Part shown: in pieces, positions 1 through 64,000 of the stretch
How positions within the stretch are numbered: position 1 is the first letter of the stretch
Layout: every line of letters starts with the position of its first letter
Assembly (NCBI RefSeq): GCF_028435265.1
Contig: NZ_JAGTJK010000012.1
Location: 166,900 to 230,899, forward strand
Direction: 5' to 3'
Length of the DNA stretch: 64,000 nucleotides
Origin: Polyangium jinanense
Lineage (GTDB): Bacteria > Myxococcota_A > Polyangia > Polyangiales > Polyangiaceae
Notes under the pieces: generated by a model
What the model was told of the DNA's origin: nothing
Databases searched by the model: none
What the model saw: the letters and a program-made list of their open reading frames with translations, nothing else
Position numbers and translations under genes: made by a program

Positions 1-279
1 CGAGGCTTTGAGCGGCGCGAGCAGGATGTGCGCGCGGCTATCCGGCGACGTGAGCATCTCGAATCCGTCCTGCGCCGTCGTCGTCCACGTCGTCGGGGCG
101 CGGTACTCCACGAGGCCACACGAGGCCGGTTTGCCGAGCGGCGACTCCGCCAGGGCCTGCGAAAGCGCGGCCACGGCCCCCTCGTCGTCCGCCTCGGGCT
201 CCCGCGCGCAGCCCACGCCGTGGAGCGTCCCGATCGCCACGAACCCGAGTGCCCAGCGAATACCCGTCCCGCGCATCAT
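1..279 (-). CDS. partial CDS running off the window start; N-terminus MMRGTGIRWALGFVAIGTLHGVGCAREPE looks like a lipoprotein signal peptide
   Basis: minus-strand frame is open from tandem ATG at 279/276 to position 1; hydrophobic h-region plus Cys; absent from the ORF table because there is no stop in the window. Confidence 0.35.
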   Translation of the reverse strand, partial: MMRGTGIRWALGFVAIGTLHGVGCAREPEADDEGAVAALSQALAESPLGKPASCGLVEYRAPTTWTTTAQDGFEMLTSPDSRAHILLAPLKAS

Positions 280-305
280 CGATTGTCTCCTGGCCCGGCG
301 CCGCA

Positions 306-1346
306 TCACCATTGCACTTCGACCGAGCCGCTCATGGGCCCGAGCCCCACGCGCACCTGCGTCCCCGGCCCGAGCTTGCCGAAATTGGAGGGAGGCGGCT
401 CCGTGAAATAAAGCGCGATCCCGGTGCCGAGCAACGCGACCCCGACGGGCAGCGCGACATTGCTCATCATCCCCGTGATGGCCGCCGTCTGCTTGGCGCC
501 CACGCCCGTCGTGTTGCAGATTTTGGGGTTCGTGGGGAGGCAATTCTTTTCGATCGGCTCCTTTTGCGCCCACGTGATGATGCCCATCACGAGTCCCCCC
601 GCGATGCCCACCGCGCCGAGCCCCCCGAGCGTGTAGGCCGCGACGCGACGGCCCGAGATCCCACTATCGAGCTTGGGGAACCTCGAGGGCACCGGCTGCA
701 GGGCCGTCGCCGTCTTCGTGGGCTCGCCGGTCTCCGTCGCCGGCGGCATCACGACGTCGATGACCTGGTTTTCCCCCTCCTTCAGTCGGAACTTCGTGAA
801 CACGGAGGGGCGGCCCGGGATCTCGGTCGTGAGCACGTGCTCGCCCGGATCGATCGGGAGCGGGACGCCAATCCTCACCTCCAAGGGCGGACCCCCCTCG
901 AGCGACTTGCGGAGCACGCGCGTCGTCGCCGGGGCGTTGCGCGGGACGCGGAGGATGACCTTGGGGATCTTCGCCTCGAGCGCATGGCGCCGCGCCGAAG
1001 CGGCCTCCTCGTTGTCGCGCTCGGCCTTCTGTTCGAGGTCCGAGAGCTGTTCGAACGCCGTGAGGTATTCGTCGTAGTGCACGGCCGCCGTGGCGATGCG
1101 GCCCCACTTGTCGTAACACGTGGCGAGCCAGAAGAGCGTGGACGGGCGCGGTTCCTCGCGGTAGGCGACCTTGAACGCGGGGCAGGCCGTCACGAAGTTT
1201 CCGGCCTCCATCTCGACGCGCGCCGCCTGGACCGCCGCCGCCTGCGACCCATCGGCCTGCCGCGTGCCCGCGGGCTCGTCCGCCGAGGCACGCGCGGTCA
1301 CCGTGCAAAGAGCGATGCCCGCGAGAAGGAGCGATACCGGACGCAT
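306..1346 (-). CDS. secreted helical (TPR-like) protein with a C-terminal TM-Cx7C-TM membrane module; paralog of 55149..56162
   Basis: ATG at 1346 gives MRPVSLLLAGIALCTVTARA signal peptide (first 57 aa of the ORF are an Arg-rich extension); C-terminus has two hydrophobic helices flanking NCLPTNPKICNTTG; same architecture as the product of 55149..56162. Confidence 0.65.
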   Translation of the reverse strand: MRPVSLLLAGIALCTVTARASADEPAGTRQADGSQAAAVQAARVEMEAGNFVTACPAFKVAYREEPRPSTLFWLATCYDKWGRIATAAVHYDEYLTAFEQLSDLEQKAERDNEEAASARRHALEAKIPKVILRVPRNAPATTRVLRKSLEGGPPLEVRIGVPLPIDPGEHVLTTEIPGRPSVFTKFRLKEGENQVIDVVMPPATETGEPTKTATALQPVPSRFPKLDSGISGRRVAAYTLGGLGAVGIAGGLVMGIITWAQKEPIEKNCLPTNPKICNTTGVGAKQTAAITGMMSNVALPVGVALLGTGIALYFTEPPPSNFGKLGPGTQVRVGLGPMSGSVEVQW

Positions 1347-1543
1347 CGTTTTCGATGTTACAGGCTGATCCGACGGCGGATCAAGAACAATACAAGCGCG
1401 CGGCGGAGGCCCTCGGCGCGGCCGTGGCGGTCGGTCCCGGCGCGTCAGCTTGTCTCGAGCGCGAAACTCTGAGAACGTGGCGCGCGCAGGAGGGCGCGAA
1501 CGTTCATGCCGCGGCAAGCCGGGTGAGGAGGCGCGAGGAAGGT

Positions 1544-2281
1544 ATGGGCAGGGGCATTTCGAGGTTCGGCTGGCTCTCGTTCGTGTTCATGGCGGGATGC
1601 GCGGGGAGCGGGGACGTCGTGCGTCAGGGGGCGCTGCCCACCATGGGCTTCGAGGCCGAGGCCGATCCCGCGCCCGTAGACGCGGAGTCCACGCCACCCG
1701 CGCTGGCGCCCGCGCCGCCCGCGCAGAAAGTGCCGCCCGCGCCGAAAGACCCGCCGTCATTTCGCGCGCCGACGGTTCCATACAGCCTCGGCGTCCTCGG
1801 CCTCGGCGCGGCGTTCATCGTGGCCGGCGGCGTCATGATGGGCGTCGCGGAGACGGCCGACGAGCGGTGCGGCGTCGCCGGTTGTTATGGCGTCCTCGAC
1901 CCGAACCTCGATTTCGCGGGCAGGCTCTTCCTGGCGAACGGCATCGGCATCGGCATCGCCTCCGTCACGGCCACGCTCGTCGGGCTCGGGACCGACGGAA
2001 CACCCACCCCGCGGAAGAGCGACGCATTCACGGAGCGGGGCATCTTCGCGACGGCCCTCGGCGTGGGCCTCGCGTGCACGGGCCTCGCGGCCGCCAGGGG
2101 GGACGATTTCCAGCTCGAAGGTTTGCCGAGCGCGGTGGCCACCGGGGCCTACCTCGGCGCGCTCGCGGTTACGGGCCTGGGCCTCGGTTTCTGGATCTAC
2201 GGCGCGCGCAACGCGCAGGCCCCCGCCGCCGCGTCTTTGCGCGTGGGTCCGACTTCGGCGCAATTCACGGTACGCTACTGA
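1544..2281 (+). CDS. membrane lipoprotein, hypothetical
   Basis: ATG at 1544 preceded by GAGGAAGG RBS; MGRGISRFGWLSFVFMAGCAGSG lipobox; several Gly/Ala-rich hydrophobic segments. Confidence 0.55.
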   Translation: MGRGISRFGWLSFVFMAGCAGSGDVVRQGALPTMGFEAEADPAPVDAESTPPALAPAPPAQKVPPAPKDPPSFRAPTVPYSLGVLGLGAAFIVAGGVMMGVAETADERCGVAGCYGVLDPNLDFAGRLFLANGIGIGIASVTATLVGLGTDGTPTPRKSDAFTERGIFATALGVGLACTGLAAARGDDFQLEGLPSAVATGAYLGALAVTGLGLGFWIYGARNAQAPAAASLRVGPTSAQFTVRY

Positions 2282-2286
2282 TCGCC

Positions 2287-4215
2287 ATGGCCTCGTCCTC
2301 GCCCACCGCGCCTCTCCTCGTCGCTTCCCTGTCCGCGCTCGCGCTCGTCGCTTGCCGCGGCGAGGTGGGCAGCCTGCAGGTCGATTTCCTGAACCCCGAG
2401 GTCGAGCTCTCCACGCGCGAAGATGGCCGCGTGGAGCTCGACGGCGCCTTCGACCTCACGGCGAACCTCGCCCTAGGGAGCGGAGAGGACGAGGCCGAGA
2501 TCTGGCTCGACAAACTCGACGTGACCACGACCGGCGCCCCGTTCACGCCCGTGGTCACCGACCTCCGCGTGCCGAACGGCGATTCGTTGTTCCCGCTCGA
2601 GGCCGAGTTGTATGACGAGACGAAGGTCCGCGTCCCGTTCACGGGCGTGAGCCTGAAGGCGCCCGGTGACGAGCTCGCCTGGCTCTGCTCGATCGGCCAG
2701 CCCATGGAGCTCCAGGGCGCGGTGTACGAGGCCGAAACCGCCACCCTGCAGTCCTATTACGACTCGGCGGCGCAGCTCGAGCGGCTGCCGAACGAGATCA
2801 CGTTTTCCCGCAAGGACGCCGCCGCAAAACCGCTCCCGCCGCGCTTCGTCTCGATCCCCGCGCAGGGCCCGGCCGGCTTCCTCCCAGCGTTCGAGGTCGA
2901 GAACGCGTGGGGCGGGTTCGTCTTCGGCGCCCACGTCGCCAACAATCTGAACCTCGGCGAACGGGTGGTCCTGGCGGACGGCGCCGGCCAAGCGGTGCTC
3001 GTCCGTTTCGATGCGCACGGGAAGGTCGTTTGGGATCGTACGTTCGGCGATGAAGGCGTGGACGGGATCTCGTCGCTTTCGGCGCAGGAAGGCGGCGATC
3101 TCTACGTGGCGGGCCATTTCACGACGCAGATCGATCTCGGCGCGGGCGCGCTCCTGAACACCCCAGGGCAACGCGGGTATTTCGTGGCCCGTATGTCGGA
3201 CGCGGGCGCCGCCGCGTGGAGCGTCGGGCTCGTCGAGGACGCGTTTTTCCCGCTCGAAAATTGTTTGCCGCCCGGTCCGCACATCGCGGCGCGCCCCGAT
3301 GGCGGCGTGAGCTTCGTGAAGAGCCTCTACGGCACGATCCCGTTCCCCGGCGGCCCGGTCGAGGCAACGCCGCCCGCGGACTACTGCTCCGCGGACCTGC
3401 TCATCACCGGATACGACGCCGCGGGCGAGCTGCTTTACGTGCGCCGCTACGGCGACGAGTACGATCAGCAGGTGCTCGACGCCGTGGCCGACGCCGAGGG
3501 CAATACCTGGATCGTGGGTTTGTCCAACGGCGCGCTCGATCTCGGCAATGGTCTGCCGCTCATCGTGGGGCCCATGTCGTCCATGCCGGTGGCGTCGCAG
3601 CTCTTCGTCGCGGCGTTCGATCCACAAGGCACGCCGATCGTCGCGCGGGAGCTCGGGCAGGTCCACGCTCGCCTGGGCTATGAGGTGCACCTCGCGGCGC
3701 GGCCCGGGGGCGGGGTCGTGGTGGCGGGGCCTTTCGCCGGCTTCATCGACCTCGGCTTGGAGGTCGTCACGACGACGGGCGTGGGGGAGGACGGGTTCGT
3801 CGTGGCGCTCGACGGGGCCGGCAAGCAGATCTGGGGGCAGTACTTCGACCAGTCGGCGAGCCCCTTCGCGGAGGCGTTCACGCTCGGCGACGTGGATGTC
3901 GCCGAGGATGGGCGCGTGGTCCTCGCAGGCCGCGCCATGTCGGGCTTCAACGTAAGCGGTCAGCCGCTCCCGGGCGGCACGCCGACGTTTGGCGCAGGCA
4001 TCGGCAGCGCGCTCTTCACGTTCGCCCTCGACCCCGCAGGCGCGCCCCTCGGATATCGGATCCTGTCGTGCAACGCGGGGCTCATGAGCCTCGCCGTGGG
4101 GGCGGGCGAGGTGACGCTCGTGAGCGCAGTCCTCGGGTTCTCCGAGGGCGAACACGGCCTCCTTCCTCGCAACGAGGGCGCCCTCTGGATGGGCCGGCTC
4201 GCGCTTGACCCCTGA
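2287..4215 (+). CDS. secreted lipoprotein with SBBP-type beta-propeller repeats
   Basis: internal ATG at 2287 (MASSSPTAPLLVASLSALALVACRGE lipobox); repeated units such as DAHGKVVWDRTFGDEGVDGISSLSAQEGGDLYVAGHFTT and YDAAGELLYVRRYGDEYDQQVLDAVADAEGNTWIVG match the SBBP beta-propeller repeat common in myxobacteria. Confidence 0.75.
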   Translation: MASSSPTAPLLVASLSALALVACRGEVGSLQVDFLNPEVELSTREDGRVELDGAFDLTANLALGSGEDEAEIWLDKLDVTTTGAPFTPVVTDLRVPNGDSLFPLEAELYDETKVRVPFTGVSLKAPGDELAWLCSIGQPMELQGAVYEAETATLQSYYDSAAQLERLPNEITFSRKDAAAKPLPPRFVSIPAQGPAGFLPAFEVENAWGGFVFGAHVANNLNLGERVVLADGAGQAVLVRFDAHGKVVWDRTFGDEGVDGISSLSAQEGGDLYVAGHFTTQIDLGAGALLNTPGQRGYFVARMSDAGAAAWSVGLVEDAFFPLENCLPPGPHIAARPDGGVSFVKSLYGTIPFPGGPVEATPPADYCSADLLITGYDAAGELLYVRRYGDEYDQQVLDAVADAEGNTWIVGLSNGALDLGNGLPLIVGPMSSMPVASQLFVAAFDPQGTPIVARELGQVHARLGYEVHLAARPGGGVVVAGPFAGFIDLGLEVVTTTGVGEDGFVVALDGAGKQIWGQYFDQSASPFAEAFTLGDVDVAEDGRVVLAGRAMSGFNVSGQPLPGGTPTFGAGIGSALFTFALDPAGAPLGYRILSCNAGLMSLAVGAGEVTLVSAVLGFSEGEHGLLPRNEGALWMGRLALDP

Positions 4216-4244
4216 CGAGACGCGGGGCTTTGCCCCGCACCCCA

Positions 4245-4267
4245 GAAGGGGGCTGTCCGCCCCCTTC
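4245..4267. terminator. perfect 9-bp stem hairpin (GAAGGGGGC-tgtcc-GCCCCCTTC) 30 bp after the stop of 2287..4215
   Basis: inverted repeat read directly; lies between convergent genes; no T-tract. Confidence 0.4.
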
Positions 4268-4298
4268 ACCCCGGACCAGGCACGGCCTGGACCGAAGG

Positions 4299-4323
4299 CG
4301 GAAAAACCGCGCGATGCGCGGTT
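4299..4323. terminator. bidirectional intrinsic-terminator-like hairpin (AAAAACCGCGC-gat-GCGCGGTTTTT)
   Basis: 11-bp perfect stem with A-run on one side and T-run on the other, between the convergent genes ending at 4215 and 4528. Confidence 0.5.
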
Positions 4324-4527
4324 TTTCCGACGGACCAGGGGCAAGACCAGCGACCGGCTTGCCAACCAAGACAGCAGCGCTGCCCGATGTGCTGGGAACG
4401 TCTCCCCTGTCGACAGCGCGCATCGCGCGCTGTCGCCCCGCGTCCAGGGCTTGCCCTGGTCCGGGTCCAGGGGTGGACAACCCCTGGTCGGGGTCCGGGG
4501 TGAAACCCCGGCGCTACGCTCGGCGAT

Positions 4528-5532
<1,005 letters not shown>

Positions 5533-5902
5533 GGTCCGCCCCTGTAACGCGGAGGCGCGTCCGCGTCGAGGGTGGATGGCGGGTTTTTCTTCACACCGTG
5601 CCCTCCGTTCAGGGGGCGCCCCCTCCGCGGTCCGTTCCCGCGGGATGCGAGGGTGCGTAGGTGGTTGTCCTGCTCGCGGGGCCGTGAGCGTGGGCCGGAG
5701 GCCATGACGTCCACCAACGAGGTGGTACGTCCATCTCGCTCCGTGCTCACGATGCGAGGCTCGACGGAGACCTTGCGCCCGTCGACCAGGCTGCACAAAA
5801 ACCATGGAGCGAGCGGCCACAAGGTTCGACAAGCGGCGGGACGAACCCGTTCTTTCTGCATTGTCGTGCTTCCAGAAACCTGGCGCGATCAAAGGAGCTA
5901 CG

Positions 5903-7912
5903 ATGGCAGCCGTTGAACCGATGGCATTGCCCCCGGATTTTAATCCCGAAACCCTCATGCGCAGCACGAGCACCGAGGTGGGGACCTTCCACGAAACTCG
6001 GCTGGCGGCCCGGCTGGCGGCCCAACTGCTTGCCCATGGTGCGGTCCAGGATATCGAGCTTTCGGAACGTATCCTGGTGGCTGTGCTGCGCTGTCAGGAA
6101 CGGGATGAGCGCGACCCCCACTACGGAAACTTCTACTGGATGCGGGAGGATGAGGTCGTCGAGGACCTGAATGCGGTCGAGTTCGTGCTGGAGGCTCTCA
6201 TTCCCATGATGCTCCAACATGGCGACCGGCTCTCGTCTGTGATGCATGACCGGGTGCTGGAGAGCGTTCGGCTGGGTCTGGAAGAGATCCGGCGGCTGGA
6301 TGTGCTGGTGGCTTATACGAACATTGCCGTTCTGGACATTCTCAATACCTGCCTGGGCGGCGAGTTGCTGGGCGAGACGGCGATCGCCGAACGGGGTTAT
6401 GACAAGCTGGTTTACTGGATCGCCTTTACCAACCGTTCAGGCCATCCTTTTGAGTACAACAGCCCGACCTATACCTCCATCACCCTGCGGGCGCTCAAAC
6501 AGTTGGCAGACCTGGTTCAGCACCGGGACACTCGCGTGCGGGCCAGGGCCATGGCTGCCCGGCTGGCGCTGAGCGTGGCCCTGCACCTTCACGCCGGCAC
6601 CGGCCGTTGGGCCGGTCCCCATAGCCGGGCCTACCATTCCACGGTGGTCTGTGAAACGCCGCCGGAGATCGAGCTGGTCCAGAGTTGGATCGCCGAGGGC
6701 ATTGTTCCTCCCTGGATCCAGGCGGTCCTGGAAGGTTTGCCCGCGGTCTTTCAGGTGAGCGAAACCGCGGAGCGCGATCGTGGATTCAGCTTCACCACCT
6801 ATCAGACCCCGACGTTTGCCCTGGGCGTGGCCAGCCAGCTCTACCAGGTTCAATCCAATGTCTGTTTGCTCCATTATCAGCGGCCGGGCGCAACCCGGCC
6901 CGGGGTTCTCTATACCCGTTATATCCTGGATGATAAGTGGTTCGGCGACTTCTACCATGCGACCGACCGGACCAAGCGTCGCAACCTGCTGGATGAAGGT
7001 CTCTTTTGGGGTGTCCAGCGCGAAAATCAGGCCATCGGTCTTTACACGCCGGCCAATATGACCGAAGGCAAGAGCGCCAAAGCCTGCCTGATCTGGTTGG
7101 ACCGGGCGCAGGTCGACGAGCTGTGGGTCGGCGAGCAGCGGGTCGAAAGCCTCCCCGTGCTCGTGTCGCCAGGGCAGGTGATCGTCGTTGGGAGTGGCGA
7201 TGTATATATGGCGGTGCGTCCTTTGACCCAGACCCCTCTGGGCCGGGAAACTCCCCTCGAACTCGTGGAACGGGACGGGGACTTGGTGCTCGAGTCGTAC
7301 AACTACCGGGGGCCATTCAAGCAATTCTGGGAGATGCACTGGCCCGGCTTCTTTTACGAGGGCCGACCCATTTGTTGTTTTTACCTGGAAGTCGCCGAGC
7401 GCCATGCCTATCCGGATGGCCGCGCCTTTGGACGGCAGGTGTTGCGTGGAACCGTGGAGGAGACGCTCGGGCCTCCCTTTACCTACGCAGCGGCAGGCGA
7501 ACGCGTCTATCGGGTTGCCTACCAGCGTGACGGCCAAGCGTTGGGCCTGGAGGTCGAGCTGATGGCCTGGAAACTCAAACGCCGCTGGACAGAAGCCGGT
7601 GAAATCGGCTGGCCCATGCTGGAAGCGCCTTCGGCCAGGCAGACGAATACCGGGCGGGTGGAGCTCGGTGAAGCCAGCCTGGTTTGTGGCCCTGAAGCAG
7701 CCTGGTTATGGGCGAGCCCGGAAAGCGGCCGCTGGGTTGCCGGCTATCTGGGCCTCACCCCGGCCCCCCTCACCCTGACGACGCCCCAGGGGCAGGTCGA
7801 GGTCACGGAGATGGGCACAGGTACCGTGGTCTGGGATCAGGGCCAGGTGACGGTGGAGGCTACCGGAGAGCCGGTGGTCAAGGTGTCCCTCCACCGCGAC
7901 GACCGTCAGTAA
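5903..7912 (+). CDS. hypothetical cytoplasmic protein (669 aa) on a lower-GC segment
   Basis: ATG at 5903 preceded by AAAGGAG RBS; no signal peptide; coding sequence is visibly less GC-rich (many A/T-ending codons) than its flanks; no motif I can name with confidence. Confidence 0.6.
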   Translation: MAAVEPMALPPDFNPETLMRSTSTEVGTFHETRLAARLAAQLLAHGAVQDIELSERILVAVLRCQERDERDPHYGNFYWMREDEVVEDLNAVEFVLEALIPMMLQHGDRLSSVMHDRVLESVRLGLEEIRRLDVLVAYTNIAVLDILNTCLGGELLGETAIAERGYDKLVYWIAFTNRSGHPFEYNSPTYTSITLRALKQLADLVQHRDTRVRARAMAARLALSVALHLHAGTGRWAGPHSRAYHSTVVCETPPEIELVQSWIAEGIVPPWIQAVLEGLPAVFQVSETAERDRGFSFTTYQTPTFALGVASQLYQVQSNVCLLHYQRPGATRPGVLYTRYILDDKWFGDFYHATDRTKRRNLLDEGLFWGVQRENQAIGLYTPANMTEGKSAKACLIWLDRAQVDELWVGEQRVESLPVLVSPGQVIVVGSGDVYMAVRPLTQTPLGRETPLELVERDGDLVLESYNYRGPFKQFWEMHWPGFFYEGRPICCFYLEVAERHAYPDGRAFGRQVLRGTVEETLGPPFTYAAAGERVYRVAYQRDGQALGLEVELMAWKLKRRWTEAGEIGWPMLEAPSARQTNTGRVELGEASLVCGPEAAWLWASPESGRWVAGYLGLTPAPLTLTTPQGQVEVTEMGTGTVVWDQGQVTVEATGEPVVKVSLHRDDRQ

Positions 7913-8520
7913 AAGAATGCCGCGCAGCAACCCTCTTGATTGTCACATTGGCCCGAAGGCTCCGTGCACGTCCCGAGCAGGGAGGTATTCGAGCGGCAGG
8001 CGCACTGCCACGTCCCGTCGGCGAGCCGCGCGCACGACGCGCGTAACTCGCCGACCCCGGCGCAGGTTGTCGCGCTCGTACATGCGTCGGGGGCGTCCGT
8101 GCCGCTTTGCCCCGTGCACGCGGCCGTATCGCTCCGCGTTTGTCCCTGCGCGCAGGCCCGGAACGCGTCCTCTTGGGCCTTGCAGCCGGCCGGCGGCACG
8201 ACCTGCGACGGCATACACGTGAAATCCGCTTTCTGATCCGCCCAGCAGCCGAGCAGGGTTTCGAACGCGCTTTCGCACGCCTCGCCCGCGTCGAGGTAGG
8301 CCGCGCAATCCTCCGCGCAGTCCGCCCACACGAAGCAGTTGATCTGCGAGACGTGATCGCACATCTCGCCGCACCGCGCCGGGGGCAGCTTCGGCTCGCC
8401 GCCGCCGCTGCCGCCCGTGCCGCTCGTCGTGTTGTTGGGAGGGGGCTCCTCCATGCTGCACGCGACGAGCCCCAAGAACGTCCCGAGGACGAGCATTTTC
8501 CAGCCGATACCGATTCGCAT
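7906..8520 (-). CDS. Cys-rich secreted lipoprotein, hypothetical
   Basis: MLVLGTFLGLVACS lipobox, Gly/Ser linker, then a domain with more than 20 Cys; 3' end overlaps the convergent 5903..7912 by 7 nt. Confidence 0.6.
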   Translation of the reverse strand: MRIGIGWKMLVLGTFLGLVACSMEEPPPNNTTSGTGGSGGGEPKLPPARCGEMCDHVSQINCFVWADCAEDCAAYLDAGEACESAFETLLGCWADQKADFTCMPSQVVPPAGCKAQEDAFRACAQGQTRSDTAACTGQSGTDAPDACTSATTCAGVGELRASCARLADGTWQCACRSNTSLLGTCTEPSGQCDNQEGCCAAFFY

Positions 8521-8565
8521 CGGGCGACTATAGGCCGGCGCGGTCGCCCTCGAAAAGCGCGTAGT

Positions 8566-10071
8566 TCAGCGCTTTCGCAGCTCTTCCGGCACGCGGGCGA
8601 ACGTCTCCTCCGCGTCGGCAGCCGCCCATGCAACCGTGGCCACGGCCCCGACGACTTGATCGAGATCCTCCTTCGTGACCTTGTCGAGCGTGTCGTTCGC
8701 CGTGTGGTGCACGTCGAAGTACTTCGTCGCGTCCTGGTGCAGATCCACGATCGGCACGGCCGCGGCGTGCAGTGGGATGAGGTCGGCGCCGCCGTGCGCC
8801 GGGCCCTTGTCGTACTGGATCCCGAGCGGCGAGAGGAGGCTCGCGATCCGCTCGGTCACGGGCCGTGCGCCTTCCGCGACGAGGAACCGCGTCATGTGCA
8901 CGCGGCCCGCGCCGAGATCGATCTCGAGGGCGAGCTGGTGTTTGTCGAGCTCGGCCGCGTGGTCCTTGGCGTACGCGACCGCGCCGCGCAGGCCGTTCTC
9001 CTCGTTGGCGAAGAGCACCACGCGGATCGTGCGCCGCGGCCGCGCGCCGAGGCCGAGCACGAGCCGCGCGGCCTCGACGACGGCCGCGCATCCGGCGCCG
9101 TCGTCGATCGCGCCTTGCCCGAGGTCCCATGCGTCGAGGTGCGCGCCGAGCAGGACGATCTCGTCGGGCTTCTCGCGCCCCTTCACCTCGCCGATCACGT
9201 TCGCGCTCTCGGCGTCGGGCAAGAGCTTCGCGCCGAGCGAGAAGCTCACGCGCACGGGTTTGCCCTGACCGACCAGCCGCGCGATGAGCTCCGCGTCGGG
9301 CACGGAGACCGCGGCGGCCGGGATCTTGGGGACGTCCTTGTCGTAGACCATGCCGCCCGTGTGGGGAAGCCGGTCGTGGTCTGTGCCGATCGAGCGGAGG
9401 AGCACGCCGATCGCGCCTTTCCTCGCGGCGGCGATCGCGCCGCGGTACCGGATCCCGGCGACCTTGCCGTAGCCCGAGCCGTCTTTCGTGCGGGTCGTGG
9501 GGGCCGAGTAGAAGACGATCTTGCCCTTGACCTTGGCCTCGTCCATGGCGGCCATGGCGTCGAGCGACTCGACCATGACGATCTCGCCTTCGAGGCCCTT
9601 CGCGGGCGTCCCGATGCTCCCGCCGAGCGCGGCGATCGCGAGGGTGTGGGCGTACGGCGCGACGATCCGCCCGCTCTCGGCACCACGCTCCCAATGCGGG
9701 ACCATGACCTTTTCGGCGCGCACGTTTTCGAGCCCTTTTTCCTTCATGGTCCGGAGGGCCCAGGCGACGGCGGCCTTGTCCCCGAGCGACCCCGCGAGCC
9801 GCGGCCCGACCTCGTCGACGAGCGAACGAACCATGTCGTACGCATGCGAGTCGACCTGCGCGGCGAGCTGGAGTTTGTCCACGTTCGGATCGCGTGGGAC
9901 GGGGGCAGGCGCGGGAGCGGCAGCGGAGGCGGTCGCGGGCGCGGCGGCGGCAGCGGAGGCGGTCGCGGTCGCGGCGGCGGGCGCGGGGATGCGCTCGGGG
10001 GCCGGGGTTTCCGCGGCCGAGCAGGCCGCGAGCGAGAGCGTGGCGAGGAGGAGTGCGCTTCGGGCGTACAT
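8566..10071 (-). CDS. M28-family peptidase with PA domain (aminopeptidase), lipoprotein
   Basis: LLLATLSLAACSA lipobox; HLDAWDLGQGAIDDGAG and FANEENGLRGA metal-ligand and catalytic regions typical of M28 aminopeptidases. Confidence 0.85.
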   Translation of the reverse strand: MYARSALLLATLSLAACSAAETPAPERIPAPAAATATASAAAAAPATASAAAPAPAPVPRDPNVDKLQLAAQVDSHAYDMVRSLVDEVGPRLAGSLGDKAAVAWALRTMKEKGLENVRAEKVMVPHWERGAESGRIVAPYAHTLAIAALGGSIGTPAKGLEGEIVMVESLDAMAAMDEAKVKGKIVFYSAPTTRTKDGSGYGKVAGIRYRGAIAAARKGAIGVLLRSIGTDHDRLPHTGGMVYDKDVPKIPAAAVSVPDAELIARLVGQGKPVRVSFSLGAKLLPDAESANVIGEVKGREKPDEIVLLGAHLDAWDLGQGAIDDGAGCAAVVEAARLVLGLGARPRRTIRVVLFANEENGLRGAVAYAKDHAAELDKHQLALEIDLGAGRVHMTRFLVAEGARPVTERIASLLSPLGIQYDKGPAHGGADLIPLHAAAVPIVDLHQDATKYFDVHHTANDTLDKVTKEDLDQVVGAVATVAWAAADAEETFARVPEELRKR

Positions 10072-10234
10072 CGCGGGGCGCGAGTTTGGCGCAAGTTGGC
10101 CGCGATGAAAATGGCCGGATCACGCGAGGCGAAAGCCTGCCCCGCGGAGCATCCGGCTTGCCGCGATTCTCGGGAGCATCGCGTTGACCCGGCAAGGACG
10201 TGAGGGTACCCTCGAATCGTCCCAGGACTCGGCC

Positions 10235-11050
10235 ATGCAGACCTCCCACGAACGCCCCGCCATCAAGCCTCGTGATCCCGGTCTCGACTTCGACGAGACC
10301 GTCCCGCGCCACTGGTTCGGGGGCAACGCGCTCGCGACCCACATCGCGAACGGCGTCAATCTGCTGTTCCCGGCGGGCGAGCGTTTTTTCGTGCGCAGCG
10401 TCCACCATTACCTCGACAAACTCGAAGACCCCGCGCTCCGCGCCCAGGTGAAAGGCTTCTTCGCCCAGGAGGGCCGCCACGCCCGCACGCACGAGCGCTT
10501 CTTCGAGCGTCTCGAAGAGCAGGGCTACGAGATCAAGCCGTTCCTCCGTGTCTACGAGAAGATCGCGTACGGCATCCTCGAGCCTGCGTTCCCGCCCGCG
10601 TTCCGCCTCGCCGTCACCGCGGCGGCCGAACATTTCACGGCCATCATGGCCGAGAACGCGCTCCGCGAGCGCTTCCTCGAGCGGGCCCACCCGGCGCTGC
10701 GCGACCTGCTCTTCTGGCACGCGGCTGAGGAGATCGAGCACCGCGCCGTCGCGTTCGACGTGCTCGGCACGGTGGCGCCGAGTTATGCCCTGCGCGTCGC
10801 CGGGATGGCCCTCGCCGCTTCCACGCTGGCGGCCTTCTGGATCGCCGGGACGCTCGTGCTCCTCGAACAGGACCGCCGCCGCGGCAACGTCGATCTTCGG
10901 GCCGAGTTGCGCAAGCTCCGCGAGCATCCGATCGGCCAGCGCGTGTTTTTGCGGGGCATCAAGTCCTATCTCCGTCGCGATTTCCATCCGCTCGAAGCCG
11001 AGATCGACGGCCTCGCGCGGCAATGGCTCGAAGCGAAGGGCATGGCATGA
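10235..11050 (+). CDS. ferritin-like diiron / predicted metal-dependent hydrolase family protein
   Basis: two ExxH motifs (QEGRHARTHE and AEEIEHRAV) plus additional conserved Glu on predicted helices; first gene of an overlap-coupled operon. Confidence 0.55.
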   Translation: MQTSHERPAIKPRDPGLDFDETVPRHWFGGNALATHIANGVNLLFPAGERFFVRSVHHYLDKLEDPALRAQVKGFFAQEGRHARTHERFFERLEEQGYEIKPFLRVYEKIAYGILEPAFPPAFRLAVTAAAEHFTAIMAENALRERFLERAHPALRDLLFWHAAEEIEHRAVAFDVLGTVAPSYALRVAGMALAASTLAAFWIAGTLVLLEQDRRRGNVDLRAELRKLREHPIGQRVFLRGIKSYLRRDFHPLEAEIDGLARQWLEAKGMA

Positions 11051-11694
11051 CGGTGCCCGTAGAATCCGGCCCGCGGATCGAACGCCGCGTCCTCTCGATC
11101 GACAGCGCGTACGACGAGGATACGGTCGAGATTCAGCGGATGCGGGATTCGCTGTATGCGGGCCTCGGCGGCCGCGTCGTGCGCTTCGGGCGCACGCTCA
11201 CCGAGCGCAGCACCGTCCTCGCCGCGCTTCGCGCCGCCGCGGAAGAGGGGCGACCTTATGCGGCGATCCTCGTGACCTCGCACGGCGAGCCGAGCCGGGT
11301 CCTCGACACGAATTCGCCCAAAGGCCTCCTCCTCGCCGACGATTTCCCCGCGGACGAGCTCAGGCTCTGGGCGGAGAACCGCGCCTTGCATTTCATGTGC
11401 TGCGATACGGGCGCGGGACCGCTTTTTTCGCGGCTCGCGGGGCTCGGGGCGCGTCTCGTCGTCGGGTTCGAGGGCAAACCGCGCTGGCATTCGCCGGAGG
11501 GGCGGCAGCGGTGGCGCGAGTTCGACGCCGAGACCGTGCGCGCGGTCGTCGAGACGCCCGATCCGAAGGTCGTAGGCGAGATTCGTACGCGCTGGCTCGG
11601 ACGCGTCGAGCAATGGCTGGTGACGGCGCCGCCGGGGTATGCGCAGGACCTGCGAGACATGCGGCAGACGCTCGGGACGATGGTGATTCTCTGA
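11047..11694 (+). CDS. caspase/CHAT-like protein (putative His-Cys dyad protease fold)
   Basis: ATGA overlap with upstream stop; hydrophobic strand plus His (AAILVTSHG), then about 40 aa later hydrophobic strand plus Cys plus small residues (LHFMCCDTGAG), the caspase-fold His/Cys dyad pattern. Confidence 0.5.
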   Translation: MTVPVESGPRIERRVLSIDSAYDEDTVEIQRMRDSLYAGLGGRVVRFGRTLTERSTVLAALRAAAEEGRPYAAILVTSHGEPSRVLDTNSPKGLLLADDFPADELRLWAENRALHFMCCDTGAGPLFSRLAGLGARLVVGFEGKPRWHSPEGRQRWREFDAETVRAVVETPDPKVVGEIRTRWLGRVEQWLVTAPPGYAQDLRDMRQTLGTMVIL

Positions 11695-13316
11695 TGCGAA
11701 TCGATGAGGCGACACGCGCGGCACGGTTTTTCGTCCTCGCAGCGGCGCTCGCAGCCCTGCCCGCCTTCGGCTGCGGGGGCACGCGTATGATCGGGAGCGG
11801 CCCGCACGCGTACGGGGAAGCCGCGCCCGAGGGGATCCGGTATCACCTGCCGAAGACGCTGATCGAGGTCAGCGTCCGGACCACGCTGACGTCGCGGAGG
11901 AGCGTTTCGTACGAGAAAAACGACGCGGGGCTGTACGAATTCAAGGTGAAGAGCCTGCCGTTCGACGTGGAGCAGAGCGCGGCGACGGTCACGGTCCTGC
12001 ACGTGCCGGACACGCGGGAGTTTTATGCGCTCCACCTCGAACCGGGCCGCACGTCCGACGATTCGCTGGCCGTCGAGACGTATGGCAATGGCTTGCTCAA
12101 GTCGATCAACATGGAGAGCGCGGGGCGCGAGGGGCAGGTCGTCGCCGATACGCTGGAAGCGGCGGCCACCATTGCGGGCTTTTTGGTCGGGCTCGCGGAT
12201 CGCGGGACCGAGGCCGCGCGGACGTTCGTTTGTGGAAAGCTCCGCGCCGATCCCTCCGCTGCAAAGTTCCCGTGCGAGGACCTCGAAGGTTTGCCCATGC
12301 AGACCTTGTATTTCCTCGCCGCGAATGCGGAGGGCCGAAAGCTCTTCTTGCGCGGACACGAGCTCGACGCCATCACGAGCGAGCGCCGGAAAACGAAGAA
12401 GGAGGTCGAGGACAAGATCGGCGCCGCGGACGCGAAGGAGCTCGCCGCGCTCGAATCGAAGCGCGCCTTGCTCGACGCCTCGCTCCGCGCGGCCCTCGAA
12501 GAACGCAAGGAGGTGACCTCCGCGTTCGAGGCCCGGCTCCAGGCGTTCGCGGAGGAGCAACGGTTCGCGCCGGAGTCGATCACGCGGGACGTCGTGCGGG
12601 TTTTCGACGTCGCGGAGATCCCCGAAGAAGCCACGCTCCCCGAGGGGACGAAATCGGCCGACGTGCCGGCGAAGCTCGCGAAGCACCCGGCCATGCTGGA
12701 GCTGTGGAACGCGACCCGTATCGCGATCGCCTTGACTCCGGACCGGGGCGCGCCGCCGAAAAAACCGACGAGCGCGGCGCCGGTCGAGGAGGAAGTCGCG
12801 GAAGGGCGCGTGTTTTATCGTCCGTCACGCGCGGCCACGCTGCGGCTGCTTTCGCAAGGGAAGATCGCGGATCCGGACGAAGGGCGGATCGGCGAATCGT
12901 ACGAGGGGATTCGTATCGTGGACGCGCGGATCATCGATGTGATGGATCCACGCGAGTCTCCGGCGACGGTCTCTTTTGATCCGGCTGCCTTTGCCAAGCG
13001 TAGGCTCGCGCTCGGGTTCGACACGAAAGGCCGCCTCGTCCGGCTGGAGCAGAGCAGCGCCTCGACCTTCCCGAGCGCGACCGGCGCGGTCGCGGACGGG
13101 CTCGCCAGCGCGAGCAGCGCGCTCGGGGTCGCGAGCATGGTCGACACCGCCGCGAAGGAGCCGGACCTCGCCACGGTCGATACGCTCGCCCAAATCGAGC
13201 GGCTGCGCAGGCAGCGGCAGACGCTCGATGCGCAGATTCAGGCGCTCGAGACGGTGAAAGATATTGAAAGGCAGAAACGCGTCCCATCGGTTGAACGGCC
13301 CGCGCCGTCGCGATAA
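11694..13316 (+). CDS. lipoprotein with central coiled-coil, hypothetical (540 aa)
   Basis: TGATG overlap with the upstream gene; MRIDEATRAARFFVLAAALAALPAFGCGG lipobox; the upstream 382 aa of the six-frame ORF is Arg/Ser-rich. Confidence 0.6.
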   Translation: MRIDEATRAARFFVLAAALAALPAFGCGGTRMIGSGPHAYGEAAPEGIRYHLPKTLIEVSVRTTLTSRRSVSYEKNDAGLYEFKVKSLPFDVEQSAATVTVLHVPDTREFYALHLEPGRTSDDSLAVETYGNGLLKSINMESAGREGQVVADTLEAAATIAGFLVGLADRGTEAARTFVCGKLRADPSAAKFPCEDLEGLPMQTLYFLAANAEGRKLFLRGHELDAITSERRKTKKEVEDKIGAADAKELAALESKRALLDASLRAALEERKEVTSAFEARLQAFAEEQRFAPESITRDVVRVFDVAEIPEEATLPEGTKSADVPAKLAKHPAMLELWNATRIAIALTPDRGAPPKKPTSAAPVEEEVAEGRVFYRPSRAATLRLLSQGKIADPDEGRIGESYEGIRIVDARIIDVMDPRESPATVSFDPAAFAKRRLALGFDTKGRLVRLEQSSASTFPSATGAVADGLASASSALGVASMVDTAAKEPDLATVDTLAQIERLRRQRQTLDAQIQALETVKDIERQKRVPSVERPAPSR

Positions 13317-13326
13317 GGGATGCCGG

Positions 13327-13824
13327 GTGAAGCCCTTCGTGATCATCCTGGCCGCCGTCACCTTTCTTGGATGCGGAGGCTCGGCCGAGCCCGAGCCCGC
13401 GACGCCCGAATCAACGTTGCCCTCCACGCCGCCGGTCGACGACGCGCCGGTGGAGCAATCCGAGTGGACGGGCGGCACCATCACCGGCCTCGTTCGTCTG
13501 GCCGAGAATGCAAAGCCGATCGAATCCCCCGATTTCGAGCTCATCCTGACGCTCTCCGGCGGCAACATCCGCAAGACGGAGCGCGTGGAGCTCGGGAAGA
13601 TCAAAAAGAAGCTCTCGGGGCCGGCGCCCTACGCGTTCGAGATTCAGGCCGATCAATCCAAGTTCGACCCGTTCGACAATTACACGATCAGCGGCTTCAT
13701 CGCCGCGCCGGACGGGAACTTCTGGTATTCGGTCAAGGATCTGCCGCGGGTCTACGTCAAAGGGCAAAAACCCGGCCCCGTCGAGGTCGAGGTGATCCCC
13801 GTGGATCCGAGGGCCGGCAAATAA
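13327..13824 (+). CDS. small lipoprotein, hypothetical (GTG start)
   Basis: GTG at 13327 gives (M)KPFVIILAAVTFLGCGGS lipobox; ATG-initiated N-terminus in the table is Arg-rich and overlaps the upstream gene. Confidence 0.5.
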   Translation: MKPFVIILAAVTFLGCGGSAEPEPATPESTLPSTPPVDDAPVEQSEWTGGTITGLVRLAENAKPIESPDFELILTLSGGNIRKTERVELGKIKKKLSGPAPYAFEIQADQSKFDPFDNYTISGFIAAPDGNFWYSVKDLPRVYVKGQKPGPVEVEVIPVDPRAGK

Positions 13825-13849
13825 GCGCGTCGCGCACCGAGCCCGAAGC

Positions 13850-15151
13850 TCACCGCTTCTTTTTCTTCTTTTTCTTCGGCGGAGGCGGCGGTCGCGTCTT
13901 GCCCGGCGCGGCGGGGACCCACGGGGCGCTCCGATCCACGGGCAGCGGCGTATCCGCGGGCAAGGCTTGCTCTCCGGCGCGCTTGATCGTGAACGACGAG
14001 CTCACGACGTTGTACATGTGGGCGCCGAAATTCGAAAGGTCGCCCCCGCCGGCGATGCCGATCGGAATGCAAAAGAGGCGCTTGCGTTCCTCGTCGAGGT
14101 CGCTGTACGGGATGAACCGGCCCTGATCGTCGCGCACGCCGCGCGTGTAGCCACCGCCGCCGCCCTGCGACATCCCGTCCTGGATCGCCTGCGCGAGCTG
14201 CTCGATGACCTCGTTCGCGCAGAGCGGCTTGATCTCGCCCTTCACCTTGCTGCCGGCCGGATACTGGACCTTCGATTCGATCTTGACGACGACCGTGACG
14301 CCCTGTTTGTCCGGGCCCATTTGCAAGGACCGCGCGGCAAGGCCGCTCTTCACGGCCTCCACGACGCCGGTCCAGTGGTTCGCATTGGCGTCCGTGGTGC
14401 TGACGAGGCGAACGCCCTCGACCTTGCCTTGCGCGTCGAGTTTGACCTCGAACGTGGCGCGGGCGTCCTTGACCGCCGAGCCGCGGACGGCGTTAGCAAT
14501 GGTGGAGGCGACCACGCCGGCCGCGGGGACGTCGATGCCGGTGGATTTGTCCTTGTTGTGGAGGGTGCCGGCGATGACGCGGCTCGCGATGTCGGAATCG
14601 ACGGGGCGCGGCGCCTCGATGGTGGTGGGCGCGGGCCGCGCCGCCGGCGCGCCGGGGACAACGCCCGGGACGGCCCAGACCGGCGAGCCCAGACCGGGAA
14701 GGGCGCCGACGACGGGCGCGGGCGCGGGCGCGCCGCCGTATTCGTCGACGGGAGGGCTCGGCGCGGCGGGCGTGGGCGCGGGAGCGGATTCGGGCGCGGG
14801 CGCGGAGGCGGATTCGGGAGCGGGAGCGGATTCGGGAGCGGGAGCGGATTCAGGGGCGGGAGCGGGCGCGGATTCGGGCGCCGGCGCAGGCACGGGCGCA
14901 GGTGCACGCACGGCCGCGCGGGCCGGTTCGGGCGTGGGCGCCTGCTCGAGCGCGGGAGCCGGCGCGCGCGTCACCGTGCCGGGCGGGCCTTCCTCCTCGA
15001 TATCGACCGTCGTATCTGCCGACGGCTCGACGCGGGGCGCGAGCACCTCGGCCCCCGGCGCCGGGCCACGCGGGGCGACGGCGAGGAAAAGCACGTGCGC
15101 GACGATCGCGACCGCGATCGCCCCAAGTTCGCGCCCCCGTTCCTTCGCCAC
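13850..15151 (-). CDS. membrane-anchored Pro/Ala-rich protein with a TonB-C-like C-terminal domain
   Basis: N-terminal TM (AIAVAIVAHVLFLAV), PAPESAPAP repeats, C-terminal globular region, poly-Lys tail. Confidence 0.55.
   Translation of the reverse strand: MAKERGRELGAIAVAIVAHVLFLAVAPRGPAPGAEVLAPRVEPSADTTVDIEEEGPPGTVTRAPAPALEQAPTPEPARAAVRAPAPVPAPAPESAPAPAPESAPAPESAPAPESASAPAPESAPAPTPAAPSPPVDEYGGAPAPAPVVGALPGLGSPVWAVPGVVPGAPAARPAPTTIEAPRPVDSDIASRVIAGTLHNKDKSTGIDVPAAGVVASTIANAVRGSAVKDARATFEVKLDAQGKVEGVRLVSTTDANANHWTGVVEAVKSGLAARSLQMGPDKQGVTVVVKIESKVQYPAGSKVKGEIKPLCANEVIEQLAQAIQDGMSQGGGGGYTRGVRDDQGRFIPYSDLDEERKRLFCIPIGIAGGGDLSNFGAHMYNVVSSSFTIKRAGEQALPADTPLPVDRSAPWVPAAPGKTRPPPPPKKKKKKKR
14800..14900. 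repeat. tandem repeat (GGAGCGGATTCGGGAGCG-like) encoding the APESAPAP repeats
   Basis: direct tandem units visible in the sequence inside 13850..15151. Confidence 0.7.
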
Positions 15152-15287
15152 GCGCCGAGACTAGCACATCCCCCGGCGCGGTTGCACCTCGGCGCATGAA
15201 GTGGACCTGCGACGAAGCCTCGGGTGTGCCCGTCGAGACATGGTCCTCGAGCACCATTTCGGAAAAAAATCACGCACCGATGAAACG

Positions 15288-16061
15288 TCAGCGGCTGCCG
15301 AGGAAAGCGAGCGCCTTTTCGACCTGCTCGTCCGTCATCGCGTGGCCCGCGCGGGGACGCCCGATCTCGAGGTGCGGCCAGCGCATCCGCTTCAGCATCT
15401 TCGCGAGCGCCTGCTGCTTGTCGTGCGAAGGATCCCCCGCGCCCCACGCGACCACGATCGGCGCCCGTTTCTTCGTCCCCTTCGCCTCCGTCTCGTGATA
15501 CGGCGCGCCCGAGCCGCCCGCGAAGAGCGCATACCCCGCGACGTCGAGCCGGCCGCGCATCGCGAGCGAGGTCGCGTAATACGCGCCGTTCGAGAATCCG
15601 AAGACGTAAACGCGCTCGAAAGGTTTGCCCGCGGCTTGCTCCAGCGCTTGCCGCGCAGCCGTCCATTCCGCGACGAGCGCGTCCTCGTGGATCCGGCGCG
15701 CGTCCATGCTCGTCGGCCAGGCCCACCACGACTCCATCGTCTTCGGGCCGATCCCGCGGCGCCCGCGCGGCATGATCACGGTATGGCCGTACGTCGCGCC
15801 CACCCGCGCGGCGTTGCGCTGCGAGTTCCATTGATCGTTCGTGTCGGGCTGGACGACGCCGTGCAGGTGAATGATGAGCGTGCGCGGCCCGGGCGCGGGT
15901 TTTTCCGGGACGAAGTAGCAGACCTCGTTCGGTAGCGCGGGAAGCTCGGCCGCGCACCAGCGGCGCTTGTCGGTGACGGTCTCCGAGGGCGCCTCGGCCG
16001 ACGCCGGACGCGGGCTGCCCGCGAAGAGGGCGAGGACGAACACGAGGGGCGAAAGGCGCAC
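15288..16061 (-). CDS. secreted alpha/beta hydrolase (esterase/depolymerase-like)
   Basis: signal peptide MRLSPLVFVLALFAGSPRPASA; GFSNGA nucleophile elbow (GxSxG); HLHG oxyanion-like region. Confidence 0.8.
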   Translation of the reverse strand: MRLSPLVFVLALFAGSPRPASAEAPSETVTDKRRWCAAELPALPNEVCYFVPEKPAPGPRTLIIHLHGVVQPDTNDQWNSQRNAARVGATYGHTVIMPRGRRGIGPKTMESWWAWPTSMDARRIHEDALVAEWTAARQALEQAAGKPFERVYVFGFSNGAYYATSLAMRGRLDVAGYALFAGGSGAPYHETEAKGTKKRAPIVVAWGAGDPSHDKQQALAKMLKRMRWPHLEIGRPRAGHAMTDEQVEKALAFLGSR

Positions 16062-16117
16062 GGCCCGACCCTACCACGGGATGCGCGCCGCGGGCACGTT
16101 CGTGTATCGTAGGCCCG

Positions 16118-16600
16118 ATGAAAGAAAAGCGCGGAGACAAGGACGTACGGGCCGCACAGGCAGAGGTGCTCGCGGCGCTCGCGAGGCGGCTCTCGAAAGG
16201 GGACACGCCGCTCCCCGCGGATCTCATGGCCAAGATCACCGCGGAGCTCGAGCTGCGCATCGACGACGAGGCGATCTCCGCGGCCTGGGCCGAGCAAGGC
16301 AACGAGGAGCCGACGTCCTGGCGAGGCAACGCAGCGCGCGCGAGCCGGCGCGGGCGGGGGAGGGACGTTCGCGACATCGAGCTCTTCGCGCGCGCAGCGC
16401 GAGACCTCGAAGCACTCGAGGCAGCCGAGCGGGAGGAAGTGTCGCTGGAGATCGACGCGCTCGCCTTCGATCCGGTGCCGCGCGGGGTGATGGCGCTTCA
16501 CGGTCGAAAGGATGGACACCTGCAAAACCGCATGGGCATGCGGCGCTTGCTTTACAAGGTGCAGGGGATGGTGGTGACCGTCGTGGCGATCACTGGCTAG
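16118..16600 (+). CDS. protein with RelE/ParE-like C-terminal toxin fold and a roughly 90-aa N-terminal extension
   Basis: C-terminus FDPVPRGVMALHGRKDGHLQNRMGMRRLLYKVQGMVVTVVAI fits the RelE/ParE pattern; GC3-rich codon usage; no separate antitoxin ORF upstream. Confidence 0.3.
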   Translation: MKEKRGDKDVRAAQAEVLAALARRLSKGDTPLPADLMAKITAELELRIDDEAISAAWAEQGNEEPTSWRGNAARASRRGRGRDVRDIELFARAARDLEALEAAEREEVSLEIDALAFDPVPRGVMALHGRKDGHLQNRMGMRRLLYKVQGMVVTVVAITG

Positions 16601-17891
16601 CCCGCCAGCACTCCTCCTCTAGCATCCACGCTTCGAGGAGCCCGGGCTGTTCGCCGAAACCCCGATAGTACTCGTCATTCAGGCATTTCACCAGGGCTTT
16701 TCGCTCGGACACGGAGAGGTCGGTCACGCCGAGCGGCATCTTCTGGTGGTTCACGACATAAAAGCTCACCAGCGTCCCGCCCTGGGGCTGCAAACGGATC
16801 CCGCTCGGATAATTCAGCTCCCCGCGTAGAAGGCCATCGTGGCAATGGGCGCATTGCATGGCCTCTCCGAGCCGTGCGAGCCGCTCCGGTTCGACGAGTC
16901 CGGCGGAGCAGGCGGCGAGGAATTCCGGTGTTCGCAGCGGCGAGGTCCGGGGACCCATCGGCGGCCCGTAGTCCGAGCGCGTGAATCCGTCGAGGTCGAT
17001 GGCGCCATGACTCGCCATCCGCGCGTTCACCGCCCTGAGCTTCTCGCCGAAGCGAGTTTCGTCGAATTGGAGGGGATCGGGCGTGATGGGAAGGGTGGCC
17101 TGCTTGTGACAAGCGTAGCAGTTCTCGGCGATGCCGGTTTCGTCGAGTCGTGTGCCGATCTCGATCCTGCCGCCGTCTCGCTTTCGCCAGAAATCCTTCA
17201 ATCTCGCGCGCGGCGTTTTCAGCGTCATGCCCGTTCCCGCCTCCGTTTTCTGGACGGCCACGACCGAGACGCCCTTGGGCAGCTCGCCGGCGGGATCCTG
17301 CTGGAGCCCGAACTGGATGTACTGGTCGAAGTCTTTGCGCGGAACGTAGACGAAAAACCGGCCGAGCGAACGCGTGCCGTCGGGGGTGGGCAGATGTTGT
17401 GACGTGTAGATGAAAGCGATCCATTCGAGTCGTGGGTCGGAGATCGTCTTGTTGATCCCATCGATGTACTGGAGCGCGCTCGTGAGGGATGCGTCGTCGT
17501 TCTTGTCGAGCCACCGTAGAAATGGCTGGTCCTTCAGCTCCGCCGGTAGCTCCAGCATCTCGGGGTACGGCATTTCGGAGAAGTATTGTTCGTCCGGAAT
17601 CGATGCGCCCATCTTATGGCCGTTCATCTGTTTGTCCTGCGTCACCGCTTCGAAGAAGCTCGAAAAGTTGCTCATGCATGTTCGGGCGGTGGGAAGGGCC
17701 TCGAGCTGCCGTTTGCAGCGCCTGAGCGTCGCGCCGATGTCGTCGAGGATCTCGCCTTCGAGATCACTGGCAAAGAAGGCGTGCGTCGTTCGCACGTGCC
17801 AGTCGCGAAAGCCGGGAAGGTCGGTGGGGCAGGGCGGGACCACCAGAGGGCTCGCCGCCAGGTAGAGGATTCCCCAGGGTCGCGCGCGCAT
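16590..17891 (-). CDS. secreted di-heme c-type cytochrome family protein
   Basis: ATG at 17891 (MRARPWGILYLAASPLVVP signal peptide); two CxxCH motifs (CYACH, CAHCH); upstream 135 aa of the ORF is Arg-rich; 3' end overlaps convergent 16118..16600 by 11 nt. Confidence 0.7.
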   Translation of the reverse strand: MRARPWGILYLAASPLVVPPCPTDLPGFRDWHVRTTHAFFASDLEGEILDDIGATLRRCKRQLEALPTARTCMSNFSSFFEAVTQDKQMNGHKMGASIPDEQYFSEMPYPEMLELPAELKDQPFLRWLDKNDDASLTSALQYIDGINKTISDPRLEWIAFIYTSQHLPTPDGTRSLGRFFVYVPRKDFDQYIQFGLQQDPAGELPKGVSVVAVQKTEAGTGMTLKTPRARLKDFWRKRDGGRIEIGTRLDETGIAENCYACHKQATLPITPDPLQFDETRFGEKLRAVNARMASHGAIDLDGFTRSDYGPPMGPRTSPLRTPEFLAACSAGLVEPERLARLGEAMQCAHCHDGLLRGELNYPSGIRLQPQGGTLVSFYVVNHQKMPLGVTDLSVSERKALVKCLNDEYYRGFGEQPGLLEAWMLEEECWRASQ

Positions 17892-18003
17892 CGTCTGCCC
17901 TCCGCGTGTCTCGAGGGCGAAAGGAGGCAAGAGACGTGCGATGGCACGCGCAGGCGCGCGCCGAGCACGGATTTCGCAGATTGGGAGGGAGGGGAGGGAG
18001 CCG

Positions 18004-19356
18004 TTACGACGAAGGCTTGCGGGGCGTGAGACGCGCCGTCCCTTCGAGCCCCTGCGCGCGTGCTGCCTCGACGACAGCCTCACACACGGCCTCGTGCACA
18101 TGCGGCAAGAGCGGCGAGGGAACGACCTCGCCCTTCTCCGCACACGACGCGATCGCGCGCGCCGCCGCGATACGCATCTCCGGCGTGATGGCGCGGCTCT
18201 CCACGGCGAGCGCGCCGCGGAACAGGCCCGGGAATGCGAGCGCATTGTTGATGCTGCGCCCGTCGCTGCAGTATGCAGCGCCCGCCGCGAGCGCATCGAC
18301 CGGCTCGATCTCGGGGTCCGGGTTCGACAGCGGGAAGATGACCTGCCCCGGCCGGATCCATTTCGGATCGATGAGCCCCGGCCTCCCGGTCGCCGCGATC
18401 ACGATATCGGCCTCGCGCATGAGCGTCGGCAGATCGACCGGGTGCGCGCCGAGGCTCTTGAGCCACGCCATCGCCTCCTCCGACCGATCCGTCACGAGCA
18501 CGTCGCGCGCCCCGTGCGCCATCATGAGCCGGGCGATCGCGCTTCCGGCCGCGCCGAGCCCGATCTGCCCGACGCGCGCCTTTTCCAGCGAGACGCCCGT
18601 CATTTTACACGCATTGAGCACCGCGGCGAGCGCGACCGTGGCCGTGCCGTGCTGGTCGTCGTGCATGACGGGTTTGTCGAGGCGCTCGATGAGCTCTTCC
18701 TCGATCTTGTAACAATCCGGGATGCGGATGTCCTCGAGGTGAATGCCGCCGAACGTGAGCGAGAGGCGCAGGACCGTGTCCACGAACTCCCGCGGATCGA
18801 GCGTGTCGACGAGGATCGGCGAGGCGCTGATCCCGACGAACTTGTCGTAAAGGACGGCCTTTCCTTCCATGACCGGCAGCGAGGCGAGCGGCCCGACATT
18901 GCCGAGGCCGAGGACACGCGTGCCGTTCGTGAAGATGCCGACCGAGTTCCCGATCCCCGTGAGGTGCCGCGCGCGCTCGGGCTCCCGTTCGATCGCACGC
19001 GCAACGCGGGCCACGCCCGGCGTGTAGATGTAACGCAAATCGCGCTGATGACGGAGCTCGATCCGGCTCGTCATGTGGAGCTTGCCGCCCTTGTGCAGGT
19101 CGAAGACGCGGTCGATCGTGTCGATCAGCTCGACGCCGTCGATGGCGCGCACGGCCTCGATGACGCGGTCGCGCTGCTCCTCGTCCTGGGTCTCGACGGT
19201 GATCTCGCGCAGGGTATCGCTCTCCACGATGCGCAAGGTGGTGATGTCACCAAGCAAACCGCCCTGCTCGGCCACGACCGTGGCAAGACGGGCAAGCTGG
19301 CCCACGCGGTGTTTGCATTTGACGCGAAGTACGGTGTCGAGGCTCGTCTTCCTCAT
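18004..19356 (-). CDS. NAD(P)-dependent malic enzyme with N-terminal ACT domain
   Basis: ACT-like N-terminus, malic-enzyme core (VLGLGNVGP, GTATVALAAVLNA), NAD-binding GLGAAGSAIA. Confidence 0.85.
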   Translation of the reverse strand: MRKTSLDTVLRVKCKHRVGQLARLATVVAEQGGLLGDITTLRIVESDTLREITVETQDEEQRDRVIEAVRAIDGVELIDTIDRVFDLHKGGKLHMTSRIELRHQRDLRYIYTPGVARVARAIEREPERARHLTGIGNSVGIFTNGTRVLGLGNVGPLASLPVMEGKAVLYDKFVGISASPILVDTLDPREFVDTVLRLSLTFGGIHLEDIRIPDCYKIEEELIERLDKPVMHDDQHGTATVALAAVLNACKMTGVSLEKARVGQIGLGAAGSAIARLMMAHGARDVLVTDRSEEAMAWLKSLGAHPVDLPTLMREADIVIAATGRPGLIDPKWIRPGQVIFPLSNPDPEIEPVDALAAGAAYCSDGRSINNALAFPGLFRGALAVESRAITPEMRIAAARAIASCAEKGEVVPSPLLPHVHEAVCEAVVEAARAQGLEGTARLTPRKPSS

Positions 19357-19476
19357 GGGGGCGCGGACCATACCACGAAGAAGGCCGAGTGGGAGCAAGT
19401 TGGGGAAGGAGGAGATTCCGTCTCGTCGGATCTTCCCTTATCATCCGCGCGTAGCGTTGCCCGAGGAGAGACGAGC

Positions 19477-21450
19477 ATGGTGATGTTCTCGCCCACGGAG
19501 GCCTTGCGGCCCAACTTGCACGTGGAGGTCGCGTCGGGGGACACGCTCGATGTGCGCAAGTTCCAGGTCACGGAGCGCGTGTCGGATCTCTTCGAGGTCC
19601 GCCTCGTGGCGCTCTCGCCGAACCCCGAGATCGACTTCGAGGCCGTGCTCGGGCGGGAGGCGACGTTCACGCTCTCCCGCGACCGGCTCCTCGCCTCCGC
19701 GTACCGCACCTGGGGCGGGATCTGCCATCACATCCAGCAGATCGAGTCGGAGGAGGCCGGGCTCTCCACGTACGAGCTCGTGATCGTGCCGAAGCTCTGG
19801 TTCCTCACGCAGCGGCGCAACCACCGCATGTTCCAGCAGCTTTCGGACCTCGACGTCGTGCTGCAGGTCCTCCGCGAGTGGGGCATCGAGCCCGTGCAGA
19901 AGGTCGACGCGGCCGCCTACAAGAAACGCAAATATCGGGTGCAGTACGGCGAGAGCGATTACGCTTTCGTCTGCCGGCTGCTCGAGGATGCGGGGATCAC
20001 ATTTTACTTCGACCAGCAGGGCGAGGACACGGTGCTCGTCCTTCATGACGCACCGCAGGACAATCCGCCGCGTGAGCCCGCCGTCCGGTTCGTGGACAAA
20101 CCGATGGTGGACAAGGATCTCGAGTTCGTGACCGAGGTGCGTGTCGGGCAACGCACGCGGCCGGGCAAGTACACGATCTTCGACCACGATTACCGGCGGC
20201 CGGCGAACTACAAGCTCATGGGCACGCACGCCGAGGGCGAGGCCTTCGAGCAGCAGATGGAGCGGTTTCATTACGTGCCGGGCGCGTTCCTCTTCCGCAC
20301 CGACGGGCGCGAGCCGACGCCGAGCGCCGACGACAAAGGCGCGGCGCGTCACGACGAGTCGGAGGCCAAGCGCATCGCGCGGATCCGCCTGGAGGCGAAG
20401 CGCGTCGAGGCCCGCAAGGCCACGTTCCGCACGAACCTCGTCGAGCTCCGGCCCGGGACCGTGATGCGTGTCGTCGATCATCCGCGGCGCGAGTTGTCGA
20501 ATCGGCTGCTCGTGGTGCATTCGACCTACGAGGGCACGTCGTTCGGCGAGTGGGTCCACAAGCTCGAGACGCGCAGCGCCGAGATCCACTACCGCCCGCC
20601 GCTCGTCACGCCGAAGCCAAAGGTGAGCGGCGTGGAGAGCGCGACGGTCGTCGGGCCCGCGGGCGAGGAGATTCATACCGACGAGTTCGGCCGCGTGCGG
20701 GTCCATTTCCACTGGGACCGCGAGAGCCAGATGAACCAGGATAGCTCATGCTGGATCCACGTGAGCCAATCGTGGGGCGGCGCGGGCTACGGCGGCGTGC
20801 AGCTTCCGCGCATCGGCCAGGAGGTGATCGTCGATTTCCTCGGCGGTGATCCGGACCGGCCCATCATCGTGGGGCGCGTGTTCACGAATCTGCAAAAGGT
20901 GCCGTATCCGCTGCCGGCGAACAAGACGCAGAGCGGGCTCCGATCGGCGTCGTCGCCGGCGACGGGCGGGTACAACGAGCTCATGTTCGAGGACGCCGCG
21001 GGCCGCGAGCTCATGCGGCTCCAGGCCGAGCGCGACTTCACGGGCCTCGTGAAGCACGATATGCGGTTCAACATCCAGAACGACCGCACGCACAACGTCG
21101 GCAACAACGACACGGAGTCCGTGGTCGGCGAGCAGTCGGTGAAGGTCGCGAAAAAACGCACGGTGCGGGTCAAGCTCGATCAGCAGCACCAGGTCGGGGA
21201 AAACATCCTCACGCAGGCGGTGAACGGCACGGCGACGCACATGTCGAACAAGGCGCTCACGCTCTTCAGCCCGGAGAAGATCGTGCTCTCCACGGCGCCG
21301 AACTCGTTCATCCTGATCACGCCGGGCAAGATCACGATCGAGGCCCCGCTCGTGCACATCAACCCGGGCGATACGTCCGTTCCCAATCCGCCGCAGCCCG
21401 ACGCGATCGGGGACGCCACGACCATCACCGGATACATCGGAGCGCCATGA
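19477..21450 (+). CDS. vgrG: type VI secretion spike protein VgrG (TssI), short form without a C-terminal effector extension
   Basis: ATG at 19477 with GAGGAGAG RBS (upstream 512 aa of the six-frame ORF is Arg-rich and antisense to the malic enzyme gene); gp27-like N-terminus; gp5 OB/spike motifs [11 protein letters not shown] and [24 protein letters not shown]. Confidence 0.9.
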   Translation: [657 protein letters not shown]

Positions 21451-22403
21451 GGGTTCGCAAAGTACGCGTCGACGGATTCCGGGGTTTGCCGGACCAGGAG
21501 TTTTCCCTGACCGATCCGCGCACGGACAGCGCCCACGAGCTCGTGGTCGTGACCGGCCCGCGCGCGAGCGGCAAGACGAGCTTCCTCGAAGCGATCGTCG
21601 CGGCGAAGGAGCAGGTTGGCCCGTATGGCCCCGCCGCGCCGCCGTCGAGTTTCCTGCGCCCCGGCGTGAGCACGGCGAAGGTGCGCGTCGAATGGGAGCT
21701 CTCGAATGGGGAGCGAGATCGGTACGGCACGGGCAAACGCGCATTCGTGAGCGAGTCGATCTTCGGCGACCTCGTGGTCGATCCGCCGGAGCCGGATCCG
21801 GCGCTCGCGGCGTTGCTCTCGGAGTACATCCCGGAGCCGGCGTTCGGGAAGGTCGAGTATTTCCACGCCTCGCGGAGGCTGCCCCTCGGGTCGACGATCG
21901 ATCTGTCGAAATCGGCCGGAGACAGCCTCGATCGTATGGTGAGGCTCGGCCGCGACGACACGAAGTACGCGGGGCTCGTGCGGTTCATCGTGGAGGCGGG
22001 GCTCGGGCTCGACGTGGACGCCGAGGGCAAACCAAAGCCAAAGGGACGCATCAAAAAGGCGTTCGAGGCGCTTTGCCCGACGAAGGAACTCGGAGGGCTC
22101 TACAAGGCGGGGGACGCGATGCTGCCGGTGTTCCTCGACGGACGGCGCAGGGCGTACAGCATCGCGCAGCTCTCGGACAGCGAGCTCGACGCGCTGCTCT
22201 TCGCGACGACATTCGTGCGGGCGGGCATCGGTCAATCGATCGTGCTCGTCGACACGCCGGAGAAGCACCTCGGCGACGTGGAAGCGCGCGAGTTCGTGAA
22301 GGCGCTCGCGACGCTCGGCGCGGACAACCAGCTCATCGTGGCGACGCAATCGGCGGCGCTCGTGTCGAGCGTGCAGGCGGATCAAGTGATCCGGCTCGGG
22401 TGA
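21447..22403 (+). CDS. ABC-class (AAA_21/AAA_15-like) ATPase coupled to vgrG
   Basis: ATGA overlap with the vgrG stop; Walker A VVTGPRASGKTSFLEAI; signature-like LSDSELDALLFA; Walker B/D-loop SIVLVDTPEKHLGD resembling the LIDEPENHLHP motif; 318 aa, no fused nuclease domain. Confidence 0.7.
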   Translation: MRVRKVRVDGFRGLPDQEFSLTDPRTDSAHELVVVTGPRASGKTSFLEAIVAAKEQVGPYGPAAPPSSFLRPGVSTAKVRVEWELSNGERDRYGTGKRAFVSESIFGDLVVDPPEPDPALAALLSEYIPEPAFGKVEYFHASRRLPLGSTIDLSKSAGDSLDRMVRLGRDDTKYAGLVRFIVEAGLGLDVDAEGKPKPKGRIKKAFEALCPTKELGGLYKAGDAMLPVFLDGRRRAYSIAQLSDSELDALLFATTFVRAGIGQSIVLVDTPEKHLGDVEAREFVKALATLGADNQLIVATQSAALVSSVQADQVIRLG

Positions 22404-22407
22404 GGTG

Positions 22408-22836
22408 ATGGCGGTCTACGAGGTCGACGAGTTTTCGTTCGAGGTGCCCGACGGGTACGTCGATCGCAGCATGAACCTGTTCACGCCGCCTGCGGGGCTC
22501 ATGCAGGCGACGCGGCAGAGCCTGCTCGTGACGCGGGAGCCGCGCACGGAGGAGACGGTGTCGCAGCAGGCCTCGCGGCTCGTGAAGGAGCTCGCGGCGA
22601 AGGTGCCGGGGATGAAGGTCCTCGGGCAGCGGGATCGTGCCCTCGGCGCGCTGCCCGGCCGGGAGGCGCGGATCCACGCGGTGCAGGGCACCGTGCCGGT
22701 CTATCAGCGATGTTTTTTCGTGGGCCATTACGGCACGTTGCTCACGGTCATCGCGACGTCGATGCGGTCGCAGAGCGCGCAATGCGATGCGCTCGTCGAG
22801 CGATTCATCTCGAGCTTGCGCCTGAAGAAGCGTTGA
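22408..22836 (+). CDS. DUF1795/DcrB-fold Eag-like T6SS effector chaperone (copy 1)
   Basis: about 143 aa; N-terminal YEVDEFSFEVPDGYVDRSMNLF pattern; sits between vgrG and a TMD-bearing prePAAR protein; the identical-length paralog follows. Confidence 0.5.
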   Translation: MAVYEVDEFSFEVPDGYVDRSMNLFTPPAGLMQATRQSLLVTREPRTEETVSQQASRLVKELAAKVPGMKVLGQRDRALGALPGREARIHAVQGTVPVYQRCFFVGHYGTLLTVIATSMRSQSAQCDALVERFISSLRLKKR

Positions 22837-22851
22837 GGCGGAGGAGGAGCT

Positions 22852-23283
22852 TTGGGCTTTTATCAGACGCAGGAAGCGGGCTTCGAGCTGCCGGCGAACT
22901 GGACCGACGCGAGCATCAACATGCTCGAGTATCCGCGCCCGGAGGGTTTGATCCGGGTGGGTTTGTCGCGGGCCGAGCGCGGGAACCGGGACCTCGCGGC
23001 GAGCCTGGAGGAGGTGATCGTGGAGCAGCGGCGGAAGCTGCCGTTCTTCGAGCTCCTCGGGCGCGTGGATCGCGTCTGCGGGGGTTTGCCCGGGATCGAC
23101 ACGAGGGTCACGTACGAGGAGTCGTCGCGCAAGGTGTATCAGCGGGCGCTCTCGTTTGTGATCGGGGGGCGGTTCTTCGTGCTGGGCGTCAAGGGAACGG
23201 CGACGCAGGAGGCCGAGGTCGACGCGATGTTCGAGCGGGCGGCGTCCACGTTCACGTTACGCGCGCGGCCCTCGGGGGCCTGA
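22852..23283 (+). CDS. DUF1795/DcrB-fold Eag-like T6SS effector chaperone (copy 2, TTG start)
   Basis: TTG at 22852 after GGAGGAGGAG RBS; 143 aa, collinear similarity to copy 1 (YQTQEAGFELPANWTDASINMLEY). Confidence 0.5.
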   Translation: MGFYQTQEAGFELPANWTDASINMLEYPRPEGLIRVGLSRAERGNRDLAASLEEVIVEQRRKLPFFELLGRVDRVCGGLPGIDTRVTYEESSRKVYQRALSFVIGGRFFVLGVKGTATQEAEVDAMFERAASTFTLRARPSGA

Positions 23284-23296
23284 GGAGGGTAGGGCG

Positions 23297-24442
<1,146 letters not shown>

Positions 24443-24444
24443 CC

Positions 24445-26715
24445 CTACCGCCCGCCGCGCCCCGCGGGCTGCGATTGCACCACGCGACCCAGTGCAAGCA
24501 CCCGCAGCGTGATCGGCTCATTGTCCGCCGGATCCTGCTGCGGGTGCGGCTCGGCAATGGCGCGGACGCGGAACTTCGGGAAGAGCGGCAGCTTCTCGGC
24601 GAGCGCCTCCGGCATGTACGTCGGCAAAGGCGATCCGCTGCCCAGAGAGAGTATTCCCCCGATGTGCTCCCCGCCGAAGAGCTTGCGCCTGAGGTAATGC
24701 CGCTCCTCGATCAGAATGCGCTGCGCCGTCGTTTCGAGGTAATCCGACGCGAGCGACCGATTGGCCTGGGCAAACGCCTGCCGCACGCGTGACAGCGCGC
24801 CCTCGAGCAGAGGCACCGCCGCGCTCCGCGGCCCCCGGCAAAGCTCCTCCGCCGCGTCGAGCGCCTCCTTCAGCCGCTTGTCCACCCCCGCGAGCTGCGA
24901 GGCCACGGCGATCGTCGTTTTCAGCGTCTCCAGCGGGTCGCAGGTCATCACGAGCTCGCCATTCACGAGGACGAGCGGCTGTTCGAAGATCCCATCCTCG
25001 TCGATGGCCTCCTCCATCACGCGGGCAATGCCGACCGCGTCGAGCGGAGGCACGCGGCCGAGCGCGCGCCGAATGTCGCGCCGATCGGTCATGGCCTGCG
25101 TCGGTTCCTCCGGTTCCTCGCCCGTGAGCCACTCCGTCGGGCGCTGCGGATCCCGCACGTACGAGGCCCACGCCGATTGCTGACGCACGCGTTGGGGGGC
25201 GCGCTCGTCGAACCAGATCAGATCGACGTATTCCGAGGTCGGCGCGCGGCGCCGCGCAGGTGCGCTCGTCGATATCGCGGGCGCGGCCGGTTCGGGGCGC
25301 GGCGCGGCGACGGCCGCCGCATCGGAGGCCGCCGCGAGGCCGCCGAGCGTCGCCTGGGCATCGTGCACGGGCGGCGCGACGGGCGCGGGCGGCACGGGCG
25401 CCGCGATGGGCACGGGCGCGGGCGGCGCGACGGGCGCGGGCGGGGGCGTATACATCGGCGGCGCAGCCGGGGGCGCGGGGGCCGGCGCGCTCAGCGACGA
25501 GGCCGGCGCACTCAGGAAGGGAAGGCGCCCGCCGGACGCGGGGGGCCGGGCCGCAGGCGCCTCGGGCGCGGGGCTGGGCGTCGACTGGAACGGCAAGACA
25601 CGCCCCGCGGCGGCGGCCTGCGCGAGGCTCGGATCGGCGATCGTCTGGGCCCGCGGCGGCACGGGTTTCGCGGATTTCGCCTCCGCGTCGTCGTTCGGGG
25701 GAATCGATTTTTGCGGGCGCGGCGGCGCCTCGGGCGCGGCCGCGGACTTCGAGGGCGGCGCGTTGTCGAGCCAGATTCGCACCTCGCCCGGTTCGTCGCG
25801 CTGGCGCATGGGGATCTGCGCGCGGAACGTCAGCGTGCAGAGCAGCCGATCGGTATCGATCCACAAGGTATCGGCGCGCATCGGCTGCGCGGCCGCGCCG
25901 CGGCCCTCGATCAGGAACACCGGCTGGAGGCCCGGCAGGTTCGTGACGAGCCGCGGCACGCTCGGGTGTAAGTTTTCGAGGATGATCCGCGCGTTCGGGG
26001 GCAGGAAATCGGTCTGCTGATCCGGCGGCGCCGCATTGAAATAGCGGAAATCGAAGCCGTCGGGGACGTGTGATTCGTACCAGCGCTCGGGCAAGCTGCT
26101 CCGGGCGAGCGCGCCGAGCCGCTCGCGCCGGGAGGGCCACGCGGGCGCGAGCGGGCCGAACCCGACGGGCTCGACGTAATCGGCGGGGGCGCGGACCGTG
26201 ACGCCCGGCCACGTGAGGTTCGGCACGCGCACGCGCCCCATTCCGTCGGCCCATCCCGCGCGCACGCCGACCGGATTCGCCGTGTCCGGACCACCGCCGG
26301 ACCGCTCGTAGACGAGCGGCATGCGCGCGAAGCGTTGCCCCTCGGCGAGGGATCCGTCGGGCTGGAACCAGCGATCCAGGGTGACCTCGATCGACTTGTC
26401 GACCTCGCCGACGATGAGCCGCGCGACGACCGAGCGCGCGGGGACCTGCTGCGGCGCGTGCGCGGAGCCCACGAGGAGCACGTCCGCGCGAGGCTTGAAG
26501 GGCACGAGGTCGCCGGGCGCGCGCAGGCTTCGGTTCGTGTCGTCGTCCCAGTGCTCGTCGGCGGAGGTGATGTCTTCTTGCGCCTCGGCGAGCTGGGACG
26601 TGCCCGGCGCGAGGGAAAACGTCGCCTTGCAGACGAGCGTGAACACCCACCCCTGCGAGCGGTTCGGCCAGACCAAAGGCGCACAGGGGAACGGGATGTT
26701 CGAGACGATTTTCAT
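24445..26715 (-). CDS. extended DUF2169-like protein (T6SS cargo adaptor family), 756 aa, with Pro/Ala-rich linker and extra C-terminal helical domain
   Basis: N-terminus MKIVSNIPFPCAPLVWPNRSQGWVFTLVCKATFSLAPG is the characteristic DUF2169 start as I recall it; T6SS island context; convergent, 2 bp from the PAAR-protein stop. Confidence 0.5.
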   Translation of the reverse strand: MKIVSNIPFPCAPLVWPNRSQGWVFTLVCKATFSLAPGTSQLAEAQEDITSADEHWDDDTNRSLRAPGDLVPFKPRADVLLVGSAHAPQQVPARSVVARLIVGEVDKSIEVTLDRWFQPDGSLAEGQRFARMPLVYERSGGGPDTANPVGVRAGWADGMGRVRVPNLTWPGVTVRAPADYVEPVGFGPLAPAWPSRRERLGALARSSLPERWYESHVPDGFDFRYFNAAPPDQQTDFLPPNARIILENLHPSVPRLVTNLPGLQPVFLIEGRGAAAQPMRADTLWIDTDRLLCTLTFRAQIPMRQRDEPGEVRIWLDNAPPSKSAAAPEAPPRPQKSIPPNDDAEAKSAKPVPPRAQTIADPSLAQAAAAGRVLPFQSTPSPAPEAPAARPPASGGRLPFLSAPASSLSAPAPAPPAAPPMYTPPPAPVAPPAPVPIAAPVPPAPVAPPVHDAQATLGGLAAASDAAAVAAPRPEPAAPAISTSAPARRRAPTSEYVDLIWFDERAPQRVRQQSAWASYVRDPQRPTEWLTGEEPEEPTQAMTDRRDIRRALGRVPPLDAVGIARVMEEAIDEDGIFEQPLVLVNGELVMTCDPLETLKTTIAVASQLAGVDKRLKEALDAAEELCRGPRSAAVPLLEGALSRVRQAFAQANRSLASDYLETTAQRILIEERHYLRRKLFGGEHIGGILSLGSGSPLPTYMPEALAEKLPLFPKFRVRAIAEPHPQQDPADNEPITLRVLALGRVVQSQPAGRGGR

Positions 26716-26819
26716 TGGTCCCCCAAAAGATCTAGGCGGGGTGGGGGGCCCCTGTCAACACCCGCGCTCGGTCGGGGAAGGCGAGCGCGGGCTCTTGGTG
26801 CGGGCGCCTCTTGGTGGTC

Positions 26820-28109
26820 TCAATGGCAGCAGGTATTGCTGGCCCAGGCCACGCCGCCGCCGGACCGGTAGATCACGACGTTGCCGTCGTTCTGTACGGC
26901 GAGATTGGCGTAGTAATTCGACGAGCCGGCCGTGCCCGAGGCCCAGACGGGCTGGCCCGTGGACTTGTAGATCACGAGGTTGCCGTCCTCCTGCATGATG
27001 GCGCGGTCGCCGCCCTTGCCGTTCGTGCCGGAGGCCCAGAGCGGCGAGCCGCCCTGGTAAAGCACGAGGTTGCCGTCGCCCTGGAACTTGAGCTGGAAGC
27101 GGCCGTCACACGACCAGACCGATTGCTCCGCCCCGAGCCCCTGGCCGGAAGAAAGCCAGCCGCAGCCCGACGGCGACGCATACGCGGCGTAACGCGACCA
27201 GATGCCCGCGCGATCGTCGTCCGCGAGCGAGGTGTCGTTGCCGGTGTAATACGCATACATGGTCGCGGCCGAGTCGGTCGAATGGCCGAGGCCGAGGGCG
27301 TGACCGACCTCGTGCAGGGCGACGGTCTCGAGGTAGGCCGAGGACCAGCCCTCCGCGTCGTCGAAATGCACGTCGCCTCCGAGGCCGCCGCCCGGCGAAT
27401 AGGCGTGGGCGAGGACGCCGGACGAGCCGTCGAATGCACTGCTGCAGCCATGGCTGCCCGTGTAGAACCCGAACGAGATGTTCTCGCCCGAGCTCACCTC
27501 GGAGAAGCTCAAGGACGAGGAGGATCGCCACGAGAAGAGCGCGTTCTCGATCGCGGAGCGAACGGAGGCCTGGGCGAAGTCCGAGGTGTAATTCGCGAAC
27601 CGATAGGTCAGCGCCGTGGACGACCAGGTCCCGCCGAAGTGCGTGTAGGGGTCGATGTCGAGGGTCGGCACGACGCTCGGCGGATCGTAATAATCGGGGT
27701 GGCTGCAGCGCGGCATCTGCATGATTCGCTGCGTCGCGGCGTCGACGACGCCGGTCACGGGCAGGCCGTGCTGGGCCTGGTAGAGGCGCACGCCCTCTTC
27801 GAGGGCCTCGTCGAAGAGCTCCGGATCGGCCGGCTCGCGTGAGACGGCGGGCGTCCAGTCGGCGTAATGCTCGGCGAGCTCCTCGTTCTGGTAATACCCA
27901 TAGCGACGCAGATACTCGTACACGCCGCGCACCTCCGCGCCCCGCGCGCCGAGCCCGAGGCCCGCGGCGCTCTCGGCATCCACGGAAGCCTCGTCGCCGA
28001 GCGTCGAGACGTCGTCGCCCGCGCATCCCACGAGGGTCGTCGAGGCGGCCAGGGCGAGAGGCGCGAGAAACAGTGCGAAGCGGGAGTCGAAAAGGTTCGT
28101 CGAGGCCAT
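26820..28109 (-). CDS. secreted M10 matrixin-type zinc metalloprotease with N-terminal peptidoglycan-binding domain and C-terminal bulb-type (B-)lectin repeats
   Basis: ATG at 28109 (MASTNLFDSRFALFLAPLALAASTTLVGCAGDD lipobox; upstream 118 aa of the ORF is Arg/Pro-rich); HEVGHALGLGHS zincin motif; PG_binding_1-like YLRRYGYY; three QxDGNxVxY repeats. Confidence 0.85.
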   Translation of the reverse strand: MASTNLFDSRFALFLAPLALAASTTLVGCAGDDVSTLGDEASVDAESAAGLGLGARGAEVRGVYEYLRRYGYYQNEELAEHYADWTPAVSREPADPELFDEALEEGVRLYQAQHGLPVTGVVDAATQRIMQMPRCSHPDYYDPPSVVPTLDIDPYTHFGGTWSSTALTYRFANYTSDFAQASVRSAIENALFSWRSSSSLSFSEVSSGENISFGFYTGSHGCSSAFDGSSGVLAHAYSPGGGLGGDVHFDDAEGWSSAYLETVALHEVGHALGLGHSTDSAATMYAYYTGNDTSLADDDRAGIWSRYAAYASPSGCGWLSSGQGLGAEQSVWSCDGRFQLKFQGDGNLVLYQGGSPLWASGTNGKGGDRAIMQEDGNLVIYKSTGQPVWASGTAGSSNYYANLAVQNDGNVVIYRSGGGVAWASNTCCH

Positions 28110-28465
28110 GGGATTGATTCTCCGTATGCGAGGGATGAAAGCCCCTATCGCAACGGACATGCCACCTCGGCGGGGCGCGGGGCCCTTGGGGCGATCCTGT
28201 CGAAAGGAATGGTGTTTTCGGGGACGGGACGGGGGGCGCGAGGGCGGGGCGTGTCGAGGGTTGGAGGTGCCAGCCTCCAGGCATGGAGGTGGGAACCGCC
28301 AACGCGCGCCCGGCGGACGGGCATGGCGCCGGGGCGGATACGCTTGCCGGAGGAGCGCTCGGTCCGAGGGGAGATCCGTGCACACGGCACCTCGTGGCTC
28401 GAGGATTGCTGCGCGGGACGCGGAATCGCGAGCCAAGCGCTCGCGCGCAGCCATTGGGGGCAATC

Positions 28466-28900
28466 ATGAGGAAGCTGATGATGGGAGCGGCGGCTGCGCT
28501 GCTTCTCGCGGCATGTGAGACGGAGCAAGGTGGAGGGAAGGCGCTCGGGACCGACCGCAGCCCACAAGGGGCCGGGCAACAGGGCACCGAGCAGCAACAA
28601 GGCGCGGGGCAACAAGGCGCCGGGCAACAACAACAAGGCGCCGGGCAACAACAACAAGGCGCCGGACAACAACAAGGCTCCGAATACCCGCGAGGCCCCG
28701 AGGACCAGGTGAGGCCCGATCAAGGCCAAGGAACCGGGCAGCAAGGGGCCGGGCAGCAGGGCGGTCAGCAGCAGCAAGGCGGCCAGCAGCAAGGTGGGCA
28801 GTGGCAAGGTGGCCAGCAGCAAGGCGGCCAGCAGCAAGGCGGCCAGCAGCAGCGGCCTGGGCAGCAGGGCGGCGGCACGCAGGGAGGTGGAACGCGCTGA
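28466..28900 (+). CDS. Gln/Gly-rich low-complexity lipoprotein
   Basis: MRKLMMGAAAALLLAACETEQGGGK lipobox, then GAGQQ/GGQQQ repeats encoded by tandem DNA repeats at about 28560-28880. Confidence 0.45.
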   Translation: MRKLMMGAAAALLLAACETEQGGGKALGTDRSPQGAGQQGTEQQQGAGQQGAGQQQQGAGQQQQGAGQQQGSEYPRGPEDQVRPDQGQGTGQQGAGQQGGQQQQGGQQQGGQWQGGQQQGGQQQGGQQQRPGQQGGGTQGGGTR

Positions 28901-29157
28901 TGGCCTGGAACAAGACAAGCGCGGGTGAGCCAGGGACGAAGGAGCCGCCCCCCGGAGGGGAGCTGCCGTCCATGCCCGGGAAGAGCAATCTTCCCGCGAG
29001 CGACGCTTCGATCCCGCTGCGCCCGAGCAATACCGAGCCTGTCCCACCCCGTCCCGGCGGCGGTCCCGAGCGGGCACGAGAAGGCGAGCACGATCCTACG
29101 TTGCCCGCTGCGCCGGATCCGTCGACGGTGCCGTCGCCGTCACGATCGAGCGGGTGA
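28900..29157 (+). CDS. small Pro-rich protein, doubtful
   Basis: TGATG overlap with the upstream stop suggests coupling; composition is low complexity. Confidence 0.2.
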   Translation: MAWNKTSAGEPGTKEPPPGGELPSMPGKSNLPASDASIPLRPSNTEPVPPRPGGGPERAREGEHDPTLPAAPDPSTVPSPSRSSG

Positions 29158-29399
29158 GAGGCGAGCTCTCGAGGCGCTTTTCGGATCCCCGCCGGACCTT
29201 TCCTCCGTTCCCCTCCAGGTGCGTCGATCGCCGCAAAATCGCGCGTCTGGGCGTCGATAGGGCCAGCTCACGCGGTGTCGCCAACGAGACCGAGGCGCCG
29301 AGGACGCGGCCGAGCCCGAGGTCGCCGCGCCCAACGGCTGAATTCCCCCACCCCCGACACCAGGAGGCTTTTGCCGGAGCAAAAGCCTCCCGGCCTTTG

Positions 29400-30581
29400 T
29401 TACTGGCACTCGCCGAAGTCCATGTAGTCGGGGATGTTGTACGAGAAGCAGGACTTCCCACCGGAGCAGGGGTGTGCGTCGTCGCAATACGCGAGGCAGC
29501 GTTTGTTGTTGTCACCCGCGGAAAACTCGACGCCGCACCGGGCATTCACGCCGCAATCGGCGTCCCACAGGCAGATCTCGCCGACGGGCACGGGGCCGGC
29601 GTGGCCGCACGCGAAGCCGCCGGCGCCGGAGATGTCCACGATTCCGTCGTTCGTGAGGGAGTTGCGGTCGCGACACGTCGAGCCCGCCTCGCAACCATTG
29701 CTGAAGGGTGTACAGGTCGGGATGCAGACACCGGCCAGGGGCGAACCGGTCCAGTAGGCGAGGCACAGCTCGCCCGCGTCGCAATCACTCGCCTTGGCGC
29801 AGTACTCCCGGCAGGCGAAGTTGTTCGGCGCCTTGGCGTCGTCGGTGCAGAGCAGGCCCGGGGCGCAGTTGTCTTCGCCGAAGGCGGTCCGCGTACACGC
29901 AGCGCCCTCCGCGACGGCGCCGCCCACGGCCTCGCACACCGAGAAGTAGGTCTTCTTTTCCCCCGCGGGGTCGACCAGCGTGCATTCGCTGCCGGCGCCG
30001 CAGTTCTGTCCCACGAGGTCGCAGCAGGCGCTCGTGGCGCTGGCCGGGAGGGCCTGCTCGGGGAGCGCCATGGCGCAGGTCGTGCCCGTCGTGGTGACGG
30101 TGCAATTCAGCGCCAGATTGCCGTTCTCGAGCTTGGCGGTGCATTCGTAGGGAGACTTCGTGGAGAGGTGGGAGAGCTCGCCCGAGAAGGTCGCGACATC
30201 CCCGTCCACGGTGCCGGTCATCACGCCCATGTTGGTGGAGACGGTGAGTGTGCAGTCGTTTTGCGCGACGCATGCGCTCTTGAGCAGCCCCCCCATGGGG
30301 CACGGGGCCGGCTCCGTCACGACGTAGGTGCCGTTGAAATTGGCGCAGGCCGGGCCACCGCCGCCCGTACCACCGGAACCACCGGAGCCGCCCGCGCCAC
30401 CGGAACCACCGGAGCCGCCCGCGCCACCGGAACCACCGGAGCCGCCGACGCCGCCGACGCCGCCAGCGCCGCCGGAGCCGCCAGCGCCGCCGCTGCCGCC
30501 GTTGTTGGTCTCCGTGCAGCCAAAGGCCACGAGGGATGTGAGGAGAAGACTGGCGAGAAGAACGCGATTGCGAGATTGCAT
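29400..30581 (-). CDS. Cys-rich secreted lipoprotein with Gly/Ser linker, hypothetical
   Basis: ATG at 30581: MQSRNRVLLASLLLTSLVAFGC lipobox, (GGSGGAGG)n linker, more than 40 Cys. Confidence 0.65.
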   Translation of the reverse strand: MQSRNRVLLASLLLTSLVAFGCTETNNGGSGGAGGSGGAGGVGGVGGSGGSGGAGGSGGSGGAGGSGGSGGTGGGGPACANFNGTYVVTEPAPCPMGGLLKSACVAQNDCTLTVSTNMGVMTGTVDGDVATFSGELSHLSTKSPYECTAKLENGNLALNCTVTTTGTTCAMALPEQALPASATSACCDLVGQNCGAGSECTLVDPAGEKKTYFSVCEAVGGAVAEGAACTRTAFGEDNCAPGLLCTDDAKAPNNFACREYCAKASDCDAGELCLAYWTGSPLAGVCIPTCTPFSNGCEAGSTCRDRNSLTNDGIVDISGAGGFACGHAGPVPVGEICLWDADCGVNARCGVEFSAGDNNKRCLAYCDDAHPCSGGKSCFSYNIPDYMDFGECQ

Positions 30582-30883
30582 GTTGTCGATGAGCTCCGAG
30601 GTTTGCCCCGCCGTCGGCACCTAGGGCCGACCCTGGGGCGTCGTGCGGCGTGCCCTTGGCAAGCTCCGCACCACCGCGGAATCACAGCAACTTTTCGTCG
30701 GGAGCCATCGCGGAAACGTAAGGATCGGGCGGCTCGGCAGGGGAACGGGGGCGTCCCCGGAATCTCCAATGCTTGCGCCAACCTGCGCCGGAGGATGTGC
30801 CGGACGGACAGGCCCGTCGTGGCATGTGTCGAGCCCACCCCAGCCGCCCGCCGAAGCAGGTCATGCCGGCCAGCGTTCCCCGA

Positions 30884-31339
30884 TTAGAACCGACCCAACA
30901 CCACGATTCCCCGCTGCTCCCCGCTCAGGAGGGGTGCAATGGAGACCTGCGGCTGCGTCGGGCTCGAATGCGGCTCGGGATTGATCCACGCGAGCACCAA
31001 TCCAAGAAAGACCCCCGCCGCGCCCACGCCGAGCGCCGTGGTCGCGATCCGCCCGTCGACCGTCGCCTTGTCGCGGAGCGCATATCCCTCCGCGTCGCAC
31101 TTGTCCGGATCCGACGTGAGGCAATGCTGCTTCGTCGCCGCATTCGCCTCGTCCGAGCGCGCCGCATACACCGCGCCCGCCACGATCCCACCGATGCCCG
31201 CACCCACGACGAACGACGCCGCAATGCGGGGACCGGTCCAGAACGGCGTCGGCGGGGGTTCCGGCGGCGCTGCCGGGGGTTCGGCCCAGGCGATCGCGGG
31301 GAGCAGGAGCGTGACCAGGAAAAAGGGCAGGGACCGCAT
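30884..31339 (-). CDS. small secreted/membrane protein made up only of the TM-Cx7C-TM module
   Basis: ATG at 31339, 1 nt downstream of the STAND NTPase stop; signal peptide MRSLPFFLVTLLLPAIAWA; two hydrophobic helices flanking HCLTSDPDKCDAEG; C-terminal GIVVLGRF. Confidence 0.55.
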   Translation of the reverse strand: MRSLPFFLVTLLLPAIAWAEPPAAPPEPPPTPFWTGPRIAASFVVGAGIGGIVAGAVYAARSDEANAATKQHCLTSDPDKCDAEGYALRDKATVDGRIATTALGVGAAGVFLGLVLAWINPEPHSSPTQPQVSIAPLLSGEQRGIVVLGRF

Positions 31340-31340
31340 G

Positions 31341-34300
31341 TCAGAGATCGAAGAGCTCGTCGTCCTGGCCCGCGTCTTCCTCGGCGAGGAGGGCCTCCGC
31401 GTGCTTGGCGACCGATTCGAAGAATTTTTGCTCGGGGGATTTCGGGGGCAATCGAGCAGCGGCTTCCCGGGCCTGCGAGCGGAGGAGCGTTTCGCTGCGC
31501 TCTGCCCGGGCGCCCGAGCGCGGTCGCGCCTGGCCCGTGACGACCGAGAAGAGCGCGCTCCGGACCCGCTCGAAGCAGCCCTCGCCGGTCGTGTGCGCGC
31601 GCCGGAGGAGCGTCGCGACGAGCTCGAGGTGCGCGAAGAGGAAGGTGGGCGGCGCCTCTTCGAGGAGCGCGGAGATCGCTTCGAGCTCGCTCTCGCCGCC
31701 GTCCTGCACCCACTCGGAGAGGACCTCGACCGTCGGTAACGCAAACGAGCGCGAGGCGTCGTGGAAGAGGCGCGCGGCATGGAAGCGGACCCAGCCAATG
31801 CGGGCCCGCGCGAGGTGGCGGACACGGCGCAGGAGCGGGAGCCACTCCGGCGAGCGCGCGAGGCCCGTGAGGATCGCAGACAAGCCCTCGGGCGGGAGCG
31901 GCTCGTACTCCTCGGCGCCCGCGACGATGCCGGACGCGGCGCGCGCGATGCGCTCGATGAAGAGGCCCGTGACGTCCTCGGGCATGCGCTTGCCGGCGTG
32001 GTGGAGGAAGCGCATCGTGGAGTGGCCGTCGAGGCTGCGGGCCGCGCCGAGGCGCGTGAGGAAGAGGATGATCTCCTCCTCGGAGAGCGCGCCTTCGGAG
32101 AAGAGGCCGCCCGCGTCGAGGGCGCCGAAGAGGGCCTCGGCGACCTCGGGGCCCTCGGAGAGGTCCACGCCGACCGCGAGCTCGACCGCGTCGCGTGGAG
32201 AGGACTTGGCCAGCGTGCGGAGCGCGCCGAGCGCCGCGCGTCGGACGAAGCCGTCGCGGTGCCCGAGGAGGTGCCGGAGCGCTTCGCGATCGCCCGGCAG
32301 GGGCTTTTCGACCCAGCGATGGAAGACCTGCGCGAGCGAGGCGCAAAGCGTGGCGTTGCCGCCCCCGACGATGCTGCCGACGAGGGCCTCGGCGCGCTCG
32401 GGCGAGGCTTCGCGGAGCGCGTGGAGCAAGGAGGCGACGTGCGGGCCGAGTGGGCTCTCGGGCGCGCCCATGACGGCCTCGCAAATGGTCACCGCCGCCG
32501 CCGGGTGCTTGCGGGAGAGGACGTGCAGGAGGAGCCGCGGCGAGCCGGATTTGCCCGCGAGCGCGAGGGCTTCGAGCGCCGCGCCGAGCCCCTCGGCCGT
32601 CTGCGCAGGCGCGCGGCCCTCGGCGAGCATCTCGTCGACGACGGCGCGACAGGCGTCCGCCGAGCGGCGCTCCGTGCCACGATCGATCTCGCCCGAGCCC
32701 GGGATCTCGCTCGGCGGCATGTCGATCAAGCCGCGCTGCGCGGGTGAGCGTTGCGTGAGGGCCTCGTAGAGCCTGCGCTCCGTCGAGGTCGGGACGTTGC
32801 CGAGGGCCGTCTCGGCCGCGGCGCGGACGTCCGGAGAGCTCGCACGCCGGGCCGCGCGGCGAAGCGCGTCGGCGACGGCGAAATGGACGAGCGGGTCGCC
32901 GGAGTTCGACGCGGCGGCGCCGAGCATCGCGAGGATCTCGAGCCGCTCCTCGTCGCGCCACCCAGGCTCCATCCGCTCGCCGAGCGAAGAACCACCGGAG
33001 CCGTCGGAGAGGACACGCTCGAGGCCGTTGACCCCCGAGAGAGCCGCGCGTCGTTTCGGCGATTGCGCGCAGCCGGAGAGCGCGGCGAGGGCTTGCTTCC
33101 GCAGGGCGCGGCGGCGCTCGTCGGAGGGGCCGGCGAAGGCGGCGCCCTCGGAGAGGAAGGTGTCGATCACGTCGAGCGGTGAGTGCTTGTGATCGTGCGC
33201 GTCGTCCGCGACGAGCCATCGATCGACGGCGTCGAGCAAGGACTCGTGGACGCCGGCAGGGCGCGCCGACGAGCGCGAGGCGAGCTCGCGGAGGACACGC
33301 ATGGGGTGATCGGGGTGCGGGCTCTGGAGACGGAGATCGTCGCGGCCGAGCTCCCAGAGGAGGTCGGCGGCGCGGGGCAAGTGCGCGAGGTGCAGGCCCA
33401 CGCGGCGCAGGATCGCGGGGAGCTCGTAGAGGACGGACACGGCGGAGAAGAGGGCGCTGGGGCCCCGCGCGGCCTCGGTCTGCGCAGGAGAACGGAGGAC
33501 CGCCGCGGCGAGGTCGAGCATCGCGGCGGGATGATCCGAGGAGAGCTCACGCAGGCCGGCGAGGAGGCGGCATCGATCCGCCGCCGAGGCCGCGTCGATG
33601 CCCGCGCGGACGTGGCGGAAGAGGGCGGTCGTGATCTCGTCGGAAGCGCCGCTCGGGAGGGAGGGGCCGTCGAGCTCGCCGGCGTTGCGGATGAGCGGGA
33701 CGATGGCGTGGGCGCCGAAGCGCTCTTCCAGCGCGCGCACGCGATCGTCGAGCGAGCCCGCGAGGCTGCCCGCGGTCAAGGGGCCGACGAGCGCGCGGTA
33801 GAGCGCGTGATCCGAGAGCGCGCCGGGGACGACACGCGCGCCGTGTGGGCCCCGATCGACGACGCCCGCGGCTTCGAGCGCGCGGAGCGCCGACACGAGA
33901 TCACGACGGCGACACCCGAGCAGATCCCCCGCGCCCTGAAGGAAGCGCTCGTCCGAGGTGCGCACCGGCGCGAGGAGCGCGACGAGCGCGAGCACGCCGG
34001 CGAGGAGTTTTGGATCCCCCGCGGCGGAGGAGCGGAGCAGGAGCAGCTCGTGGCCCCGATCGAGCGCGCATGCCGCGAGCTCGCCCTTGCCGAGCAAGAC
34101 GGGATGAATGGCCTCTTCCCGCACGAGCCGGCCGGCCAGCGCGATCACGAAGGGATGCCCCTCGGCGTGCTTGGCGAGGGCGGCAGCGAACTCGCCGGGC
34201 GCATCGCCGAGCACATGCTGCGCGGCCGCTTCCGCCTCGCTCGGCGAGAGCGCGCCGAGCTCGGGCAGGATGCGCACCAGGTCCGACGAGAGCCCGACCT

Positions 34301-34787
34301 GCGCGAGGAGCGCCGAGAGGCGCGGCAGGCCCGCGGGGCGCGTCGTCAGCACGAAGCGCACGTCGCGGCGATCGATCGCCATGGGCAGGAGCATCGCGGG
34401 CGCGGCTTTGCGGCCCGCGTCGTCGATCACGATCAGGCACGGGCCGGGCGGCAGGCGTGTCGGGGTCGGCGCGCTGGTGATGTCGGTCGCGAAGCGCAGC
34501 ATGGTGCCGACCCGCTGCGCGGCGAGGGCGTCGGCGAGCGCGGAGAGCAGGCTCGTCTTGCCGGAGCCGGAGCGCCCGGGGAGCACGGCGACGCGCGCCG
34601 GGCCGCGTGCGCTTGCGAAGTCGACGAGGGCCGCGAGGATTTCGGCGCGCCCGCCGAAGGGCAGCGCTTCCTGGAAGGGGCGGCCTGCGGCGAGCGCGCC
34701 GCCTTCGAACTCGCTCGGGCCAAAGAGCGCCACACCGTGCTCGATGTGGGCGTCCGGAGGAGTGGGGAAGCCGAGGGTCGTCTCCAT
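31341..34787 (-). CDS. STAND-type P-loop NTPase with a large alpha-helical repeat C-terminal domain (1149 aa)
   Basis: ATG at 34787; FGGRAEILAALVDF, then Walker A LPGRSGSGKTSLLSALA and Walker B PCLIVIDDAG; more than 800 aa of Ala/Leu-rich helical repeats; upstream 76 aa of the ORF is Arg-rich. Confidence 0.75.
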   Translation of the reverse strand: METTLGFPTPPDAHIEHGVALFGPSEFEGGALAAGRPFQEALPFGGRAEILAALVDFASARGPARVAVLPGRSGSGKTSLLSALADALAAQRVGTMLRFATDITSAPTPTRLPPGPCLIVIDDAGRKAAPAMLLPMAIDRRDVRFVLTTRPAGLPRLSALLAQVGLSSDLVRILPELGALSPSEAEAAAQHVLGDAPGEFAAALAKHAEGHPFVIALAGRLVREEAIHPVLLGKGELAACALDRGHELLLLRSSAAGDPKLLAGVLALVALLAPVRTSDERFLQGAGDLLGCRRRDLVSALRALEAAGVVDRGPHGARVVPGALSDHALYRALVGPLTAGSLAGSLDDRVRALEERFGAHAIVPLIRNAGELDGPSLPSGASDEITTALFRHVRAGIDAASAADRCRLLAGLRELSSDHPAAMLDLAAAVLRSPAQTEAARGPSALFSAVSVLYELPAILRRVGLHLAHLPRAADLLWELGRDDLRLQSPHPDHPMRVLRELASRSSARPAGVHESLLDAVDRWLVADDAHDHKHSPLDVIDTFLSEGAAFAGPSDERRRALRKQALAALSGCAQSPKRRAALSGVNGLERVLSDGSGGSSLGERMEPGWRDEERLEILAMLGAAASNSGDPLVHFAVADALRRAARRASSPDVRAAAETALGNVPTSTERRLYEALTQRSPAQRGLIDMPPSEIPGSGEIDRGTERRSADACRAVVDEMLAEGRAPAQTAEGLGAALEALALAGKSGSPRLLLHVLSRKHPAAAVTICEAVMGAPESPLGPHVASLLHALREASPERAEALVGSIVGGGNATLCASLAQVFHRWVEKPLPGDREALRHLLGHRDGFVRRAALGALRTLAKSSPRDAVELAVGVDLSEGPEVAEALFGALDAGGLFSEGALSEEEIILFLTRLGAARSLDGHSTMRFLHHAGKRMPEDVTGLFIERIARAASGIVAGAEEYEPLPPEGLSAILTGLARSPEWLPLLRRVRHLARARIGWVRFHAARLFHDASRSFALPTVEVLSEWVQDGGESELEAISALLEEAPPTFLFAHLELVATLLRRAHTTGEGCFERVRSALFSVVTGQARPRSGARAERSETLLRSQAREAAARLPPKSPEQKFFESVAKHAEALLAEEDAGQDDELFDL

Positions 34788-35040
34788 GGAGTATCGAGCG
34801 CGCCGCGGGGCGAGCGCGCAAAGCCTACCACGGGGGGCGCCTCGCCCGGCGAGGGTTTGGAGGCGATTCAGCTCCCGAGACAAAACTCTCGGGGGGAGAG
34901 GGGGGGCCTCACCCCCGCGACCGTTCCCCGCTGGGCCGTGAGCCGGACAGACAACATCCGCGCTCTTTGTCTTTTGTCTTGCCCGACCCGTTCGTCCTCC
35001 TGATAGATGGGCCACAGCTCATCGCAGGAGGGGTTTCCAG

Positions 35041-36486
35041 ATGAGGCGAGGGGATTACCTCGTCGCGGCGCTCGTCGTCGCGGCGCCGGGCGTCGTGTTG
35101 CCTGGGTGTTTGGGGTCGTTCGGGGAGGACGAAGGGCACGGCCGTATTTGCGCATCGCCTGTGGCAGGCGGCGAGTATTGCGTCTCGTCGAGCGAGGGGC
35201 CCGCGAGCGCGTGGAACCAAGCGGCGGCGCATGGATCTCGGCCCATCCAGATGTGGGCCGAGCGGCCAGAGGGGATGACCCTCGACACGCTGGTGACGAG
35301 CCCGCGCGATATGAATCGGTGGCTCGGGGATATCGATCAGGCCCTCGGGTATGTGCGCGACGAGGAGCGGTGCGCGGAGTCCTACAAAGCAAGCATGGCG
35401 CCGGGGCCGCTGAGGAACGCGCTCGGGTCGGCGCGAATCCGGCAAAATGAAATCCTCGCGGAAGAGCCGATTGACGCTGTGGGGGGGTTCAAGGAGGCCC
35501 TCGCGTCAAAGGGCGCAGCCGAGAAGGACCCGCTCGTCGCGGAGATCGCCGCGGATAAGCTTTCGATGGGCGCCGTGCAGGGCGTGCTCGATCAAGTGTC
35601 GCTCGATGTCGGGCCGCTGTCGGCGGCCTATGCGGATCTCGCAGCGGACTTCGCGGCATATCGGAAGACGGAGTCCGGGGAGCTTACTACGTACACGAAG
35701 CTCGCGGCGAAGGCGTCGACGGCGACCGTGACCGAGCTCGACGCGATCGAGACGGCGATCCTCGAAGCGGCGCATGACGCGAGCGCGGGGCCGCAGGAAA
35801 TGGCCCTCCGGGCGATGAAGCTCTCTGCGGAAATCACCCAATTCGAGGTCACGTCGCAGGAGGCGCTCGCGCCGCACGCGGATTTCATGGTCACGCATGG
35901 CGCGCAGAGCCCGGACATGACCTCCGGGGCGCAGCGCTCGATCCACGCGATGCTCGGGTATGTCGATCGGCGTATTGCCAGGAGCGACCGGGCGGCGATG
36001 TCGCTCCTGTTCGGGATCACGATGCGGAGGCAAGCGCTGCAATTGCTCGACGAAAGCCAATCCGTGCGGGACACGGTGGCGGAGGTGAAGATCGCGAAGG
36101 CGGAGGCGACCTTCAAAGAGAGCGCGGAGGCGCAGGTGCTCGCGGTCGAGCAGGCGCCGCCCCTGGGCGTGAAGCTATCGCTGCCTTACCTGGCGAAGCG
36201 GTATGACGAGGTCACGGCCTTCTTGCAGATGCGCCCGCTCTGCGAGCTGCCTTCATCATCTTGGCGCGAGGCCGGCTGCGCGGAGATGCGTCCGCATTTC
36301 AAGACGGCGGCGACGTACCGCGCGACGACGTTGCCGGGGCTCATCCAGACCGGGCTCTCGACGATGAAAGCGCAAGGGGTAGGAGGCGCGTTGCTCGATG
36401 CGGCGGCGGCAAAGCTTGCAGCGGGCGATGTGAAGGGGGCTGCCGTTTTGCATGATGCCGCTTTGCACGGCGCGGAGGGGGCATGA
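35041..36486 (+). CDS. alpha-helical lipoprotein, hypothetical; first gene of a three-gene coupled cassette
   Basis: LVVAAPGVVLPGCLGS lipobox; ATGA overlap with the downstream gene. Confidence 0.6.
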   Translation: MRRGDYLVAALVVAAPGVVLPGCLGSFGEDEGHGRICASPVAGGEYCVSSSEGPASAWNQAAAHGSRPIQMWAERPEGMTLDTLVTSPRDMNRWLGDIDQALGYVRDEERCAESYKASMAPGPLRNALGSARIRQNEILAEEPIDAVGGFKEALASKGAAEKDPLVAEIAADKLSMGAVQGVLDQVSLDVGPLSAAYADLAADFAAYRKTESGELTTYTKLAAKASTATVTELDAIETAILEAAHDASAGPQEMALRAMKLSAEITQFEVTSQEALAPHADFMVTHGAQSPDMTSGAQRSIHAMLGYVDRRIARSDRAAMSLLFGITMRRQALQLLDESQSVRDTVAEVKIAKAEATFKESAEAQVLAVEQAPPLGVKLSLPYLAKRYDEVTAFLQMRPLCELPSSSWREAGCAEMRPHFKTAATYRATTLPGLIQTGLSTMKAQGVGGALLDAAAAKLAAGDVKGAAVLHDAALHGAEGA

Positions 36487-38660
36487 ACCGTTTGCTTGTT
36501 TTCTGGATGGTCGTGCTCGTGCTGATCACGCCTGCGCATGCGCGGGCAGGCACGCCGTACAGCGTTCACTGGGAGATGCTCCAGGAGAGCAACTCTTGCG
36601 AGGATGCTCGGCTCAACGTCCCCGGCGGTGCCTATTTCCACGCGAACCGGATGCCGCTCGCGACCTTCGAGGTTCCGGGGGCCTACGTTTCGATTCCGAA
36701 CGGCCCGAAGAGCAACGTGGCGGAGGCCCCGTTCGACTCCGTGCTCCTCCGCATGGGCACGAACGAATTCACCTTCGGCACCCAGAACGCCATGGGCAAC
36801 GATACCTGCGTTCACCAGCAGAACTTCGTGACCCTCGTCTCAATCCCGCTCGGGATCCAAAAGCCGCTGTTCAACATCCGGCGTGACGGGACGGCCTTCA
36901 GCGGCAGTACGCAGGTCGGTCTCTCGCTTTCGGAGATCAATCCGCCCCTCGCGCGAGACATCGCGAACCTGGAGGTCGAGATCGCGGCGGAGCGGAAATG
37001 GCTCATCGAGCACGCATCCGAGGCCGCGAACCTCGCGGAGCGGCTCGACCTACTCCAGCAGCTCGATACGGAGCTGCACGATCTCGTGTCGCGACCGCTC
37101 GACGAGATCAGCGAGGTGGATCTCGACGCGATTCTGGAGCGGTATGGAGACGTGGTCGACGAGGCTACGCGGGCCGCGCTGGAGCAGCTTCTCGCCGATC
37201 TGAAGAAGAGCGTCCAGGATTTGAAGGACGAGCTCGCGAGCCTGCTCGAGCATTTCGGCGCGCAGGCGGACGCGGTGGCGGATCTCGTGACGGGCGAGGC
37301 GCGGGCGGGCGGGTTTTCGCCGGACGATCCGTTCGAGTATTCGCTGACGTCGTCGGAGGTGCCGTGGGTCGAGGTGCCCGACGTCTCGGGGTCGGCGGGG
37401 GCGTTCGAGCCGGGGAAGGATCCTTATGCGGCGTATGCGGACGCGGTGATCGAGGCGCTGTCGCAGGACGTGCAGGGCGGCAAGGTGATCCTGCGCGGGG
37501 ACTTCGTGACGAACGTCCGGGCGTGGCGGTCGAATACGGCGGCGATCGAGAAGGCGTTGGCCGCGCGGGTGAGTGTTTCCCAGGCGGAGACGAGCGCGTT
37601 CTTGCAGGCGCAGATCCGCGTCACGGATTTCGTGCGGCAGTACATGGATGCGTCGGATTGGTTTCTGGATTCGCCGATCCCCGCGGATGTCCGGGCGCAG
37701 GTGGATGGCGTCTTGAAGAATGCTTTCGCCGACATGGCGGAGCAGATGAAGGAGAGCCTCAATGTGTGGGAGGCGATCGTGCTCGGGCCGGAGCAGGGTT
37801 CCTTCATCGAGACGGTGCGGGCATTCGCGGGGGCGATGTCGTTCGTCGAGGAAGGGGCGGCGGCGTATGCGGAGGTGATGCAGACGCTGGTGCATGCATC
37901 GTCGCGGATTGCGATTGGGTTCGTGCCGCATGCGGGGCCGGCGCTCGACCTCTGCGAGGCGGTGACGGGCAAGTTGTTCTGTTTGCCCGGGGGGAAGGAT
38001 CTGTCCACGGAGGAGCGGATCTTCTCGGGGGTGGGGTTCGGGTTCGGGCAGATCACGAAGGCTTGGGCGGGGATCAAGGCGGCCGGGGTCAAGCCGGGGG
38101 CGAAGATTGTCGCGGCTGGCGTGCTGAACCTCGGGGAGGAGTTTGCCCAGGCGCTCCGGGCGAGTAAGATCAACGAGTACAAGAACCTCGCGACGCGGGG
38201 TTCCGTGTCGACCGGTCTGATCAACGACTTTGAGAAGAAGGCCGGTCTCTACTTGATGAAGGACAAGGGACACCAGATGCTAGGCGTGGGGGACGATGGG
38301 GTGCGAGACGTACTGAAGATCCCGAAGAACTCCAAGCCTTATAGCAAAGACGGGCTGGCCCCAGACTTCGTGTCGGTGACCAAAGAAAAAAGGCTGGTGT
38401 TGAGCGAGGCTAAAGGGGTCGTATCCGTGGACGGTGCGGTGGACGCGAAACACGCCGTTGATCAGTTGGAGAACGCCATGAAGAAGGTGTCGGAGTACAA
38501 CTTGGCTCACGACGTGGAACGGGTCCAGATCATCAAGCCATCAGGCGCGAAGCTCAAGGATAACTTCAGTGTGAAGGATGGCTACTTGCGGAATGGTGAC
38601 GGGCAGACCGTCACCATGCCCGGCAGGCCGAACCTCTTCGTTCGAGTGGTGGAGATATGA
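36483..38660 (+). CDS. secreted polymorphic-toxin-like protein with a C-terminal PD-(D/E)xK-like (restriction-endonuclease-fold) tip
   Basis: type I signal peptide MNRLLVFWMVVLVLITPAHA; long helical middle; C-terminal GLAPDFVSVTKEKRLVLSEAKG has PD ... ExK spacing typical of REase-fold nucleases; last roughly 400 bp visibly lower GC. Confidence 0.45.
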   Translation: MNRLLVFWMVVLVLITPAHARAGTPYSVHWEMLQESNSCEDARLNVPGGAYFHANRMPLATFEVPGAYVSIPNGPKSNVAEAPFDSVLLRMGTNEFTFGTQNAMGNDTCVHQQNFVTLVSIPLGIQKPLFNIRRDGTAFSGSTQVGLSLSEINPPLARDIANLEVEIAAERKWLIEHASEAANLAERLDLLQQLDTELHDLVSRPLDEISEVDLDAILERYGDVVDEATRAALEQLLADLKKSVQDLKDELASLLEHFGAQADAVADLVTGEARAGGFSPDDPFEYSLTSSEVPWVEVPDVSGSAGAFEPGKDPYAAYADAVIEALSQDVQGGKVILRGDFVTNVRAWRSNTAAIEKALAARVSVSQAETSAFLQAQIRVTDFVRQYMDASDWFLDSPIPADVRAQVDGVLKNAFADMAEQMKESLNVWEAIVLGPEQGSFIETVRAFAGAMSFVEEGAAAYAEVMQTLVHASSRIAIGFVPHAGPALDLCEAVTGKLFCLPGGKDLSTEERIFSGVGFGFGQITKAWAGIKAAGVKPGAKIVAAGVLNLGEEFAQALRASKINEYKNLATRGSVSTGLINDFEKKAGLYLMKDKGHQMLGVGDDGVRDVLKIPKNSKPYSKDGLAPDFVSVTKEKRLVLSEAKGVVSVDGAVDAKHAVDQLENAMKKVSEYNLAHDVERVQIIKPSGAKLKDNFSVKDGYLRNGDGQTVTMPGRPNLFVRVVEI

Positions 38661-39808
38661 GCGAGGTGGCGTTTCACGCATGGTGCGAGGAGTCTGCCAA
38701 GGTGGACGCCTTCATTGCGGCAGTCCTTGCGCTCATGGGGGCGGATGCGTATTGCCGCCCGGAGCCACCGACGCCAGGTCGTCCCCGCTGGACCGGCTGG
38801 GATGATGTCCCTGTAGCGGAGGTCGTGGAGATCCTTCGGGAGAAGTTCACTCGAAAATCGGCAGCGTTGCTGTGGGGTACGGGGCGCGGCGCGTCGGGCG
38901 AGCAGTTTTGGCTGCGCATGCAGTGTCACGGGGTTGACTACAACGTCGGGAGGTGGAAACCCGAGGTGCTCCTGGGTGGAGACTGGCAAGATTTCCCATC
39001 CCCCGAAGAGATGCGTTGCTTCGAGTTCGTCCTCCCAGACGGGGAGCGTTCGCCGGCTGCCGAGGCCGCGTACGTCGCCATGTACCATCAACGGATGTGC
39101 GAACACGCCCTCCTCTGCGTGTGCTCGCCGGACGAGAGCAAACGCGTGACAACCGGGGGCATCTCCTCCGGACGCTGGTATGCCCCCCTGGAGATCGCTG
39201 GGACGTACCACCTCGATGGTAACGTTGCCCGTGATCTCGTGCTTTCGTGGATGTACATCCATGAAGGTGAACGAATCGAGTACATCGCGGGGCTCCCCAT
39301 GGATGCGCTCGCGGCGCGCATCGAGGCGACGCCTAAGGGGACGCGCATCGGCATCGCGACCAACGCCAAGCATCGGGGCGAGCATATCGTCCTAGACATG
39401 GAAGCGACGAACACGAAGCTCGGTTGGCCCCTGCATCCGGGGGCAGTTCGTCGCGGGGCGCGGAAGAGGCTGCCGACGGACGTTGAGCTGAGCCGCGAAG
39501 AGGTCCTCGCGGCGCTCCAGCTGCCGCCGGTCGTGCTCCTGGAAGCGCTGGAGGCTTCAGCGGTCCCCGATCAGGACTGGCGCGACGCGGAAGCCATTGC
39601 GCGCGCGATGACCGAAGCCAAAGAAAAAGGCGGGGCTACGAGCGAGATTTATTGGCCCGACGGGACGCACGTGCAGTTCCTCAAGCACCATGCGCCTTAT
39701 CACGTCCGCAGGCTGCCGAATGGGGGCGTCCTCCTCGCGACCCACCCTTACCGCACGCTCTGGCAACTCTGGGCAGATGCGCTGAATCTGCTGGGGATCC
39801 GGAGGTAG
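38657..39808 (+). CDS. cytoplasmic protein, candidate cognate immunity protein
   Basis: ATGA overlap with the upstream stop; no signal peptide; position immediately 3' of the toxin-like tip. Confidence 0.4.
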   Translation: MSEVAFHAWCEESAKVDAFIAAVLALMGADAYCRPEPPTPGRPRWTGWDDVPVAEVVEILREKFTRKSAALLWGTGRGASGEQFWLRMQCHGVDYNVGRWKPEVLLGGDWQDFPSPEEMRCFEFVLPDGERSPAAEAAYVAMYHQRMCEHALLCVCSPDESKRVTTGGISSGRWYAPLEIAGTYHLDGNVARDLVLSWMYIHEGERIEYIAGLPMDALAARIEATPKGTRIGIATNAKHRGEHIVLDMEATNTKLGWPLHPGAVRRGARKRLPTDVELSREEVLAALQLPPVVLLEALEASAVPDQDWRDAEAIARAMTEAKEKGGATSEIYWPDGTHVQFLKHHAPYHVRRLPNGGVLLATHPYRTLWQLWADALNLLGIRR

Positions 39809-39903
39809 AGGAACAGAGCCGCAGGATCGGTTGGAAGAATCACACAGCAGAGCACGAAAGGCCCGTCCACCCCTCGCCCTCGTCCTCACCCATGACCCCA
39901 AGG

Positions 39904-39988
39904 CCCCCCAAACCCCTCGCGCCCCTCATGCCGGATGACCCGCGTGCCCCCCGAACCCCTCGCGCCCCTCATGCCGGATGACCCGCGT
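39904..39988. repeat. 43-bp direct tandem repeat x2 (CCCCC(C)RAACCCCTCGCGCCCCTCATGCCGGATGACCCGCGTG)
   Basis: two near-identical adjacent copies about 95 bp downstream of the 38657..39808 stop. Confidence 0.85.
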
Positions 39989-40145
39989 GACCTCTTCCCC
40001 CGCCGTCCCCCTCCTCCCCGATGAACCCCACGCGGCCCCAACCCCCCGAGCGCGTCCTCGCCCATCACCGACAGGCACCCTTCCGATGTGCTCCCGCTCA
40101 TATCCCTTGACGGCTCCGACCTCCCGACCCGATCCTGCGCTCCTC

Positions 40146-40880
40146 ATGCGAAACCTGACCCTCGGCGACCTCGATATCGGCCTGCGCGATCTCCTCACCG
40201 ACCGCAAGCCGAACCTCACGCTGCTCGTTTGCAGCCAGGTCTACCTCCCTCAGATCCTGATCCAATATGCCGCCATCGAGGCCCTCGCGCCGGCCCTCGC
40301 GGGCCGCGCGCTCGCCGACGAGCTCGCCGAGGCCGATTCCCTTCACGACGGCTTCGGCGGCGCCCTCTGGGATTATACCGAGGCCCTCCTCCACGCGCCC
40401 GACGTCTCCGAGGCGACCCGCGCCGCCGCCAGGCGCATCCGCGAGGCATTGCTGCCGAGACGCAGCCTCCTCGCCGATTCTTATGCCGAAGAAGCCGCCG
40501 CCGCGAAAAAGAACCGACCCAAGCTCGCCGACCTCGAGCCCGATCTGCAATCGCTCCCGCTGCCGGATGGCAAGACGCTCCATGACTGGGCCACAGGGTT
40601 CGTCGGCGCGGGCGATACGATCGGAAAGCTCCTCTCCGCGCGCGCTTCCGCGGAGGCGGACGCCCAGAACGACGGGAAGAACAACCAGCTCCGCAAATCG
40701 ACGATCAAGCTCCTCCATCGGTTCCGCGAAGCCGCGCGCGACGAAATCGAGCTCCACGCGAGCCTGCCGCGCGACCTCGAAAGCCGGGTGTTCGGGCTCT
40801 TCGACGAGCTCTCCGCGCGGCGCGCCAAAAGGAAGACTGGCGGAGAAGAGCCCCCGAAGGGACAAGGCGGAACGGGCTGA
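40146..40880 (+). CDS. hypothetical protein
   Basis: internal ATG at 40146 (MRNLTLGDLDIGLRDL); upstream part of the ORF is Pro/Arg-rich and spans the tandem repeat. Confidence 0.4.
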   Translation: MRNLTLGDLDIGLRDLLTDRKPNLTLLVCSQVYLPQILIQYAAIEALAPALAGRALADELAEADSLHDGFGGALWDYTEALLHAPDVSEATRAAARRIREALLPRRSLLADSYAEEAAAAKKNRPKLADLEPDLQSLPLPDGKTLHDWATGFVGAGDTIGKLLSARASAEADAQNDGKNNQLRKSTIKLLHRFREAARDEIELHASLPRDLESRVFGLFDELSARRAKRKTGGEEPPKGQGGTG

Positions 40881-40894
40881 GCGCCCGAACACCG

Positions 40895-40909
40895 TGGCAT
40901 GAGCCTCGC
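40895..40909 (+). promoter_or_regulatory. possible sigma-54-type -24/-12 element (TGGCAT-N5-TCGC)
   Basis: GG and GC dinucleotides at the canonical 10-bp spacing, about 44 bp upstream of the 40953 start; weak match. Confidence 0.2.
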
Positions 40910-40952
40910 TGCCGTGGCGCCGCGGCCTGGCAAAAGGTAAAAGTAAGCTGCC

Positions 40953-42803
40953 ATGAGCAAGCGCCCGCCTTCCCCCACGGATCGCTCCTTCCGCGACGCG
41001 TTCCGGCGTTTTTCCGGTCGCGTGCGGCGGCGGCTCGCGCTCGAACGGATGCTTTCGGGCGCGGCGATCGGCCTCGTGCTCGGCGCAGGCGCGGCCGCGG
41101 CGGCTTGGCAGACGCGGCACGGGGCGTTCCGGCCGTGGATGGCCGCGGGCGGCGCGCTCGGCGCGGCGGCCGGCGCGATCGTGGCCCGCCGGAGGCGCTG
41201 GCGGGATGAAGACGTCGCGCTGTACCTGGACGGGCGCCTCGGCGGCAAGGAGTCGATCTCCACGGCGATCGAGCTCGACCGCGAGGACGAGCGCGACGAT
41301 CCGGCGCGCGCGGTCGTGCTCTCGCAAGCCACGACGGTGCTCGAAAAGGCCAACCCGAAGGATGCGCGCCCGCGGTTCGTTCGGGCGCATCACCTCGCGA
41401 TTCCGCTCGGGCTCGCGGCGATCGGCTACATGTCGCTGCTCCCGCTGCCCGCGCTCCCGCCGCCGCCCGCGCCGCCGCCGGGCGCCGAGCAGGTCAAGCT
41501 CGCGGACATCAAGGGGCTCGACAAGATCATCGACCTCGCGAACGCGAACGCGCGCGACGACGCCCAGAGGAAGCGCCTCGACAAGATCGCCGAGGACGCG
41601 AAGAAGCTGCGCGAAAAACTCCGGGAGGGCATGGAGAAGCGCGAGGCGCAGGCCGAGATCGGAAAGCTCAAGGACGCGATCACGGCCGAGCGGCTCTCGC
41701 TCGGCGACGGCGAGCAGCGTCAGGGCTTGGAGAGCGCGCTCGGCAAGCTCGCGGAGAACCCCGACCTCAAGGACGCGGCGAAGGCGCTCGGCGATCGTGA
41801 TCTCGTCTCGTTCGACGACGCGATGGAGAACCTCGCGAACAAGCTCGAAAAAGAGGACCGCGATCGCGCGAAGAAGACACTCGAAGAGGCCGCCGAGGCC
41901 GCGCGCAAGCAAAACGCGCCGGACGTGGCGAAGGCGCTCGAGGAGCAGAAGAAGCGCCTCGAAGAGATGGCCAAGAAGAACGAGAAGCTGAAGGAGCTCG
42001 GCAAGGCCCTCGGCGAGGGGTTGTCCGAGGACGCGAAGGAAGCGCTGAAGGATCTCGACAGCGGCAAGGCCGGCGGCAAGGAGCAGCAGAAGCTCGCGGA
42101 GAAGCTCGAAGAGGCGCTGGGCAAGCTCACGCCCGAGGAGCGCAAGCGGCTCGCCGAGAACATGAAGAAGCGCGCCGCCGAGATGAACGGCGAAGAGGCG
42201 CCGGGCGAGGGGCCGAGCAAGGAGCAACTGCAAGAGCTCGCCGAGGAGCTCGAATCCGAGGAGGGCCAGAAGCGGCTCGCCGAGGAGCTCAAGAAGATGG
42301 CCGAGCCCGAGCCCGAGGGCAGCGAAGAGGGCGAGCGGCAGAAGCGGCTGGAGGACGCGCAGAAGGGCCTGGGCGAGGCCGAGGGGCAACTCGGCGCGCC
42401 GATGCCGGTGCCCGTGCCGGGGCAAGGGCCGGGGAACAAGCCCGGGAACAAGGCCGGCGAGAAGCCCGGCGGGAACAACGGGAGCCCCGGATCCGGCGGC
42501 AAGGACGAGGGGCAGCCGTTCGCCGGTCACAGCGAGGGCGGCGGGCCGGGCGATCACAAGGGCCAGACCGGCGTGGTCGACGGTCCCGGCATGAAGGCCC
42601 GCGCAACCGGCCCGATCAACAAGGGCAAGCCCATGCCGGGGCTCGTCATGGGACGGACTTCGGGGCGAGCGGGTGAATCGGCGAACATCCAGGGGACGGG
42701 CGCGCTCGGGCAGGCCGCGGCAGGGGAGCTCGGGGCGATCGAGCGGAGCGACGTGCCCGAGGAGTACCGCGAGCAGGTCGGGCGCTATTTCCAGCCCAAG
42801 TAA
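40953..42803 (+). CDS. membrane-anchored K/E-rich coiled-coil protein, hypothetical; first gene of the MoxR/ABC operon
   Basis: two N-terminal hydrophobic segments; about 300 aa of charged coiled-coil (KLREKLREGMEKREAQAEIGKLK...); Gly/Pro-rich tail. Confidence 0.65.
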   Translation: MSKRPPSPTDRSFRDAFRRFSGRVRRRLALERMLSGAAIGLVLGAGAAAAAWQTRHGAFRPWMAAGGALGAAAGAIVARRRRWRDEDVALYLDGRLGGKESISTAIELDREDERDDPARAVVLSQATTVLEKANPKDARPRFVRAHHLAIPLGLAAIGYMSLLPLPALPPPPAPPPGAEQVKLADIKGLDKIIDLANANARDDAQRKRLDKIAEDAKKLREKLREGMEKREAQAEIGKLKDAITAERLSLGDGEQRQGLESALGKLAENPDLKDAAKALGDRDLVSFDDAMENLANKLEKEDRDRAKKTLEEAAEAARKQNAPDVAKALEEQKKRLEEMAKKNEKLKELGKALGEGLSEDAKEALKDLDSGKAGGKEQQKLAEKLEEALGKLTPEERKRLAENMKKRAAEMNGEEAPGEGPSKEQLQELAEELESEEGQKRLAEELKKMAEPEPEGSEEGERQKRLEDAQKGLGEAEGQLGAPMPVPVPGQGPGNKPGNKAGEKPGGNNGSPGSGGKDEGQPFAGHSEGGGPGDHKGQTGVVDGPGMKARATGPINKGKPMPGLVMGRTSGRAGESANIQGTGALGQAAAGELGAIERSDVPEEYREQVGRYFQPK

Positions 42804-42833
42804 CGGCAGAGCGCGAGTACGCTGCGCGCTGGC

Positions 42834-43859
42834 ATGACGACGACGGGCGACTTTCAAAAAAGGCTCGAGCGGGCCCGCGAGGCGAGCGCGCGCCTCAAGG
42901 ACGCGATCGGGCAGGTGATCGTGGGCCAGGGCGAGGTCGTGGAGCAGGCGCTCTGGGGCCTCGTGGCCGGCGGGCACGTGCTGCTCGAAGGCGCGCCCGG
43001 GCTCGGCAAGACGCTGCTCGTGCGCACGATCGCGAGCTGTCTCGACCTGAAGTTCTCGCGCATCCAGTTCACGCCCGACCTCATGCCGAGCGACGTGACG
43101 GGCACGAACATCCTCGTGACGTCGGCCGACGGATCGAGGCACTTCGCCCTGCACAAGGGGCCGATCTTCGGCCAGGTCGTGCTCGCGGACGAGATCAACC
43201 GCGCGACGCCGAAGACGCAGAGCTCGCTGCTCGAAGCGATGCAGGAGCACGCGTGCACGATCGGCGGCGTGCGGCACGCGATGGAAGAGCCGTTCTTCGT
43301 GCTCGCCACGGAGAACCCGATCGAGATGGAAGGGACGTACCCGCTGCCGGAAGCGCAGCTCGATCGATTTCTGCTCAAGGTGATCGTGCCGAGCCCGACC
43401 GAGGACGAGATGACCGAGATCCTCGCGCGCACGACGGGACAACCGAAGGACGCGCCGCCGCGCGTGCTCGATCGCGACGAGGTGCTCGCGATCCGCTCAG
43501 CATGCCGCGACGTCGCCGTGGCCGAGCCGATCATGCGCTTCGCCTCGCGCCTCGTCCGCGCGAGTGATCCGACGACACAAGGCGCGCCCGATCTCGTGCG
43601 GCGCGCGATCCGCTACGGCGCGGGCGTGCGCGGCGCGCAGTCGCTCGTGCTCGCGGCCAAGGCCGTGAGCGTGCTCGAAGGCCGCGCGCACGTCTCGTTC
43701 GGCGACGTGCAGCGCGTCGCCAAGCCCGTCCTGCGCCACCGCCTGATCCGATCCTTCGAGGGCGAGGCCGACGGGATCACGACCGATCAGGTGGTCGACG
43801 CGCTCGTCGAGAGCGTGCCCGCCCGGCCGGAGAACGTGGAGCAGGCGATCCGTCGATGA
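42834..43859 (+). CDS. MoxR-family AAA+ ATPase
   Basis: Walker A GAPGLGKTLLVRTIA; Walker B/sensor VLADEINRATPKTQSSLLEAMQE; typical MoxR length. Confidence 0.9.
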   Translation: MTTTGDFQKRLERAREASARLKDAIGQVIVGQGEVVEQALWGLVAGGHVLLEGAPGLGKTLLVRTIASCLDLKFSRIQFTPDLMPSDVTGTNILVTSADGSRHFALHKGPIFGQVVLADEINRATPKTQSSLLEAMQEHACTIGGVRHAMEEPFFVLATENPIEMEGTYPLPEAQLDRFLLKVIVPSPTEDEMTEILARTTGQPKDAPPRVLDRDEVLAIRSACRDVAVAEPIMRFASRLVRASDPTTQGAPDLVRRAIRYGAGVRGAQSLVLAAKAVSVLEGRAHVSFGDVQRVAKPVLRHRLIRSFEGEADGITTDQVVDALVESVPARPENVEQAIRR

Positions 43860-45958
43860 GGCTCCGCGCGCTCTCTCTGGTCCCGATCCTCGCGCTCGCG
43901 CCGGTCGCGACGCACGCCGAGCCCGCGCCGACGATCGCCGCGACGTCCATCGCAGAGGTGCCCCCGCCGGGGCGTGCGAACGTGTCCTTCGAGGTCGCGC
44001 CGCTGCTCGGCTCGACCTCGCCGACGCCCGCGGGCTGGAGCGGGTTCCTCGTGCGGGTGCAGAACAACGAGGCGAAGCCGCTGCGCGGCGAGGTCGAGGT
44101 TCTGAGCCGGCTGCACTCGGACCAGATGCGCTTTCGCGCGACGGCGCCGTTCGTCGTCGGCGCGGGGACGAGCGTGGTCGTCCGGCTGCCGACGCACGGA
44201 GCCGTGTACGGCGAGACCAACGTCGTCGCACGGGACGACGCGGGCGTGGTGCTCGGCAGCCACACGGCGGCCGTGACGAACATGCAGGAGGTCTTCCTGC
44301 TCGACGTGAGCGAGACGTCGCGGCTCAAAGGCGCGCTCCATGACGCCTCGATCTCGCCGCTGTTCTCGCCGTGGGGCGGCTACGGCGCGTACGGCACGGG
44401 GCCGCAGCTCAAGGTGGGCGCGCCGCGCTTCGATCCGGCGACGGGTGATCCGATCCTGCCCGATCGCGCCGCGCTCTACGCGCCCGCCTCCGCCGTGCTT
44501 TTGCGCTCGGACACGCTCGTGAAGATCGGCGCGGCCGAGCTCGAAGCGCTGAGCGGATACGTCCTCGCCGGCGGCACGCTCGCGGTCGCGCTCGCGCGCC
44601 CCGAGGACCTCCGGAGCCCCCTCCTCGCCGCGTTCGCGGGCGGCGAGATCGCGCAGACGTCGGTGCACTCCGAGACGCTGCGGGAGCTCGTCCTGCCTTC
44701 GGCGCCCTCGAACGCCACGAAGTCGATCCCCTTCGCCGAAGCGGCGAACGAGGAGGTCGCAAAGACGCTCGTCGGCTTCTCCGGCGGCAACCTGCACGGG
44801 AGCCGCTACGGGGCCTCGGCAACGTACGGACTCGGCGAGTTTCACCTGCTCGCCTTTGATCCCACGCGCAAGCCCGCGGTCGACGACCCTTGGGCACAGG
44901 CGCGCGTGCTCGATCTCACGCGCAGGGCCTTCGATCGGAAGAGTTCGATCGTCTACCGCCAGGGCGGCTCGCCCGGCACCGTGGATCTCGATCGCGTGCG
45001 GCAGGAGCTCGATCCGAACGAGAGCTCGCGCTGGGGGATCGCGGTCGCCGCGCTCCTGCTCATCGTCTACGCGGTCCTCGCGGGACCGGTGAACTTCACG
45101 ATGCACGGGAGCAAGGGCAAACCCCTGCGCGCGCTCGTGTGGCTGCCGATCCTCTCGGCGATCGCGTTCTTCGCGGTCGTGCTCATCGGCCTCGCCGCGA
45201 AGGGCCTCTCGGGTCGGTCGCGCCACCTCACGCTCGTCGAGGCAGGCGCGGGCATGACGAAGGGCACGGCGCGGCGGTGGCGTGGCTTCTTCACGCCGCG
45301 ATCGAAGGATCTCACCGTTCGCACGAGCGACGGGTCGAGCGTGGTCACCACCGCGGTCGTGGCCGCGCCCGCGACGATCGACGATCACATGCTCGTCGAT
45401 CGCGACGGCGCGCGCCTCGTCGATCTCGCGCTCTTGCCCTGGCAAACCGTGGTCGTCCGCGAGGACGGGTTCGCCGATGTCGGCGAGGGGATCTCGATCG
45501 TGCGCGAGGGCGAGAAGGACACGGCCGTGACGAACCGGAGCGGCCACGATCTGCGGGCCGCGGTGCTCGTCTTGCCGGGCCTAGAGCCGCGGTATTTCCC
45601 GATGATCAAGGACGGCGAGCGGGTGCTCGCGAGCGCGGGCAAGGACGTGAAGGCGTCGCCCCAAGGGACGACCTGGGTCCGGCAGATCGGCGGCACGCGG
45701 CGCGCGGGATCGTTGGATCTTCATCCGCTCGCCGGGCACTACCTGGGCACCTTGATCAACGCCGACGCGCCCGGGCTCGGCGAGGCGTGGCTCGCCGTCG
45801 AGGGCAGCTCGGGCGGGCTCGTGGACTGGTTCCCCGAGGACGTGCCGGTGCTTCTCGGTCAGCTCGACGGCGGTGAGGGCAAGACCTCGGATGCGGGCCT
45901 CAAGCTCGAACGGGATCGGCTGCTCGTGCGGGTCGTCGGATACGGAGGTCGGCCGTGA
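43856..45958 (+). CDS. membrane protein (signal peptide plus C-terminal TM helices), hypothetical
   Basis: ATGA overlap with the MoxR stop; MRLRALSLVPILALAPVATHA; TM segments WGIAVAALLLIVYAVLAG and LVWLPILSAIAFFAVVLIGLA. Confidence 0.6.
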   Translation: MRLRALSLVPILALAPVATHAEPAPTIAATSIAEVPPPGRANVSFEVAPLLGSTSPTPAGWSGFLVRVQNNEAKPLRGEVEVLSRLHSDQMRFRATAPFVVGAGTSVVVRLPTHGAVYGETNVVARDDAGVVLGSHTAAVTNMQEVFLLDVSETSRLKGALHDASISPLFSPWGGYGAYGTGPQLKVGAPRFDPATGDPILPDRAALYAPASAVLLRSDTLVKIGAAELEALSGYVLAGGTLAVALARPEDLRSPLLAAFAGGEIAQTSVHSETLRELVLPSAPSNATKSIPFAEAANEEVAKTLVGFSGGNLHGSRYGASATYGLGEFHLLAFDPTRKPAVDDPWAQARVLDLTRRAFDRKSSIVYRQGGSPGTVDLDRVRQELDPNESSRWGIAVAALLLIVYAVLAGPVNFTMHGSKGKPLRALVWLPILSAIAFFAVVLIGLAAKGLSGRSRHLTLVEAGAGMTKGTARRWRGFFTPRSKDLTVRTSDGSSVVTTAVVAAPATIDDHMLVDRDGARLVDLALLPWQTVVVREDGFADVGEGISIVREGEKDTAVTNRSGHDLRAAVLVLPGLEPRYFPMIKDGERVLASAGKDVKASPQGTTWVRQIGGTRRAGSLDLHPLAGHYLGTLINADAPGLGEAWLAVEGSSGGLVDWFPEDVPVLLGQLDGGEGKTSDAGLKLERDRLLVRVVGYGGRP

Positions 45959-47184
45959 GCGAGCCCGTCGCAACGCCCGAGACCTGGGAGCGATCACCCG
46001 CGACCGCGGTCGAGCCGCCTGCGCTCGTCACGCCCGCGCCGCCGACGATCCGCGTGCGCCACCTCTGGCACCGCTTCGCGAACCGCGACGTCCTGCGCGA
46101 CGTGACCTTCGACGTCGGCGCGGGCGAGATCTTCGGCTTCATCGGGCCGAACGGCGCCGGAAAAACCACGACGATCCGCGTGATGGCCACGCTGCTCGAG
46201 CCGATGGCCGGGCGCGTGGAGATCGACGGGATCGACGTCACGCTCGACCCCGACGCCGTGCGCAAGGTGATCGGCTACATGCCGGATCACGCGGGCGTCT
46301 ACGATCGCATCACGGTGCGCGAGTACCTCGAGTTCTTCGCGGACTCGTTCCGCGTGCCCTCGATCAGCGTGGTCGACGCGGTCCTCGAGCTGACGGACCT
46401 CGGCAAGCTGCAGGATCGGCTCGTCGCCGAGATGTCGAAGGGCATGAAGCAACGGCTTCAGCTCGCGCGCATCCTCCTGCACGACCCGAAGGTGCTCATC
46501 CTCGACGAACCGGCGAGTGATCTCGATCCGCGCGCCCGCATCGAGATCCGTGATCTCTTGCTGGAGCTGCGTGGCCTCGGCAAGACGATCTTCCTCTCGT
46601 CGCACATCCTCACGGAGCTCAGCGACGTCTGCACCTCGATCGGCATCCTCGAGCGCGGCCGTCTCGTCGTCGCAGGTCCCATCCACGAGATCTCGGCGCG
46701 GCTCGAAGCGATCCGCGCGGCCGAGGCGCACGGTCACGCGCCGCCGCCGCGGTACGTGCCGCCGGGCGTGCGCGCGCTCGTGCCCGCGCAAGGCGCGCCC
46801 GCTTCGCCCGTGATGGCAGGCGCGCCGCAGCACGCACCCGCGATCAGCGCCCCCGTGCCCGCGATGGATCCGAGCGCACCCGTGGCCCCGCCGCAGCCGC
46901 ACGTGCCGGCGCCGATCCCGCCCACGCCAAACGTTCGTCGGGTGAAACTGCGTGTCCTCGGCAATCCCGAGGCGGCCGCGTACTTCCTGCGCGGCGGGCC
47001 CGGGATCGTCGAGGTCAGCGTCATCGGGGGCGTCGTGCACGTGGGCTACCAGGGCACGGAGACGAAGATCGCGGAGATGGTGACCCACCTCGTGCACCGC
47101 AACATCGGCATCGTGGGCGTGGAGCCGGAGAGGAACGAGCTCGAGCGCATCTTCCTCGAGGTCACGCGCGGAGACGTCCAATGA
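45955..47184 (+). CDS. ABC transporter ATP-binding protein with a Pro-rich C-terminal extension (GTG start)
   Basis: GTGA overlap with the upstream stop; Walker A GPNGAGKTTT; signature LSKGMKQRL; Walker B LILDEP. Confidence 0.85.
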   Translation: MSEPVATPETWERSPATAVEPPALVTPAPPTIRVRHLWHRFANRDVLRDVTFDVGAGEIFGFIGPNGAGKTTTIRVMATLLEPMAGRVEIDGIDVTLDPDAVRKVIGYMPDHAGVYDRITVREYLEFFADSFRVPSISVVDAVLELTDLGKLQDRLVAEMSKGMKQRLQLARILLHDPKVLILDEPASDLDPRARIEIRDLLLELRGLGKTIFLSSHILTELSDVCTSIGILERGRLVVAGPIHEISARLEAIRAAEAHGHAPPPRYVPPGVRALVPAQGAPASPVMAGAPQHAPAISAPVPAMDPSAPVAPPQPHVPAPIPPTPNVRRVKLRVLGNPEAAAYFLRGGPGIVEVSVIGGVVHVGYQGTETKIAEMVTHLVHRNIGIVGVEPERNELERIFLEVTRGDVQ

Positions 47185-48899
47185 GCGCGCAGACCGGAAC
47201 CGCAACGGCCGCGGGCACCTCGCGCCTGCGCCGCCTGCTCGACGATCCGAACCCCATCTGGATCCGCGAGCTCCGCCAGTCCGCGCGGCTCGTCCGCACA
47301 CCGATCATCCTCTGCGTGCTGTCGATCCTGGCCACGCTGGCGATCGCCTCGATCGGCGGCCTCGTCTCGATCAACGAGAGCCCAGCGACCACGGGGTACG
47401 TCCTCTTCCAGGTCTTCTTCTCGCTCGCGTACTTCGTGGTCACGTTCGTCGGGCCCGCGGTCGCGGCGAACGCGATCGCCTCGGAGCGCGAGGGGCGCAC
47501 CTGGGAAGCCGTGATCCTCACGGGCCTGCGCCCCGAGGTGATCGCGCGCGGAAAGTTCCTCGCCGCGTACACGTCGATCAGCATGTACGTGGTGATGCTC
47601 GCGCCCGTCGGCGCGCTGCCGTTCCTGTTCGGCGGCGTCACCGCGACGGAGACGATCGTCGCGTTCGGCTTCTTGTTCCTCATCGCGGGCCTCGCGGTCG
47701 CCTTCGGGCTCGCGGTGAGCTCGAAGATGAACAGCCTGCGCGCCGCGCTCGTGGTCACGTTGATCTGCGCGGTGATCGTCTCGCTCAACGTCTACGGCTG
47801 GCTCGGTGTGGGGCTTTCGATCCCCGCGCATCACGCCTGGTCGGGCGTGCCGGACGGCCCGCCGATCTGGCTGCCGACGGCGTACGCGCGTGCGCCCTTT
47901 GATCTCACGTACGTCCTCTGCTTGATCCTCCTTCCGATCGTGGCGACGGCGCTGCCTGCGTGGTTCCTCTACGAGGTCACGATTGCGAACCTCACGAGCA
48001 TCACGGACGATCGCTCGACGGGCCTCAAGCGTTGGTTCCTCGTGTCCGCGCCGGTCTTCGCGCTCTGCACGGCTGCGCCGGTCGCCGCGGTCGACGCGTA
48101 CGACGAGCTCGAGGCCGCGGTCGCGGGCATCTGCGTGCTGCTCGTCTTCCTGATGATCTCGGTCTACCTCTTCCTCGGCGACTCGCTCGGGCCCTCGCGG
48201 CGCGTGCGATTGCACTGGGATCGGCAGGGCGCGGGCCGGCTGCGGAGGCTGCTCGGGCCGGGCATCCTCGGCACATCGGTGATGCAGCTCGGCGGGGCCG
48301 CGGTTGCGTTTTTGATGCCGGTCGCGGCCGGGATCGTCGCGCTGATGAACAACGCGAGCCCCAAGCTGAAGATCCTGCAGATCCTCATCGTCGTGCTCTA
48401 CGCGGGCTCGTTTTACCTGTTCTCCGTGGGGTTCGGCGCGTTTTTGCGGGCGCGGTCGAGCACCGCGCTGCTCTCGCGTGTCTTGCTCCTCGCGGTGCAT
48501 TTCCTCGTCGCCGTGGGGCCGTGGATCGTCGCGGCGATCGCGGGCATCTTCGCGTCGCCCTCGGGTCGCAGCGCGCTCATCGTGGCCGCGCCGTCGCCGC
48601 TCTACGTTTTCGTCGCGCTCGGCGCGATGGAGACGAGCGGTGAGGAAATGCTCGTCGTGGCCTCGGTGGTCGCGTCGGCGGTGTGGGGCCTGCTCGGGAT
48701 CATGTTCCTCACGCTCGCGCGGAGCCGCGTGATGCGCGTCATCGCCGCGCACGAGGCCGCGCTCGGCGAGAGCGATCGGATCCTCGCCGAGGAGGACGCC
48801 GCGGCGGTGCGCGTGATGGAGGACGCTGCGGCCGCGGCGGCAGCGCAACCGGCGGCCGCCGTGCCCCCGGCCGAGCCCGAGCCCGCGGTTGCGGGCTGA
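47181..48899 (+). CDS. ABC-2-type transporter permease (multi-TM)
   Basis: ATGA overlap with the upstream stop; at least 10 hydrophobic helices. Confidence 0.75.
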   Translation: MSAQTGTATAAGTSRLRRLLDDPNPIWIRELRQSARLVRTPIILCVLSILATLAIASIGGLVSINESPATTGYVLFQVFFSLAYFVVTFVGPAVAANAIASEREGRTWEAVILTGLRPEVIARGKFLAAYTSISMYVVMLAPVGALPFLFGGVTATETIVAFGFLFLIAGLAVAFGLAVSSKMNSLRAALVVTLICAVIVSLNVYGWLGVGLSIPAHHAWSGVPDGPPIWLPTAYARAPFDLTYVLCLILLPIVATALPAWFLYEVTIANLTSITDDRSTGLKRWFLVSAPVFALCTAAPVAAVDAYDELEAAVAGICVLLVFLMISVYLFLGDSLGPSRRVRLHWDRQGAGRLRRLLGPGILGTSVMQLGGAAVAFLMPVAAGIVALMNNASPKLKILQILIVVLYAGSFYLFSVGFGAFLRARSSTALLSRVLLLAVHFLVAVGPWIVAAIAGIFASPSGRSALIVAAPSPLYVFVALGAMETSGEEMLVVASVVASAVWGLLGIMFLTLARSRVMRVIAAHEAALGESDRILAEEDAAAVRVMEDAAAAAAAQPAAAVPPAEPEPAVAG

Positions 48900-48917
48900 G
48901 CCAGGGCGCCGGACGGA

Positions 48918-50921
48918 TCAAAGCTCACTGCAGAGGGGATCCCCGGGGGCGCATCCCTTTCGCGGCGGCGCGGAGCCCTGCGGGCGGGGCGCCAGGCCGG
49001 GGGTGAACTCCGCGAGCTCGAGCAGGTTCACGAAGCGGGCCCTGTGCCCGCCGGGATCCGTGCCGAGGTTTTTCTTGGCCATCGCCGCGATGTCCGCGAC
49101 CGTCAGGTTCCCCTTGAATGGCGAATCTCGTAGCAGCAGGCCAAACGCCGCCACCGACGCGGCGAAGTAGAAATCCGTGCTCCCCCCCCGATGCCATTCG
49201 TCCCGGAGCGGCACTTCGATCTCCTGGCTCGTTTGTCCCGACATGTCCTTGTAATGGACCCGCAGCGTGAGCAGGTACGGCACGCGCGGCGCCTCCGAGC
49301 CCCCCGAGGTATCGGGCCTGGGTTCGAGCTCGTAGAGCGCGGTCACCCCTTGCCCGGCGTACAGATCGACCGGGCCTTTCCAGGCATCCAAAAACTCGCG
49401 CTCCGGTCCCGTCCGATCCTCGTTCCCGATCAGCCGGAACGACCGCACGTACAGCGGATCGAAATCGACCTCGACCCGCACGTCCCTCGCGATCGGCGTG
49501 CGCGTCCCCATGGCCTCGTCGACCAGCTCCTTGCGCGCGTCGTCCGGGCTCGTGATCTCCGCGAAGCTCCCCTTGCCCTCCTCGGCCAGGCGCTTCAAGG
49601 TTTGTCCGGCCGGACCATCCATCGGACCGAACCCGAGCGCCGACAGCGAAATGCCCGTAGCCGCCTTCTCGCGGACGAGCGCCGTGAGCCGGCCCTCCTC
49701 GGAATTCGCCACGAAATGGGCGTCCGTCGCCAGAAAGACCCGGTTCACGCCGCCCGCGACGAAATGCGCCTGCGCCTCCTTGAAGGCTCGCGCGAGGGAA
49801 TCGCCGGAAGGGGCCGTCACGCTCGGCTCGAACTTGTCGATGGCGGTGAGGAGCCGAGGTTTGTCGTCGCCCGGCGTCGGCGGCAGATGAGGCTCCTCGG
49901 AGGGGTCTCCGTACGCGAGGAGCGTCAGCCGATCCCGCTCGTCGAGCCGCGAGACCAGCCTGCGCAGGGCGGCCTGGAGCAGCGGCAGTTTGTCCGGATC
50001 CTTGGCGAAGCCGGGCGATTTGTCGATCACGAAGACCAGGTTTGTCTGGGGGCGGATCGACGGATCGAACGGCGCTGTTTTCAGCGCGAGGCGCACGAGC
50101 CTGTGCGAACGGTTCCACGGCGCCGCGTCGACCTCGGCCCGGACGGCGAGCGGCGCGTCTCCGATCGGGGGCGGGTCTTCGTAGGGGAACGCATTGACGA
50201 GCTCGTCGACGCGCACCAGGCCCGGCGTCGGCCTGCGCGCGGCCTCGCGGATGTACCGCTCGACGAGCGAATACGAGGCCGTGTCCATGTCGAGTGGGAA
50301 CGTCGAACGTGCGATGCTCGTCGTGTAGATGAACGGGTTCTCGTCGGCCCTCGGCTTCGATCGCGCGGTCAGCCTGCGGGGCTTCGGGATCCTCTCCGCA
50401 ACCTCGCCACCCTGACGTGCCCGGTCCTCCTGGAGCATTCTCAGGATCTCTCGCCGCGTCGCCTCGTCGATCTTCGTGTCGTCTTTCGGGGGCGGCGCCG
50501 TCGTCTTTTCCTTCTCCTTCTGCGGAGCCTCGAACGCCGCCAAGTCTTTCATCGCTTGCTCCGCCGCGAGCAGGGTTTTTCGGCGTTGAACCATCACGCC
50601 GAGCGGAATCGCGACGAGCGCGACCGCGGCGGCCGCGAGCAACATCGGCTGGAGAAAACGCCTTCGGAGCGGCATCACCTTGGGGGTTTCCGTCTCGCGC
50701 GTGGCCTCCTCCAGCACCTTTCGTTGCTTTGCCGGAAGCGCCTTCGGCGCGCGCTCCGCGAGCCCTTCGCGCAGCATCTCCGCCGTCATCCGCAGGGCGT
50801 CGATCTCCGCGCGGATGTCCGGATCACCGTCGATCGCCGCCTCGATTTCGCGCGATTCGGCCTCGTCGAGCTCGCCGAGCACGTACGAAAGCAGGCGCGG
50901 ATCGTCCTTCGAGAGCGTCAT
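48918..50921 (-). CDS. anti-sigma factor with periplasmic vWA domain (YfbK-like, DUF3520-type C-terminus)
   Basis: ATG at 50921 (MTLSKDDPRLLSYVLGELDEAE anti-sigma N-domain); TM LLAAAAVALVAIPLGVMV; NLVFVIDKS vWA-like; FRLIGNEDR; upstream 517 aa of the 1184-aa ORF is Arg-rich. Confidence 0.7.
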   Translation of the reverse strand: MTLSKDDPRLLSYVLGELDEAESREIEAAIDGDPDIRAEIDALRMTAEMLREGLAERAPKALPAKQRKVLEEATRETETPKVMPLRRRFLQPMLLAAAAVALVAIPLGVMVQRRKTLLAAEQAMKDLAAFEAPQKEKEKTTAPPPKDDTKIDEATRREILRMLQEDRARQGGEVAERIPKPRRLTARSKPRADENPFIYTTSIARSTFPLDMDTASYSLVERYIREAARRPTPGLVRVDELVNAFPYEDPPPIGDAPLAVRAEVDAAPWNRSHRLVRLALKTAPFDPSIRPQTNLVFVIDKSPGFAKDPDKLPLLQAALRRLVSRLDERDRLTLLAYGDPSEEPHLPPTPGDDKPRLLTAIDKFEPSVTAPSGDSLARAFKEAQAHFVAGGVNRVFLATDAHFVANSEEGRLTALVREKAATGISLSALGFGPMDGPAGQTLKRLAEEGKGSFAEITSPDDARKELVDEAMGTRTPIARDVRVEVDFDPLYVRSFRLIGNEDRTGPEREFLDAWKGPVDLYAGQGVTALYELEPRPDTSGGSEAPRVPYLLTLRVHYKDMSGQTSQEIEVPLRDEWHRGGSTDFYFAASVAAFGLLLRDSPFKGNLTVADIAAMAKKNLGTDPGGHRARFVNLLELAEFTPGLAPRPQGSAPPRKGCAPGDPLCSEL

Positions 50922-51445
50922 CGGGTCCTCCTCGCGGCTTCGCGGTCCTTCTTCTCCACCTGCTCGCGCAGCGCGCGCAGCGCCGTATGCAAGAGGAATC
51001 CCACGTTCGACACGCTCGTCCCGAGCACCTCCGCGATCTCCTGGTAGCTCAGGTCGCCGCTGAATTTGAGCAGGACCGCCTCGCGTTGTCGTTCCGGCAG
51101 GGTATCGAGCGCGCCGAGCACGCGGCGCATCGCCTCCCGGCGCTCGAGGGCCTCCGAGGGCCCGGGTTGATTGTCCGCCATGACCTCGTCCACCTCCGCC
51201 ACGGGCTCGACCTGTCGTTTGTCGCGCCGAACATCGAGGGCCCGGTTCCGGCAGACCGTGAAGAGCCAGGCCCGAAGGTGCGGCTCCACGGCCGCTCGGT
51301 CCTGGTTGCACAAGCGCAGGAACGTGTCCTGCACCACGTCGGCCGCCTGGGCGGATCCCACGATCGCCGAGGCGTAACGGAGCAAAGGGGCCTCGTAGCG
51401 CGAGAGCGCGAGAAGGACCCAGTGGCTCGTCGGTTCGCTCGGCAT
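50918..51445 (-). CDS. ECF-family RNA polymerase sigma factor
   Basis: ATG at 51445; region 2 (LRAWLFTVCRNRALDVRR) and region 4 HTH (LSYQEIAEVLGTSVSNVGFLLHTALRALR); ATGA overlap with the anti-sigma start. Confidence 0.8.
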   Translation of the reverse strand: MPSEPTSHWVLLALSRYEAPLLRYASAIVGSAQAADVVQDTFLRLCNQDRAAVEPHLRAWLFTVCRNRALDVRRDKRQVEPVAEVDEVMADNQPGPSEALERREAMRRVLGALDTLPERQREAVLLKFSGDLSYQEIAEVLGTSVSNVGFLLHTALRALREQVEKKDREAARRTR

Positions 51446-51572
51446 GGGCGCGATCGGAAGTCGTTCTCTCGAAGAACGAGGGGGCGGGAGGTTTCTTAGA
51501 GAAAAAAGTACGGGGGCGGCGCGGCGTCTCGGGCGGCTTCTCGCCGGGTGCGGATCGGGGTAGGGGCCCAAC

Positions 51573-52370
51573 ATGTCCGACTCCTCCCCGGCCCGCCACG
51601 AGGCGGCCCGCAAGAAGCGCTCGGCGCTCTTGGCTTATGTGATCCTGGGCCTCCTCGTCGCGACCTTCGTCGTGCTCCGCGTGATGGTCAAGGTGTACAA
51701 GGTCCCGTCCGGGGCGATGGTACCCACGCTCGTGCCCGGCGACTACGTCTCCGCGCTGCGGGGCGGCGAGGTGCATCGCGGCGACGTGATCGTCTTCCCG
51801 TTCCCCGAGAACCCGGATCAGCTCTTCATGAAGCGGGTGATCGGGATGCCGGGGGACAGGATCGAGTTCGTGGACGGGCGGCCCATCATCAACGGCTTTC
51901 GTGTCCCGCAATGCCGCGTGGGCCGCTACGATTGGGAGGGGCGGACGTACGAGCTTTTCATCGAATGGCTCGACGAACACGCTTACGGCGTTCTGCTCGA
52001 CGGGCCCGTCTTCGGGGAGACGTGCGAGAAGGACAGTGATTGCAGCGCGATGCAATCGTGCCGGGGCGGGATTTGCGGGACCGTGCAGGGGCCCTGGGTC
52101 GTGCCCGCGGGCGAGGCGTTCGTCATCGGCGACAACCGAATGAACAGCCACGACTCGCGGAGCTGGAAAGGTGGAATCGGACGCGGCATGCCGATCTCCA
52201 CGGTCGTCGGGCGCGTGGCGATGATCATGCTCGGCGGTTTTTCCGGCCGGAGCGCGACGCCCGTGGACGGGCCGCCCATTCTCCCGGCGGGCGCGGCGTC
52301 GCTCGGGCCTGCGATGGAAAAGTGCTTGAAGGAAAAAACCGCCGCGACGCCGCCGCCGCCCGCGCGTTAA
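51573..52370 (+). CDS. lepB: signal peptidase I
   Basis: SPase I boxes PSGAMVPTL, KRVIGMPGDRIE, GDNRMNSHDSR; N-terminal TM anchor. Confidence 0.85.
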   Translation: MSDSSPARHEAARKKRSALLAYVILGLLVATFVVLRVMVKVYKVPSGAMVPTLVPGDYVSALRGGEVHRGDVIVFPFPENPDQLFMKRVIGMPGDRIEFVDGRPIINGFRVPQCRVGRYDWEGRTYELFIEWLDEHAYGVLLDGPVFGETCEKDSDCSAMQSCRGGICGTVQGPWVVPAGEAFVIGDNRMNSHDSRSWKGGIGRGMPISTVVGRVAMIMLGGFSGRSATPVDGPPILPAGAASLGPAMEKCLKEKTAATPPPPAR

Positions 52371-52924
52371 CGCGCCCGCCGCCTTCGCGCCGCGGCGATC
52401 CCCGTGCCCACGGCGACCATGGCGAGCCCGAGCCACGGCGCGGCGCGGTCGCCGACCGCGCTGCACGCGCATCCCGTCACCGCGATGTCGTCGTCGCCGC
52501 TATCGCCATTCCCTGCGCCCGCGCCGCTCCCGGCGCCGCTGCCCGCGCCTGCGCCGCTGCCCGAGCCCGCGCCCGAGCCGCCGACGCAGACCTTGAGGGG
52601 TGAACATGTGCCGCCGAGCGGGCAGGCGCTGGCCGCGTCGCAGGCGCCGAGCACGTTGATCTCGAGCGGGGGCGCGCCGTCGCCGATCCACCCGCCCGAG
52701 CAGCCGATCTCCTCGATACAGAGCTCGGTTTCGACGCACGTCGCGCCGTCCTTGCAATCGACGTTGGTCTCGCAGAACAGGGGCGCGCACTGCGGGGGTC
52801 CGTGGCAGAACTCGCCCACGCTGCCCTCGGGGCAGTCGGACGGCGGATCCGAGAGGACGTCCGCGGACGCGGGGGCCGCAAAAAGCATCGCGGCGGCTGC
52901 AAAAAGGAAGAAGCGGGTGCGCAT
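52367..52924 (-). CDS. Cys-rich secreted protein with MYXO-CTERM sorting tail
   Basis: signal peptide MRTRFFLFAAAAMLFAAPASA; C-terminus GCACSAVGDRAAPWLGLAMVAVGTGIAAARRRRAR (Gly-Cys, hydrophobic helix, Arg cluster); 4-nt convergent overlap with lepB. Confidence 0.7.
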   Translation of the reverse strand: MRTRFFLFAAAAMLFAAPASADVLSDPPSDCPEGSVGEFCHGPPQCAPLFCETNVDCKDGATCVETELCIEEIGCSGGWIGDGAPPLEINVLGACDAASACPLGGTCSPLKVCVGGSGAGSGSGAGAGSGAGSGAGAGNGDSGDDDIAVTGCACSAVGDRAAPWLGLAMVAVGTGIAAARRRRAR

Positions 52925-53052
52925 GAAGAAGCCTCCTCCGACGATGTCGTTCGCCGGTCTGCGGGATACGCTACCGCCACGGCGGGCCGCGGAAAAGGGG
53001 GAGATGGTGTCGAGGCTTCCCTGCCGGCGATGGGTTGGGCTAGAATCCCGCC

Positions 53053-53610
53053 ATGGACGTCGCCACCCTGATCGCGCGGCAAGAACGCGGCGAGTCGCTC
53101 GAATTCCTGTTCTTCTGGGGCCATACGCCGAGCGAGGAAGGGACGCTTGGACCTTTCATTTTGAGCCAATGGTATCCCGCGCCGTTCGTCGTGCGCGGGC
53201 AGAGGTACGCGGCCGCCGAGCATTTCATGATGGCCGAGAAGGCGCGGCTGTTCGGGGACGAAGTGACGCGCGCGAAGATCCTGGCGACGGAGGATCCGGG
53301 CAAGGCGAAGGCGCTCGGGCGCGAGGTGCGTGATTTCGACGAGGCGCGGTGGCGCGAGCACCGGTTCGGGATCGTGGTGGAGGCGAGCCTCGCGAAGTTC
53401 GGCCAGAATCCGGCCCTCGGCGAATGGTTGCTTCGCACCGGATCGAAGATCCTCGTCGAGGCGAGCCCGCGGGACACGATCTGGGGGATCGGGCTCGGCG
53501 CGTCGAATCCGCGAGCGACGGACCCTCGGGCGTGGCGAGGGCTGAATTTGCTGGGATTTGCGCTCATGGAGGCGCGCGAAGGGCTTGCCGGCGCGGCGCC
53601 TCCTCGATAG
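53053..53610 (+). CDS. NADAR (YbiA-like, DUF1768) family protein
   Basis: FLFFWGH, SQWYPAPFVVRGQRYAAAEHFMMAEKARLFGD, TIWGIGLG: conserved NADAR core motifs. Confidence 0.8.
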   Translation: MDVATLIARQERGESLEFLFFWGHTPSEEGTLGPFILSQWYPAPFVVRGQRYAAAEHFMMAEKARLFGDEVTRAKILATEDPGKAKALGREVRDFDEARWREHRFGIVVEASLAKFGQNPALGEWLLRTGSKILVEASPRDTIWGIGLGASNPRATDPRAWRGLNLLGFALMEAREGLAGAAPPR

Positions 53611-53640
53611 GCTCGGCCCCCGAGACGACGTGCGCGGCCG

Positions 53641-55152
53641 ATGAGTAGCGACAGCGAGATGGAGCTTCCGGTCAGGGCGGGCGACGTGATCGCCGGGAAA
53701 TACCGTGTCGATCGGGTGCTCGGCGTGGGCGGCATGGGCGCCGTCGTCGCCGCCGAGCACACGGATCTCGAGCAGCGGGTGGCCATCAAGTTCATGCTCG
53801 AGGCCGCGGCCAAGAACGAGGTCGGCAAGAAGCGCTTTTTGCGTGAGGCGCAGGCCGCGACGAAGCTCCGGAGCGAGCACGTCACGCGGATGCTCGACTT
53901 CGGCACGCTCGACGACGGCGTGCCGTACCTCGTGATGGAGCTGCTCGAAGGCAAGGACCTCGACGAGATGATCCGCGCCGCCGGCAAGCTGCCGATCGAG
54001 GAGGCGTGCGAGGTCGTGCTGCAGACGTGCGAGGCGCTCGCCGAGGCGCACGGGCGCGGCATCGTGCATCGAGACATCAAGCCGGCGAACCTGTTCGTGA
54101 CCCGGCGCGCGGATGGAAGCCCCGCGGTGAAGGTGCTCGATTTCGGAATCGCGAAGCACCAGGATCCCGCGGCGCTCGACGGCACGGCGCTCACGCGTAG
54201 CAACGCGCTACTCGGCTCGCCGATGTACATGTCGCTCGAGCAGTTCCGGGCGGCGCGTGAGGTCGACGCGCGCAGCGACATCTGGTCGATTGGCGTGGTG
54301 CTGTACAAGGCGCTCACCGGGACGATGCCGTTTGTCGCCGATTCGCTCGGCGCGCTCATCATGGTGCTGATGACCGAGGATCCCGAGCCGCCGGGGCAAC
54401 GCCGGGAGGACCTGCCGGCCGAGCTTGGCGAGGTCGTGCTGCGTTGCTTGCAAAAAGACCCGGCCGATCGCTTCCAGAGCGTGGCCGAGCTCGCGGATGC
54501 CCTCGCCCCGTTCGTGCCCGAGCGGTCGAGGGCGCTGCTCGATCGCATTCACGCGCACCTCGCCGGGCCGCGCGCGCCGCAGAGCTTGCCGCCCGAGGCG
54601 CCGGCCGGGAAAACGGGTCATCCATCGCCCGGACAAACGACGGGTGCGTCGCTCGGGAAAAAGGAACGTTCGTCCGGAGGAACGACGGGCGAAGGGGCGC
54701 GGCCGAGCGGGGGAGGCGAGCGGCTGTCGACGCAGGCGATGGGGAAGACGGCCTCGACGTGGTCGCAGACCCAGATGGGCGCGCCTCATCGGTCGGGAAA
54801 ATGGTTCGTCCTGACAGGCGCGGTTGCTTTGCTCCTGGGAATCGTGGGGACGCGGCTGCTCGGGGGCCGCGAGGAGAAAACCATGACCGCGGAGCCGCCG
54901 CGGCCGCCGGCCATCGAGACGCCTGCGCCGGCCGTGACCCTGGCGCCTGCGCCCAGCGCGACCGTCGCGCCCCCGCAGACCGCGGAGACGGCCGCCGCGC
55001 CCCCGAGCACGTCCGCGGCGCCTTCCGCGAGCGTGGCGGCGCCCAAGGTCGCGGCGCCCGTGAAGACCGGCACGACGAAGCCTGCGGCGACCGAGACGCC
55101 GAGCGCGGCCCCCACGACCGGACTGGTCCCCGATTTCGGAGGCCGGAAGTGA
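53641..55152 (+). CDS. eukaryotic-like Ser/Thr protein kinase with C-terminal TM and Pro/Ala-rich tail
   Basis: GVGGMGAVV glycine loop, AIKFM lysine, HRDIKPANLFV catalytic loop, DFGIAK, SPMYMSLEQ. Confidence 0.9.
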   Translation: MSSDSEMELPVRAGDVIAGKYRVDRVLGVGGMGAVVAAEHTDLEQRVAIKFMLEAAAKNEVGKKRFLREAQAATKLRSEHVTRMLDFGTLDDGVPYLVMELLEGKDLDEMIRAAGKLPIEEACEVVLQTCEALAEAHGRGIVHRDIKPANLFVTRRADGSPAVKVLDFGIAKHQDPAALDGTALTRSNALLGSPMYMSLEQFRAAREVDARSDIWSIGVVLYKALTGTMPFVADSLGALIMVLMTEDPEPPGQRREDLPAELGEVVLRCLQKDPADRFQSVAELADALAPFVPERSRALLDRIHAHLAGPRAPQSLPPEAPAGKTGHPSPGQTTGASLGKKERSSGGTTGEGARPSGGGERLSTQAMGKTASTWSQTQMGAPHRSGKWFVLTGAVALLLGIVGTRLLGGREEKTMTAEPPRPPAIETPAPAVTLAPAPSATVAPPQTAETAAAPPSTSAAPSASVAAPKVAAPVKTGTTKPAATETPSAAPTTGLVPDFGGRK

Positions 55153-56162
55153 AACGCGCCGCCGGGTTTTTCCTCGCCGTGGCGCTCTTCGGCGGGGCGC
55201 GCCCCGGGGTTGCCCAGCAGGGCGACGTGGCCGCGGCCGAACACCTCTTCAAGGAGGCGCTCGCCCTCATGGAGAAGGGCGATTACGAGCACGCGTGTCC
55301 ACGGCTGGCCGAGAGCCACAAGCTCGATTCGGGCATCGGCACGTTGCTTTATCTGGGTGATTGTCAAGAAAAACTAGGTAAGTTCGCGACCGCGTGGGCT
55401 ACGTTCCGCGAGGCGGCCGACGCGGCGCGCCGGGCGGGCCAACCGGACCGGGAGAAGATCGGGCGGACGCGGGCCGACGCGCTCGAAGCGAAGCTCTCGC
55501 GCCTCGTCATCGAGGTGCCGGATTCGATTTTGCGTGATGGGTTCGTCGTGCGTCGTGATGGGCTGGAGGTAGGGTCCGTCCTGTGGAACACCGGCGTGCC
55601 CATCGATCCGGGCACGTACAAGATCGAGGCGACCGCGCCGGGGAAAGTGCCGTATTCGACATCCGTGGTGATCGAGCGTGGATCCGCGACGACGACCGTG
55701 ATGTTGCCGCCGCTCGAAGACGCGAAGGTCGAGCCGCCGCCGGCGAAGCCCTTGCTCGAGCCCGTGAAATTGCCGCCGCCTCCGCCGCCCCCGCCGCCTC
55801 GGCCGAAGCCCAAAGGGATCGGGCCGCTCGGGATCGTGGGCATTGCGGCGGGTGGGGCGGGCCTGCTCACGATGGGCGCGTCCCTCGGCGTGGGGCTCGC
55901 GGCGCGCGCGCGGTTCGACGAGGCGGCGCCTTTCTGCGACGCCACGTATTGTGATCGGGAAGGCGTTGCCATTCGGAAGGACGCCAAGGATCTCGCGGGC
56001 GTCGGGACGGCGATCTTCGTGCCTGGCGCGGTCCTCACGGCCGCGGGCGCCGCGCTTTTCGTCGTCTCGCTCGCGACGCGGGGGCCGTCGGATGCGGCGC
56101 CCAAGGCGAGCGTGACCTTGACGCTCGGACCCGGGGGGATCTTCGCGCGAGGGAGCTTTTGA
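55149..56162 (+). CDS. secreted helical (TPR-like) protein with Pro-rich linker and C-terminal TM-Cx6C-TM module (GTG start); paralog of 306..1346
   Basis: GTGA overlap with the kinase stop; MKRAAGFFLAVALFGGARPGVAQQ signal peptide; PPPPPPPPPRPKPK linker; two TM helices flanking FCDATYCDREG. Confidence 0.65.
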   Translation: MKRAAGFFLAVALFGGARPGVAQQGDVAAAEHLFKEALALMEKGDYEHACPRLAESHKLDSGIGTLLYLGDCQEKLGKFATAWATFREAADAARRAGQPDREKIGRTRADALEAKLSRLVIEVPDSILRDGFVVRRDGLEVGSVLWNTGVPIDPGTYKIEATAPGKVPYSTSVVIERGSATTTVMLPPLEDAKVEPPPAKPLLEPVKLPPPPPPPPPRPKPKGIGPLGIVGIAAGGAGLLTMGASLGVGLAARARFDEAAPFCDATYCDREGVAIRKDAKDLAGVGTAIFVPGAVLTAAGAALFVVSLATRGPSDAAPKASVTLTLGPGGIFARGSF

Positions 56163-57454
56163 TGCGCGTTCGTCCTGCCAACCTTGTTCTCGTCCTCGGG
56201 GCGCTCGCGGGCGCGACGGGTTGCGCCTCGGTTTTTGGCATCGAGGAGGGCGTGTTGCGCCCGAGCATCGAGGTCTCCGGCTCGATTCGCAAGGATACGA
56301 CGTGGTATGCGGATCAGACCACGATCCTGACGGGATACGTGGTGGTCGAGTCGGGCACGACGCTCACGATCGAGCCGGGCACGCGGATCCTCGCCCACAC
56401 GGAGGGCGGGATCCTCGTGAGGCCAGGCGCGCGGATCGTCGCGCGCGGCACGAAGGAGGCGCCGATCGTGTTCACGAGCGCGGCGACCGAGCGCTCCGAC
56501 GGGGATTGGCGCGGCGTCATCCTCTGTGGGCGCGCCCCGATCAATGGCGCGCCCAGCGGCCGAAAGCTCGATGTCCTTCCTCCCGGCATCAATGCCACCT
56601 GCGGCGGGACGGCGGAGGACGATAGCAGCGGCGAGCTCCAGTTCGTGCGGATCGAGTTTGCGGGCCGGAACGACGGCCTTTCTGGCTCGCCGGGCGGGTT
56701 CCGCCTGGAGGGCGTCGGGAGCGGCACGGTCGTCGAGCACGTGCAGGTGCACCGCACCGAAGACGACGCCATCGATCTGCGGGGCGGGACGGTGTCGGTG
56801 AAGCACATCCTCGTCACGGGGTACGAGGACGACGGCTTCGACTGGGCGCTCGGCTGGCGTGGCAAGGGTCAATTCATCGGCGTCGTGATGGGCGACATGC
56901 AGGGCGACACGGGCATCCAGGCCGGTCAGGGCACGAGCGATTCCGAGGTCGACGGCGCGGGATCGGCGCCTTCGGATCCTTTGCTGTACAACGTGACGCT
57001 CGTGGGAATGGCCGACCAGTTCGGGCCGAACGTGAAGCTGCGGGGCGGGACGCGCGGGCGGATGTTCGACATGCTCGTGGCGAACGCGGGGGACACGGGC
57101 CTGGCCATCGACGAGACGCCGACGCACGAGAATGCGAACGCGGGGCTGCTCGACATTCGCCATTCGATCTTCGCGAACGACGACAATTTCGAGGACGGCG
57201 AGGCTGAGTTCGCGGAGTCGGACTGGGCCACGGAGCCGGTGCGGAACAATCGCGCTCTGACGCCGGACGAGAGTGGTTTGCCGCTGTTCACGAACGGCCC
57301 GGTGTATCTGTCGCTCGTGAGCGGGGCGAAGGGGCTTTCGGGAGCGATTGCGCCGCCGGACGACGGGTTTTTCGATCCGACCGCGCTCTTCGTGGGCGCC
57401 TGCGGCGAGGTGTGCCCGGATTTCGAGGGGTGGACGGCCTTTCCGGATCGGTGA
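56159..57454 (+). CDS. lipoprotein with right-handed beta-helix-like repeats, hypothetical
   Basis: ATGA overlap with the upstream stop; LVLVLGALAGATGCAS lipobox; repeated Gly/Asp/Thr-rich short beta-strand units. Confidence 0.55.
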   Translation: MMRVRPANLVLVLGALAGATGCASVFGIEEGVLRPSIEVSGSIRKDTTWYADQTTILTGYVVVESGTTLTIEPGTRILAHTEGGILVRPGARIVARGTKEAPIVFTSAATERSDGDWRGVILCGRAPINGAPSGRKLDVLPPGINATCGGTAEDDSSGELQFVRIEFAGRNDGLSGSPGGFRLEGVGSGTVVEHVQVHRTEDDAIDLRGGTVSVKHILVTGYEDDGFDWALGWRGKGQFIGVVMGDMQGDTGIQAGQGTSDSEVDGAGSAPSDPLLYNVTLVGMADQFGPNVKLRGGTRGRMFDMLVANAGDTGLAIDETPTHENANAGLLDIRHSIFANDDNFEDGEAEFAESDWATEPVRNNRALTPDESGLPLFTNGPVYLSLVSGAKGLSGAIAPPDDGFFDPTALFVGACGEVCPDFEGWTAFPDR

Positions 57455-57473
57455 GACGTGGTAGAATGCGGGC

Positions 57474-58055
57474 ATGTCGGATCCGGCTCGCGCGTCGAAA
57501 CGTCCGAAGACCTGGGAAGACCTGGCGGATTTGCCCGAGGGGGTTGTCGGGGAGATCGTTGGGGGGGAGATCGTCCTCCTGCCTCGCCCGAGCCCGCCGC
57601 ACGGGCGGGCGCAGGCGAAGCTGCATGCGAAGATTGGCGGCGCCTTCGACCTGGGCGAAGGGGGGCCAGGCGGGTGGGAGATTCGCCCGGAGCCCCGTAT
57701 CCGGTTCGGGGAAGAGATCCGCGTACCCGATCTGGCAGGCTGGCGGATCGAGCGCTTCGAGGAGCCGCACGAGGGCCCGTTCCTCGTGGCCCCGGACTGG
57801 GTTTGCGAGATTCTCTCGCCGAGCACGGCTCGCTCCGATCGGACAGCAAAGCTCAGGCTTTACGCTCACCACGGCGTCCGCCATTATTGGATCATCGACC
57901 CAGAGTTGCAGACGCTCGAGGTCTACCGGCTCGAAGGCAAGTTATGGGTTGTCGCGGCGACATTTGACGGGGATGTGCGCGTCCGCGCCGAGCCGTTCGA
58001 AGCGATTGAAATCGATCTTTCCCTGCTCTGGACGCCTCGTCCGCCCACCCCTTGA
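57474..58055 (+). CDS. Uma2-family (DUF820) putative restriction-endonuclease-fold protein
   Basis: VPDLAGW ... PDWVCEILSPST ... YAHHGVRHYWIIDP conserved Uma2 core. Confidence 0.8.
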   Translation: MSDPARASKRPKTWEDLADLPEGVVGEIVGGEIVLLPRPSPPHGRAQAKLHAKIGGAFDLGEGGPGGWEIRPEPRIRFGEEIRVPDLAGWRIERFEEPHEGPFLVAPDWVCEILSPSTARSDRTAKLRLYAHHGVRHYWIIDPELQTLEVYRLEGKLWVVAATFDGDVRVRAEPFEAIEIDLSLLWTPRPPTP

Positions 58056-58058
58056 CCC

Positions 58059-58649
58059 TCACCCCCGCCGATACATCACATCCGTCCGGAGCACGTATTT
58101 CGTCCCCTCGATCACCGGCGCTCCTCGGTGGTACAGCGAGTGCGAGAACACGAGCGCCATTCCGCGCCGCGGCTCCACGCGGATCTCGTCGTCGGTCACG
58201 TACATGAAATCGGTCGTCCCGCCGACGCAGTCTTCATTGAGGTAAAATATCAACGTCAAGAGGCTCTGCTCCTCCGGCGTGCGGAGGAACGCGCCGTCCC
58301 GGTGCCAGTCGAATTGCTGGCCCGGCGTGTAGCGGTAATACCGGAATCGCTCGTTGAGCCCCACGGGGCGATACGCGCCGAGCTCTGCCGGCACGTGCGC
58401 CGCGACCCGCGGCCAGAGCTCGGCCGCGAGGGCCGGGTCGTCCTGCATCACGCGCCGGTTGTTGCGGACGTCCTTCGCCATCACGAACTTGTTCGGGCCC
58501 ACCGTGATCGGCGCGTCCGTGAAGCCGTGGGCCTCGGCGCGCCGGATGAGGTCGTCGCACTCGGCGGGGGCGAGGACGTTCGAGAGCGTGAAGAGCTCCT
58601 TGCCGGTCGCGAGCCGGCGTTTCTCGATGGCGTTCATGCCGGACACCAT
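58059..58649 (-). CDS. 2OG-Fe(II) oxygenase (prolyl-4-hydroxylase-like)
   Basis: HxD...H facial triad (WHRDGAF, FSHSLYHRG) with RxS-like 2OG contact. Confidence 0.8.
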   Translation of the reverse strand: MVSGMNAIEKRRLATGKELFTLSNVLAPAECDDLIRRAEAHGFTDAPITVGPNKFVMAKDVRNNRRVMQDDPALAAELWPRVAAHVPAELGAYRPVGLNERFRYYRYTPGQQFDWHRDGAFLRTPEEQSLLTLIFYLNEDCVGGTTDFMYVTDDEIRVEPRRGMALVFSHSLYHRGAPVIEGTKYVLRTDVMYRRG

Positions 58650-58753
58650 GCGGCCGCGCCGGGCGGCTGAACAGGGCAGAACCGGGCAGGAACCGGGCGG
58701 GGCCGGCGGTGGACAGGACGGCCCGCCGGAAGGATGATGCGCAGGCGAATCGA

Positions 58754-61342
58754 ATGGCGCAGCGGTTCAACCACGAGGCCTTGCTGCGGGCACGCCTCGA
58801 GCTCGAGCTCACCCAGGAGGAGCTCGCTGCCTCGGTCGGCGTGGACGTGCGCACGTACCGCCGGTACGAATCCGGCGAGGTCAACGAGGGCGGCTTTTCC
58901 ATCCGGCAACCCGCCCGGCGAAAGCTCATCGAACGGCTCTCCGCCGAGCTCGGGATCGCCGCCGCGGACCTGGTGATCGACGCCGCGCCCGAGCCTCCCG
59001 CGCCCGCGCCGAAGCTTTTTCCGCCCGAGCACGTGCACACGCTCCAGCGCGCGCCGCATTTCGTGGGGCGCGAGGAGATCCTCGACGAGCTGTGGGCATG
59101 GGCTTCGGCGCCCGAGAAAGGCCAGACGCCGGGCGTGGTCGCGCTCGTGGGCGTGGGCGGCGCGGGGAAGACGGCCATCGCCGAGCGGCTCGTGACGCGG
59201 ATCGGTGATGCGCCGCGGCACGGCGGGCTCTTCGTATGGAGTTTTTACGATGACGAGCGCACGGAGGCATTTCTGGCCCACGCCGTGCGGTATTTCGCGG
59301 GGGCGGAGGCGCAGGCCGGGGAGCGGCTGGAGAAGCTGCTCCTCGCGCTCGGGAGCGGGCCGCCGCATTTGCTCGTGCTCGATGGGCTGGAGACGGTGCA
59401 AGCCTCGGGCGGGGCCTCGCGCGCGCACGGCGAGCTCGAAGATCCGCTGGTGCGGCGCCTGCTCGTCGCGCTCGCTCGAGGGCTCGGGGCGGCGCGGGCG
59501 CTCGTCACATCGCGGTTTTTGCTGGGGGACCTCGCGCCCTGGGCAGACGCGGGCGCGCGCACCGTGCAGCTCGGGCCGCTCCCGCCGACCGACGCCGCGC
59601 GTTTGCTCCGGTCGTGGGGCGCGGACGCGGATGGCGAGGCGCTCGCGCGGGTCGTTCGTGCCTCGGGCGGGCATGCGCTCTCGCTCGCGGTGGCGGGCTC
59701 GTATGCGGGGGCGTTTCTCGGCGGCGATTTGCGCCCGCTCGATCCGCTCGATCTCGCCGAGGCCGCGCGCGACGATCCGCTGGCGCGGCGCCTCGCCCGG
59801 GTCCTCTCGGCGTATGCGGCCGCGTTGCCCGATGCCGAGCGGGATCTCCTCGCGCGCCTCTCCGTGCTGTCGGCCGGCGCCGACGAGGACGCGCTCCTCG
59901 CGCTCGCCTCCGCTTCCCCCCGTGTCGCGGGCGCGCTCGCAGGAGCCTCCGCCGAGAGCCTTCGCCGCGCGCTCGCCCGTCTCGAACGGCTCGGGCTCGT
60001 GTTCCGCGCCGGCGGTGAGCCGCCGCGTTGGTCGTCGCACCCGTTCGTCCGGGACCATTTCCGCGGATTGCTCCCGGTCTCGCCCTCGGCCGTGCAGGCG
60101 GCGATGAGCCCGCCTTCCGAGGGCACCTTGATCTTCGCGCCCCGGCAAAAACCCCGGGACCGCGGCCGCCTCGACGCCATCGAAGACGTTCTCCGGACCC
60201 TCCTTGCTGCGGGCCAGCCGACCGAGGCATACAGGGTGTATTCGCAAACGCTAGGCGGTTTCTCGCACCTCGGACTTGTGCTCGGAGAAATGAGTCGTGG
60301 TGCACGAATTTTACGAATGTTTGGCGAGACAACCAATCCGGGATCACCCGCCGCCTCGCTTGCATGGAGCTATCGTCTCGCGTTGCTCTACGAGCGCGGG
60401 CTGTATGCGGGAGCGCTCGGGGATCTCGCGTTCGCCAGGCGTTCCTACGAGGAGCACAACACGCTGATCGAAGGGGCGTCCGAGCTATCACACCTCGTTA
60501 CAGGTATGCGCACGTTGGCATACACGGAGCGGCTCGCCGGAACGCTTTCGGCGGCGCGGGCGCATGCGTCGCGGTCGCTCGTTATCGCGGAGTCGGCCGG
60601 CCTCGGCGCGCACATGGCCCGAGGAATCGCGCTTTACGCGTCGATCGCGCACGACCTCGGGGACATCGAAGCCGCGCGCGCGGGTTTTTCGCGGCTCGCG
60701 GCGATGGGGGATGCGCGTGTGGCGCGGCGAGGGCTCTGGGAGGCGGAGCACCTCTTCGCGCTCGGGCAGCGGGCGGAGGCCGTGCAGATGACCGAGGCGA
60801 ACGTCGCCGCCTGCGAGCGCCTCGGCTGGGCCGGGCACGCGGCGCAGGGGCACGTGCTGCTCGGGCTCGCCGTGGTGGACGAGGATCCGGCGGAGGCGTC
60901 GCGTCGGCTCGCGGCGGCGCGGGCGTGGGTCGCCGTCTCCGGGGAAGTGGAAATGGCAGCGCGCGTGCACGAGCTGACGGCGCGGCTCGCGCTCGCGCGA
61001 GGGGCGTTGTTCGAGGCGGCGCGGGAGGCGCTCGCGGGGGAGCAACTCGCGGAGGCATGTGGGCTCGGTTTGTTCCGGGCGCGGCTCCTCGCGCTCGGGC
61101 TCGAAATCGCGCTCGCGCGGGGTGACGACGGGATGACGGTGCGGGCCAAGGACGCGCCCGACCGGGTGCTTGTCGAGGACGCCTGGGGGCGCGCGGACGT
61201 TTTGCATTGGGCTGGGCTCTGTCTTTCGAGCGTGGGCGTAGCGGAGATTGGCAAGCGGTATCTCGAAGAGGCGCTCGTTTTGCGGGAGCGGATCGGTCAT
61301 CCCGGGTGCGATGCGACACGCGAGGAGGTGTGTCGACGTTGA
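58754..61342 (+). CDS. XRE-family HTH fused to a STAND/NB-ARC-type NTPase and TPR-like C-terminal domain (signal-transduction regulator)
   Basis: HTH LTQEELAASVGVDVRTYRRYESGE; FVGREEILDELWAW followed by Walker A VVALVGVGGAGKTAIA and Walker B HLLVLDGLE; long Ala/Leu-rich helical repeats; GTG at 58709 is an alternative start. Confidence 0.75.
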   Translation: MAQRFNHEALLRARLELELTQEELAASVGVDVRTYRRYESGEVNEGGFSIRQPARRKLIERLSAELGIAAADLVIDAAPEPPAPAPKLFPPEHVHTLQRAPHFVGREEILDELWAWASAPEKGQTPGVVALVGVGGAGKTAIAERLVTRIGDAPRHGGLFVWSFYDDERTEAFLAHAVRYFAGAEAQAGERLEKLLLALGSGPPHLLVLDGLETVQASGGASRAHGELEDPLVRRLLVALARGLGAARALVTSRFLLGDLAPWADAGARTVQLGPLPPTDAARLLRSWGADADGEALARVVRASGGHALSLAVAGSYAGAFLGGDLRPLDPLDLAEAARDDPLARRLARVLSAYAAALPDAERDLLARLSVLSAGADEDALLALASASPRVAGALAGASAESLRRALARLERLGLVFRAGGEPPRWSSHPFVRDHFRGLLPVSPSAVQAAMSPPSEGTLIFAPRQKPRDRGRLDAIEDVLRTLLAAGQPTEAYRVYSQTLGGFSHLGLVLGEMSRGARILRMFGETTNPGSPAASLAWSYRLALLYERGLYAGALGDLAFARRSYEEHNTLIEGASELSHLVTGMRTLAYTERLAGTLSAARAHASRSLVIAESAGLGAHMARGIALYASIAHDLGDIEAARAGFSRLAAMGDARVARRGLWEAEHLFALGQRAEAVQMTEANVAACERLGWAGHAAQGHVLLGLAVVDEDPAEASRRLAAARAWVAVSGEVEMAARVHELTARLALARGALFEAAREALAGEQLAEACGLGLFRARLLALGLEIALARGDDGMTVRAKDAPDRVLVEDAWGRADVLHWAGLCLSSVGVAEIGKRYLEEALVLRERIGHPGCDATREEVCRR

Positions 61343-61607
61343 TGTCGTTTTGTCTCGTACGGAGGCAAATCGTGGCGTATCGGAGCGTGCCAGGATTCAC
61401 AAGCATCCAGAAAGGCAACTATTCTTGTAAGGCCCCCGGATTGTCGACGAGTGCCCGTAACGAGCGGTGTACCCACGCCGAGCCTTTTGGACACGACGAG
61501 CGCGCCCGGCGCGGCGTCGGCCCTGAACCCACGAAACGCCCAGCGCCGCCACGATCCGAAAAATCACCGGGGCTCACCAAGTCCTTTCTCCATCGATGGA
61601 GGAACCC

Positions 61608-63032
61608 ATGAGACGTCTCGCTTTCGCGGCGCTTTTGACTTCGATCGTCGTGGCACCGGCCCTCGCTTCCGCGAACCCTTCCAGCGCCACACGCCCCTAC
61701 AGCTTGCAATACGCCACGTCGCCGTCCCAGGTCTGCATGGACGCGACCTACCTCTCGCAGGCCTCCGCGCACGTGCAGAGCGCGGTGAACGCCGGAACGA
61801 TCGATGGGGCCGTGCTGCTCGTCGCGCGTCACGGCAAGGTCGTGCTCCACAAGGCGTTCGGCAAACGCGACGGAAACTTCGCCGGCCCTGTCGCGCAAAA
61901 CCCGTCGATGCCCAAGGACGGCATCTTCGATCTGCAGTCGATCACCAAGATCTTCACAGCGTTTGTCGCGATCGATCTGTACGATGACGGCAGCCTCGAT
62001 CTCTCCGATCCCGTAGCGAATTACCTGCCGGAGTTCGCCACGCCCGAGAAATCAGGCGTGCTCGTGGCCGACCTCGTGCGGTTCACCTCGGGCCATTCGA
62101 TCGACGCCGCCGCGTCGCTTTTGGGTGATGCCGATCCCTGGAGCACGATGCTCGCCGAGAGCCTCGCGTACACACCGAGCACGGCGGTGCTCTACAGCGA
62201 CATCGCGTATCGCCTGCTCGGTCGCGTCGCCGAGGCGGCCGGCGGCGCGCCGCTCGACGTGCTCGTGAAGAACCGGATCACGAGCCCACTCGGGATGAAG
62301 GACACGGCGTGGCAGCCGCTCGTGAACATGCCGTCGAAGTCGAGCCGCTTCGTCGGCACGGGCTACTCGACGCTGCGCGAGCCAAACGGCGCGCCCCGGT
62401 ACATGCGCGGCGAGGTGGCCGACGAGCAGGACTACTGGATCGAGGCGGACGGGCACGGCGTGACCGGCTGTGACGGCGCCTTTTCCACGGCGTGGGACCT
62501 CGCGCTCCTCGGGCAGATGTTTCTGAACCGCGGCGCGCGCGTCGTGGGCAATACGAGTTACGGCTACTGCACGCCGTGGATGTGGACCTGCGGCATCGAC
62601 TTGCTCGCGTCGCCGACGCTCGTCGAGGGCACGATGTTGGTCCAGTCGACGGACGCCTACGGCGCGCCGCTCGGCATCTACGGCGTGACGTCGAGCTGGC
62701 TCGACGATCTGCTCTTCGCGAACAAGGGCCACGGCTGGGAGCTCGCGGACACCGTGCCGGGGGCGCACGTCGTGACGGGTCTCTACTCGTCCCCGTACGC
62801 CGCTTCGAAGATCGGCGCCGCGGGCACGTTCCTCACGGTGGACCCGGATCCTTCGCGTGACCTCGTGATCGTTCTCCTGACGAACTACGGCCTTCCGCCG
62901 CTCGCCGGGCCGGACGGCATTCAGGTCGACGCGAGCGGGAACCTCATCTGGCCGGGCTACGAGGGCATGCTGAACGGCATCGCGCCGGACGTCGTGAACG
63001 ACCTCGTGCAGCTCTCGATCACGGGGCCGTGA
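61608..63032 (+). CDS. secreted serine hydrolase of the beta-lactamase/PBP4-like (class C) family
   Basis: GGAGGA RBS 5 nt before ATG at 61608; signal peptide MRRLAFAALLTSIVVAPALASA; SxxK motif FDLQSITKIF; YSD and HGW-type downstream motifs. Confidence 0.8.
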   Translation: MRRLAFAALLTSIVVAPALASANPSSATRPYSLQYATSPSQVCMDATYLSQASAHVQSAVNAGTIDGAVLLVARHGKVVLHKAFGKRDGNFAGPVAQNPSMPKDGIFDLQSITKIFTAFVAIDLYDDGSLDLSDPVANYLPEFATPEKSGVLVADLVRFTSGHSIDAAASLLGDADPWSTMLAESLAYTPSTAVLYSDIAYRLLGRVAEAAGGAPLDVLVKNRITSPLGMKDTAWQPLVNMPSKSSRFVGTGYSTLREPNGAPRYMRGEVADEQDYWIEADGHGVTGCDGAFSTAWDLALLGQMFLNRGARVVGNTSYGYCTPWMWTCGIDLLASPTLVEGTMLVQSTDAYGAPLGIYGVTSSWLDDLLFANKGHGWELADTVPGAHVVTGLYSSPYAASKIGAAGTFLTVDPDPSRDLVIVLLTNYGLPPLAGPDGIQVDASGNLIWPGYEGMLNGIAPDVVNDLVQLSITGP

Positions 63033-63096
63033 CAAACGCCCGAGGGGGCGAGCGCCGCGATTTCGGCGCCTCGCCCCCTCGTTTCGTCTCAGGGTT

Positions 63097-64000
63097 TCAC
63101 TGCGGAACGGGGTAGCAGCACCCGGTGATGCAGGTCTCGCCGGCCGGGCAGGGGTCCTGGCCGGGCTGACCGCACTTCTCCACGCCGGCCGGGCAGAATT
63201 GCTCGACGCAGCCGGGCGGAAGGTTCGGCTTGCCGATGCAGACCTCGCAGACCTCGCACGTGTTGAGGCACGCTGCGACCTGCGTGCAGGGCTTGCACTT
63301 CGACGGGTCGTTCAGCGTGTTCGCGTTGCAGCTTCCCGTGCCGGCCGGGTTCTCCGAGCCGAGCCAGACCTTGTAATTCAGGCCGGGCAGGGCGCAGCAG
63401 CCGAAGCAGTCGCAGCCGTTCGGCGTGAGCGGGCCGCAGTAATCGTGGCAGACCTGCGATTGCGACTGGTTGGCCTGGGAGCACGACCCGCTGTAGCCCG
63501 GGATGCTCGCGTTCGGGTTGTACGCGCACTGGCTGCCCTCCGGCGGGTAGTTCGGCGCGACCTCGAGCGGATCGCACTTGTGGCTCCAGTAGCAATCGTC
63601 GTTGCCCTGGCCAGTATCCTGATCGAAATAACAATCGGACTTGCAGGGCGAGTTGTTCTGGCCGGGGATGCCGCCGTAGAAGCTGTCCTCGGTGTTGTCG
63701 CAGGGGCCGAGGCACTGGTCGTCGGCCGAGTCGGTCTTGCAGTCGCCGTCGTTGTCGATGCAGTCGCCGCAGGCGTACGTCTTGCCCTGGCAGGTCGCGA
63801 CCTGGCAGAAGTTGCCGCAGCCGCCCTGCGCGGGATTGCACGTCTCGCCGCAGCCGCAGAGGTTGTTGTTCGGCACGCCCTTGCAGGCGTCGAGGATCGG
63901 GTCGCAGACGTCGTCCGTGCAGTTGACGCCGTCGTTGCAGACGGGCGGCGCCGAGGCCGGGTTGCAGCCTGTGGCCGAGCAGGTTTCGGCACCATTGCAG
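63097..64000 (-). CDS. Cys-rich secreted protein with thrombospondin-type-3-like Asp-rich Ca-binding motif; 5' end beyond the window
   Basis: minus-strand frame stays open and Cys-rich to the window edge; CIDNDGDCKTDSADDQC motif; more than 40 Cys. Confidence 0.6.
   Translation of the reverse strand, partial: CNGAETCSATGCNPASAPPVCNDGVNCTDDVCDPILDACKGVPNNNLCGCGETCNPAQGGCGNFCQVATCQGKTYACGDCIDNDGDCKTDSADDQCLGPCDNTEDSFYGGIPGQNNSPCKSDCYFDQDTGQGNDDCYWSHKCDPLEVAPNYPPEGSQCAYNPNASIPGYSGSCSQANQSQSQVCHDYCGPLTPNGCDCFGCCALPGLNYKVWLGSENPAGTGSCNANTLNDPSKCKPCTQVAACLNTCEVCEVCIGKPNLPPGCVEQFCPAGVEKCGQPGQDPCPAGETCITGCCYPVPQ

Follow-up and report, generated by a model that had tools for sequence, protein, structure and literature searches.

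A conserved PtuA-like nucleotide-binding protein encoded beside vgrG in type VI secretion islands of Polyangia

The 64,000-nucleotide stretch of the Polyangium jinanense genome analysed here (the window) contains, directly behind a vgrG gene, a gene for a protein of 318 amino acids that belongs to a family of compact PtuA-like members of the ABC/SMC-type P-loop superfamily. Genes of this family are consistently found next to vgrG, and the encoded proteins retain the motifs for nucleotide binding but have all lost one key residue of the hydrolysis machinery, the H-loop histidine, and in most cases also the catalytic glutamate. We consider it an evenly balanced proposal that this nucleotide-binding family has specialised as an accessory subunit, encoded in the operon, of auxiliary type VI secretion system (T6SS) spike modules, acting as an ATP-binding, dimerising and slowly or non-hydrolysing assembly clamp or scaffold. 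The modules served would consist of vgrG and a PAAR or prePAAR effector, usually accompanied by Eag chaperones.

The operon starts with vgrG (19477..21450, plus strand), encoding a T6SS spike protein of 657 amino acids that matches the Pfam models Phage_GPD (6.9e-71), Gp5_trimer_C (1.7e-23) and Phage_base_V (7.4e-13). Its start is most likely the ATG at 19477, which is preceded by GAGGAGAG, and its codon-position GC values are 0.66/0.42/0.91. The gene for the PtuA-like ABC-fold nucleotide-binding protein (21447..22403, plus strand) takes in the last 4 nt of vgrG, its ATG overlapping the stop codon (…CC ATG A…); the coupling of both genes via an ATGA overlap, claimed by an earlier model-made reading of the sequence alone, is borne out by the ATG at 21447 and the end of the vgrG frame at 21450. 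The open reading frame is a real gene, well beyond chance. A GGAG is located 7–10 nt upstream of the ATG, the codon-position GC of 0.69/0.46/0.87 shows the coding pattern of a 67–70% GC genome, and 36 diverse homologs, when aligned, share the start methionine almost without exception. The protein has 125 homologs of nearly constant length and 266 cluster representatives at E<=1e-30.

Two Eag chaperone genes follow as predicted, both of the DUF1795/DcrB family of T6SS effector chaperones and both coding for 143 amino acids: eag1 (22405..22836, plus strand; Pfam DcrB 1.5e-12), which starts with GTG at 22405 or ATG at 22408 and thus 1–4 nt past the stop of the nucleotide-binding gene, and eag2 (22852..23283, plus strand; DcrB 3.1e-11). 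The last operon gene (23297..24442, plus strand) encodes a prePAAR-TMD-PAAR protein of 381 amino acids, the presumed spike-tip effector (Pfam PAAR_motif 1.1e-10, prePAAR_I 0.0039), for which translation and hydropathy indicate one N-terminal hydrophobic region (residues ~17–60), a PAAR domain (72–132) and a Gly/Ser-rich tail from residue ~255 onwards. The gaps between these five genes are at most 15 nt, and no promoter- or terminator-like sites were found on the plus strand within the operon. A DUF2169 (TvpA-type) T6SS adaptor gene of 756 codons (24445..26715, minus strand; Pfam DUF2169 5e-70) is convergent with the operon and probably a member of the same island. T6SS core genes were not found in the window.

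A Pfam search with the 318-residue protein yielded a match to AAA_21 (29.5 bits, cutoff 27) and N-terminal matches to AAA_15, AAA_23 and SMC_N, in accordance with the previously noticed AAA_15/AAA_21 affinity. The AlphaFold2 model (pLDDT 93.2, pTM 0.92) displays a bilobed ABC head as found in the AAA_15/AAA_21 clade of the ABC/SMC-type superfamily, with PtuA as its closest structural relative. This head accounts for the full 318 residues, leaving no fused Toprim or other nuclease domain, as the sequence-only reading had correctly stated. The motifs which it had named were all recovered, at residues 37–44, 242–246 and 264–275. The Walker A motif or P-loop G37-P-R-A-S-G42-K43-T44 (21555..21578, plus strand) is virtually invariant, G37, G42 and K43 being present in 115/115 homologs and T44 in 114/115. 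The ABC signature-like motif L242-S-D-S-E246 (22170..22184, plus strand) is conserved to a high degree (of 115 homologs, L in 110, S243 in 98, S/G245 in 105 and E246 in 110), and the Walker B motif plus D-loop S-I-V-L-V-D269-T270-P-E272-K-H-L (SIVLVDTPEKHL; 22236..22271, plus strand) contains D269, P271 and E272 in 115/115 homologs. Tandem paralogs of the gene occur in locus L007 (hhalign probability 100%) and also in L023, L044 and L052; the paralog pair is confined to one subclade of the family.

The residues normally required for hydrolysis are absent. Residue equivalences were taken from profile searches and alignments to UvrA, Rad50, PtuA and AriA, in which the signature of the 318-residue protein aligns to LSGGE/LSDG/LSQGE of UvrA, PtuA and AriA. 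The residue after the Walker B aspartate is Thr270, which aligns to the glutamate of ‘LIDEVD/LIDEID’ in PtuA and of ‘LDEP’ in UvrA/Rad50; across the 115 homologs this position is occupied by T in 81, S in 11, R in 7 and E in 7 cases, and the glutamate is kept in 9/44 motif matches from metagenome loci. The H-loop (switch) region N294-Q-L-I-V-A-T-Q301-S (22326..22352, plus strand) is likewise degenerate, with Gln301 in place of the histidine of ‘TTHS’ (PtuA), ‘CTHS’ (AriA) and ‘VEH/VSH’ (UvrA/Rad50); position 301 is a histidine in 0/115 homologs (R 42, G 36, Q 12…). Generic AAA_21 outgroup loci with a match in the motif scan have IDEPE in 10/10 and the H-loop histidine in 7/10 (‘ATHS’). A PDB search with the C-terminal 94 residues as single sequence gave only spurious matches. 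ABC ATPases with an intact Walker A motif and signature, in which the Walker B glutamate and the switch histidine are replaced, form stable ATP-bound dimers with little turnover. Judged from these substitutions, ATP hydrolysis by the 318-residue protein would be slow or absent. The earlier designation as ATPase holds for Walker A, signature and the Walker B aspartate, but the missing glutamate and histidine had been overlooked, and because of their absence the name may be a misnomer. An ATPase activity is nonetheless conceivable, for which E272, an invariant residue, or a different one could take the role of the catalytic base.

The linkage to vgrG is conserved throughout the family. vgrG adjoins the gene in 10/10 homolog loci that are independent of each other and extend to identities as low as 34%. 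Among the family loci for which 2 kb or more of sequence is available upstream, including metagenome loci, it is present in 22/22, compared to 0/17 loci of generic AAA_21 genes; metagenome contigs were scanned with a family alignment devoid of the P-loop. This co-occurrence of orthologs with vgrG had been suggested as a check on the initial interpretation and turned out in its favour. The two genes are co-oriented and often overlap across 34–92% identity, with distances from vgrG of −4 to +62 nt (19 loci) and the same 4-nt overlap in L001, L010, L015 and L061. The arrangement is thus conserved and co-oriented in divergent lineages, as expected of vgrG-island accessory genes, and the named family members are all Polyangia (Myxococcota). 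The location between vgrG and the Eag genes, regarded as unusual at the outset, is real but not a one-off oddity; it is a conserved family arrangement.

The other neighbours are more variable. Eag genes are found in 23/33 family loci, whereas ~30% lack a recognisable Eag, and in L003 and L008 the gene is placed after a PAAR gene and small ORFs, which makes an Eag-specific role unlikely. The small ORFs replacing Eag (168 aa in L003, 190 and 212 aa in L008, 239 aa in L012) were considered as cryptic Eag proteins and rejected, as they gave no Pfam match and hhalign probabilities <1% against the Eag alignment. DUF2169 genes flank the homologous loci L002, L007, L010, L012 and L023. The linked effectors range from prePAAR proteins to PAAR-DUF2515 and pesticin-like proteins. 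The C-terminal tail of VgrG was dismissed as a general docking site because no motif is common to all associated VgrGs; the end ‘…PPQP…G[YF][IF]GAP’ is restricted to the closest clade, and other VgrGs terminate directly after the β-helix.

On this basis we suggest a scenario in which the protein binds ATP and dimerises head-to-head, loci with two paralogs giving rise to a heterodimer, and in which ATP turnover is slow or absent. The protein might serve in the cytoplasm as a clamp or scaffold gated by the nucleotide, on which the VgrG trimer and the PAAR/Eag-bound effector are held together or assembled; the loaded spike would then be passed to the baseplate, and the protein would be released and not secreted. 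This role is modelled on the stand-alone Septu PtuA, an ATP-binding, non-hydrolysing and partner-sequestering scaffold, and is inferred by analogy. More tentatively, and with a probability clearly below that of the accessory role as such, the protein could be the first nucleotide-dependent component of T6SS loading, an ATP-gated, essentially non-hydrolysing homo- or heterodimeric clamp on the VgrG trimer or on the PAAR-Eag-effector pre-complex, whose ATP state licenses spike completion or triggers the release of Eag from the transmembrane segment of the effector. If true, this would provide a handle on the transfer of Eag-bound effectors that precedes firing; the release of effector transmembrane domains by Eag chaperones is described as unresolved (PMC12881460). 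We found no description in the open-access literature of a T6SS accessory protein of such a kind, i.e. an AAA_21, PtuA or ABC ATPase associated with vgrG or Eag.

The sequence-only reading had left open whether the gene encodes a T6SS factor, an effector or an embedded defence protein; the present data favour the T6SS factor, weaken the effector and largely exclude the defence gene. The most serious competitor to an assembly factor, although unlikely, is a sensor of the ATP level or state that does not help assembly but gates this particular spike, sequestering VgrG or the effector while ATP-bound and releasing them upon a fall of ATP or another signal. Such a function would agree with PtuA as the closest structural relative, and the lost hydrolytic residues are easier to reconcile with binding or sensing than with a motor function; Septu PtuA is reportedly controlled by ATP binding without hydrolysis, so that the sensor would parallel the control of PtuB by PtuA. 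Genes for a PP2C phosphatase and a Ser/Thr kinase lie beside the gene in L003, but these signalling genes occur in one lineage only, and such tight coupling of its translation to that of vgrG would rather be expected of a stoichiometric structural partner than of a regulator. The data presented here fit the sensor and the assembly factor alike. Genes directly 3′ of vgrG often encode cargo effectors, and the translationally coupled position downstream of vgrG would also fit a protein that rides on VgrG, is injected and acts as a toxin by nucleotide binding or target sequestration. We regard this as improbable: no ORF is present between the nucleotide-binding gene and eag1, the next gene 1–4 nt further on, so that an adjacent candidate immunity gene is lacking, and family members are of uniform length and remain conserved (34–92% identity) while the linked effectors differ. 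Moreover, none of the top 150 representatives carries an N-terminal extension and therefore none a fusion to PAAR, VgrG, Hcp or another N-terminal delivery domain, and tandem duplication as a presumptive heterodimer is atypical for toxins.

It is highly improbable that the gene belongs to anti-phage defence, coding for a PtuA/AriA/GajA-like ATPase, and reached the T6SS island by chance or as a hitch-hiker. PtuA is the nearest fold and PADLOC reports partial matches to AriAB (1.8e-16) and PtuA (5.4e-16), but with the NCBIfam PtuA model (NF041760) the protein reaches 17.4 bits where 500 are required, and 50,697 phage records and 72,556 plasmids contain zero matches and one partial match, respectively. 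The search for a partner nuclease elsewhere in the island, recommended at the outset, came out negative, as no PtuB/HNH, Toprim or other nuclease gene was found in the operon, the window or the 10 annotated homolog loci. The linkage to vgrG is kept, while sequence-similar AAA_21 genes outside the family are never near T6SS genes (0/17), and the catalytic glutamate (Gln in AriA) and the H-loop histidine of PtuA, AriA and most AAA_21 outgroup genes are lost. A housekeeping function as nucleotide-binding subunit of an ABC transporter or as SMC/RecF-type DNA repair protein, which would account for the Walker A, signature and Walker B motifs and for weak NCBIfam matches to RecF and transporter nucleotide-binding domains (E 1e-3 to 7e-2), has a practically negligible probability. 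Profile and context results refute it: there is no ABC_tran match, transporter equivalogs score 14–16 bits against cutoffs of 220–357, the best NCBIfam matches lie far below their cutoffs, and no permease gene is adjacent in the operon.

A conserved P-loop protein coupled to vgrG would introduce an energy- or nucleotide-state-dependent step into spike loading, and the ‘ATP-binding scaffold’ module of the PtuA type, to date described from anti-phage systems, would have been recruited to a secretion weapon. As the family is small, well-defined and compact (~320 aa), confidently modelled and provides clear mutational targets (K43, S243, D269 and a restored Glu270/His301), the loading hypothesis is directly testable. 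The family also draws attention to the T6SS islands of Polyangia as little-charted ground for accessory functions.

Compared to PtuA of Septu (PtuAB) and of the type I-A retrons Ec78/Eco7 and Ec83, the 318-residue protein shares an identity of only 17–19%, and the PtuA chains in the PDB are longer (456–552 aa), with large inserted or extra helical regions that lack a counterpart here. The PADLOC PtuA models match only partially. The partners of PtuA are the HNH nuclease PtuB or a retron reverse transcriptase/ncRNA, whereas the 318-residue protein is encoded with vgrG, Eag and PAAR genes and has neither an adjacent PtuB HNH gene nor a retron reverse transcriptase/ncRNA as partner. PtuA retains both the catalytic glutamate and the H-loop histidine, which the 318-residue protein has lost. 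In Septu, PtuA keeps ATP trapped without hydrolysing it and provides a scaffold for PtuB, and the E396Q variant of Ec78 PtuA is ATPase-deficient (PMC12819146). In GajA (Gabija) and OLD, the Toprim nuclease is part of the same polypeptide, and for AriA (PARIS) it is the product of the neighbouring gene, AriB; neither applies to the present gene, and AriA and most of the readable generic AAA_21 genes (7/10) keep the H-loop histidine, unlike the family described here. A parallel at the nucleotide site are degenerate (non-catalytic) ABC sites and the E→Q or H→A trap mutants, which likewise combine intact Walker A and signature motifs with replacement of the Walker B glutamate and the switch histidine; in the present family, however, the degeneracy is fixed across an entire stand-alone, non-transporter family, and its biochemical effect is predicted from the sequences.

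To our knowledge, the established T6SS adaptors and chaperones (Eag, Tap/Tec, DUF2169/Tvp) do not bind nucleotides and act without them, and we know of no ATP-using T6SS parts apart from ClpV and, reportedly, TssM. A recent paper on T6SS accessory proteins does not mention ATP or ATPases (PMC13373197), and another invokes a possible ATPase only for TssM (PMC12881460). In their genetic setting, the Eag/DUF1795, Tap/Tec (DUF4123) and DUF2169/Tvp proteins resemble the 318-residue protein, being encoded within vgrG-effector islands, beside vgrG, and specific for a given spike or effector set, and its gene co-occurs with those of Eag and DUF2169 proteins. Its P-loop ABC-type head, however, is related to none of these adaptors in sequence or fold.

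The ORF at 21447..22403 (+) codes for a 318-aa protein that has a counterpart at 100% identity, annotated as hypothetical, in Polyangium jinanense (Myxococcota, Polyangia). The ATG start codon shares bases with the stop codon of the preceding vgrG ORF (…GGAGCGCC-ATG-A…). That vgrG ORF encodes a 657-aa protein with Phage_GPD, Phage_base_V and Gp5_trimer_C matches on the same strand and most likely starts at 19477, preceded by GAGGAGAG. Two Eag (DUF1795/DcrB) chaperone genes (22405-22836 and 22852-23283) and a gene for a 381-aa prePAAR-TMD-PAAR protein (23297-24442, +) complete the five-gene operon, with intergenic gaps of 1-15 nt downstream of the nucleotide-binding gene and no interrupting promoter- or terminator-like site on the + strand across the operon. 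The coordinates, vgrG overlap, motifs and neighbours described in the sequence-only reading were all borne out. The codon-position GC of the gene (0.69/0.46/0.87) is matched by the coding signature of its neighbours in a window of 63-75% GC (2-kb windows), and the long opposite-strand ORFs overlapping it are the usual high-GC shadows. A T6SS core cluster is absent from the window.

The prePAAR-PAAR protein carries no recognisable toxin domain, and its last ~125 aa form a low-complexity tail rich in Gly and Ser (codon position 2 GC of 0.72); it has a single N-terminal TMD region, yet the operon holds two different Eag genes. No immunity-like ORF lies between its gene and the convergent gene for a DUF2169 (TvpA-type) adaptor (24445-26715, -). 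The latter is preceded on the same strand by a gene for a 547-aa M10 metallopeptidase with a peptidoglycan-binding domain (26820-28463, -), and cell-wall enzymes likewise precede the DUF2169 gene in two related loci (LysM-muramidase in L002, pesticin-like lysozyme in L007), which points to a further cargo effector for this spike, dependent on DUF2169. Farther along the window, five consecutive co-oriented ORFs (35041-42803, +; 481, 725, 383, 300 and 616 aa) remain unmatched in Pfam at E<=0.001; the GC pattern of most is clearly that of coding sequence. The five are directly followed by a MoxR-type AAA gene (42834-43859) and, at a distance, by an ABC transporter pair (45955-48899). The genes at 31341-35015 (-; 1224 aa, nSTAND_NTPase5 at 28.2 bits, below the Pfam cutoff of 34) and 58709-61342 (+; 877 aa, HTH_3 and AAA_16) are large signalling or STAND-like NTPase genes; a Ser/Thr kinase gene is found at 53641-55152.

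A protein search yielded 125 homologs of 300-342 aa and an exhaustive profile search, at E<=1e-30, returned 266 cluster representatives (clustering at 50% identity), the named members being Polyangiaceae or Myxococcales throughout (Polyangium, Chondromyces, Minicystis). In all ten independent homolog loci retrieved (34-54% identity to the window protein) vgrG adjoins the gene. The order vgrG-gene-Eag(-Eag)-prePAAR/PAAR recurs in two paralogous loci of Chondromyces crocatus and in L010 and L011; in L013 the order is vgrG-gene-Eag and PAAR is missing. Other arrangements are vgrG-geneA-geneB-Eag-pesticin-like-DUF2169 (L007), vgrG-PAAR-small ORFs-gene (L003 and L008) and a gene-DUF2169 pair divergent from vgrG (L012). 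A metagenome scan with a P-loop-free alignment added 80 loci. Family members and generic AAA_21 genes separated clearly among them, the generic genes matching only around Walker B or with <=27% identity; after automatic classification three borderline loci were reassigned manually, L090 joining the outgroup and L042 and L054 the family. When all loci were queried by tblastn with VgrG, Eag, PAAR and DUF2169, vgrG was detected in 22/22 family loci with >=2 kb of upstream sequence but in 0/17 outgroup loci; co-occurrence of orthologs with vgrG was a check proposed in the sequence-only reading. A recognisable Eag was present in 23 of the 33 family loci with enough downstream sequence. Where vgrG lies directly upstream (19 loci) the gap ranges from -4 to +62 nt, with an identical 4-nt overlap in L001, L010, L015 and L061.

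Several loci display additional features. The 8178 bp metagenome contig L040 carries tandem vgrG genes (2156-4567 and 4596-6866) followed by Eag and then a family member (about 7709-8176), a reversed Eag-then-ATPase order, and another member at 80-970; it thus holds several spike modules. The VgrGs of the closest clade (window 21300-21450; vgrG 3' ends of L001, L015, L017 and L018) bear a short C-terminal extension past the β-helix ending in '…PPQP…G[YF][IF]GAP', which is missing from more distant gene-linked VgrGs. In L003, a PP2C phosphatase follows the family member and vgrG has a Ser/Thr kinase gene on its upstream side (2516-3973, -, and 9104-9826, +), an arrangement recalling the PpkA/PppA threonine phosphorylation that controls some T6SSs.

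Pfam assigns the protein to AAA_21 at 29.5 bits (cutoff 27), AAA_15, AAA_23 and SMC_N match the N-terminus, PADLOC gives partial matches to AriAB, PtuA, GajA and others, and no NCBIfam model comes near its cutoff (PtuA, 17 bits vs 500). The highest structural scores are those of PtuA from retron Ec83 (24.6), retron Eco7 (24.3) and Septu (24.1), with 283-284 of 318 residues aligned at 17-19% identity, followed by SMC/Rad50 heads (about 15-17.6), AriA (16.4), RecF (about 15), OLD (13.0), GajA (12.7) and ABC-transporter NBDs (about 11-12). These matches and scores identify the protein as a minimal nucleotide-binding head of ABC/SMC type that belongs to the PtuA/AAA_21 clade and lacks a nuclease domain.

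Among 115 full-length homologs, G37, G42 and K43 of Walker A and D269, P271 and E272 of Walker B and D-loop are each invariant (115/115), and the signature residues L242, S243 and E246 are found in 110, 98 and 110. The catalytic Glu site, position 270, is occupied by T (81), S (11), R (7), E (7) or G (3), and the H-loop/switch His site, position 301, never by His (R 42, G 36, Q 12). In profile alignments, the family D-t-P-E corresponds to D-E-P-T of UvrA/Rad50 and D-E-[VI]-D of PtuA, and A-T-r-S to V-E-H, V-S-H and T-T-H-S. Generic AAA_21 genes of the metagenome scan read IDEPELH…ATHS, with Glu in 10/10 and His in 7/10 where the regex matched. ABC ATPases that lose either the Walker B Glu or the switch His still bind ATP and form ATP-sandwich dimers, but their hydrolysis is crippled. 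The equivalent Glu change in Ec78 PtuA (E396Q) gives an ATPase-deficient mutant, and stand-alone Septu PtuA is an ATP binder that does not hydrolyse the nucleotide (PMC12819146). Given these effects and precedents, the family is predicted to bind ATP and dimerise with slow or no turnover; the invariant E272 could conceivably compensate.

In a subclade around protein P0120 the gene is duplicated in tandem. The L007 paralogs (8001-8927 and 8924-9841) overlap by 4 nt between vgrG and Eag, the second copy matching the family profile with an hhalign probability of 100%, and tandem copies also occur in L023, L044 and L052, as would be expected of a heterodimeric ABC pair. A few members possess a Pro/Ala-rich C-terminal tail with repeated 'ALPF'-like short motifs (tailed or tail-related cases: P0199, P0229, P0260, P0155; L008 9038-10024; L042 about 826-2736). 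The C-terminus of P0199, P0229 and P0260 is a conserved ~70-aa helical domain ('LSxEQYAS…W…') that matches nothing in Pfam, and in L008 the same tail and domain are encoded by a separate gene directly downstream of the family member. This module may serve cytoplasmic tethering or recruitment rather than act as a toxin.

The sequence-only reading had considered a loading ATPase, an effector or a defence gene. Embedded defence is contradicted by the conserved vgrG synteny, the absent nuclease and the search of 50,697 phage records and 72,556 plasmids, which contain no full-length relative of the family. The reverse picture would be expected of a chance insertion or a mobile defence gene. Beside its T6SS island, L012 has a pair of genes that seem to be of true defence type and do not belong to the vgrG-linked family (11594-13662, -; a separate canonical 415-aa AAA_15/AAA_21 ATPase and a DUF3226 gene). 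That the protein is itself cargo is weakened by the uniform family architecture, the tandem duplication and the lack of an immunity gene and of delivery fusions: the top 150 representatives all lack an N-terminal extension, so that fusions to PAAR, VgrG or Hcp, as known from specialised effectors, do not occur among them. Profiles and genomic context refute the view that the gene encodes a housekeeping ABC or SMC protein.

In the best-supported reading, the protein serves one particular VgrG spike module as an accessory subunit that is gated by nucleotide and is not itself secreted. The data show the fold, the operon, the strict vgrG linkage, the motif pattern and the tandem paralogs. Mechanistically, the protein would dimerise upon ATP binding, hydrolyse little ATP, bind VgrG and/or the PAAR-Eag-effector pre-complex, and assemble, stabilise or license the loaded spike; a pure ATP-state sensor or gate is indistinguishable here from such an assembly function. 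Since vgrG, usually with a PAAR-domain protein, is the invariant partner and Eag is not, a spike-centred role is more likely than an Eag-specific one. For the recognised question of how Eag chaperones come off the transmembrane segments of effectors ahead of firing, current proposals invoke baseplate or membrane-complex proteins or TssM (PMC12881460). In lineages having the gene, its product is a candidate for this step.

Full-text searches of open-access literature turned up no paper that connects an ABC, AAA_21 or PtuA-like protein with vgrG/Eag modules, no such protein is mentioned in the recent Tvp (PMC13373197) and Eag-release (PMC12881460) papers, and no curated Pfam/NCBIfam family covers it beyond generic AAA_21. 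Measured against that literature, it would be a variation on the T6SS spike-loading module, extended by a component that binds nucleotide. By fold it resembles PtuA and AriA and would work like them, as an ATP-binding scaffold of the AAA_21 clade, but it fails the PtuA score cutoff, has no PtuB partner and, in contrast to the AriA, GajA and OLD systems, lacks Toprim. In genomic role it resembles the T6SS adaptors and chaperones Eag, Tap/Tec and DUF2169/Tvp; it is unrelated to these, and it is a P-loop protein, whereas they are, to our knowledge, not.

Follow-up and report, generated by a model that had tools for sequence, protein, structure and literature searches.

We found that two adjacent genes of Polyangium jinanense, eag1 and eag2, form a tandem pair of Eag paralogs that is real, ancient, and functionally maintained. 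Very probably, the pair belongs to the Eag (DUF1795) family of cytoplasmic T6SS chaperones, is co-transcribed with vgrG, an ABC-type ATPase gene, and a prePAAR-TMD-PAAR gene, and is kept as an obligate pair across the Polyangiaceae. Eag chaperones have been described as homodimers with one gene per effector, and the leading model for the P. jinanense pair is that each paralog serves one segment of a shared client. All positions below refer to the window, by which we mean the whole 64,000-nucleotide stretch of DNA that was analyzed.

The two genes are ORFs on the same strand, with eag1 at 22408..22836 (+) and eag2 at 22852..23283 (+), as an earlier note made from the sequence had proposed. GC content at the third codon position is 0.90 for eag1 and 0.91 for eag2, values typical of real genes in a window of 69% GC. 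The ATG at 22408 is the eag1 start used by NCBI and by all orthologs and gives a product of 142 aa (an alternative GTG lies at 22405), so that Eag1 and the 143-aa Eag2 differ by one residue in place of the identical length of 143 aa first reported. For eag2, the predicted TTG start after a strong ribosome binding site could be read directly from the sequence (22840..22854, +, with the Shine-Dalgarno element GGAGGAGGAG at 22840-22849), and it agrees with the start of the 143-aa NCBI protein (P0020, 100% identity and coverage). A non-ATG start for eag2 recurs in the Polyangium orthologs (loci L001, L002, and L010).

Eag1 and Eag2 can be aligned over their whole length with 30% identity (E 1e-19) and a profile-profile probability of 98.9%, bearing out the collinear similarity that the note had described. 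A DNA repeat search detected no nucleotide-level repeat between eag1 and eag2, indicating that the duplication is old. The N-terminal motif claimed for both products is present (Y4, E8, F11-E12-[VL]-P14, [YW]17, D19, S21, and N23); a C-terminal motif is also common to both, although the form proposed for it, FxxRxxSxxxLR, is better written DAxxERxxSxxxLxxR.

We then compared both products with known families and folds. Each scores above the 27.2-bit gathering threshold of the Pfam DcrB model (PF08786, which is DUF1795), with 48.2 bits for Eag1 (E 1.5e-12) and 43.9 bits for Eag2 (E 3.1e-11), and NCBIfam holds no model that matches either one. Profiles built from 19 Eag1 and 12 Eag2 sequences matched EagT6 best in the PDB (6xrf/1tu1, E 7e-10 for Eag1 and 2.7e-9 for Eag2), followed by SciW (1e-7 and 1e-5); DcrB itself was matched by the Eag1 profile at E 0.009 and was not matched by the Eag2 profile in the same search. 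AlphaFold (AF2) models of Eag1 (pLDDT 77.7) and Eag2 (pLDDT 81.8) likewise had the EagT6-Tse6NT complex (6xrf) as their best Foldseek match, with TM scores of 0.78 and 0.75-0.77, respectively, and SciW as the second for both (EagT6/SciW range, TM 0.7-0.78). The predicted DcrB fold is thus recovered in both models at TM 0.75-0.78 to the EagT6-Tse6 complex. The 10-20 N-terminal residues fall below pLDDT 50 in both monomer models, as expected for a swapped arm modeled alone, and they match the arm that Eag dimers exchange by domain swapping. Although Eag1 and Eag2 have the Pfam family and the fold of DcrB, the periplasmic lipoprotein of Salmonella and E. coli that gives PF08786 its name, DcrB scores below the Eags, neither N-terminus (MAVYEVDEF for Eag1, MGFYQTQEA for Eag2) carries a hydrophobic leader, signal peptide, or lipobox, and the gene context here is that of the T6SS. 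The profile and structure matches, together with the lack of a signal peptide, identify Eag1 and Eag2 as Eag-type cytoplasmic chaperones, as the note had supposed. Eag1 has a basic pI of about 9.5, as against a near-neutral Eag2 and acidic single Eags, and these charges show no evident complementarity to the client.

The source of the window is P. jinanense, whose deposited NCBI proteins match at 100%. Five genes on the + strand, separated by -4 to 15 nt, make up the operon: vgrG, the ATPase gene, eag1, eag2, and the PAAR gene. The first, vgrG (19477..21450, +), encodes a 657-aa spike protein whose orthologs carry Phage_GPD, Phage_base_V, and Gp5_trimer_C domains, and its stop codon overlaps the start of the ATPase gene (ATGA). 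The second (21447..22403, +) encodes a 318-aa ABC/SMC-type P-loop ATPase that is AAA_21/AAA_15-like (Pfam AAA_21, 29.5 bits). Directly after eag2 lies the gene for a 381-aa prePAAR-TMD-PAAR spike-tip protein (23297..24442, +; Pfam PAAR_motif E 1.1e-10, with a weak prePAAR_I match), the presumed client of Eag1 and Eag2. A promoter and terminator scan found no + strand terminator inside the five-gene operon. T6SS core genes are absent from the window, and we therefore regard the locus as an auxiliary vgrG island.

Convergent to the PAAR gene is a gene for a 756-aa DUF2169 fusion protein (24445..26715, -; Pfam DUF2169 E 5e-70), in which an N-terminal DUF2169 part of the TvpA-type PAAR chaperone family (25822-26646, -; Pfam) is joined to a conserved C-terminal domain (24448-25308, -). 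This C-terminal domain is a stand-alone gene in other loci; it is 48% identical to the product of locus L008 positions 8632-9927, and homologs of it adjoin the effector gene in L001, L008, L009, and L012. In the TvpA/DUF2169 chaperones (Tap2, PA0097, and VP1398), as here and again in the distant locus L050, a DUF2169 gene adjoins a PAAR gene, and DUF2169 and Eag proteins both shield hydrophobic surfaces of PAAR proteins. The two chaperone types nonetheless belong to different folds and families, the DUF2169 protein of P. jinanense is fused to an extra conserved domain, and the described Tvp systems, from which the role of DUF2169 is known, accompany DUF4150/PAAR proteins without Eag chaperones (bioRxiv 10.64898/2026.02.23.707444).

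The presumed client begins with a prePAAR motif, AVRLEDKVEH (residues 7-16, 23315..23344, +; consensus AARxxDxxxH, as defined in PMC7773334), followed by a Gly/Ala-rich TMD1 (residues about 17-60, 23345..23476, +) whose 19-residue Kyte-Doolittle mean reaches 2.5, and by the PAAR domain (residues 72-132, 23510..23692, +; Pfam). Its best PDB match is the class II effector Tas1 (6ox6, E 2.5e-7), in an alignment that runs through PAAR, spans GELPEWFWLSREGLGIVAM, and ends exactly at the start of Tas1 TMD2. Where TMD2 lies in class II effectors, the P. jinanense protein has a conserved post-PAAR segment (residues 141-255, 23717..24061, +, with the core KRFSGELPEWFWLSREGLGIVAMF at 23747-23818), about 100 aa long, which is retained among seven orthologs and only weakly hydrophobic. 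These effector orthologs were drawn from the collected loci; a direct homolog search, swamped by low-complexity words, returned one match.

The earlier note had given this protein two hydrophobic segments, the second at residues about 180-230. We found one robust region only, at residues 16-62; residues 180-230 are not hydrophobic, and the other stretch, at about 160-175, is weak (15-residue mean about 1.1). No 19-residue Kyte-Doolittle window after PAAR exceeds 1.5 in the window protein, and the same ceiling holds for three of the four other tandem-eag effectors scored, the fourth (L009) reaching 1.64. A 15-residue scan of seven orthologs, three of them from Polyangium or Chondromyces and beyond the 19-residue set, likewise showed no strong TMD2, as compared to 19-residue post-PAAR scores of 2.2-2.6 in ten single-eag relatives. 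The class II Gly motif of the GxxxxGxxLxGxxxD type is absent from eight tandem-eag effectors, and a variant shorter by one residue (G.WAGGELFGEGSD) occurs in nine of ten small single-eag relatives. A helical hydrophobic-moment scan marked residues 185-202 as a marginal candidate amphipathic helix, which passes the 95% level of shuffled sequences in P. jinanense alone.

The remainder of the protein is a low-complexity Gly/Ser/Asn tail (24062..24439, +) encoded by DNA with 9-nt periodic repeats and bearing a terminal conserved motif, LALPAPPPRLALPPPSGG, at 24356-24409. Tail composition varies by species, from Gly/Ser/Asn in P. jinanense to poly-Pro in P. sorediatum and P. fumosum, GGP repeats in Chondromyces, and LALPAPQPQ repeats in a MAG, and the ortholog tails end in the common motif LALPAPxPxLxLPPPSGG. 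Pfam and NCBIfam searches gave no toxin domain after PAAR, the downstream neighbor is the convergent DUF2169 fusion gene in place of an adjacent immunity gene, and Pfam gave no match to Rhs/YD repeats in the 381-aa protein. Lacking a recognizable toxin domain, Rhs repeats, and the class II Gly motif, the protein fits neither of the published prePAAR classes (PMC7773334).

This client sets the locus apart from the systems that it otherwise resembles. As in the class II EagT6/Tse6 and Tas1 family of Pseudomonas aeruginosa, DUF1795-fold chaperones, with EagT6 as the best PDB match by both profile and predicted structure, are encoded directly upstream of a small prePAAR-TMD-PAAR protein. In Pseudomonas, however, one eag gene serves both TMDs and there is no ATPase gene, whereas P. 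jinanense has two diverged eag genes, an ATPase gene, and a client with a low-complexity tail in place of a hydrophobic TMD2, Gly motif, and toxin domain. The class I pairs SciW-Rhs1 and EagR1-RhsA use chaperones of the same family (the second-best PDB matches) and have a single TMD region N-terminal to PAAR, but their clients are toxin-bearing Rhs proteins with lengths from about 1200 aa upward, as compared to 381 aa without YD repeats here, and each is served by a single eag gene.

To place the pair in an evolutionary context, we collected loci from species-representative genomes (by Eag1 alignment), metagenomes (by effector alignment), and individual contigs, and took a census of their genes with our own HMMs. 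The order vgrG-ATPase-eag1-eag2-effector was found in every locus with an Eag1-type gene, about 11 distinct loci in all, with the Eag1-type gene always first. These loci come from Polyangium species, Chondromyces apiculatus, and Polyangiaceae MAGs and metagenomes, with Eag1 identity as low as 39%. A single eag gene without an ATPase gene is the arrangement in about 18 loci whose prePAAR effectors are more distant; in these single-eag loci, the large effectors are class I Rhs proteins, and the small effectors are class II, with a C-terminal domain and with TMD1 and TMD2 both scoring above 2.2. The proposal of one chaperone gene per TMD is therefore not borne out as stated, as small relatives with two strong TMDs each have a single eag gene. 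Given that these relatives manage two TMDs with one eag gene, and that the present client has one TMD and two eag genes, the number of TMDs does not explain the duplication. Class II effectors have been modeled with two dimers of one Eag, that is, with two Eag sites per effector (PMC12881460), and a reading in which each paralog takes one effector segment, the second of which is not a TMD, is still live and mildly favored.

The two paralogs have diverged in the binding pocket. Contacts with the TMDs in EagT6 involve I22, I24, V39, A62, L66, L98, F104, and I113, along with S37, S41, Q58, and Q102 (PMC7773334), and we mapped these positions onto Eag1 and Eag2 through an alignment at about 20% identity. 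By this mapping, the Eag1 pocket resembles that of the single Eags of related loci (L58, L/F62, F/Y104, Q/Y102, and N/S37). The Eag2 pocket, at the same alignment identity and in EagT6 numbering, carries the replacements S37 to R/H, Q58 to R, A62 to Q, and F104 to S/G, with S/A/T at position 102 and an invariant Arg in the palm strand (position 37). Eag2 also keeps S41 and an invariant L66 knob within a KLPFFE motif; L66 is not invariant in Eag1. Many charged residues that are not conserved in canonical Eags are invariant in both paralogs. Only the Eag1 HMM is matched by the single Eags from the closest class II loci, and together with the pocket resemblance this indicates that Eag1 is the ancestral-like paralog and Eag2 the derived, more polar one.

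Selection on both copies is purifying, with dN/dS of 0.29-0.59 for eag1 and 0.31-0.55 for eag2. The pairwise distance matrices of the two paralogs are correlated (r = 0.97), their correlation with the ATPase being 0.96, and in neighbor-joining trees each paralog forms its own clade with parallel internal topologies. Bootstrap support (Poisson-distance NJ) is about 52% for each paralog clade, and the deeper nodes and the timing of the duplication relative to L044, L046, and L050 are not resolved in these trees. Low dN/dS and correlated distances indicate that both copies are maintained and co-diverge. These data make it highly improbable that the genes are redundant duplicates doing the same job, or that one copy is being lost. 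Eag paralogs do commonly outnumber prePAAR effectors in genomes (PMC7773334), but here both genes are intact with high GC3 and dN/dS well below 1, both are kept in every locus with an Eag1-type gene, and the products are only 30% identical, each with invariant residues of its own.

What the second chaperone does is suggested by the coincidence of two derived features: the client is derived at the place of TMD2 and Eag2 is derived relative to Eag1, so that a derived chaperone may pair with a derived segment. Together with the two Eag sites of class II effectors, this makes subfunctionalization the most economical reading of the sequences. We tentatively favor a division of labor on one client, with Eag1 acting on prePAAR-TMD1 and Eag2 on the degenerate post-PAAR segment. 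Eag1, with its ancestral hydrophobic claw, would form a domain-swapped dimer holding effector residues about 7-60, which comprise prePAAR and the Gly/Ala-rich TMD1, much as EagT6 grips Tse6. Eag2, which would combine the claw-tip Leu knob and LPFF motif with a palm lined by Arg, Gln, and Ser, would cover residues about 150-190 of the client, the conserved, aromatic, and weakly hydrophobic stretch after PAAR with the core GELPEWFWLSREGLGIVAMF, which may be what is left of a degenerated class II TMD2. The two chaperones would jointly keep the client soluble and competent to cap VgrG until firing, with the co-encoded ATPase probably aiding assembly or release of the chaperone-client complex, a role that is pure inference.

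Several results temper the division of labor, among them the marginal amphipathic-helix signal, the alignment identity of about 20% behind the pocket mapping, and the bootstrap support of about 52%. In a mirror-tree analysis with partial correlations that controlled for ATPase distance, both Eags correlated most with the post-PAAR segment (0.61 and 0.73), and since it did not show Eag2 to follow the segment more specifically than does Eag1, the analysis does not discriminate between readings. In addition, the distant, ATPase-linked locus L050 has one Eag and a PAAR protein with no strong TMD2, so that such an architecture does not force a second chaperone.

Nearly as likely as the division of labor is an obligate Eag1-Eag2 heterodimer, which we consider possible. 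Here the two paralogs would together build an asymmetric claw around the one prePAAR-TMD1 region, with Eag1 supplying a hydrophobic face for the TM helices and Eag2 both the Leu knob and a face polar and basic enough to suit the acidic prePAAR helix, and the post-PAAR segment would need no chaperone. A client with one true TMD region would be satisfied by a single claw. The monomers of homodimeric Eags already contact their client non-equivalently, with prePAAR occupying the whole binding face of one EagT6 monomer, and duplication could have fixed this asymmetry. The opposite divergence of the two pockets, with L66 invariant in Eag2 and not in Eag1, is in keeping with such a claw, as are the strict 1:1 adjacency in a fixed order, the co-divergence at r = 0.97, and the retention of the N-terminal swapped-arm motif in both paralogs. 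The LPFF claw tip of Eag2 would also suit a GxxxG/A-rich TMD1, an observation that favors the heterodimer.

Precedent for such an arrangement comes from the T3SS, in which SycN-YscB is a heterodimer within a normally homodimeric class of chaperones, and paralogs of homomeric proteins often stay heteromeric. In SycN-YscB, as proposed here, two paralogous genes replace a homodimer for one client; the fold and the secretion system are unrelated, however, and the likeness bears on the heterodimer only. Against the heterodimer, the prePAAR-TMD1 region of the client is not unusual compared to relatives served by homodimers and presents no obvious need for an asymmetric claw, and we found no tandem or heterodimeric Eags in the open-access literature searched.

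The ATPase is the most interesting element of the locus, being linked to eag genes even in distant loci and previously undescribed: the open-access literature searched yielded no description of an Eag-linked or vgrG-linked ATPase. An exhaustive search returned about 90 clusters of full-length relatives (50% identity, E <1e-30), and the Walker A (TGxxxxGKTS), ABC-like signature (QLSDSE), and Walker B (hhLhDTPE) motifs are invariant across ten orthologs. On every sampled contig long enough to show neighbors, the ATPase gene comes directly after vgrG and before a DcrB gene, and it adjoins vgrG and eag even in loci whose ATPase is only 33-40% identical. Among the distant loci, L044 combines the ATPase and two Eags with a 522-aa PAAR effector that has a C-terminal domain, L048 pairs a single Eag with a 330-aa prePAAR protein whose TMD2 is strong, L050 has one Eag with DUF2169 and PAAR nearby, L046 has an Eag followed by the contig end, and L042 shows the order vgrG-DcrB-vgrG-ATPase. 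Linkage in distant loci, including those with a single Eag, indicates that the association of ATPase and eag is older and broader than the Eag duplication.

A Rosetta-stone search among 150 ATPase representatives found no ATPase-Eag fusion; the longer ATPases carry Pro/Ala-rich linkers and a small helical domain that is not DcrB, and BLASTP showed no similarity of that domain to the C-terminus of the L050 DUF2169 protein. PADLOC reported only generic ABC-ATPase similarity (PtuA, AriA, and GajA) for the ATPase and nothing for the Eags or the effector, and in view of the vgrG/PAAR context we do not take the locus to be a defense system.

The ATPase context also bears on whether Eag2 has left the TMD-chaperone role and now serves as an adaptor or regulator for another part of the module (for instance VgrG, the ATPase, or the DUF2169 fusion protein) or for cargo encoded elsewhere, leaving Eag1 alone to chaperone the PAAR protein. 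The pair occurs in ATPase-containing modules only, Eag2 has its invariant palm Arg and several polar replacements at TMD-contact positions, and both paralogs have the many invariant charged residues that canonical Eags do not conserve. We nevertheless consider this role unlikely, as Eag2 conserves the fold and the claw-tip L66/LPFF motif, the 150 ATPase representatives revealed no fusion or other link to another partner, and ATPase modules with a single Eag exist (L048 and L050), which indicates that the ATPase does not need Eag2.

How effectors are released from the tight grip of Eag chaperones is an open question, for which a baseplate component or TssM has been speculated (PMC12881460). Our hypothesis is that the ATPase acts in the loading or release of the tight Eag-TMD complex. 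A more specific combination seems to us rather doubtful: an obligate heterodimeric claw of Eag1 and Eag2, served by the ABC-type ATPase linked to vgrG as a dedicated factor that spends ATP to load the client or strip it off. If true, it would be a first for the T6SS on two counts, as a heteromeric Eag chaperone and as an effector-chaperone cycle driven by ATP.

A split chaperone with co-evolving, differently lined paralogs can show the roles of the two claw halves or the handling of a second, non-TMD segment, and the ATPase between vgrG and eag offers a specific candidate for a loading or release step that depends on energy. The client, whose architecture lies outside the two published prePAAR classes and which has no recognizable toxin, also prompts one to ask what is delivered by the spike tip. 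Under the doubtful combination of heterodimeric claw and ATP-driven cycle, the client would represent a third architectural class of prePAAR proteins, marked by a single TMD, a second segment that has degenerated, and a disordered tail whose end carries a peptide motif rather than a toxin.

Immediately upstream of the eag pair on the + strand lies a gene for a 318-aa ABC-type ATPase (21447–22403), which is translationally coupled to vgrG and carries DTPE in its Walker B motif versus the usual DEPE. The vgrG-ATPase-eag arrangement is kept at loci where ATPase identity falls to 33–40%, with counterparts of the gene at four distant loci from other genomes (L044, 4391–5347; L048, 4469–5419; L050, 5001–5945; L042, 5001–5987). 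We found no type VI secretion system (T6SS) role for such a vgrG/eag-linked ABC-type ATPase in the literature searched. The L042 locus (1–5987) reads vgrG, DcrB, second vgrG, ATPase, and so differs from the window in having its DcrB gene flanked by two vgrG genes. The distant relatives P0119, P0140, P0143 and P0183 share 31–35% identity with the window ATPase; in these four a linker rich in Pro and Ala is present, as is a small helical domain at the C-terminus (…LEQYA…W…W…). At the 5' end of eag1, the mechanically called ORF begins at a GTG (22405), one codon upstream of the ATG (22408) that the NCBI model and all orthologues use as the start (MA[IV]YE…).

No T6SS core genes were found within the 64,000-nt window, and several large ORFs elsewhere in it had no Pfam match. 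Just past the DUF2169 fusion gene, a 547-aa secreted-looking protein (26820–28463, − strand) combines a peptidoglycan-binding domain with a matrixin (M10) protease domain, and on reading its sequence the C-terminal part looks lectin-like. Further along are a 1224-aa protein (31341–35015, − strand) whose match to nSTAND NTPases is sub-threshold (28.2 bits; cut-off 34), a MoxR-type AAA ATPase (42834–43859, + strand) and an ABC transporter ATPase (45955–47184, + strand).

The PAAR protein, in which no toxin domain was detected, ends in a low-complexity tail (24062–24439, + strand) whose composition differs by species, consisting of G/S/N, poly-Pro, GGP or LALPAPQPQ repeats. After this variable stretch the protein closes with a conserved C-terminal peptide, LALPAPxPxLxLPPPSGG (24356–24409), and tail-bearing counterparts are encoded at related loci in other genomes (L008, 7387–8631; L001, 6884–7822). 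The tail looks like a disordered linker bearing a docking motif. Several public assemblies break within the repeats that encode the effector's tail, as at the contig ends of L002, L003, L004, L006 and L010, which leaves deposited effector orthologues, P0033 among them, truncated and some without their true C-termini.

The DUF2169 fusion protein (24445–26715, − strand) has a conserved C-terminal domain of about 290 aa for which we found no Pfam match. At other loci this domain is a stand-alone gene directly after the effector gene (48% identity), with counterparts at L008 (8632–9927, +), L012 (7105–8430, +), L009 (9348–11309, +) and L001 (7828–8793, −). The domain may partner the effector tail, or act as an immunity protein or adaptor.

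Follow-up and report, generated by a model that had tools for sequence, protein, structure and literature searches.

The window, a stretch of 64,000 nucleotides from the Polyangium jinanense contig NZ_JAGTJK010000012.1, contains an intact open reading frame (24445..26715, minus strand; codon GC profile 0.74/0.56/0.88, GC3 0.88) encoding a 756-aa protein. Its translation is identical to the P. jinanense NCBI record WP_272421957.1, which already carries the name DUF2169 family T6SS accessory protein. A disordered linker of about 180 aa, rich in Pro and Ala, joins its N-terminal DUF2169 domain to a folded C-terminal domain (CTD) of 263 aa, giving three parts in all. In an AF2 model of the full-length protein the linker is flanked by two confident domains, and the pTM of 0.52 indicates no fixed packing between them.

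The N-terminal part (aa 1-316; 25768..26715, minus strand) had been assigned to DUF2169 in an earlier note made from the sequence alone, and this is borne out by the match to Pfam PF09937 (E=5e-70; 236.6 bits, cutoff 25), which spans aa 24-298 and covers positions 5-294 of the 294-position profile. A phmmer search aligned aa 74-306, including the sequence GFGP, with the solved DUF2169 structure 8VTH (E=4e-13). The modelled domain (pLDDT ~96) is largely beta, and helices (aa 194-204 and 223-226) fall in a loop of lower confidence (aa ~185-235) that begins with the conserved GFGP motif. It is therefore predicted to share the TvpA-type fold of 8VTH, a beta-sandwich with a protruding helix-bearing loop. 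The mechanism ascribed to DUF2169 is recent, namely the chaperoning of PIPY (DUF4150) spike tips, and the systems concerned are grouped into Tvp classes I-III.

The long Pro/Ala-rich linker described in the earlier note is also present (aa ~317-493; 25237..25767, minus strand). It consists of 27% Ala and 25% Pro (52% Pro+Ala), is modelled as disordered (pLDDT ~40), and is encoded by a region containing imperfect tandem repeats of 18-27 nt (25356-25448). Two LPF motifs lie within this tether, the first at aa 374-376 (GRVLPFQ; 25588..25596, minus strand) and the second at aa 398-400 (GGRLPFL; 25516..25524, minus strand). LPF is 29-fold enriched in the linkers of the family and is found in 75 of 96; SPW (12.6-fold) and the SNA of an ASNAA-like motif (8.9-fold) are enriched as well. 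No confident docking of the LPF motifs onto the DUF2169 domain or the CTD was seen in the full-length AF2 model.

The CTD (aa 494-756; 24448..25236, minus strand) is conserved and folds confidently in AF2 (pLDDT 93.9, pTM 0.87). It had been described as uncharacterised and helical. The first term holds, as no Pfam family was found for it, while the second does not: the model contains eight helices and seven strands, forming an alpha/beta domain with an OB-like barrel and a helical bundle. A search of solved structures with the whole CTD gave no significant match, and the OB-like sub-domain alone gives weak ones. Across three libraries the best of these weak matches cover about 80-100 residues. 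Conserved residues in the CTD are mainly Arg, aromatic, Gly and Pro.

Beyond the 3'-most gene of an orphan vgrG island stands the DUF2169-CTD gene, convergent to the island rather than part of its operon. The island begins with a VgrG spike gene of ~657 codons (19477..21450, plus strand; Pfam Phage_GPD, Phage_base_V and Gp5_trimer_C), with GGAGAG preceding the ATG at 19477. A longer vgrG ORF of 1169 aa starting at 17941 was rejected as an artefact, since it overlaps the opposite-strand malic-enzyme gene (18004-19398, minus strand). The next gene (21447..22403, plus strand) encodes a 318-aa protein resembling ABC/SMC-like ATPases, with weak matches to AAA_21, AAA_15 and AAA_23. Two Eag-type chaperones of the DcrB/DUF1795 family follow (22405..22836 and 22837..23283, plus strand; Pfam PF08786, E=1.5e-12 and 3.5e-11, respectively). 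The last gene (23297..24442, plus strand) encodes a 381-aa prePAAR-TMD-PAAR protein, and its stop codon is 2 nt from that of the DUF2169-CTD gene, confirming the convergent arrangement reported earlier. Its product matches PAAR_motif (E=1e-10) and, weakly, prePAAR_I. The prePAAR motif AVRLEDKVEH (aa 7-16) and a hydrophobic transmembrane hairpin (aa ~17-58) precede the PAAR domain (aa 72-132), after which come a variable region and a tail of Gly/Ser/Asn tandem repeats (24106-24436). With the motif, the N-terminal TMD, the PAAR domain and the adjacent DUF1795 genes, the protein fits the class I prePAAR/Eag type. It is the fast-evolving element of the locus, 47% identical to its orthologue in Polyangium sp. 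15x6, where the CTD is 97% identical.

On the other side, 104 nt upstream of the DUF2169-CTD gene and on the same strand, lies a gene for a 429-aa matrixin (26820..28109, minus strand), again identical to an NCBI protein record of P. jinanense. Two of the domains claimed for it are supported by Pfam (Peptidase_M10, E=7e-43; PG_binding_1, E=6e-11, aa 56-130). The third, B_lectin, falls below the Pfam cutoff (26.9 against 32.4 bits), with three QxDxNxVxY motifs of a C-terminal mannose-type lectin intact. The protein also has an LVGC lipobox, a PRCSHPD cysteine switch at aa 133 and a HEVGHALGLGH zinc site at aa 266. With an HExxHxxGxxH zinc site and a prodomain bearing a PRCxxPD switch, it has the hallmarks of an M10A zymogen. 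In M10A enzymes the removable prodomain sits N-terminal to the cysteine switch. In this matrixin PG_binding_1 occupies that position, and we take it, with the PRCSHPD that follows, to be a zymogen prodomain with its switch; its placement does not support the label of a PG-targeting protease. Just past the matrixin stop codon is a 10-bp GC-rich hairpin (26761..26791, minus strand), followed by a perfect TTGACA (26753-26758). The 110-nt spacer folds with an MFE of -42.2 kcal/mol (z=-1.78), and the hairpin, which has no U-tract, may act as a terminator. Together, the hairpin and the TTGACA between the two genes suggest that they are separate transcription units.

The long form of DUF2169 is widespread. 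A CTD profile matched 1188 cluster representatives (E<=1e-3), of which 729 also pass E<=1e-30, and a DUF2169 N-terminus is present in 97 of the 97 CTD representatives of at least 600 aa. The full-length profile gave 468 matches, including Polyangium, Sorangium, Chondromyces, Byssovorax and Minicystis, and the 120 listed are 700-1045 aa long. Hundreds of proteins share the three-part architecture, and all named members are from Polyangia, in which the 700-1045-aa form with this CTD is the norm. The view that typical DUF2169 proteins are much shorter is correct for the ~60% that are single-domain, but ~37% bear a pentapeptide-repeat extension (PMC11883445) and it does not apply to Polyangia. Two proteins (L002 and L004) combine the CTD and linker without DUF2169; the CTD is thus able to work in proteins that lack the chaperone domain.

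The genomic surroundings of the family point to the spike genes. Among the 12 informative loci, defined by a 3' flank of 3 kb or more, vgrG/PAAR genes adjoin the DUF2169-CTD gene in nine (the window, L005, L001, L003, L010, L014, L012, L016 and L018). In L012 an Eag-PAAR-DUF2169 operon runs on one strand, while L018 has a different island type. The other three, of which two are from Chondromyces crocatus and one is from Minicystis rosea, lack T6SS genes within 10 kb. The 318-aa ATPase-like protein has orthologues, 39-89% identical and likewise encoded between vgrG and eag, in L001, L003, L005, L010 and L016, while L012 keeps a remnant, and both Eag genes are syntenic in all six. At the six loci with Pfam data the PAAR partner is PF05488 in every case, with prePAAR_I also found in five. 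Within the islands at these six loci, no DUF4150 match was found. At these islands the DUF2169-CTD genes depart from the published DUF2169-PIPY pairing (Sachar et al. 2025).

Adjacency to the matrixin, by contrast, is kept solely in the nearest relative, Polyangium sp. 15x6, and its conservation is largely not borne out. The pair does not occur in P. spumosum, a Polyangium MAG, Chondromyces (three loci), Minicystis, Sorangium and a metagenomic locus. At the eight more distant loci whose upstream flank is available (L007, L008, L011, L012, L013, L016, L017 and L018), the upstream genes are unrelated to one another. The conserved partner of the DUF2169-CTD gene is the vgrG/Eag/prePAAR island, not the matrixin, and the pairing of protease and adaptor that had seemed worth noting is incidental; the meaningful neighbour lies on the other side.

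We consider it fairly probable that the gene product is a long form, specific to this lineage, of the DUF2169 (TvpA) T6SS accessory proteins. By analogy with what has been shown for DUF2169 proteins and their DUF4150/PIPY tips, its DUF2169 domain would bind the PAAR tip and shield it until the VgrG spike is fired. The tip here would be a canonical PAAR, with the Eag chaperones holding its transmembrane hairpin. For the CTD we infer a role as a second, non-catalytic binding module on a flexible linker. Its docking site might be the VgrG body, the baseplate, the ATPase-like protein of the island or another conserved partner; the LPF motifs are possible docking peptides. Several points weigh against this reading. 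Published work pairs DUF2169 strictly with DUF4150/PIPY, its co-occurrence with PAAR being rare (PMC11883445), and an action of DUF2169 on a canonical PAAR would therefore be unprecedented. The other points are the three loci lacking T6SS genes nearby, the convergent position of the gene, the CTD proteins that have no DUF2169 and the lack of confident LPF docking in the model.

A bolder proposal, which we hold only tentatively, is that the DUF2169-tether-CTD proteins of Polyangia form a further Tvp-type class, in which DUF2169 serves canonical PAAR tips and the OB-like CTD, on its LPF-bearing tether, connects the loaded spike with a further conserved component. The canonical tips in question would be prePAAR/TMD effectors with Eag, or small PAARs with DUF4123 adaptors. 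If this is true, the strict DUF2169-PIPY pairing that has been proposed would no longer hold.

It is unlikely that the protein is instead a specialised effector, with DUF2169 as the loading domain and the CTD as a spike-delivered toxin. The layout resembles that of a polymorphic toxin: a trafficking-type domain comes first, and a long linker leads to a globular domain at the C-terminus. In addition, no toxin domain can be recognised in the adjacent PAAR protein, and its gene is not followed by an immunity gene in the window. Polymorphic toxins, however, swap their C-terminal domains, while this family has the same CTD in all 97 full-length representatives, diverging in step with the DUF2169 domain (N-terminal/CTD identities of 74/80, 64/65, 55/44 and 51/38%). 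The variable toxin domain and adjacent immunity gene of such systems are missing: no conserved small immunity-like ORF was seen beside the DUF2169-CTD gene at the loci examined. Neither Pfam nor NCBIfam gave a toxin-family match, and the CTD keeps no conserved Cys, Ser or His nucleophile or catalytic-type residue set.

Quite unlikely, in our assessment, is a family role partly or wholly outside the T6SS, for instance with the CTD binding nucleic acid or peptide and LPF resembling the C-terminal IPF tip of SSB. The orphan DUF2169-CTD copies remote from any T6SS gene, two in C. crocatus and one in M. rosea, would fit such a role, as would the non-T6SS contexts of the two CTD-only proteins, the ssDNA-binding OB folds among the top structural matches and the several conserved Arg residues. 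Against it, vgrG/PAAR genes are adjacent at most of the informative loci, and we know of no setting for the DUF2169 domain other than the T6SS. The OB matches are not significant (Foldseek E>=0.04). The SSB tip requires a free C-terminus, whereas the LPF motifs are internal to the linker.

The OB-like barrel also raises the idea of a TvpA-TvpC fusion, in which the CTD, like the DUF6484/DUF3540 TvpC proteins, would mimic the VgrG tip and form a pre-complex with PAAR. This we regard as highly unlikely: hhalign of the CTD and VgrG profiles gave a probability of 0.03, no DUF6484, DUF3540 or Phage_base_V match was found in 30 family members, and the matches, none significant, are to OB folds of the SSB/PriB/tRNA-synthetase type rather than gp5/VgrG. 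The model also has no beta-prism. The CTD lacks the OB-fold plus beta-prism homology that marks such mimics.

Least credible of all is an adaptor-cargo pair in which the matrixin, or the upstream gene generally, is the cargo: although the two genes lie close together on one strand, the pair is retained in Polyangium sp. 15x6, and P. spumosum has a same-strand LysM-muramidase gene 49 nt upstream whose product lacks a signal peptide and could be T6SS cargo, the pairing is missing at the eight distant loci, the hairpin and TTGACA intervene, and the signal peptide, LVGC lipobox and zymogen prodomain argue for Sec/Lol export. This upholds the earlier opinion, in which the matrixin was probably not a T6SS cargo, and we judge it to be an unrelated lipoprotein zymogen, likely exported by Sec/Lol, whose gene lies outside the T6SS module. 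It resembles M10A zymogens in its three-helix PG_binding_1-type prodomain, switch and zinc site, and LlpA/putidacin-type MMBL lectins in its three lectin motifs. Unlike matrix metalloproteinases, this bacterial protein is a lipoprotein and has a lectin where they have a hemopexin domain; nothing connects it with the T6SS.

Among the known systems closest to the 756-aa protein are the DUF2169/TvpA spike-tip chaperones (VP1398 of V. parahaemolyticus, 8VTH of V. xiamenensis, Atu3641/Tap2 of A. tumefaciens and PA0097 of P. aeruginosa). It shares with them the PF09937 domain, the GFGP-initiated loop region, and genetic linkage to vgrG and a PAAR-type tip gene. Their partner is DUF4150/PIPY, whereas here it is a PF05488 PAAR with a prePAAR motif, transmembrane hairpin and Eag; their genes lie between vgrG and the effector, whereas this one is convergent to the island. 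Single-domain TvpA also lacks the 440-aa extension formed by the linker and CTD. In being multidomain, ~750-900 aa long and extended by a non-toxin module, the protein is like the TvpAB DUF2169-pentapeptide fusions of S. marcescens and B. glumae (Tvp class III, synteny type C). It does not belong to that class: a disordered tether and an alpha/beta OB-like domain replace the pentapeptide-repeat beta-helix, neither the protein nor the relatives examined match Pentapeptide, YjbI or DUF3540, and no TvpB or TvpC (DUF3540) genes lie beside the gene. Only weak likeness links part of the CTD to the OB folds of SSB, PriB and RPA and to class II tRNA-synthetase anticodon-binding domains.

The island itself resembles the class I prePAAR/Eag systems (Ahmad et al. 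2020; prePAAR_I) in its AxRxxDxxxH motif, TM hairpin, PAAR domain and two upstream DcrB/Eag genes, and differs from them in also holding the conserved 318-aa ATPase-like gene. No DUF2169 protein is described for such systems in the literature examined, yet one is encoded beside this island, and adjacency of any two adaptor classes is reported to be normally under 5% (PMC7714669). If the association is functional, DUF2169 would serve a wider range of spike tips than published, and the CTD would offer a new handle on the organisation of spike loading in myxobacteria. To our knowledge, these bacteria have the largest known adaptor repertoires. What sets the Polyangia-wide family apart from the described systems is the combination of canonical PAAR partners, often with Eag, an undescribed CTD and a motif-bearing linker.

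The reverse-strand gene at 24445-26715 is an intact ORF of 756 aa, and its GC content at the three codon positions (0.74/0.56/0.88, in a window of ~70% G+C) follows the pattern of a real gene. An exact-sequence look-up identifies the product as WP_272421957.1 of Polyangium jinanense, which NCBI lists under the name "DUF2169 family type VI secretion system accessory protein". Residues 24-298 match Pfam DUF2169 (PF09937) nearly end to end (E=5e-70, 236.6 bits against a cutoff of 25). The protein also matches 8VTH, the sole solved DUF2169 structure (E=4e-13), with the GFGP at the start of the protruding loop aligned. By domain content it is assigned to the DUF2169 accessory family. A linker of 27% Ala and 25% Pro (aa ~317-493) joins this domain to a C-terminal domain (CTD, aa 494-756) that has no match in Pfam or NCBIfam. 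AlphaFold2 modelled the CTD alone, from a 30-sequence alignment, with a pLDDT of 93.9 and a pTM of 0.87. The model is alpha/beta, with seven strands (2-9, 89-97, 183-186, 189-197, 204-209, 221-232 and 242-254) and eight helices, where an earlier note had described a helical domain. The CTD is thus predicted to be a well-folded domain, an OB-like barrel with a helical insertion, belonging to no described family. In a full-length model built from 71 sequences, the DUF2169 domain (aa 1-316) and CTD reach pLDDT ~96 and ~95, respectively, and the linker is disordered (~40); the pTM of 0.52 indicates that the modelled domains lack a fixed mutual packing. The rest of the earlier description (a DUF2169 N-terminus, linker, matrixin domains and a convergent PAAR gene) agrees with the ORF, the Pfam matches, the linker composition, the neighbouring genes and exact NCBI matches.

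Word-indexed protein searches with the CTD returned only 6-7 proteins, one run yielding six fragments, all from Polyangiaceae. An exhaustive profile search covering 1.84 billion representatives was needed for the family to become visible; it recovered 1188 proteins at E<=1e-3, of which 729 reach E<=1e-30. Among 152 CTD sequences examined, all 97 of at least 600 aa carry a DUF2169-like N-terminus; most of the shorter ones are fragments. With a full-length profile, 468 proteins were recovered at E<=1e-10. The 120 of these that were listed measure 700-1045 aa and have no Pfam domain other than PF09937; those with names come from Polyangium (jinanense, spumosum and aurulentum), Sorangium, Chondromyces, Byssovorax and Minicystis. 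Several Sorangium strains carry family members, one genome having at least two paralogues, and a metagenome locus scan found one locus. On the strength of the 97 long sequences and the lengths of the full-length matches, the extended DUF2169 form is the rule in the Polyangia, not the exception. The earlier remark that typical DUF2169 proteins are much shorter suits the published surveys, in which ~60% are single-domain and ~37% carry a pentapeptide-repeat extension (PMC11883445; PMC7714669), but not this class. Neither those surveys nor the Tvp classification paper (PMC13373197) describes the linker and CTD extension.

The assembly breaks off within the GC-rich Pro/Ala stretch of the gene in drafts of Polyangium sp. 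15x6 and P. fumosum (loci L005, L006 and L015), and a partial P. sorediatum protein also ends there; P0001 and P0156-P0158 are among the sequences affected. As a consequence, many of the family's database entries cover just the N- or the C-terminal part, and the CTD pieces bear the label hypothetical protein.

Across the family the linker is 238 aa long in the median and is enriched in short conserved motifs: LPF 29-fold (in 75 of 96 linkers, mostly in one or two copies), SPW 12.6-fold, and SNA 8.9-fold as part of an ASNAA-like motif. LPF occurs twice in the window protein, at aa 374-376 and 398-400. Docking of LPF in cis finds no support in the AlphaFold2 model, where the linker stays at pLDDT ~40 with marginal rises only at the motif prolines.

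The gene is convergent with a forward-strand vgrG island. The true start of VgrG (19477-21450) is the ATG at 19477, with GGAGAG ahead; a longer ORF of 1169 aa (17941-21450) is an artefact, as its first ~510 codons overlap an ACT-domain malic-enzyme gene on the reverse strand (18004-19398). VgrG is followed by a 318-aa ABC/SMC-like ATPase-type protein (21447-22403) with weak AAA_21, AAA_15 and AAA_23 matches only, two DcrB/DUF1795 (Eag) chaperones and a 381-aa prePAAR/PAAR protein (23297-24442). The T6SS literature considered makes no mention of an ATPase at this spot of a vgrG/Eag/prePAAR island. The prePAAR/PAAR protein combines the prePAAR motif AVRLEDKVEH, a TM hairpin, a PF05488 PAAR domain and a Gly/Ser/Asn tail of ~120 aa that derives from tandem repeats of 9 and 21 nt (24106-24436); its stop codon lies 2 nt from that of the DUF2169 gene. 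It has no recognisable toxin domain, and no immunity ORF follows its gene in the window. Only aa 3-262 align with the orthologue in Polyangium sp. 15x6, at 47% identity, against 72-97% for the flanking genes. As the CTDs of the two genomes are 97% identical, such divergence singles out the PAAR protein as the diversifying effector. A Pfam scan of 29 window ORFs found no T6SS core gene, so the island is an orphan vgrG island.

Elsewhere, the window encodes two large STAND/NACHT-type NTPases (31341-35015, reverse strand, 1224 aa; 58709-61342, forward strand, 877 aa, with an N-terminal HTH domain), a MoxR AAA+ protein (42834-43859), an ABC transporter pair (45955-48899) and a Ser/Thr kinase (53641-55152). 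Two predicted lipoproteins with low-complexity linkers, at 29400-30620 (reverse strand) and ~28470-28900 (forward strand), have no Pfam match; one is a 406-aa protein, Cys-rich behind a Gly/Ser tract, and the other a Gln/Gly-repeat protein.

The convergent arrangement recurs in Polyangium sp. 15x6 (L005), a Polyangiaceae MAG (L001, the same locus as L009), a metagenomic contig (L003), a Byssovorax MAG (L010, whose effector carries AARIDDSVGH) and P. spumosum (L016). In all five the ATPase-like protein, at 39-89% identity, lies between the vgrG and Eag genes. L012 retains a remnant of it and encodes Eag, prePAAR/PAAR and DUF2169-CTD in that order on one strand, in an apparent operon. Two vgrG genes are convergent to the CTD gene in L014. 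The Sorangium sp. So ce394 gene converges on an island of another type (L018:12723-19049), made up of VgrG (weak Ntox44 match), an ORF of 142 aa, a small PAAR, a DUF4123 adaptor and a PhoD-like phosphatase. Of the 12 loci whose 3' flank extends 3 kb or more, 9 have vgrG/PAAR genes adjoining the DUF2169-CTD gene; around two paralogues in Chondromyces crocatus and one copy in Minicystis rosea, no T6SS gene is present within 10 kb. The P. spumosum locus also encodes a signal-less LysM-muramidase (L016:9065-9952), a candidate T6SS cargo on the same strand 49 nt upstream of the DUF2169-CTD gene, and a 106-aa ORF between the prePAAR effector and that gene (L016:12278-12598), a candidate immunity protein. 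Myxococcota COMMD-like genes, one cited example being from P. fumosum, are reported within 10 kb of DUF2169-fold (63%), OB-fold (60%), VgrG (60%) and PAAR (47%) genes (PMC13392464).

Domain identity, architecture, family size and recurrent linkage to vgrG/PAAR islands are established for the protein. By analogy with characterised DUF2169 proteins (PMC11883445, PMC13373197), its DUF2169 domain would bind the tip protein on VgrG and shield it until firing. For the CTD, a conserved T6SS component or the ATPase-like protein of the island is the proposed binding partner, and the LPF motifs are candidate docking peptides. Such a binding module is more likely than a toxin carried on the spike, a role we regard as unlikely: the CTD is of the same kind family-wide, its divergence keeps pace with that of the DUF2169 domain (N-terminal/CTD identities of 74/80, 64/65, 55/44 and 51/38%), it has no conserved nucleophile set, and no immunity-like neighbour recurs across loci. 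Linker and CTD form a unit able to exist alone, as two related metagenomic loci (L002:~9240-10801 and L004:4624-6297) encode both without DUF2169, behind an acidic N-terminus (M..DVDDEPTNDAF) that also contains LPF. Their surroundings are non-T6SS, with adjoining 2OG-Fe(II) oxygenase and DUF3750 genes. That the OB-like CTD serves a role outside the T6SS is improbable. A TvpC-like scaffold is improbable, as comparison of the CTD with the VgrG/TvpC-like OB-fold gave an hhalign probability of only 0.03, and the assignment was rejected.

A 429-aa matrixin (MDC3956787.1; 26820-28109) lies upstream on the same strand, separated by 104 nt. It has Peptidase_M10 (E=7e-43) and PG_binding_1 (E=6e-11) matches, an LVGC lipobox and a lectin domain with three QxDxNxVxY motifs that falls below the Pfam B_lectin cutoff (26.9 against 32.4 bits) and partially matches the NCBIfam putidacin-type lectin (E=1e-26, 93.6 bits against a cutoff of 275). 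PG_binding_1 (aa 56-130) immediately precedes PRCSHPD at aa 133, a position held in family M10A by the three-helix prodomain and its cysteine switch. The match is therefore no evidence that the mature enzyme targets peptidoglycan, and the "PG-targeting protease" of the earlier note is not supported. Lipobox and prodomain position point to a Sec/Lol-exported zymogen with a mannose-type lectin. No homologue was found by tblastn in 14 related loci, and the gene tables of four further loci include one in L015 only, the closest relative; the matrixin was rejected as a conserved partner. The adjacency is kept in Polyangium sp. 15x6, where it weighs little, being retained gene order at 97% CTD identity. 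It is absent from P. spumosum, where the signal-less LysM-muramidase lies upstream, and from a Polyangium MAG (L007, 74-80% identity), whose upstream gene is divergent and P/A/K-rich; unrelated genes occupy the position in C. apiculatus, C. crocatus, M. rosea, Sorangium and L012. With adjacency so confined and the matrixin predicted to leave by Sec/Lol, it is highly improbable that the DUF2169-CTD protein is its adaptor, and the juxtaposition is incidental. The spacer holds a 10-bp GC hairpin (26761-26791) and directly then a perfect TTGACA (26753-26758); a simple terminator and promoter scan flagged neither, so separate transcription of the two genes is only suggested.

The window protein carries an undescribed, widely conserved module of tether and CTD, and it fails to follow one published regularity, the PIPY partner. 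DUF2169 is reported to co-occur strictly with DUF4150/PIPY and rarely near PAAR (PMC11883445), whereas the PAAR partner of this family is PF05488 in all six loci with Pfam data and DUF4150 in none. Likewise, adjacency of two adaptor classes is normally under 5% (PMC7714669), whereas islands of the window type place DUF2169 near Eag.

Follow-up and report, generated by a model that had tools for sequence, protein, structure and literature searches.

Bacterial NLR-like receptors are normally built as one polypeptide that joins effector and sensor. Among the closest described systems are the Avs proteins, such as Avs4 (Mrr-like nuclease-STAND-TPR) and Avs5 (SIR2-STAND). Plant ZAR1/NRC-type resistosomes and bacterial STANDs with N-terminally fused transmembrane (TM) elements rely on a shared concept, namely that NOD oligomerisation drives a membrane-inserting element, and the known STAND architectures include some with TM effector domains (PMC13581612; bNACHT preprint). 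The STAND NTPase of Polyangium jinanense described here has the same NOD fold as the Avs proteins, with EfAvs5, Avs4 and Avs3 among its structural matches, and a large, helical-repeat C-terminal region. It differs from them in having no effector domain, in being chromosomal and syntenic rather than patchy, and in having a separately encoded small membrane partner. At the sequence level, it matches PADLOC Avs models and solved Avs chains only at the P-loop, and its signature is nSTAND5-like, whereas Avs5 belongs to nSTAND3. ZAR1 and NRC proteins are also structural neighbours of its NOD, but the membrane element here is a separate signal-peptide protein that would be constitutively inserted in our proposal, rather than an N-terminal helix released upon activation. 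The LuxR/HTH DNA-binding output domain of MalT-type regulatory STANDs is missing, and the sensor is HEAT-like and common to nuclease-bearing relatives. We conclude that the NTPase belongs to a large Avs/NLR-like family, for which Pfam nSTAND_NTPase5 is the closest family described so far, and within it to a Polyangiaceae branch that is inherited vertically and has no effector domain.

Both genes lie on the minus strand of the window, the whole stretch of 64,000 nucleotides that was analysed. The initial annotation had placed the two open reading frames at the correct coordinates, but gave their lengths as 1149 and 152 residues instead of 1148 and 151. Their features are as follows:

34788..34855, minus: conserved 5' region of the NTPase gene, 68 nt (blastn vs L004, L006, L003, L018)
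31341..34787, minus: STAND NTPase gene, P. jinanense KEG38_23220, 1148 aa plus stop (ORF and translation)
34653..34787, minus: N-terminal 45 aa before the GR helix, standing where relatives have the effector domain
33783..34652, minus: NOD module, residues 46-335 (GR motif, P-loop NBD, helical domain with GHP motif, winged helix)
34554..34577, minus: Walker A GRSGSGKT, residues 71-78 (sequence; G71, G76 and K77 invariant)
34419..34436, minus: Walker B LIVIDD, residues 118-123 (sequence; D122 and D123 invariant or nearly so)
31344..33782, minus: C-terminal all-helical HEAT/ARM-like solenoid, residues 336-1148, the presumed sensor, with a conserved acidic tail DDELFDL at its end
31337..31343, minus: stop-start junction TGAcATG, 1-nt spacer (sequence)
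30884..31339, minus: small membrane protein gene, WP_272421961.1, 151 aa plus stop (ATG 31339, stop 30884-30886)
31283..31339, minus: predicted signal peptide, residues 1-19, ending in AIAWA ahead of EP (hydropathy and conserved AWA/ALA-E site, alignment A2)
31160..31225, minus: hydrophobic glycine-rich segment 1, residues 39-60, with GxxxG motifs (Kyte-Doolittle up to 2.07 over 19 aa)
31049..31159, minus: inter-helix loop, residues 61-97 (invariant columns of alignment A2)
30983..31048, minus: hydrophobic glycine-rich segment 2, residues 98-119 (Kyte-Doolittle up to 2.07)
30887..30982, minus: C-terminal tail, residues 120-151, NPE.H ... G.VV.G.F with an invariant final Phe (alignment A2)

GC3 frame plots indicate coding on the minus strand for both genes, with a third-position GC of 0.85-0.97 in the NTPase frame and 0.81-0.85 in that of the small ORF, and the NCBI annotation of WP_272421961.1 is identical in extent. 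The NTPase, a 100% match to P0001, runs from an ATG at 34787 to a stop at 31341-31343. The same start methionine is found in all 18 homologues; 18/18 are free of frameshifts and stops and have invariant catalytic motifs.

The GR, Walker A and Walker B motifs named in the initial annotation were all found and are invariant or nearly so in distant relatives, as scored over 36 sequences of 24-65% identity. In the GR helix, G46 is fully and R47 almost fully invariant; the Walker A and B motifs span GRSGSGKTS (residues 71-79) and LIVIDDAG (residues 118-125), respectively. The sensor-1 arginine after strand 4 (R150, TTRP) is invariant, as is P212 in the GxP motif of the helical domain (GHP, residues 210-212). 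In the structural model, the helical domain is present together with a β-hairpin winged helix at residues 294-334. A structure comparison, a check that the initial annotation had called for, returned NLRP3, NOD2, EfAvs5, Apaf-1, MalT and Avs4 as top matches, and the NOD fold is nearer to known STAND/NLR structures than to classical AAA+. The 1148-residue protein is thus a genuine STAND NTPase and not a member of a housekeeping AAA family. Its solenoid is all helix by DSSP of the model, resembles karyopherins, CAND1 and SAMD9 in Foldseek, has a weak HEAT Pfam match and is kept at full length in distant relatives (profile search). The best Pfam match is nSTAND_NTPase5 (PF25199; 27.9 bits, E 2.4e-6), which falls short of the 34-bit gathering cut-off. 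PF25199 is also the best family over the NBD in all distant relatives tested (24.0-33.3 bits), so that every protein scanned lies at 24-33 bits, below the cut-off; the model covers about 145 NBD residues and is silent on function.

The claim that the NTPase has no N-terminal effector domain was borne out: just 45 residues lie ahead of the GR helix, with no domain detected among them. Residues 1-16 are disordered in the model and 18-31 form a strand and a helix; residues 1-20 occur solely in the Polyangiaceae clade, the profile matches of distant relatives beginning at position about 20-22. The wider family is large, comprising 1857 representative proteins at E<=1e-3 and 782 at E<=1e-30 in the profile search. 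Its top members match profile positions of about 21-1150 behind 160-350 extra N-terminal residues, and roughly 95% of full-length relatives have an effector domain of the Mrr, DUF4062, caspase, SIR2, Cap4, PNP or kinase type. An Mrr_cat cluster accounts for 71/126 N-terminal extensions (two members confirmed by Pfam) and a DUF4062 cluster for 20/126 (one member confirmed); Peptidase_C14, SIR2_2, Cap4_nuclease, PNP_UDP_1 and Pkinase occur as well, and one extension also matches LmuA in PADLOC. The usual family layout is an N-terminal death effector, mostly an Mrr-type nuclease, followed by the NOD and a roughly 800-residue HEAT-like sensor. Because effectors such as Mrr, SIR2, caspase, Cap4 and kinase domains are swapped on a constant NOD and sensor, the Avs/NLR-like framing in the initial annotation is justified for the family, and because full-length relatives bear N-terminal effectors, the Polyangium branch is an effector-less derivative. 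Near homologues of both the NTPase and the small protein are confined to Polyangiaceae. The suggested check against defence-system databases came out negative, as neither protein matches a PADLOC model beyond the P-loop: in PADLOC-DB 2023, a version predating the Avs7-24 models, the NTPase gave only P-loop-length matches at E>=0.003 and the small protein gave none. The distant relatives tested match PADLOC solely via their N-terminal effector domains.

The small protein has Kyte-Doolittle hydrophobic segments at residues 1-24, 39-60 and 98-119, in agreement with the signal peptide and two hydrophobic helices reported earlier; we infer that the signal peptide is cleaved between AWA and E. Both helices are Gly/Ala-rich with GxxxG motifs, reminiscent of glycine-zipper membrane proteins (Pfam Gly-zipper, microcin V-like). 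However, the protein has no significant match to Gly-zipper models in Pfam or NCBIfam (Gly-zipper_Omp, YMGG and Rick_17kDa_Anti absent at E<=1), its only Pfam matches at E<=1 being LapA_dom (0.018) and MccV (0.88, residues 46-73). The 37-residue loop is its most conserved region, with R61, S62, D63, H72, C73, L74, S76, D77, C81, E84, G85, Y86 and R89 invariant (protein numbering; alignment A2 is +1, owing to a leading extra residue). It is predicted to be cytoplasmic because of the signal peptide and the six K/R residues that it contains. The conserved C-x7-C loop and the C-terminal tail define a distinct module that belongs to no Pfam or NCBIfam family. This module recurs as the C-terminal end of an unrelated 346-residue secreted protein within the window, which points to a generic envelope anchor more than to a dedicated toxin, though a membrane anchor and a toxin would both fit. 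A degenerate fragment copy of the small gene is present in L003.

The small gene starts 1 nt after the NTPase gene, as the initial annotation had it, and the junction, TGAcATG, is a candidate for translational coupling. The small gene lies directly 3' of the NTPase gene in the window, in L003-L006, L016, L017, L018 and L019 and probably in L009, and these related loci have the junctions TGAcATG, TGAaATG, TGAtATG or overlapping ATGA. The database holds 13 small-protein homologues, all from Polyangiaceae; all those of known context (13/13) are encoded right behind the NTPase with a conserved stop-start, down to 46% identity. Small-gene carriers occur in both major subclades of an NJ tree, so the small gene is ancestral to the clade. 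The co-conservation of the pair, which the initial annotation had proposed to test, runs in one direction: wherever its context is known, the small gene accompanies the NTPase, but the NTPase also occurs without it. At least seven loci in two lineages encode a full-length NTPase with intact motifs and no small gene; a SnoaL-like gene follows in its place in the P. aurulentum lineage, a malic-enzyme gene follows in most of clade B, and an HMM of the small family detected nothing else in loci without it. The small gene was thus lost at least twice, while the NTPase remained intact and constrained, and its dispensability in two lineages marks the small protein as an accessory rather than an obligatory effector. 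The dN/dS ratio is 0.18-0.44 in the NTPase gene and 0.28-0.66 in the small one, compared to roughly 0.10-0.17 (one pair 0.30) in nearby genes of a housekeeping-like type. Purifying selection acts on both genes, and the small gene is genuine.

Sensor identity and gene pairing both hold, and the membrane-effector and defence roles attached to them by the initial annotation are putative, so that its interpretation is supported in part. We favour a reading, to which we assign a probability of about 0.45, in which the NTPase is an effector-less STAND sensor and the small protein, where present, is its membrane-side partner in trans. The solenoid would bind a protein ligand, upon which the NOD would oligomerise in an ATP-dependent manner, as in other STANDs. 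Output would pass through partners in trans because the NTPase has no effector in cis. Where present, the small protein would be inserted with its N and C termini outside and the conserved 37-residue loop facing the cytoplasm, and the oligomerised NTPase would either cluster its glycine-zipper helices via the loop or be tethered by them, with membrane perturbation or membrane localisation as the outcome. Several points count against this: the lineages that keep the NTPase without the small gene, the negative PADLOC search, the fixed synteny and the recurrence of the small module in a secreted protein. In addition, constitutive export to the membrane would be unusual for the effector of a cytoplasmic STAND, and deletion of Avs effector domains is reported to abolish cell death (PMC13581612). 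A bolder version, a 'split resistosome', is rather unlikely in our estimation. Here, an immune-type STAND would have shed its cis nuclease and would use a stand-alone glycine-zipper membrane module to signal in trans, NOD oligomers clustering the cytoplasmic loops of the 151-residue protein and thereby nucleating a membrane lesion; the pore subunit would be exported separately, and the system as a whole would have become fixed and be passed on vertically in a bacterial family that is social and multicellular.

Either way, the locus offers a natural case of a whole clade that has lost the effector and in which the sensor has long been kept under purifying selection; part of this clade couples the sensor to a very small envelope protein. 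Should the small protein be the output, the pair would show how STAND signalling can divide between a sensor and a trans membrane effector, and would define a new small membrane-active module. Otherwise, the locus would clearly illustrate the exaptation of an immune-type STAND for a role outside defence, which would match the 'functional switches' inferred from STAND phylogeny. Under either reading, the two genes form a compact and clearly bounded unit that lends itself to direct testing.

The genomic surroundings bear on the exaptation alternative. The gene upstream of the NTPase is divergent, and a p619/MoxR operon, encoding a 2-TM coiled-coil protein, a MoxR AAA+ protein, a protein of ~700 residues, an ABC ATPase and an ABC-2 permease, lies divergently next to the NTPase wherever a locus includes upstream sequence (window, L001-L006, L009-L011, L013-L019). 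This MoxR/ABC-transporter operon is the only universally conserved neighbour of the NTPase. Upstream blastn homology ends at 34855 (L004, L006, L003) or 34835 (L018), and the conserved 68 nt are the sole remnant of a divergent intergenic region that ancestrally measured 125 nt; a search for a sigma-70-like promoter upstream of the NTPase gave none. The NTPase could be a domesticated STAND that lost its nuclease and became a chromosomal regulatory or scaffolding switch, perhaps tied to the adjacent envelope-type operon, with the small protein as tether or as input/regulator. We rate it highest among the rival readings, though still as somewhat improbable. The universal adjacency of the operon argues for it, as do the full-length conservation and single-copy, vertical inheritance of the NTPase along the species tree; this inheritance and the fixed synteny are unlike typical mobile defence genes. 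The lack of an effector domain and of defence-database matches, the recurrence of the small module as C-terminal anchor of a secreted protein and the presence of MalT-type STANDs among the structural neighbours are also consistent with domestication, and defence and non-defence clades are interspersed in STAND phylogeny, implying functional switches (PMC13581612). However, unrelated DNA has entered the gap between NTPase and operon at least three times, which makes tight co-regulation unlikely: the insert measures 6 kb in both the window and L005, carries a gene for penicillin amidase in L016 and consists of two small ORFs in L019. Moreover, the NTPase dN/dS is about twice that of the operon genes, the NTPase has no DNA-binding or other output domain, and adjacency inside one bacterial family may reflect simple inheritance.

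Alternatively, the small protein could provide the signal input, its conserved loop informing the cytoplasmic STAND of conditions in the periplasm or the membrane. Its signal peptide and two hydrophobic helices, its exclusive pairing with the NTPase and the fact that the periplasmic tail (NPE.H..., terminal G.F) is conserved as well as the loop would suit such a 2-TM envelope protein. We nevertheless regard this as very doubtful: the NTPase has its own roughly 800-residue sensor solenoid, common to relatives without such a partner, two lineages do without the small gene, and the output problem of the NTPase would stay unsolved. That the adjacency lacks any functional link, the small gene hitch-hiking or the NTPase being a decaying relic, is highly improbable, because the repeated loss of the small gene, its fragment copy in L003 and its relatively high dN/dS (up to 0.66) are set against a stop-start junction that persists as NTPase identity falls from 96% to about 50% and dS reaches about 2, a small family never found elsewhere, purifying selection on both genes and the intactness of all 18 NTPase homologues.

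The initial annotation's statement that nothing else is on the operon cannot be shown to hold: 264 nt past the small gene, with no terminator predicted in between, another ORF of 406 aa begins on the same strand (30620..29400), and only some of the closest relatives have it. The variable flank of the NTPase holds the 6-kb insertion, a T6SS VgrG island and, in L001, CdiI/NACHT-WD40 genes, and no known defence system was identified beside the Polyangium NTPase. Further afield, plasmid-borne relatives in Rhizobium and Xanthobacter adjoin HNH, HEPN-associated, helicase/AAA, integrase and recombinase genes, and one NTPase relative lies on an IMG/VR contig.

The window has a GC content of 70%, and a frame plot of third-position GC (GC3) marks two consecutive minus-strand genes. 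The initial annotation had described this pair correctly: both ORFs and the GR, Walker A and Walker B motifs were found, and the protein lengths needed trivial correction. Both products are identical to annotated P. jinanense hypothetical proteins (KEG38_23220 and WP_272421961.1).

The gene pair
34787 to 31341, minus strand: NTPase ORF, 1148 aa (GC3, translation)
31339 to 30884, minus strand: small-protein ORF, 151 aa, starting 1 base past the NTPase stop (TGAcATG)

A longer NTPase frame starting at GTG 35015 was rejected, since the GC3 signal fades upstream of 34787 and all homologues have the same Met start. Also rejected was a plus-strand ORF convergent on the small gene (29154..30887, 577 aa), whose GC3 phase is wrong; the coding ORF is on the minus strand (30620..29400). 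A 406-aa minus-strand ORF begins 264 nt downstream of the small gene, occurs in some of the closest relatives only and matched nothing in Pfam, PADLOC or NCBIfam scans. No terminator was seen between the two, in a scan that, like that for promoters, is uninformative in DNA of 70% GC. The operon may hold more than this pair.

The NTPase belongs to the STAND class and does not group with housekeeping AAA families, as both its conserved motifs and its structural matches indicate. The GR motif (G46, R47) is followed by Walker A (GRSGSGKTS, residues 71-79) and Walker B (LIVIDDAG, residues 118-125). Across 18 close homologues, and also in an alignment that takes in relatives at 24-31% identity, the STAND-diagnostic positions are invariant or nearly so: GR helix, Walker A lysine, Walker B DD pair, Arg150 in TTRP (sensor 1) and GHP motif. 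Only 45 residues lie ahead of the GR helix, so the protein lacks an N-terminal domain. The best Pfam match is to nSTAND_NTPase5, below threshold (27.9 bits against a cut-off of 34), followed by sub-threshold matches to AAA_16, nSTAND1 and NACHT and a weak HEAT match in the C-terminal half. NCBIfam and PADLOC scans gave P-loop noise only, a PDB sequence search yielded no informative relative, and we found no description of nSTAND5 in the literature. Because Foldseek searches with the full-length protein were swamped by generic HEAT solenoids, the NOD (residues 46-335) was modelled separately. The AlphaFold2 model of residues 1-450 (pLDDT 85) contains an NBD, a helical domain and a winged helix; its top PDB matches are EfAvs5, Apaf-1, a wheat NLR resistosome, MalT, CED-4 and NLRP3, with Avs4 and SAMD9 ranking lower. 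Residues 336-1148 form an all-helical solenoid that Foldseek places with karyopherins and CAND1.

Word-indexed searches returned only 18 NTPase homologues, all from Polyangiaceae, full length and 51-100% identical. Searching 1.84 billion representative proteins with a profile gave 1857 matches at E<=1e-3 and 782 at E<=1e-30. The best 150 cover essentially the entire profile (positions about 21-1150), and almost every one is longer at the N-terminus, by 160-350 residues.

N-terminal extensions of the NTPase relatives
71 of 126 extensions, one cluster: Mrr_cat restriction endonuclease (2 members confirmed by Pfam)
20 of 126 extensions, one cluster: DUF4062 (1 member confirmed by Pfam)
Other domains: caspase (Peptidase_C14), SIR2_2, Cap4 nuclease, PNP_UDP_1 phosphorylase, protein kinase

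One Cap4 nuclease extension also matched LmuA (PADLOC), and a few relatives have an N-terminal TM helix or glycine-rich segment. The extension is absent from about 5 of 131 relatives, as it is from the Polyangium proteins; C-terminal fusions of a TM module to STAND were found in none of the top 150. Immune receptors of the Avs/NLR-like kind are recognised by just this arrangement, a fixed NOD and sensor with swappable effectors at the N-terminus (see also PMC13581612). The family is missing from PADLOC 2023, and no numbered Avs type was assigned to it: solved Avs chains match the NTPase at the P-loop only, and Avs5 is nSTAND3, a Pfam signature unlike the nSTAND_NTPase5 match of the NTPase.

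Genomic contexts of distant relatives were read for the homologous protein P0182, two plasmids and one viral contig. Annotated relatives are found in mobile or defence-like settings: one lies on a Rhizobium etli plasmid next to HNH, HEPN-associated and AAA-plus-helicase genes, another on a Xanthobacter plasmid next to integrase, recombinase and GIY-YIG genes, and one on an IMG/VR contig. The two nearest relatives of the Polyangium clade (P0032 and P0037) both carry Mrr, so that the simplest reading of the clade is as a branch whose nuclease was lost. The NTPase is thus a STAND of an immune-type family, to all appearance catalytically competent, that has shed its cis effector.

All 13 homologues of the small protein in the databases are from Polyangiaceae. 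The co-conservation expected of a sensor-effector pair holds in one direction only: wherever the context is readable, the small gene sits immediately after the NTPase, but the NTPase has been kept without it. Carriers include P. fumosum, Polyangium sp. y55x31, sp. 15x6 and sp. 6x1, P. mundeleinium, P. sorediatum, two metagenomic contigs and one deep-branching MAG. In every case the two genes meet at TGAnATG or at an overlapping ATGA, and this still holds at 46% small-protein identity and a synonymous divergence of about 2. The small gene is absent from the P. aurulentum lineage, where a SnoaL-like gene follows the NTPase, and from most of the second subclade, where a malic-enzyme gene does; the NTPase is intact in both. 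Relocation was rejected within roughly 20 kb per locus, where a six-frame search with an HMM of the small family found nothing. In a neighbour-joining tree, carriers fall in both major subclades, with one locus (L017) basal in the second, so the small gene is ancestral and was lost at least twice. We conclude that it encodes a real envelope protein, exclusively linked and translationally coupled to the NTPase and dispensable in two lineages: the small protein depends on the NTPase, and the NTPase does not depend on the small protein. As a side observation, the P. fumosum locus contains a degenerate fragment of the second helix region (15192..16034 of L003; 39-46 aa, about 82% identity) 1.5 kb downstream of the intact small gene, which suggests a past local duplication.

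Hydropathy analysis of the small protein reveals an N-terminal signal-peptide-like segment (...AIAWA-EP) and two Gly/Ala-rich hydrophobic stretches (residues 39-60 and 98-119). In the family alignment, the 37 residues between these helices are the most conserved part (Arg61, Ser62, Asp63, His72, Cys73, Leu74, Ser76, Asp77, Cys81, Glu84, Gly85, Tyr86 and Arg89), and helix 2 is followed by an NPE.H motif and an invariant C-terminal G.F. The inter-helix stretch has six Lys/Arg residues; with the signal peptide cleaved, this predicts a cytoplasmic loop, which would probably be the only part within reach of the cytoplasmic NTPase. The family profile also matches, at E 1e-9, the C-terminus of an otherwise unrelated protein in the window.

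Second occurrence of the module
306..1349, minus strand: 346-aa secreted protein with the small-protein module at its C-terminus (profile match)

Its end has the same layout (Gly-rich helix, C-x7-C loop with the same spacing, Gly-rich helix, and a short tail with a terminal aromatic residue). Hence the 151-aa protein is this myxobacterial C-terminal membrane module standing alone. The module matched no Pfam or NCBIfam model and may represent an undescribed envelope-anchor domain. An anchor or oligomerising membrane element accounts for the 151-aa protein no less well than a dedicated toxin would.

On the other side of the NTPase lies a conserved operon of divergent orientation, present in all loci for which there is upstream sequence.

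The conserved operon
40947..48899, plus strand: entire operon, adjoining the NTPase in all Polyangiaceae loci
40947..42803, plus strand: 2-TM coiled-coil protein, ending ...PEEYREQVGRYFQPK
42804..43859, plus strand: MoxR AAA+ protein
Further genes, plus strand: ~700-aa protein, ABC ATPase, ABC-2 permease

Pfam, PADLOC and NCBIfam scans returned nothing for p619, the operon gene divergent from the NTPase, or for the ~700-aa gene. The ancestral NTPase/p619 intergenic region measures 125 nt and has been split by insertions three times.

Insertions between NTPase and operon
Window ~34856-40900: 6.0-kb lower-GC (0.63-0.65) island of four plus-strand genes (481 aa with signal peptide, 725 aa, 383 aa, 300 aa), P. 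jinanense and Polyangium sp. 15x6
L016: penicillin amidase gene
L019: two small ORFs

The 6.0-kb island is missing in four other close relatives, and its genes have no match in Pfam, PADLOC or NCBIfam; P. jinanense encodes paralogues of the 481-aa protein at other sites in its genome.

Purifying selection acts on the small gene (dN/dS 0.28-0.66). Values for the NTPase (0.18-0.44) are about twice those of the operon genes (0.10-0.17, one pair 0.30). They are lowest in the winged helix and the last 250 residues (0.05-0.13) and peak, against close relatives, at 0.7-1.05 in residues 336-440 (window 33468..33782), the first helices past the winged helix, which could reflect relaxed or diversifying selection at the NOD-sensor hinge.

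Bacterial STAND proteins of the NLR-like kind are already known, and the family is recognisable by effector swapping. What is new is a vertically fixed branch that lacks the effector across the clade and has a two-helix partner, exported and encoded by its own gene; no Pfam or NCBIfam model matched the module from which this partner is built. Our tentative reading, with a probability of about 0.45, is that the solenoid would sense a ligand, the NOD would then oligomerise, and output would be delivered in trans through the predicted cytoplasmic loop of the small protein, by membrane perturbation or membrane tethering. Avs proteins without effector domains are reported not to kill (PMC13581612); a trans effector is therefore necessary if the NTPase is still a defence receptor, and in lineages without a partner exaptation is likely. 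Less probable than our reading is that the NTPase is a domesticated switch outside defence, which may be tied to the MoxR/ABC envelope operon. That the small protein serves as input instead of output is improbable, the sensor being demonstrably retained independently of its partner. Absence of any functional link is a similarly poor prospect, for all that the NTPase persists alone, given the exclusive linkage and coupled junction. The sensor-to-membrane reading concerns a compact pair that is open to direct testing.

The downstream flank of the NTPase varies between loci; the NTPase is a vertically inherited resident bordering a variable region. It is not a mobile defence gene of the usual sort, nor does it clearly belong to the neighbouring operon. 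In the window this flank contains a T6SS VgrG/DUF2169/DcrB island along with a gene for a secreted metalloprotease.

T6SS-type accessory island, window 17866..28463
17866..21450, plus strand: VgrG
22390..23283, plus strand: two tandem DcrB-like 148-aa genes
24445..26715, minus strand: DUF2169 protein
26820..28463, minus strand: secreted M10 metalloprotease with PG-binding and lectin domains

In P. aurulentum the flank carries CdiI, HTH and nuclease-NACHT-WD40 genes. Here (L001 / L013, 13489..19455) a SnoaL_2 gene stands in place of the small gene, and after it come genes for a CdiI_5 immunity-like protein, an HTH protein and a 1366-aa NA-iREase3-NACHT-pentapeptide-WD40 protein; these indicate that the downstream flank accumulates conflict-system genes. 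The window also encodes a second STAND-type protein (58592..61342, plus strand, 916 aa), in which an N-terminal HTH_3 precedes AAA_16/NACHT; the architecture is that of a regulator and has no connection with the NTPase pair.
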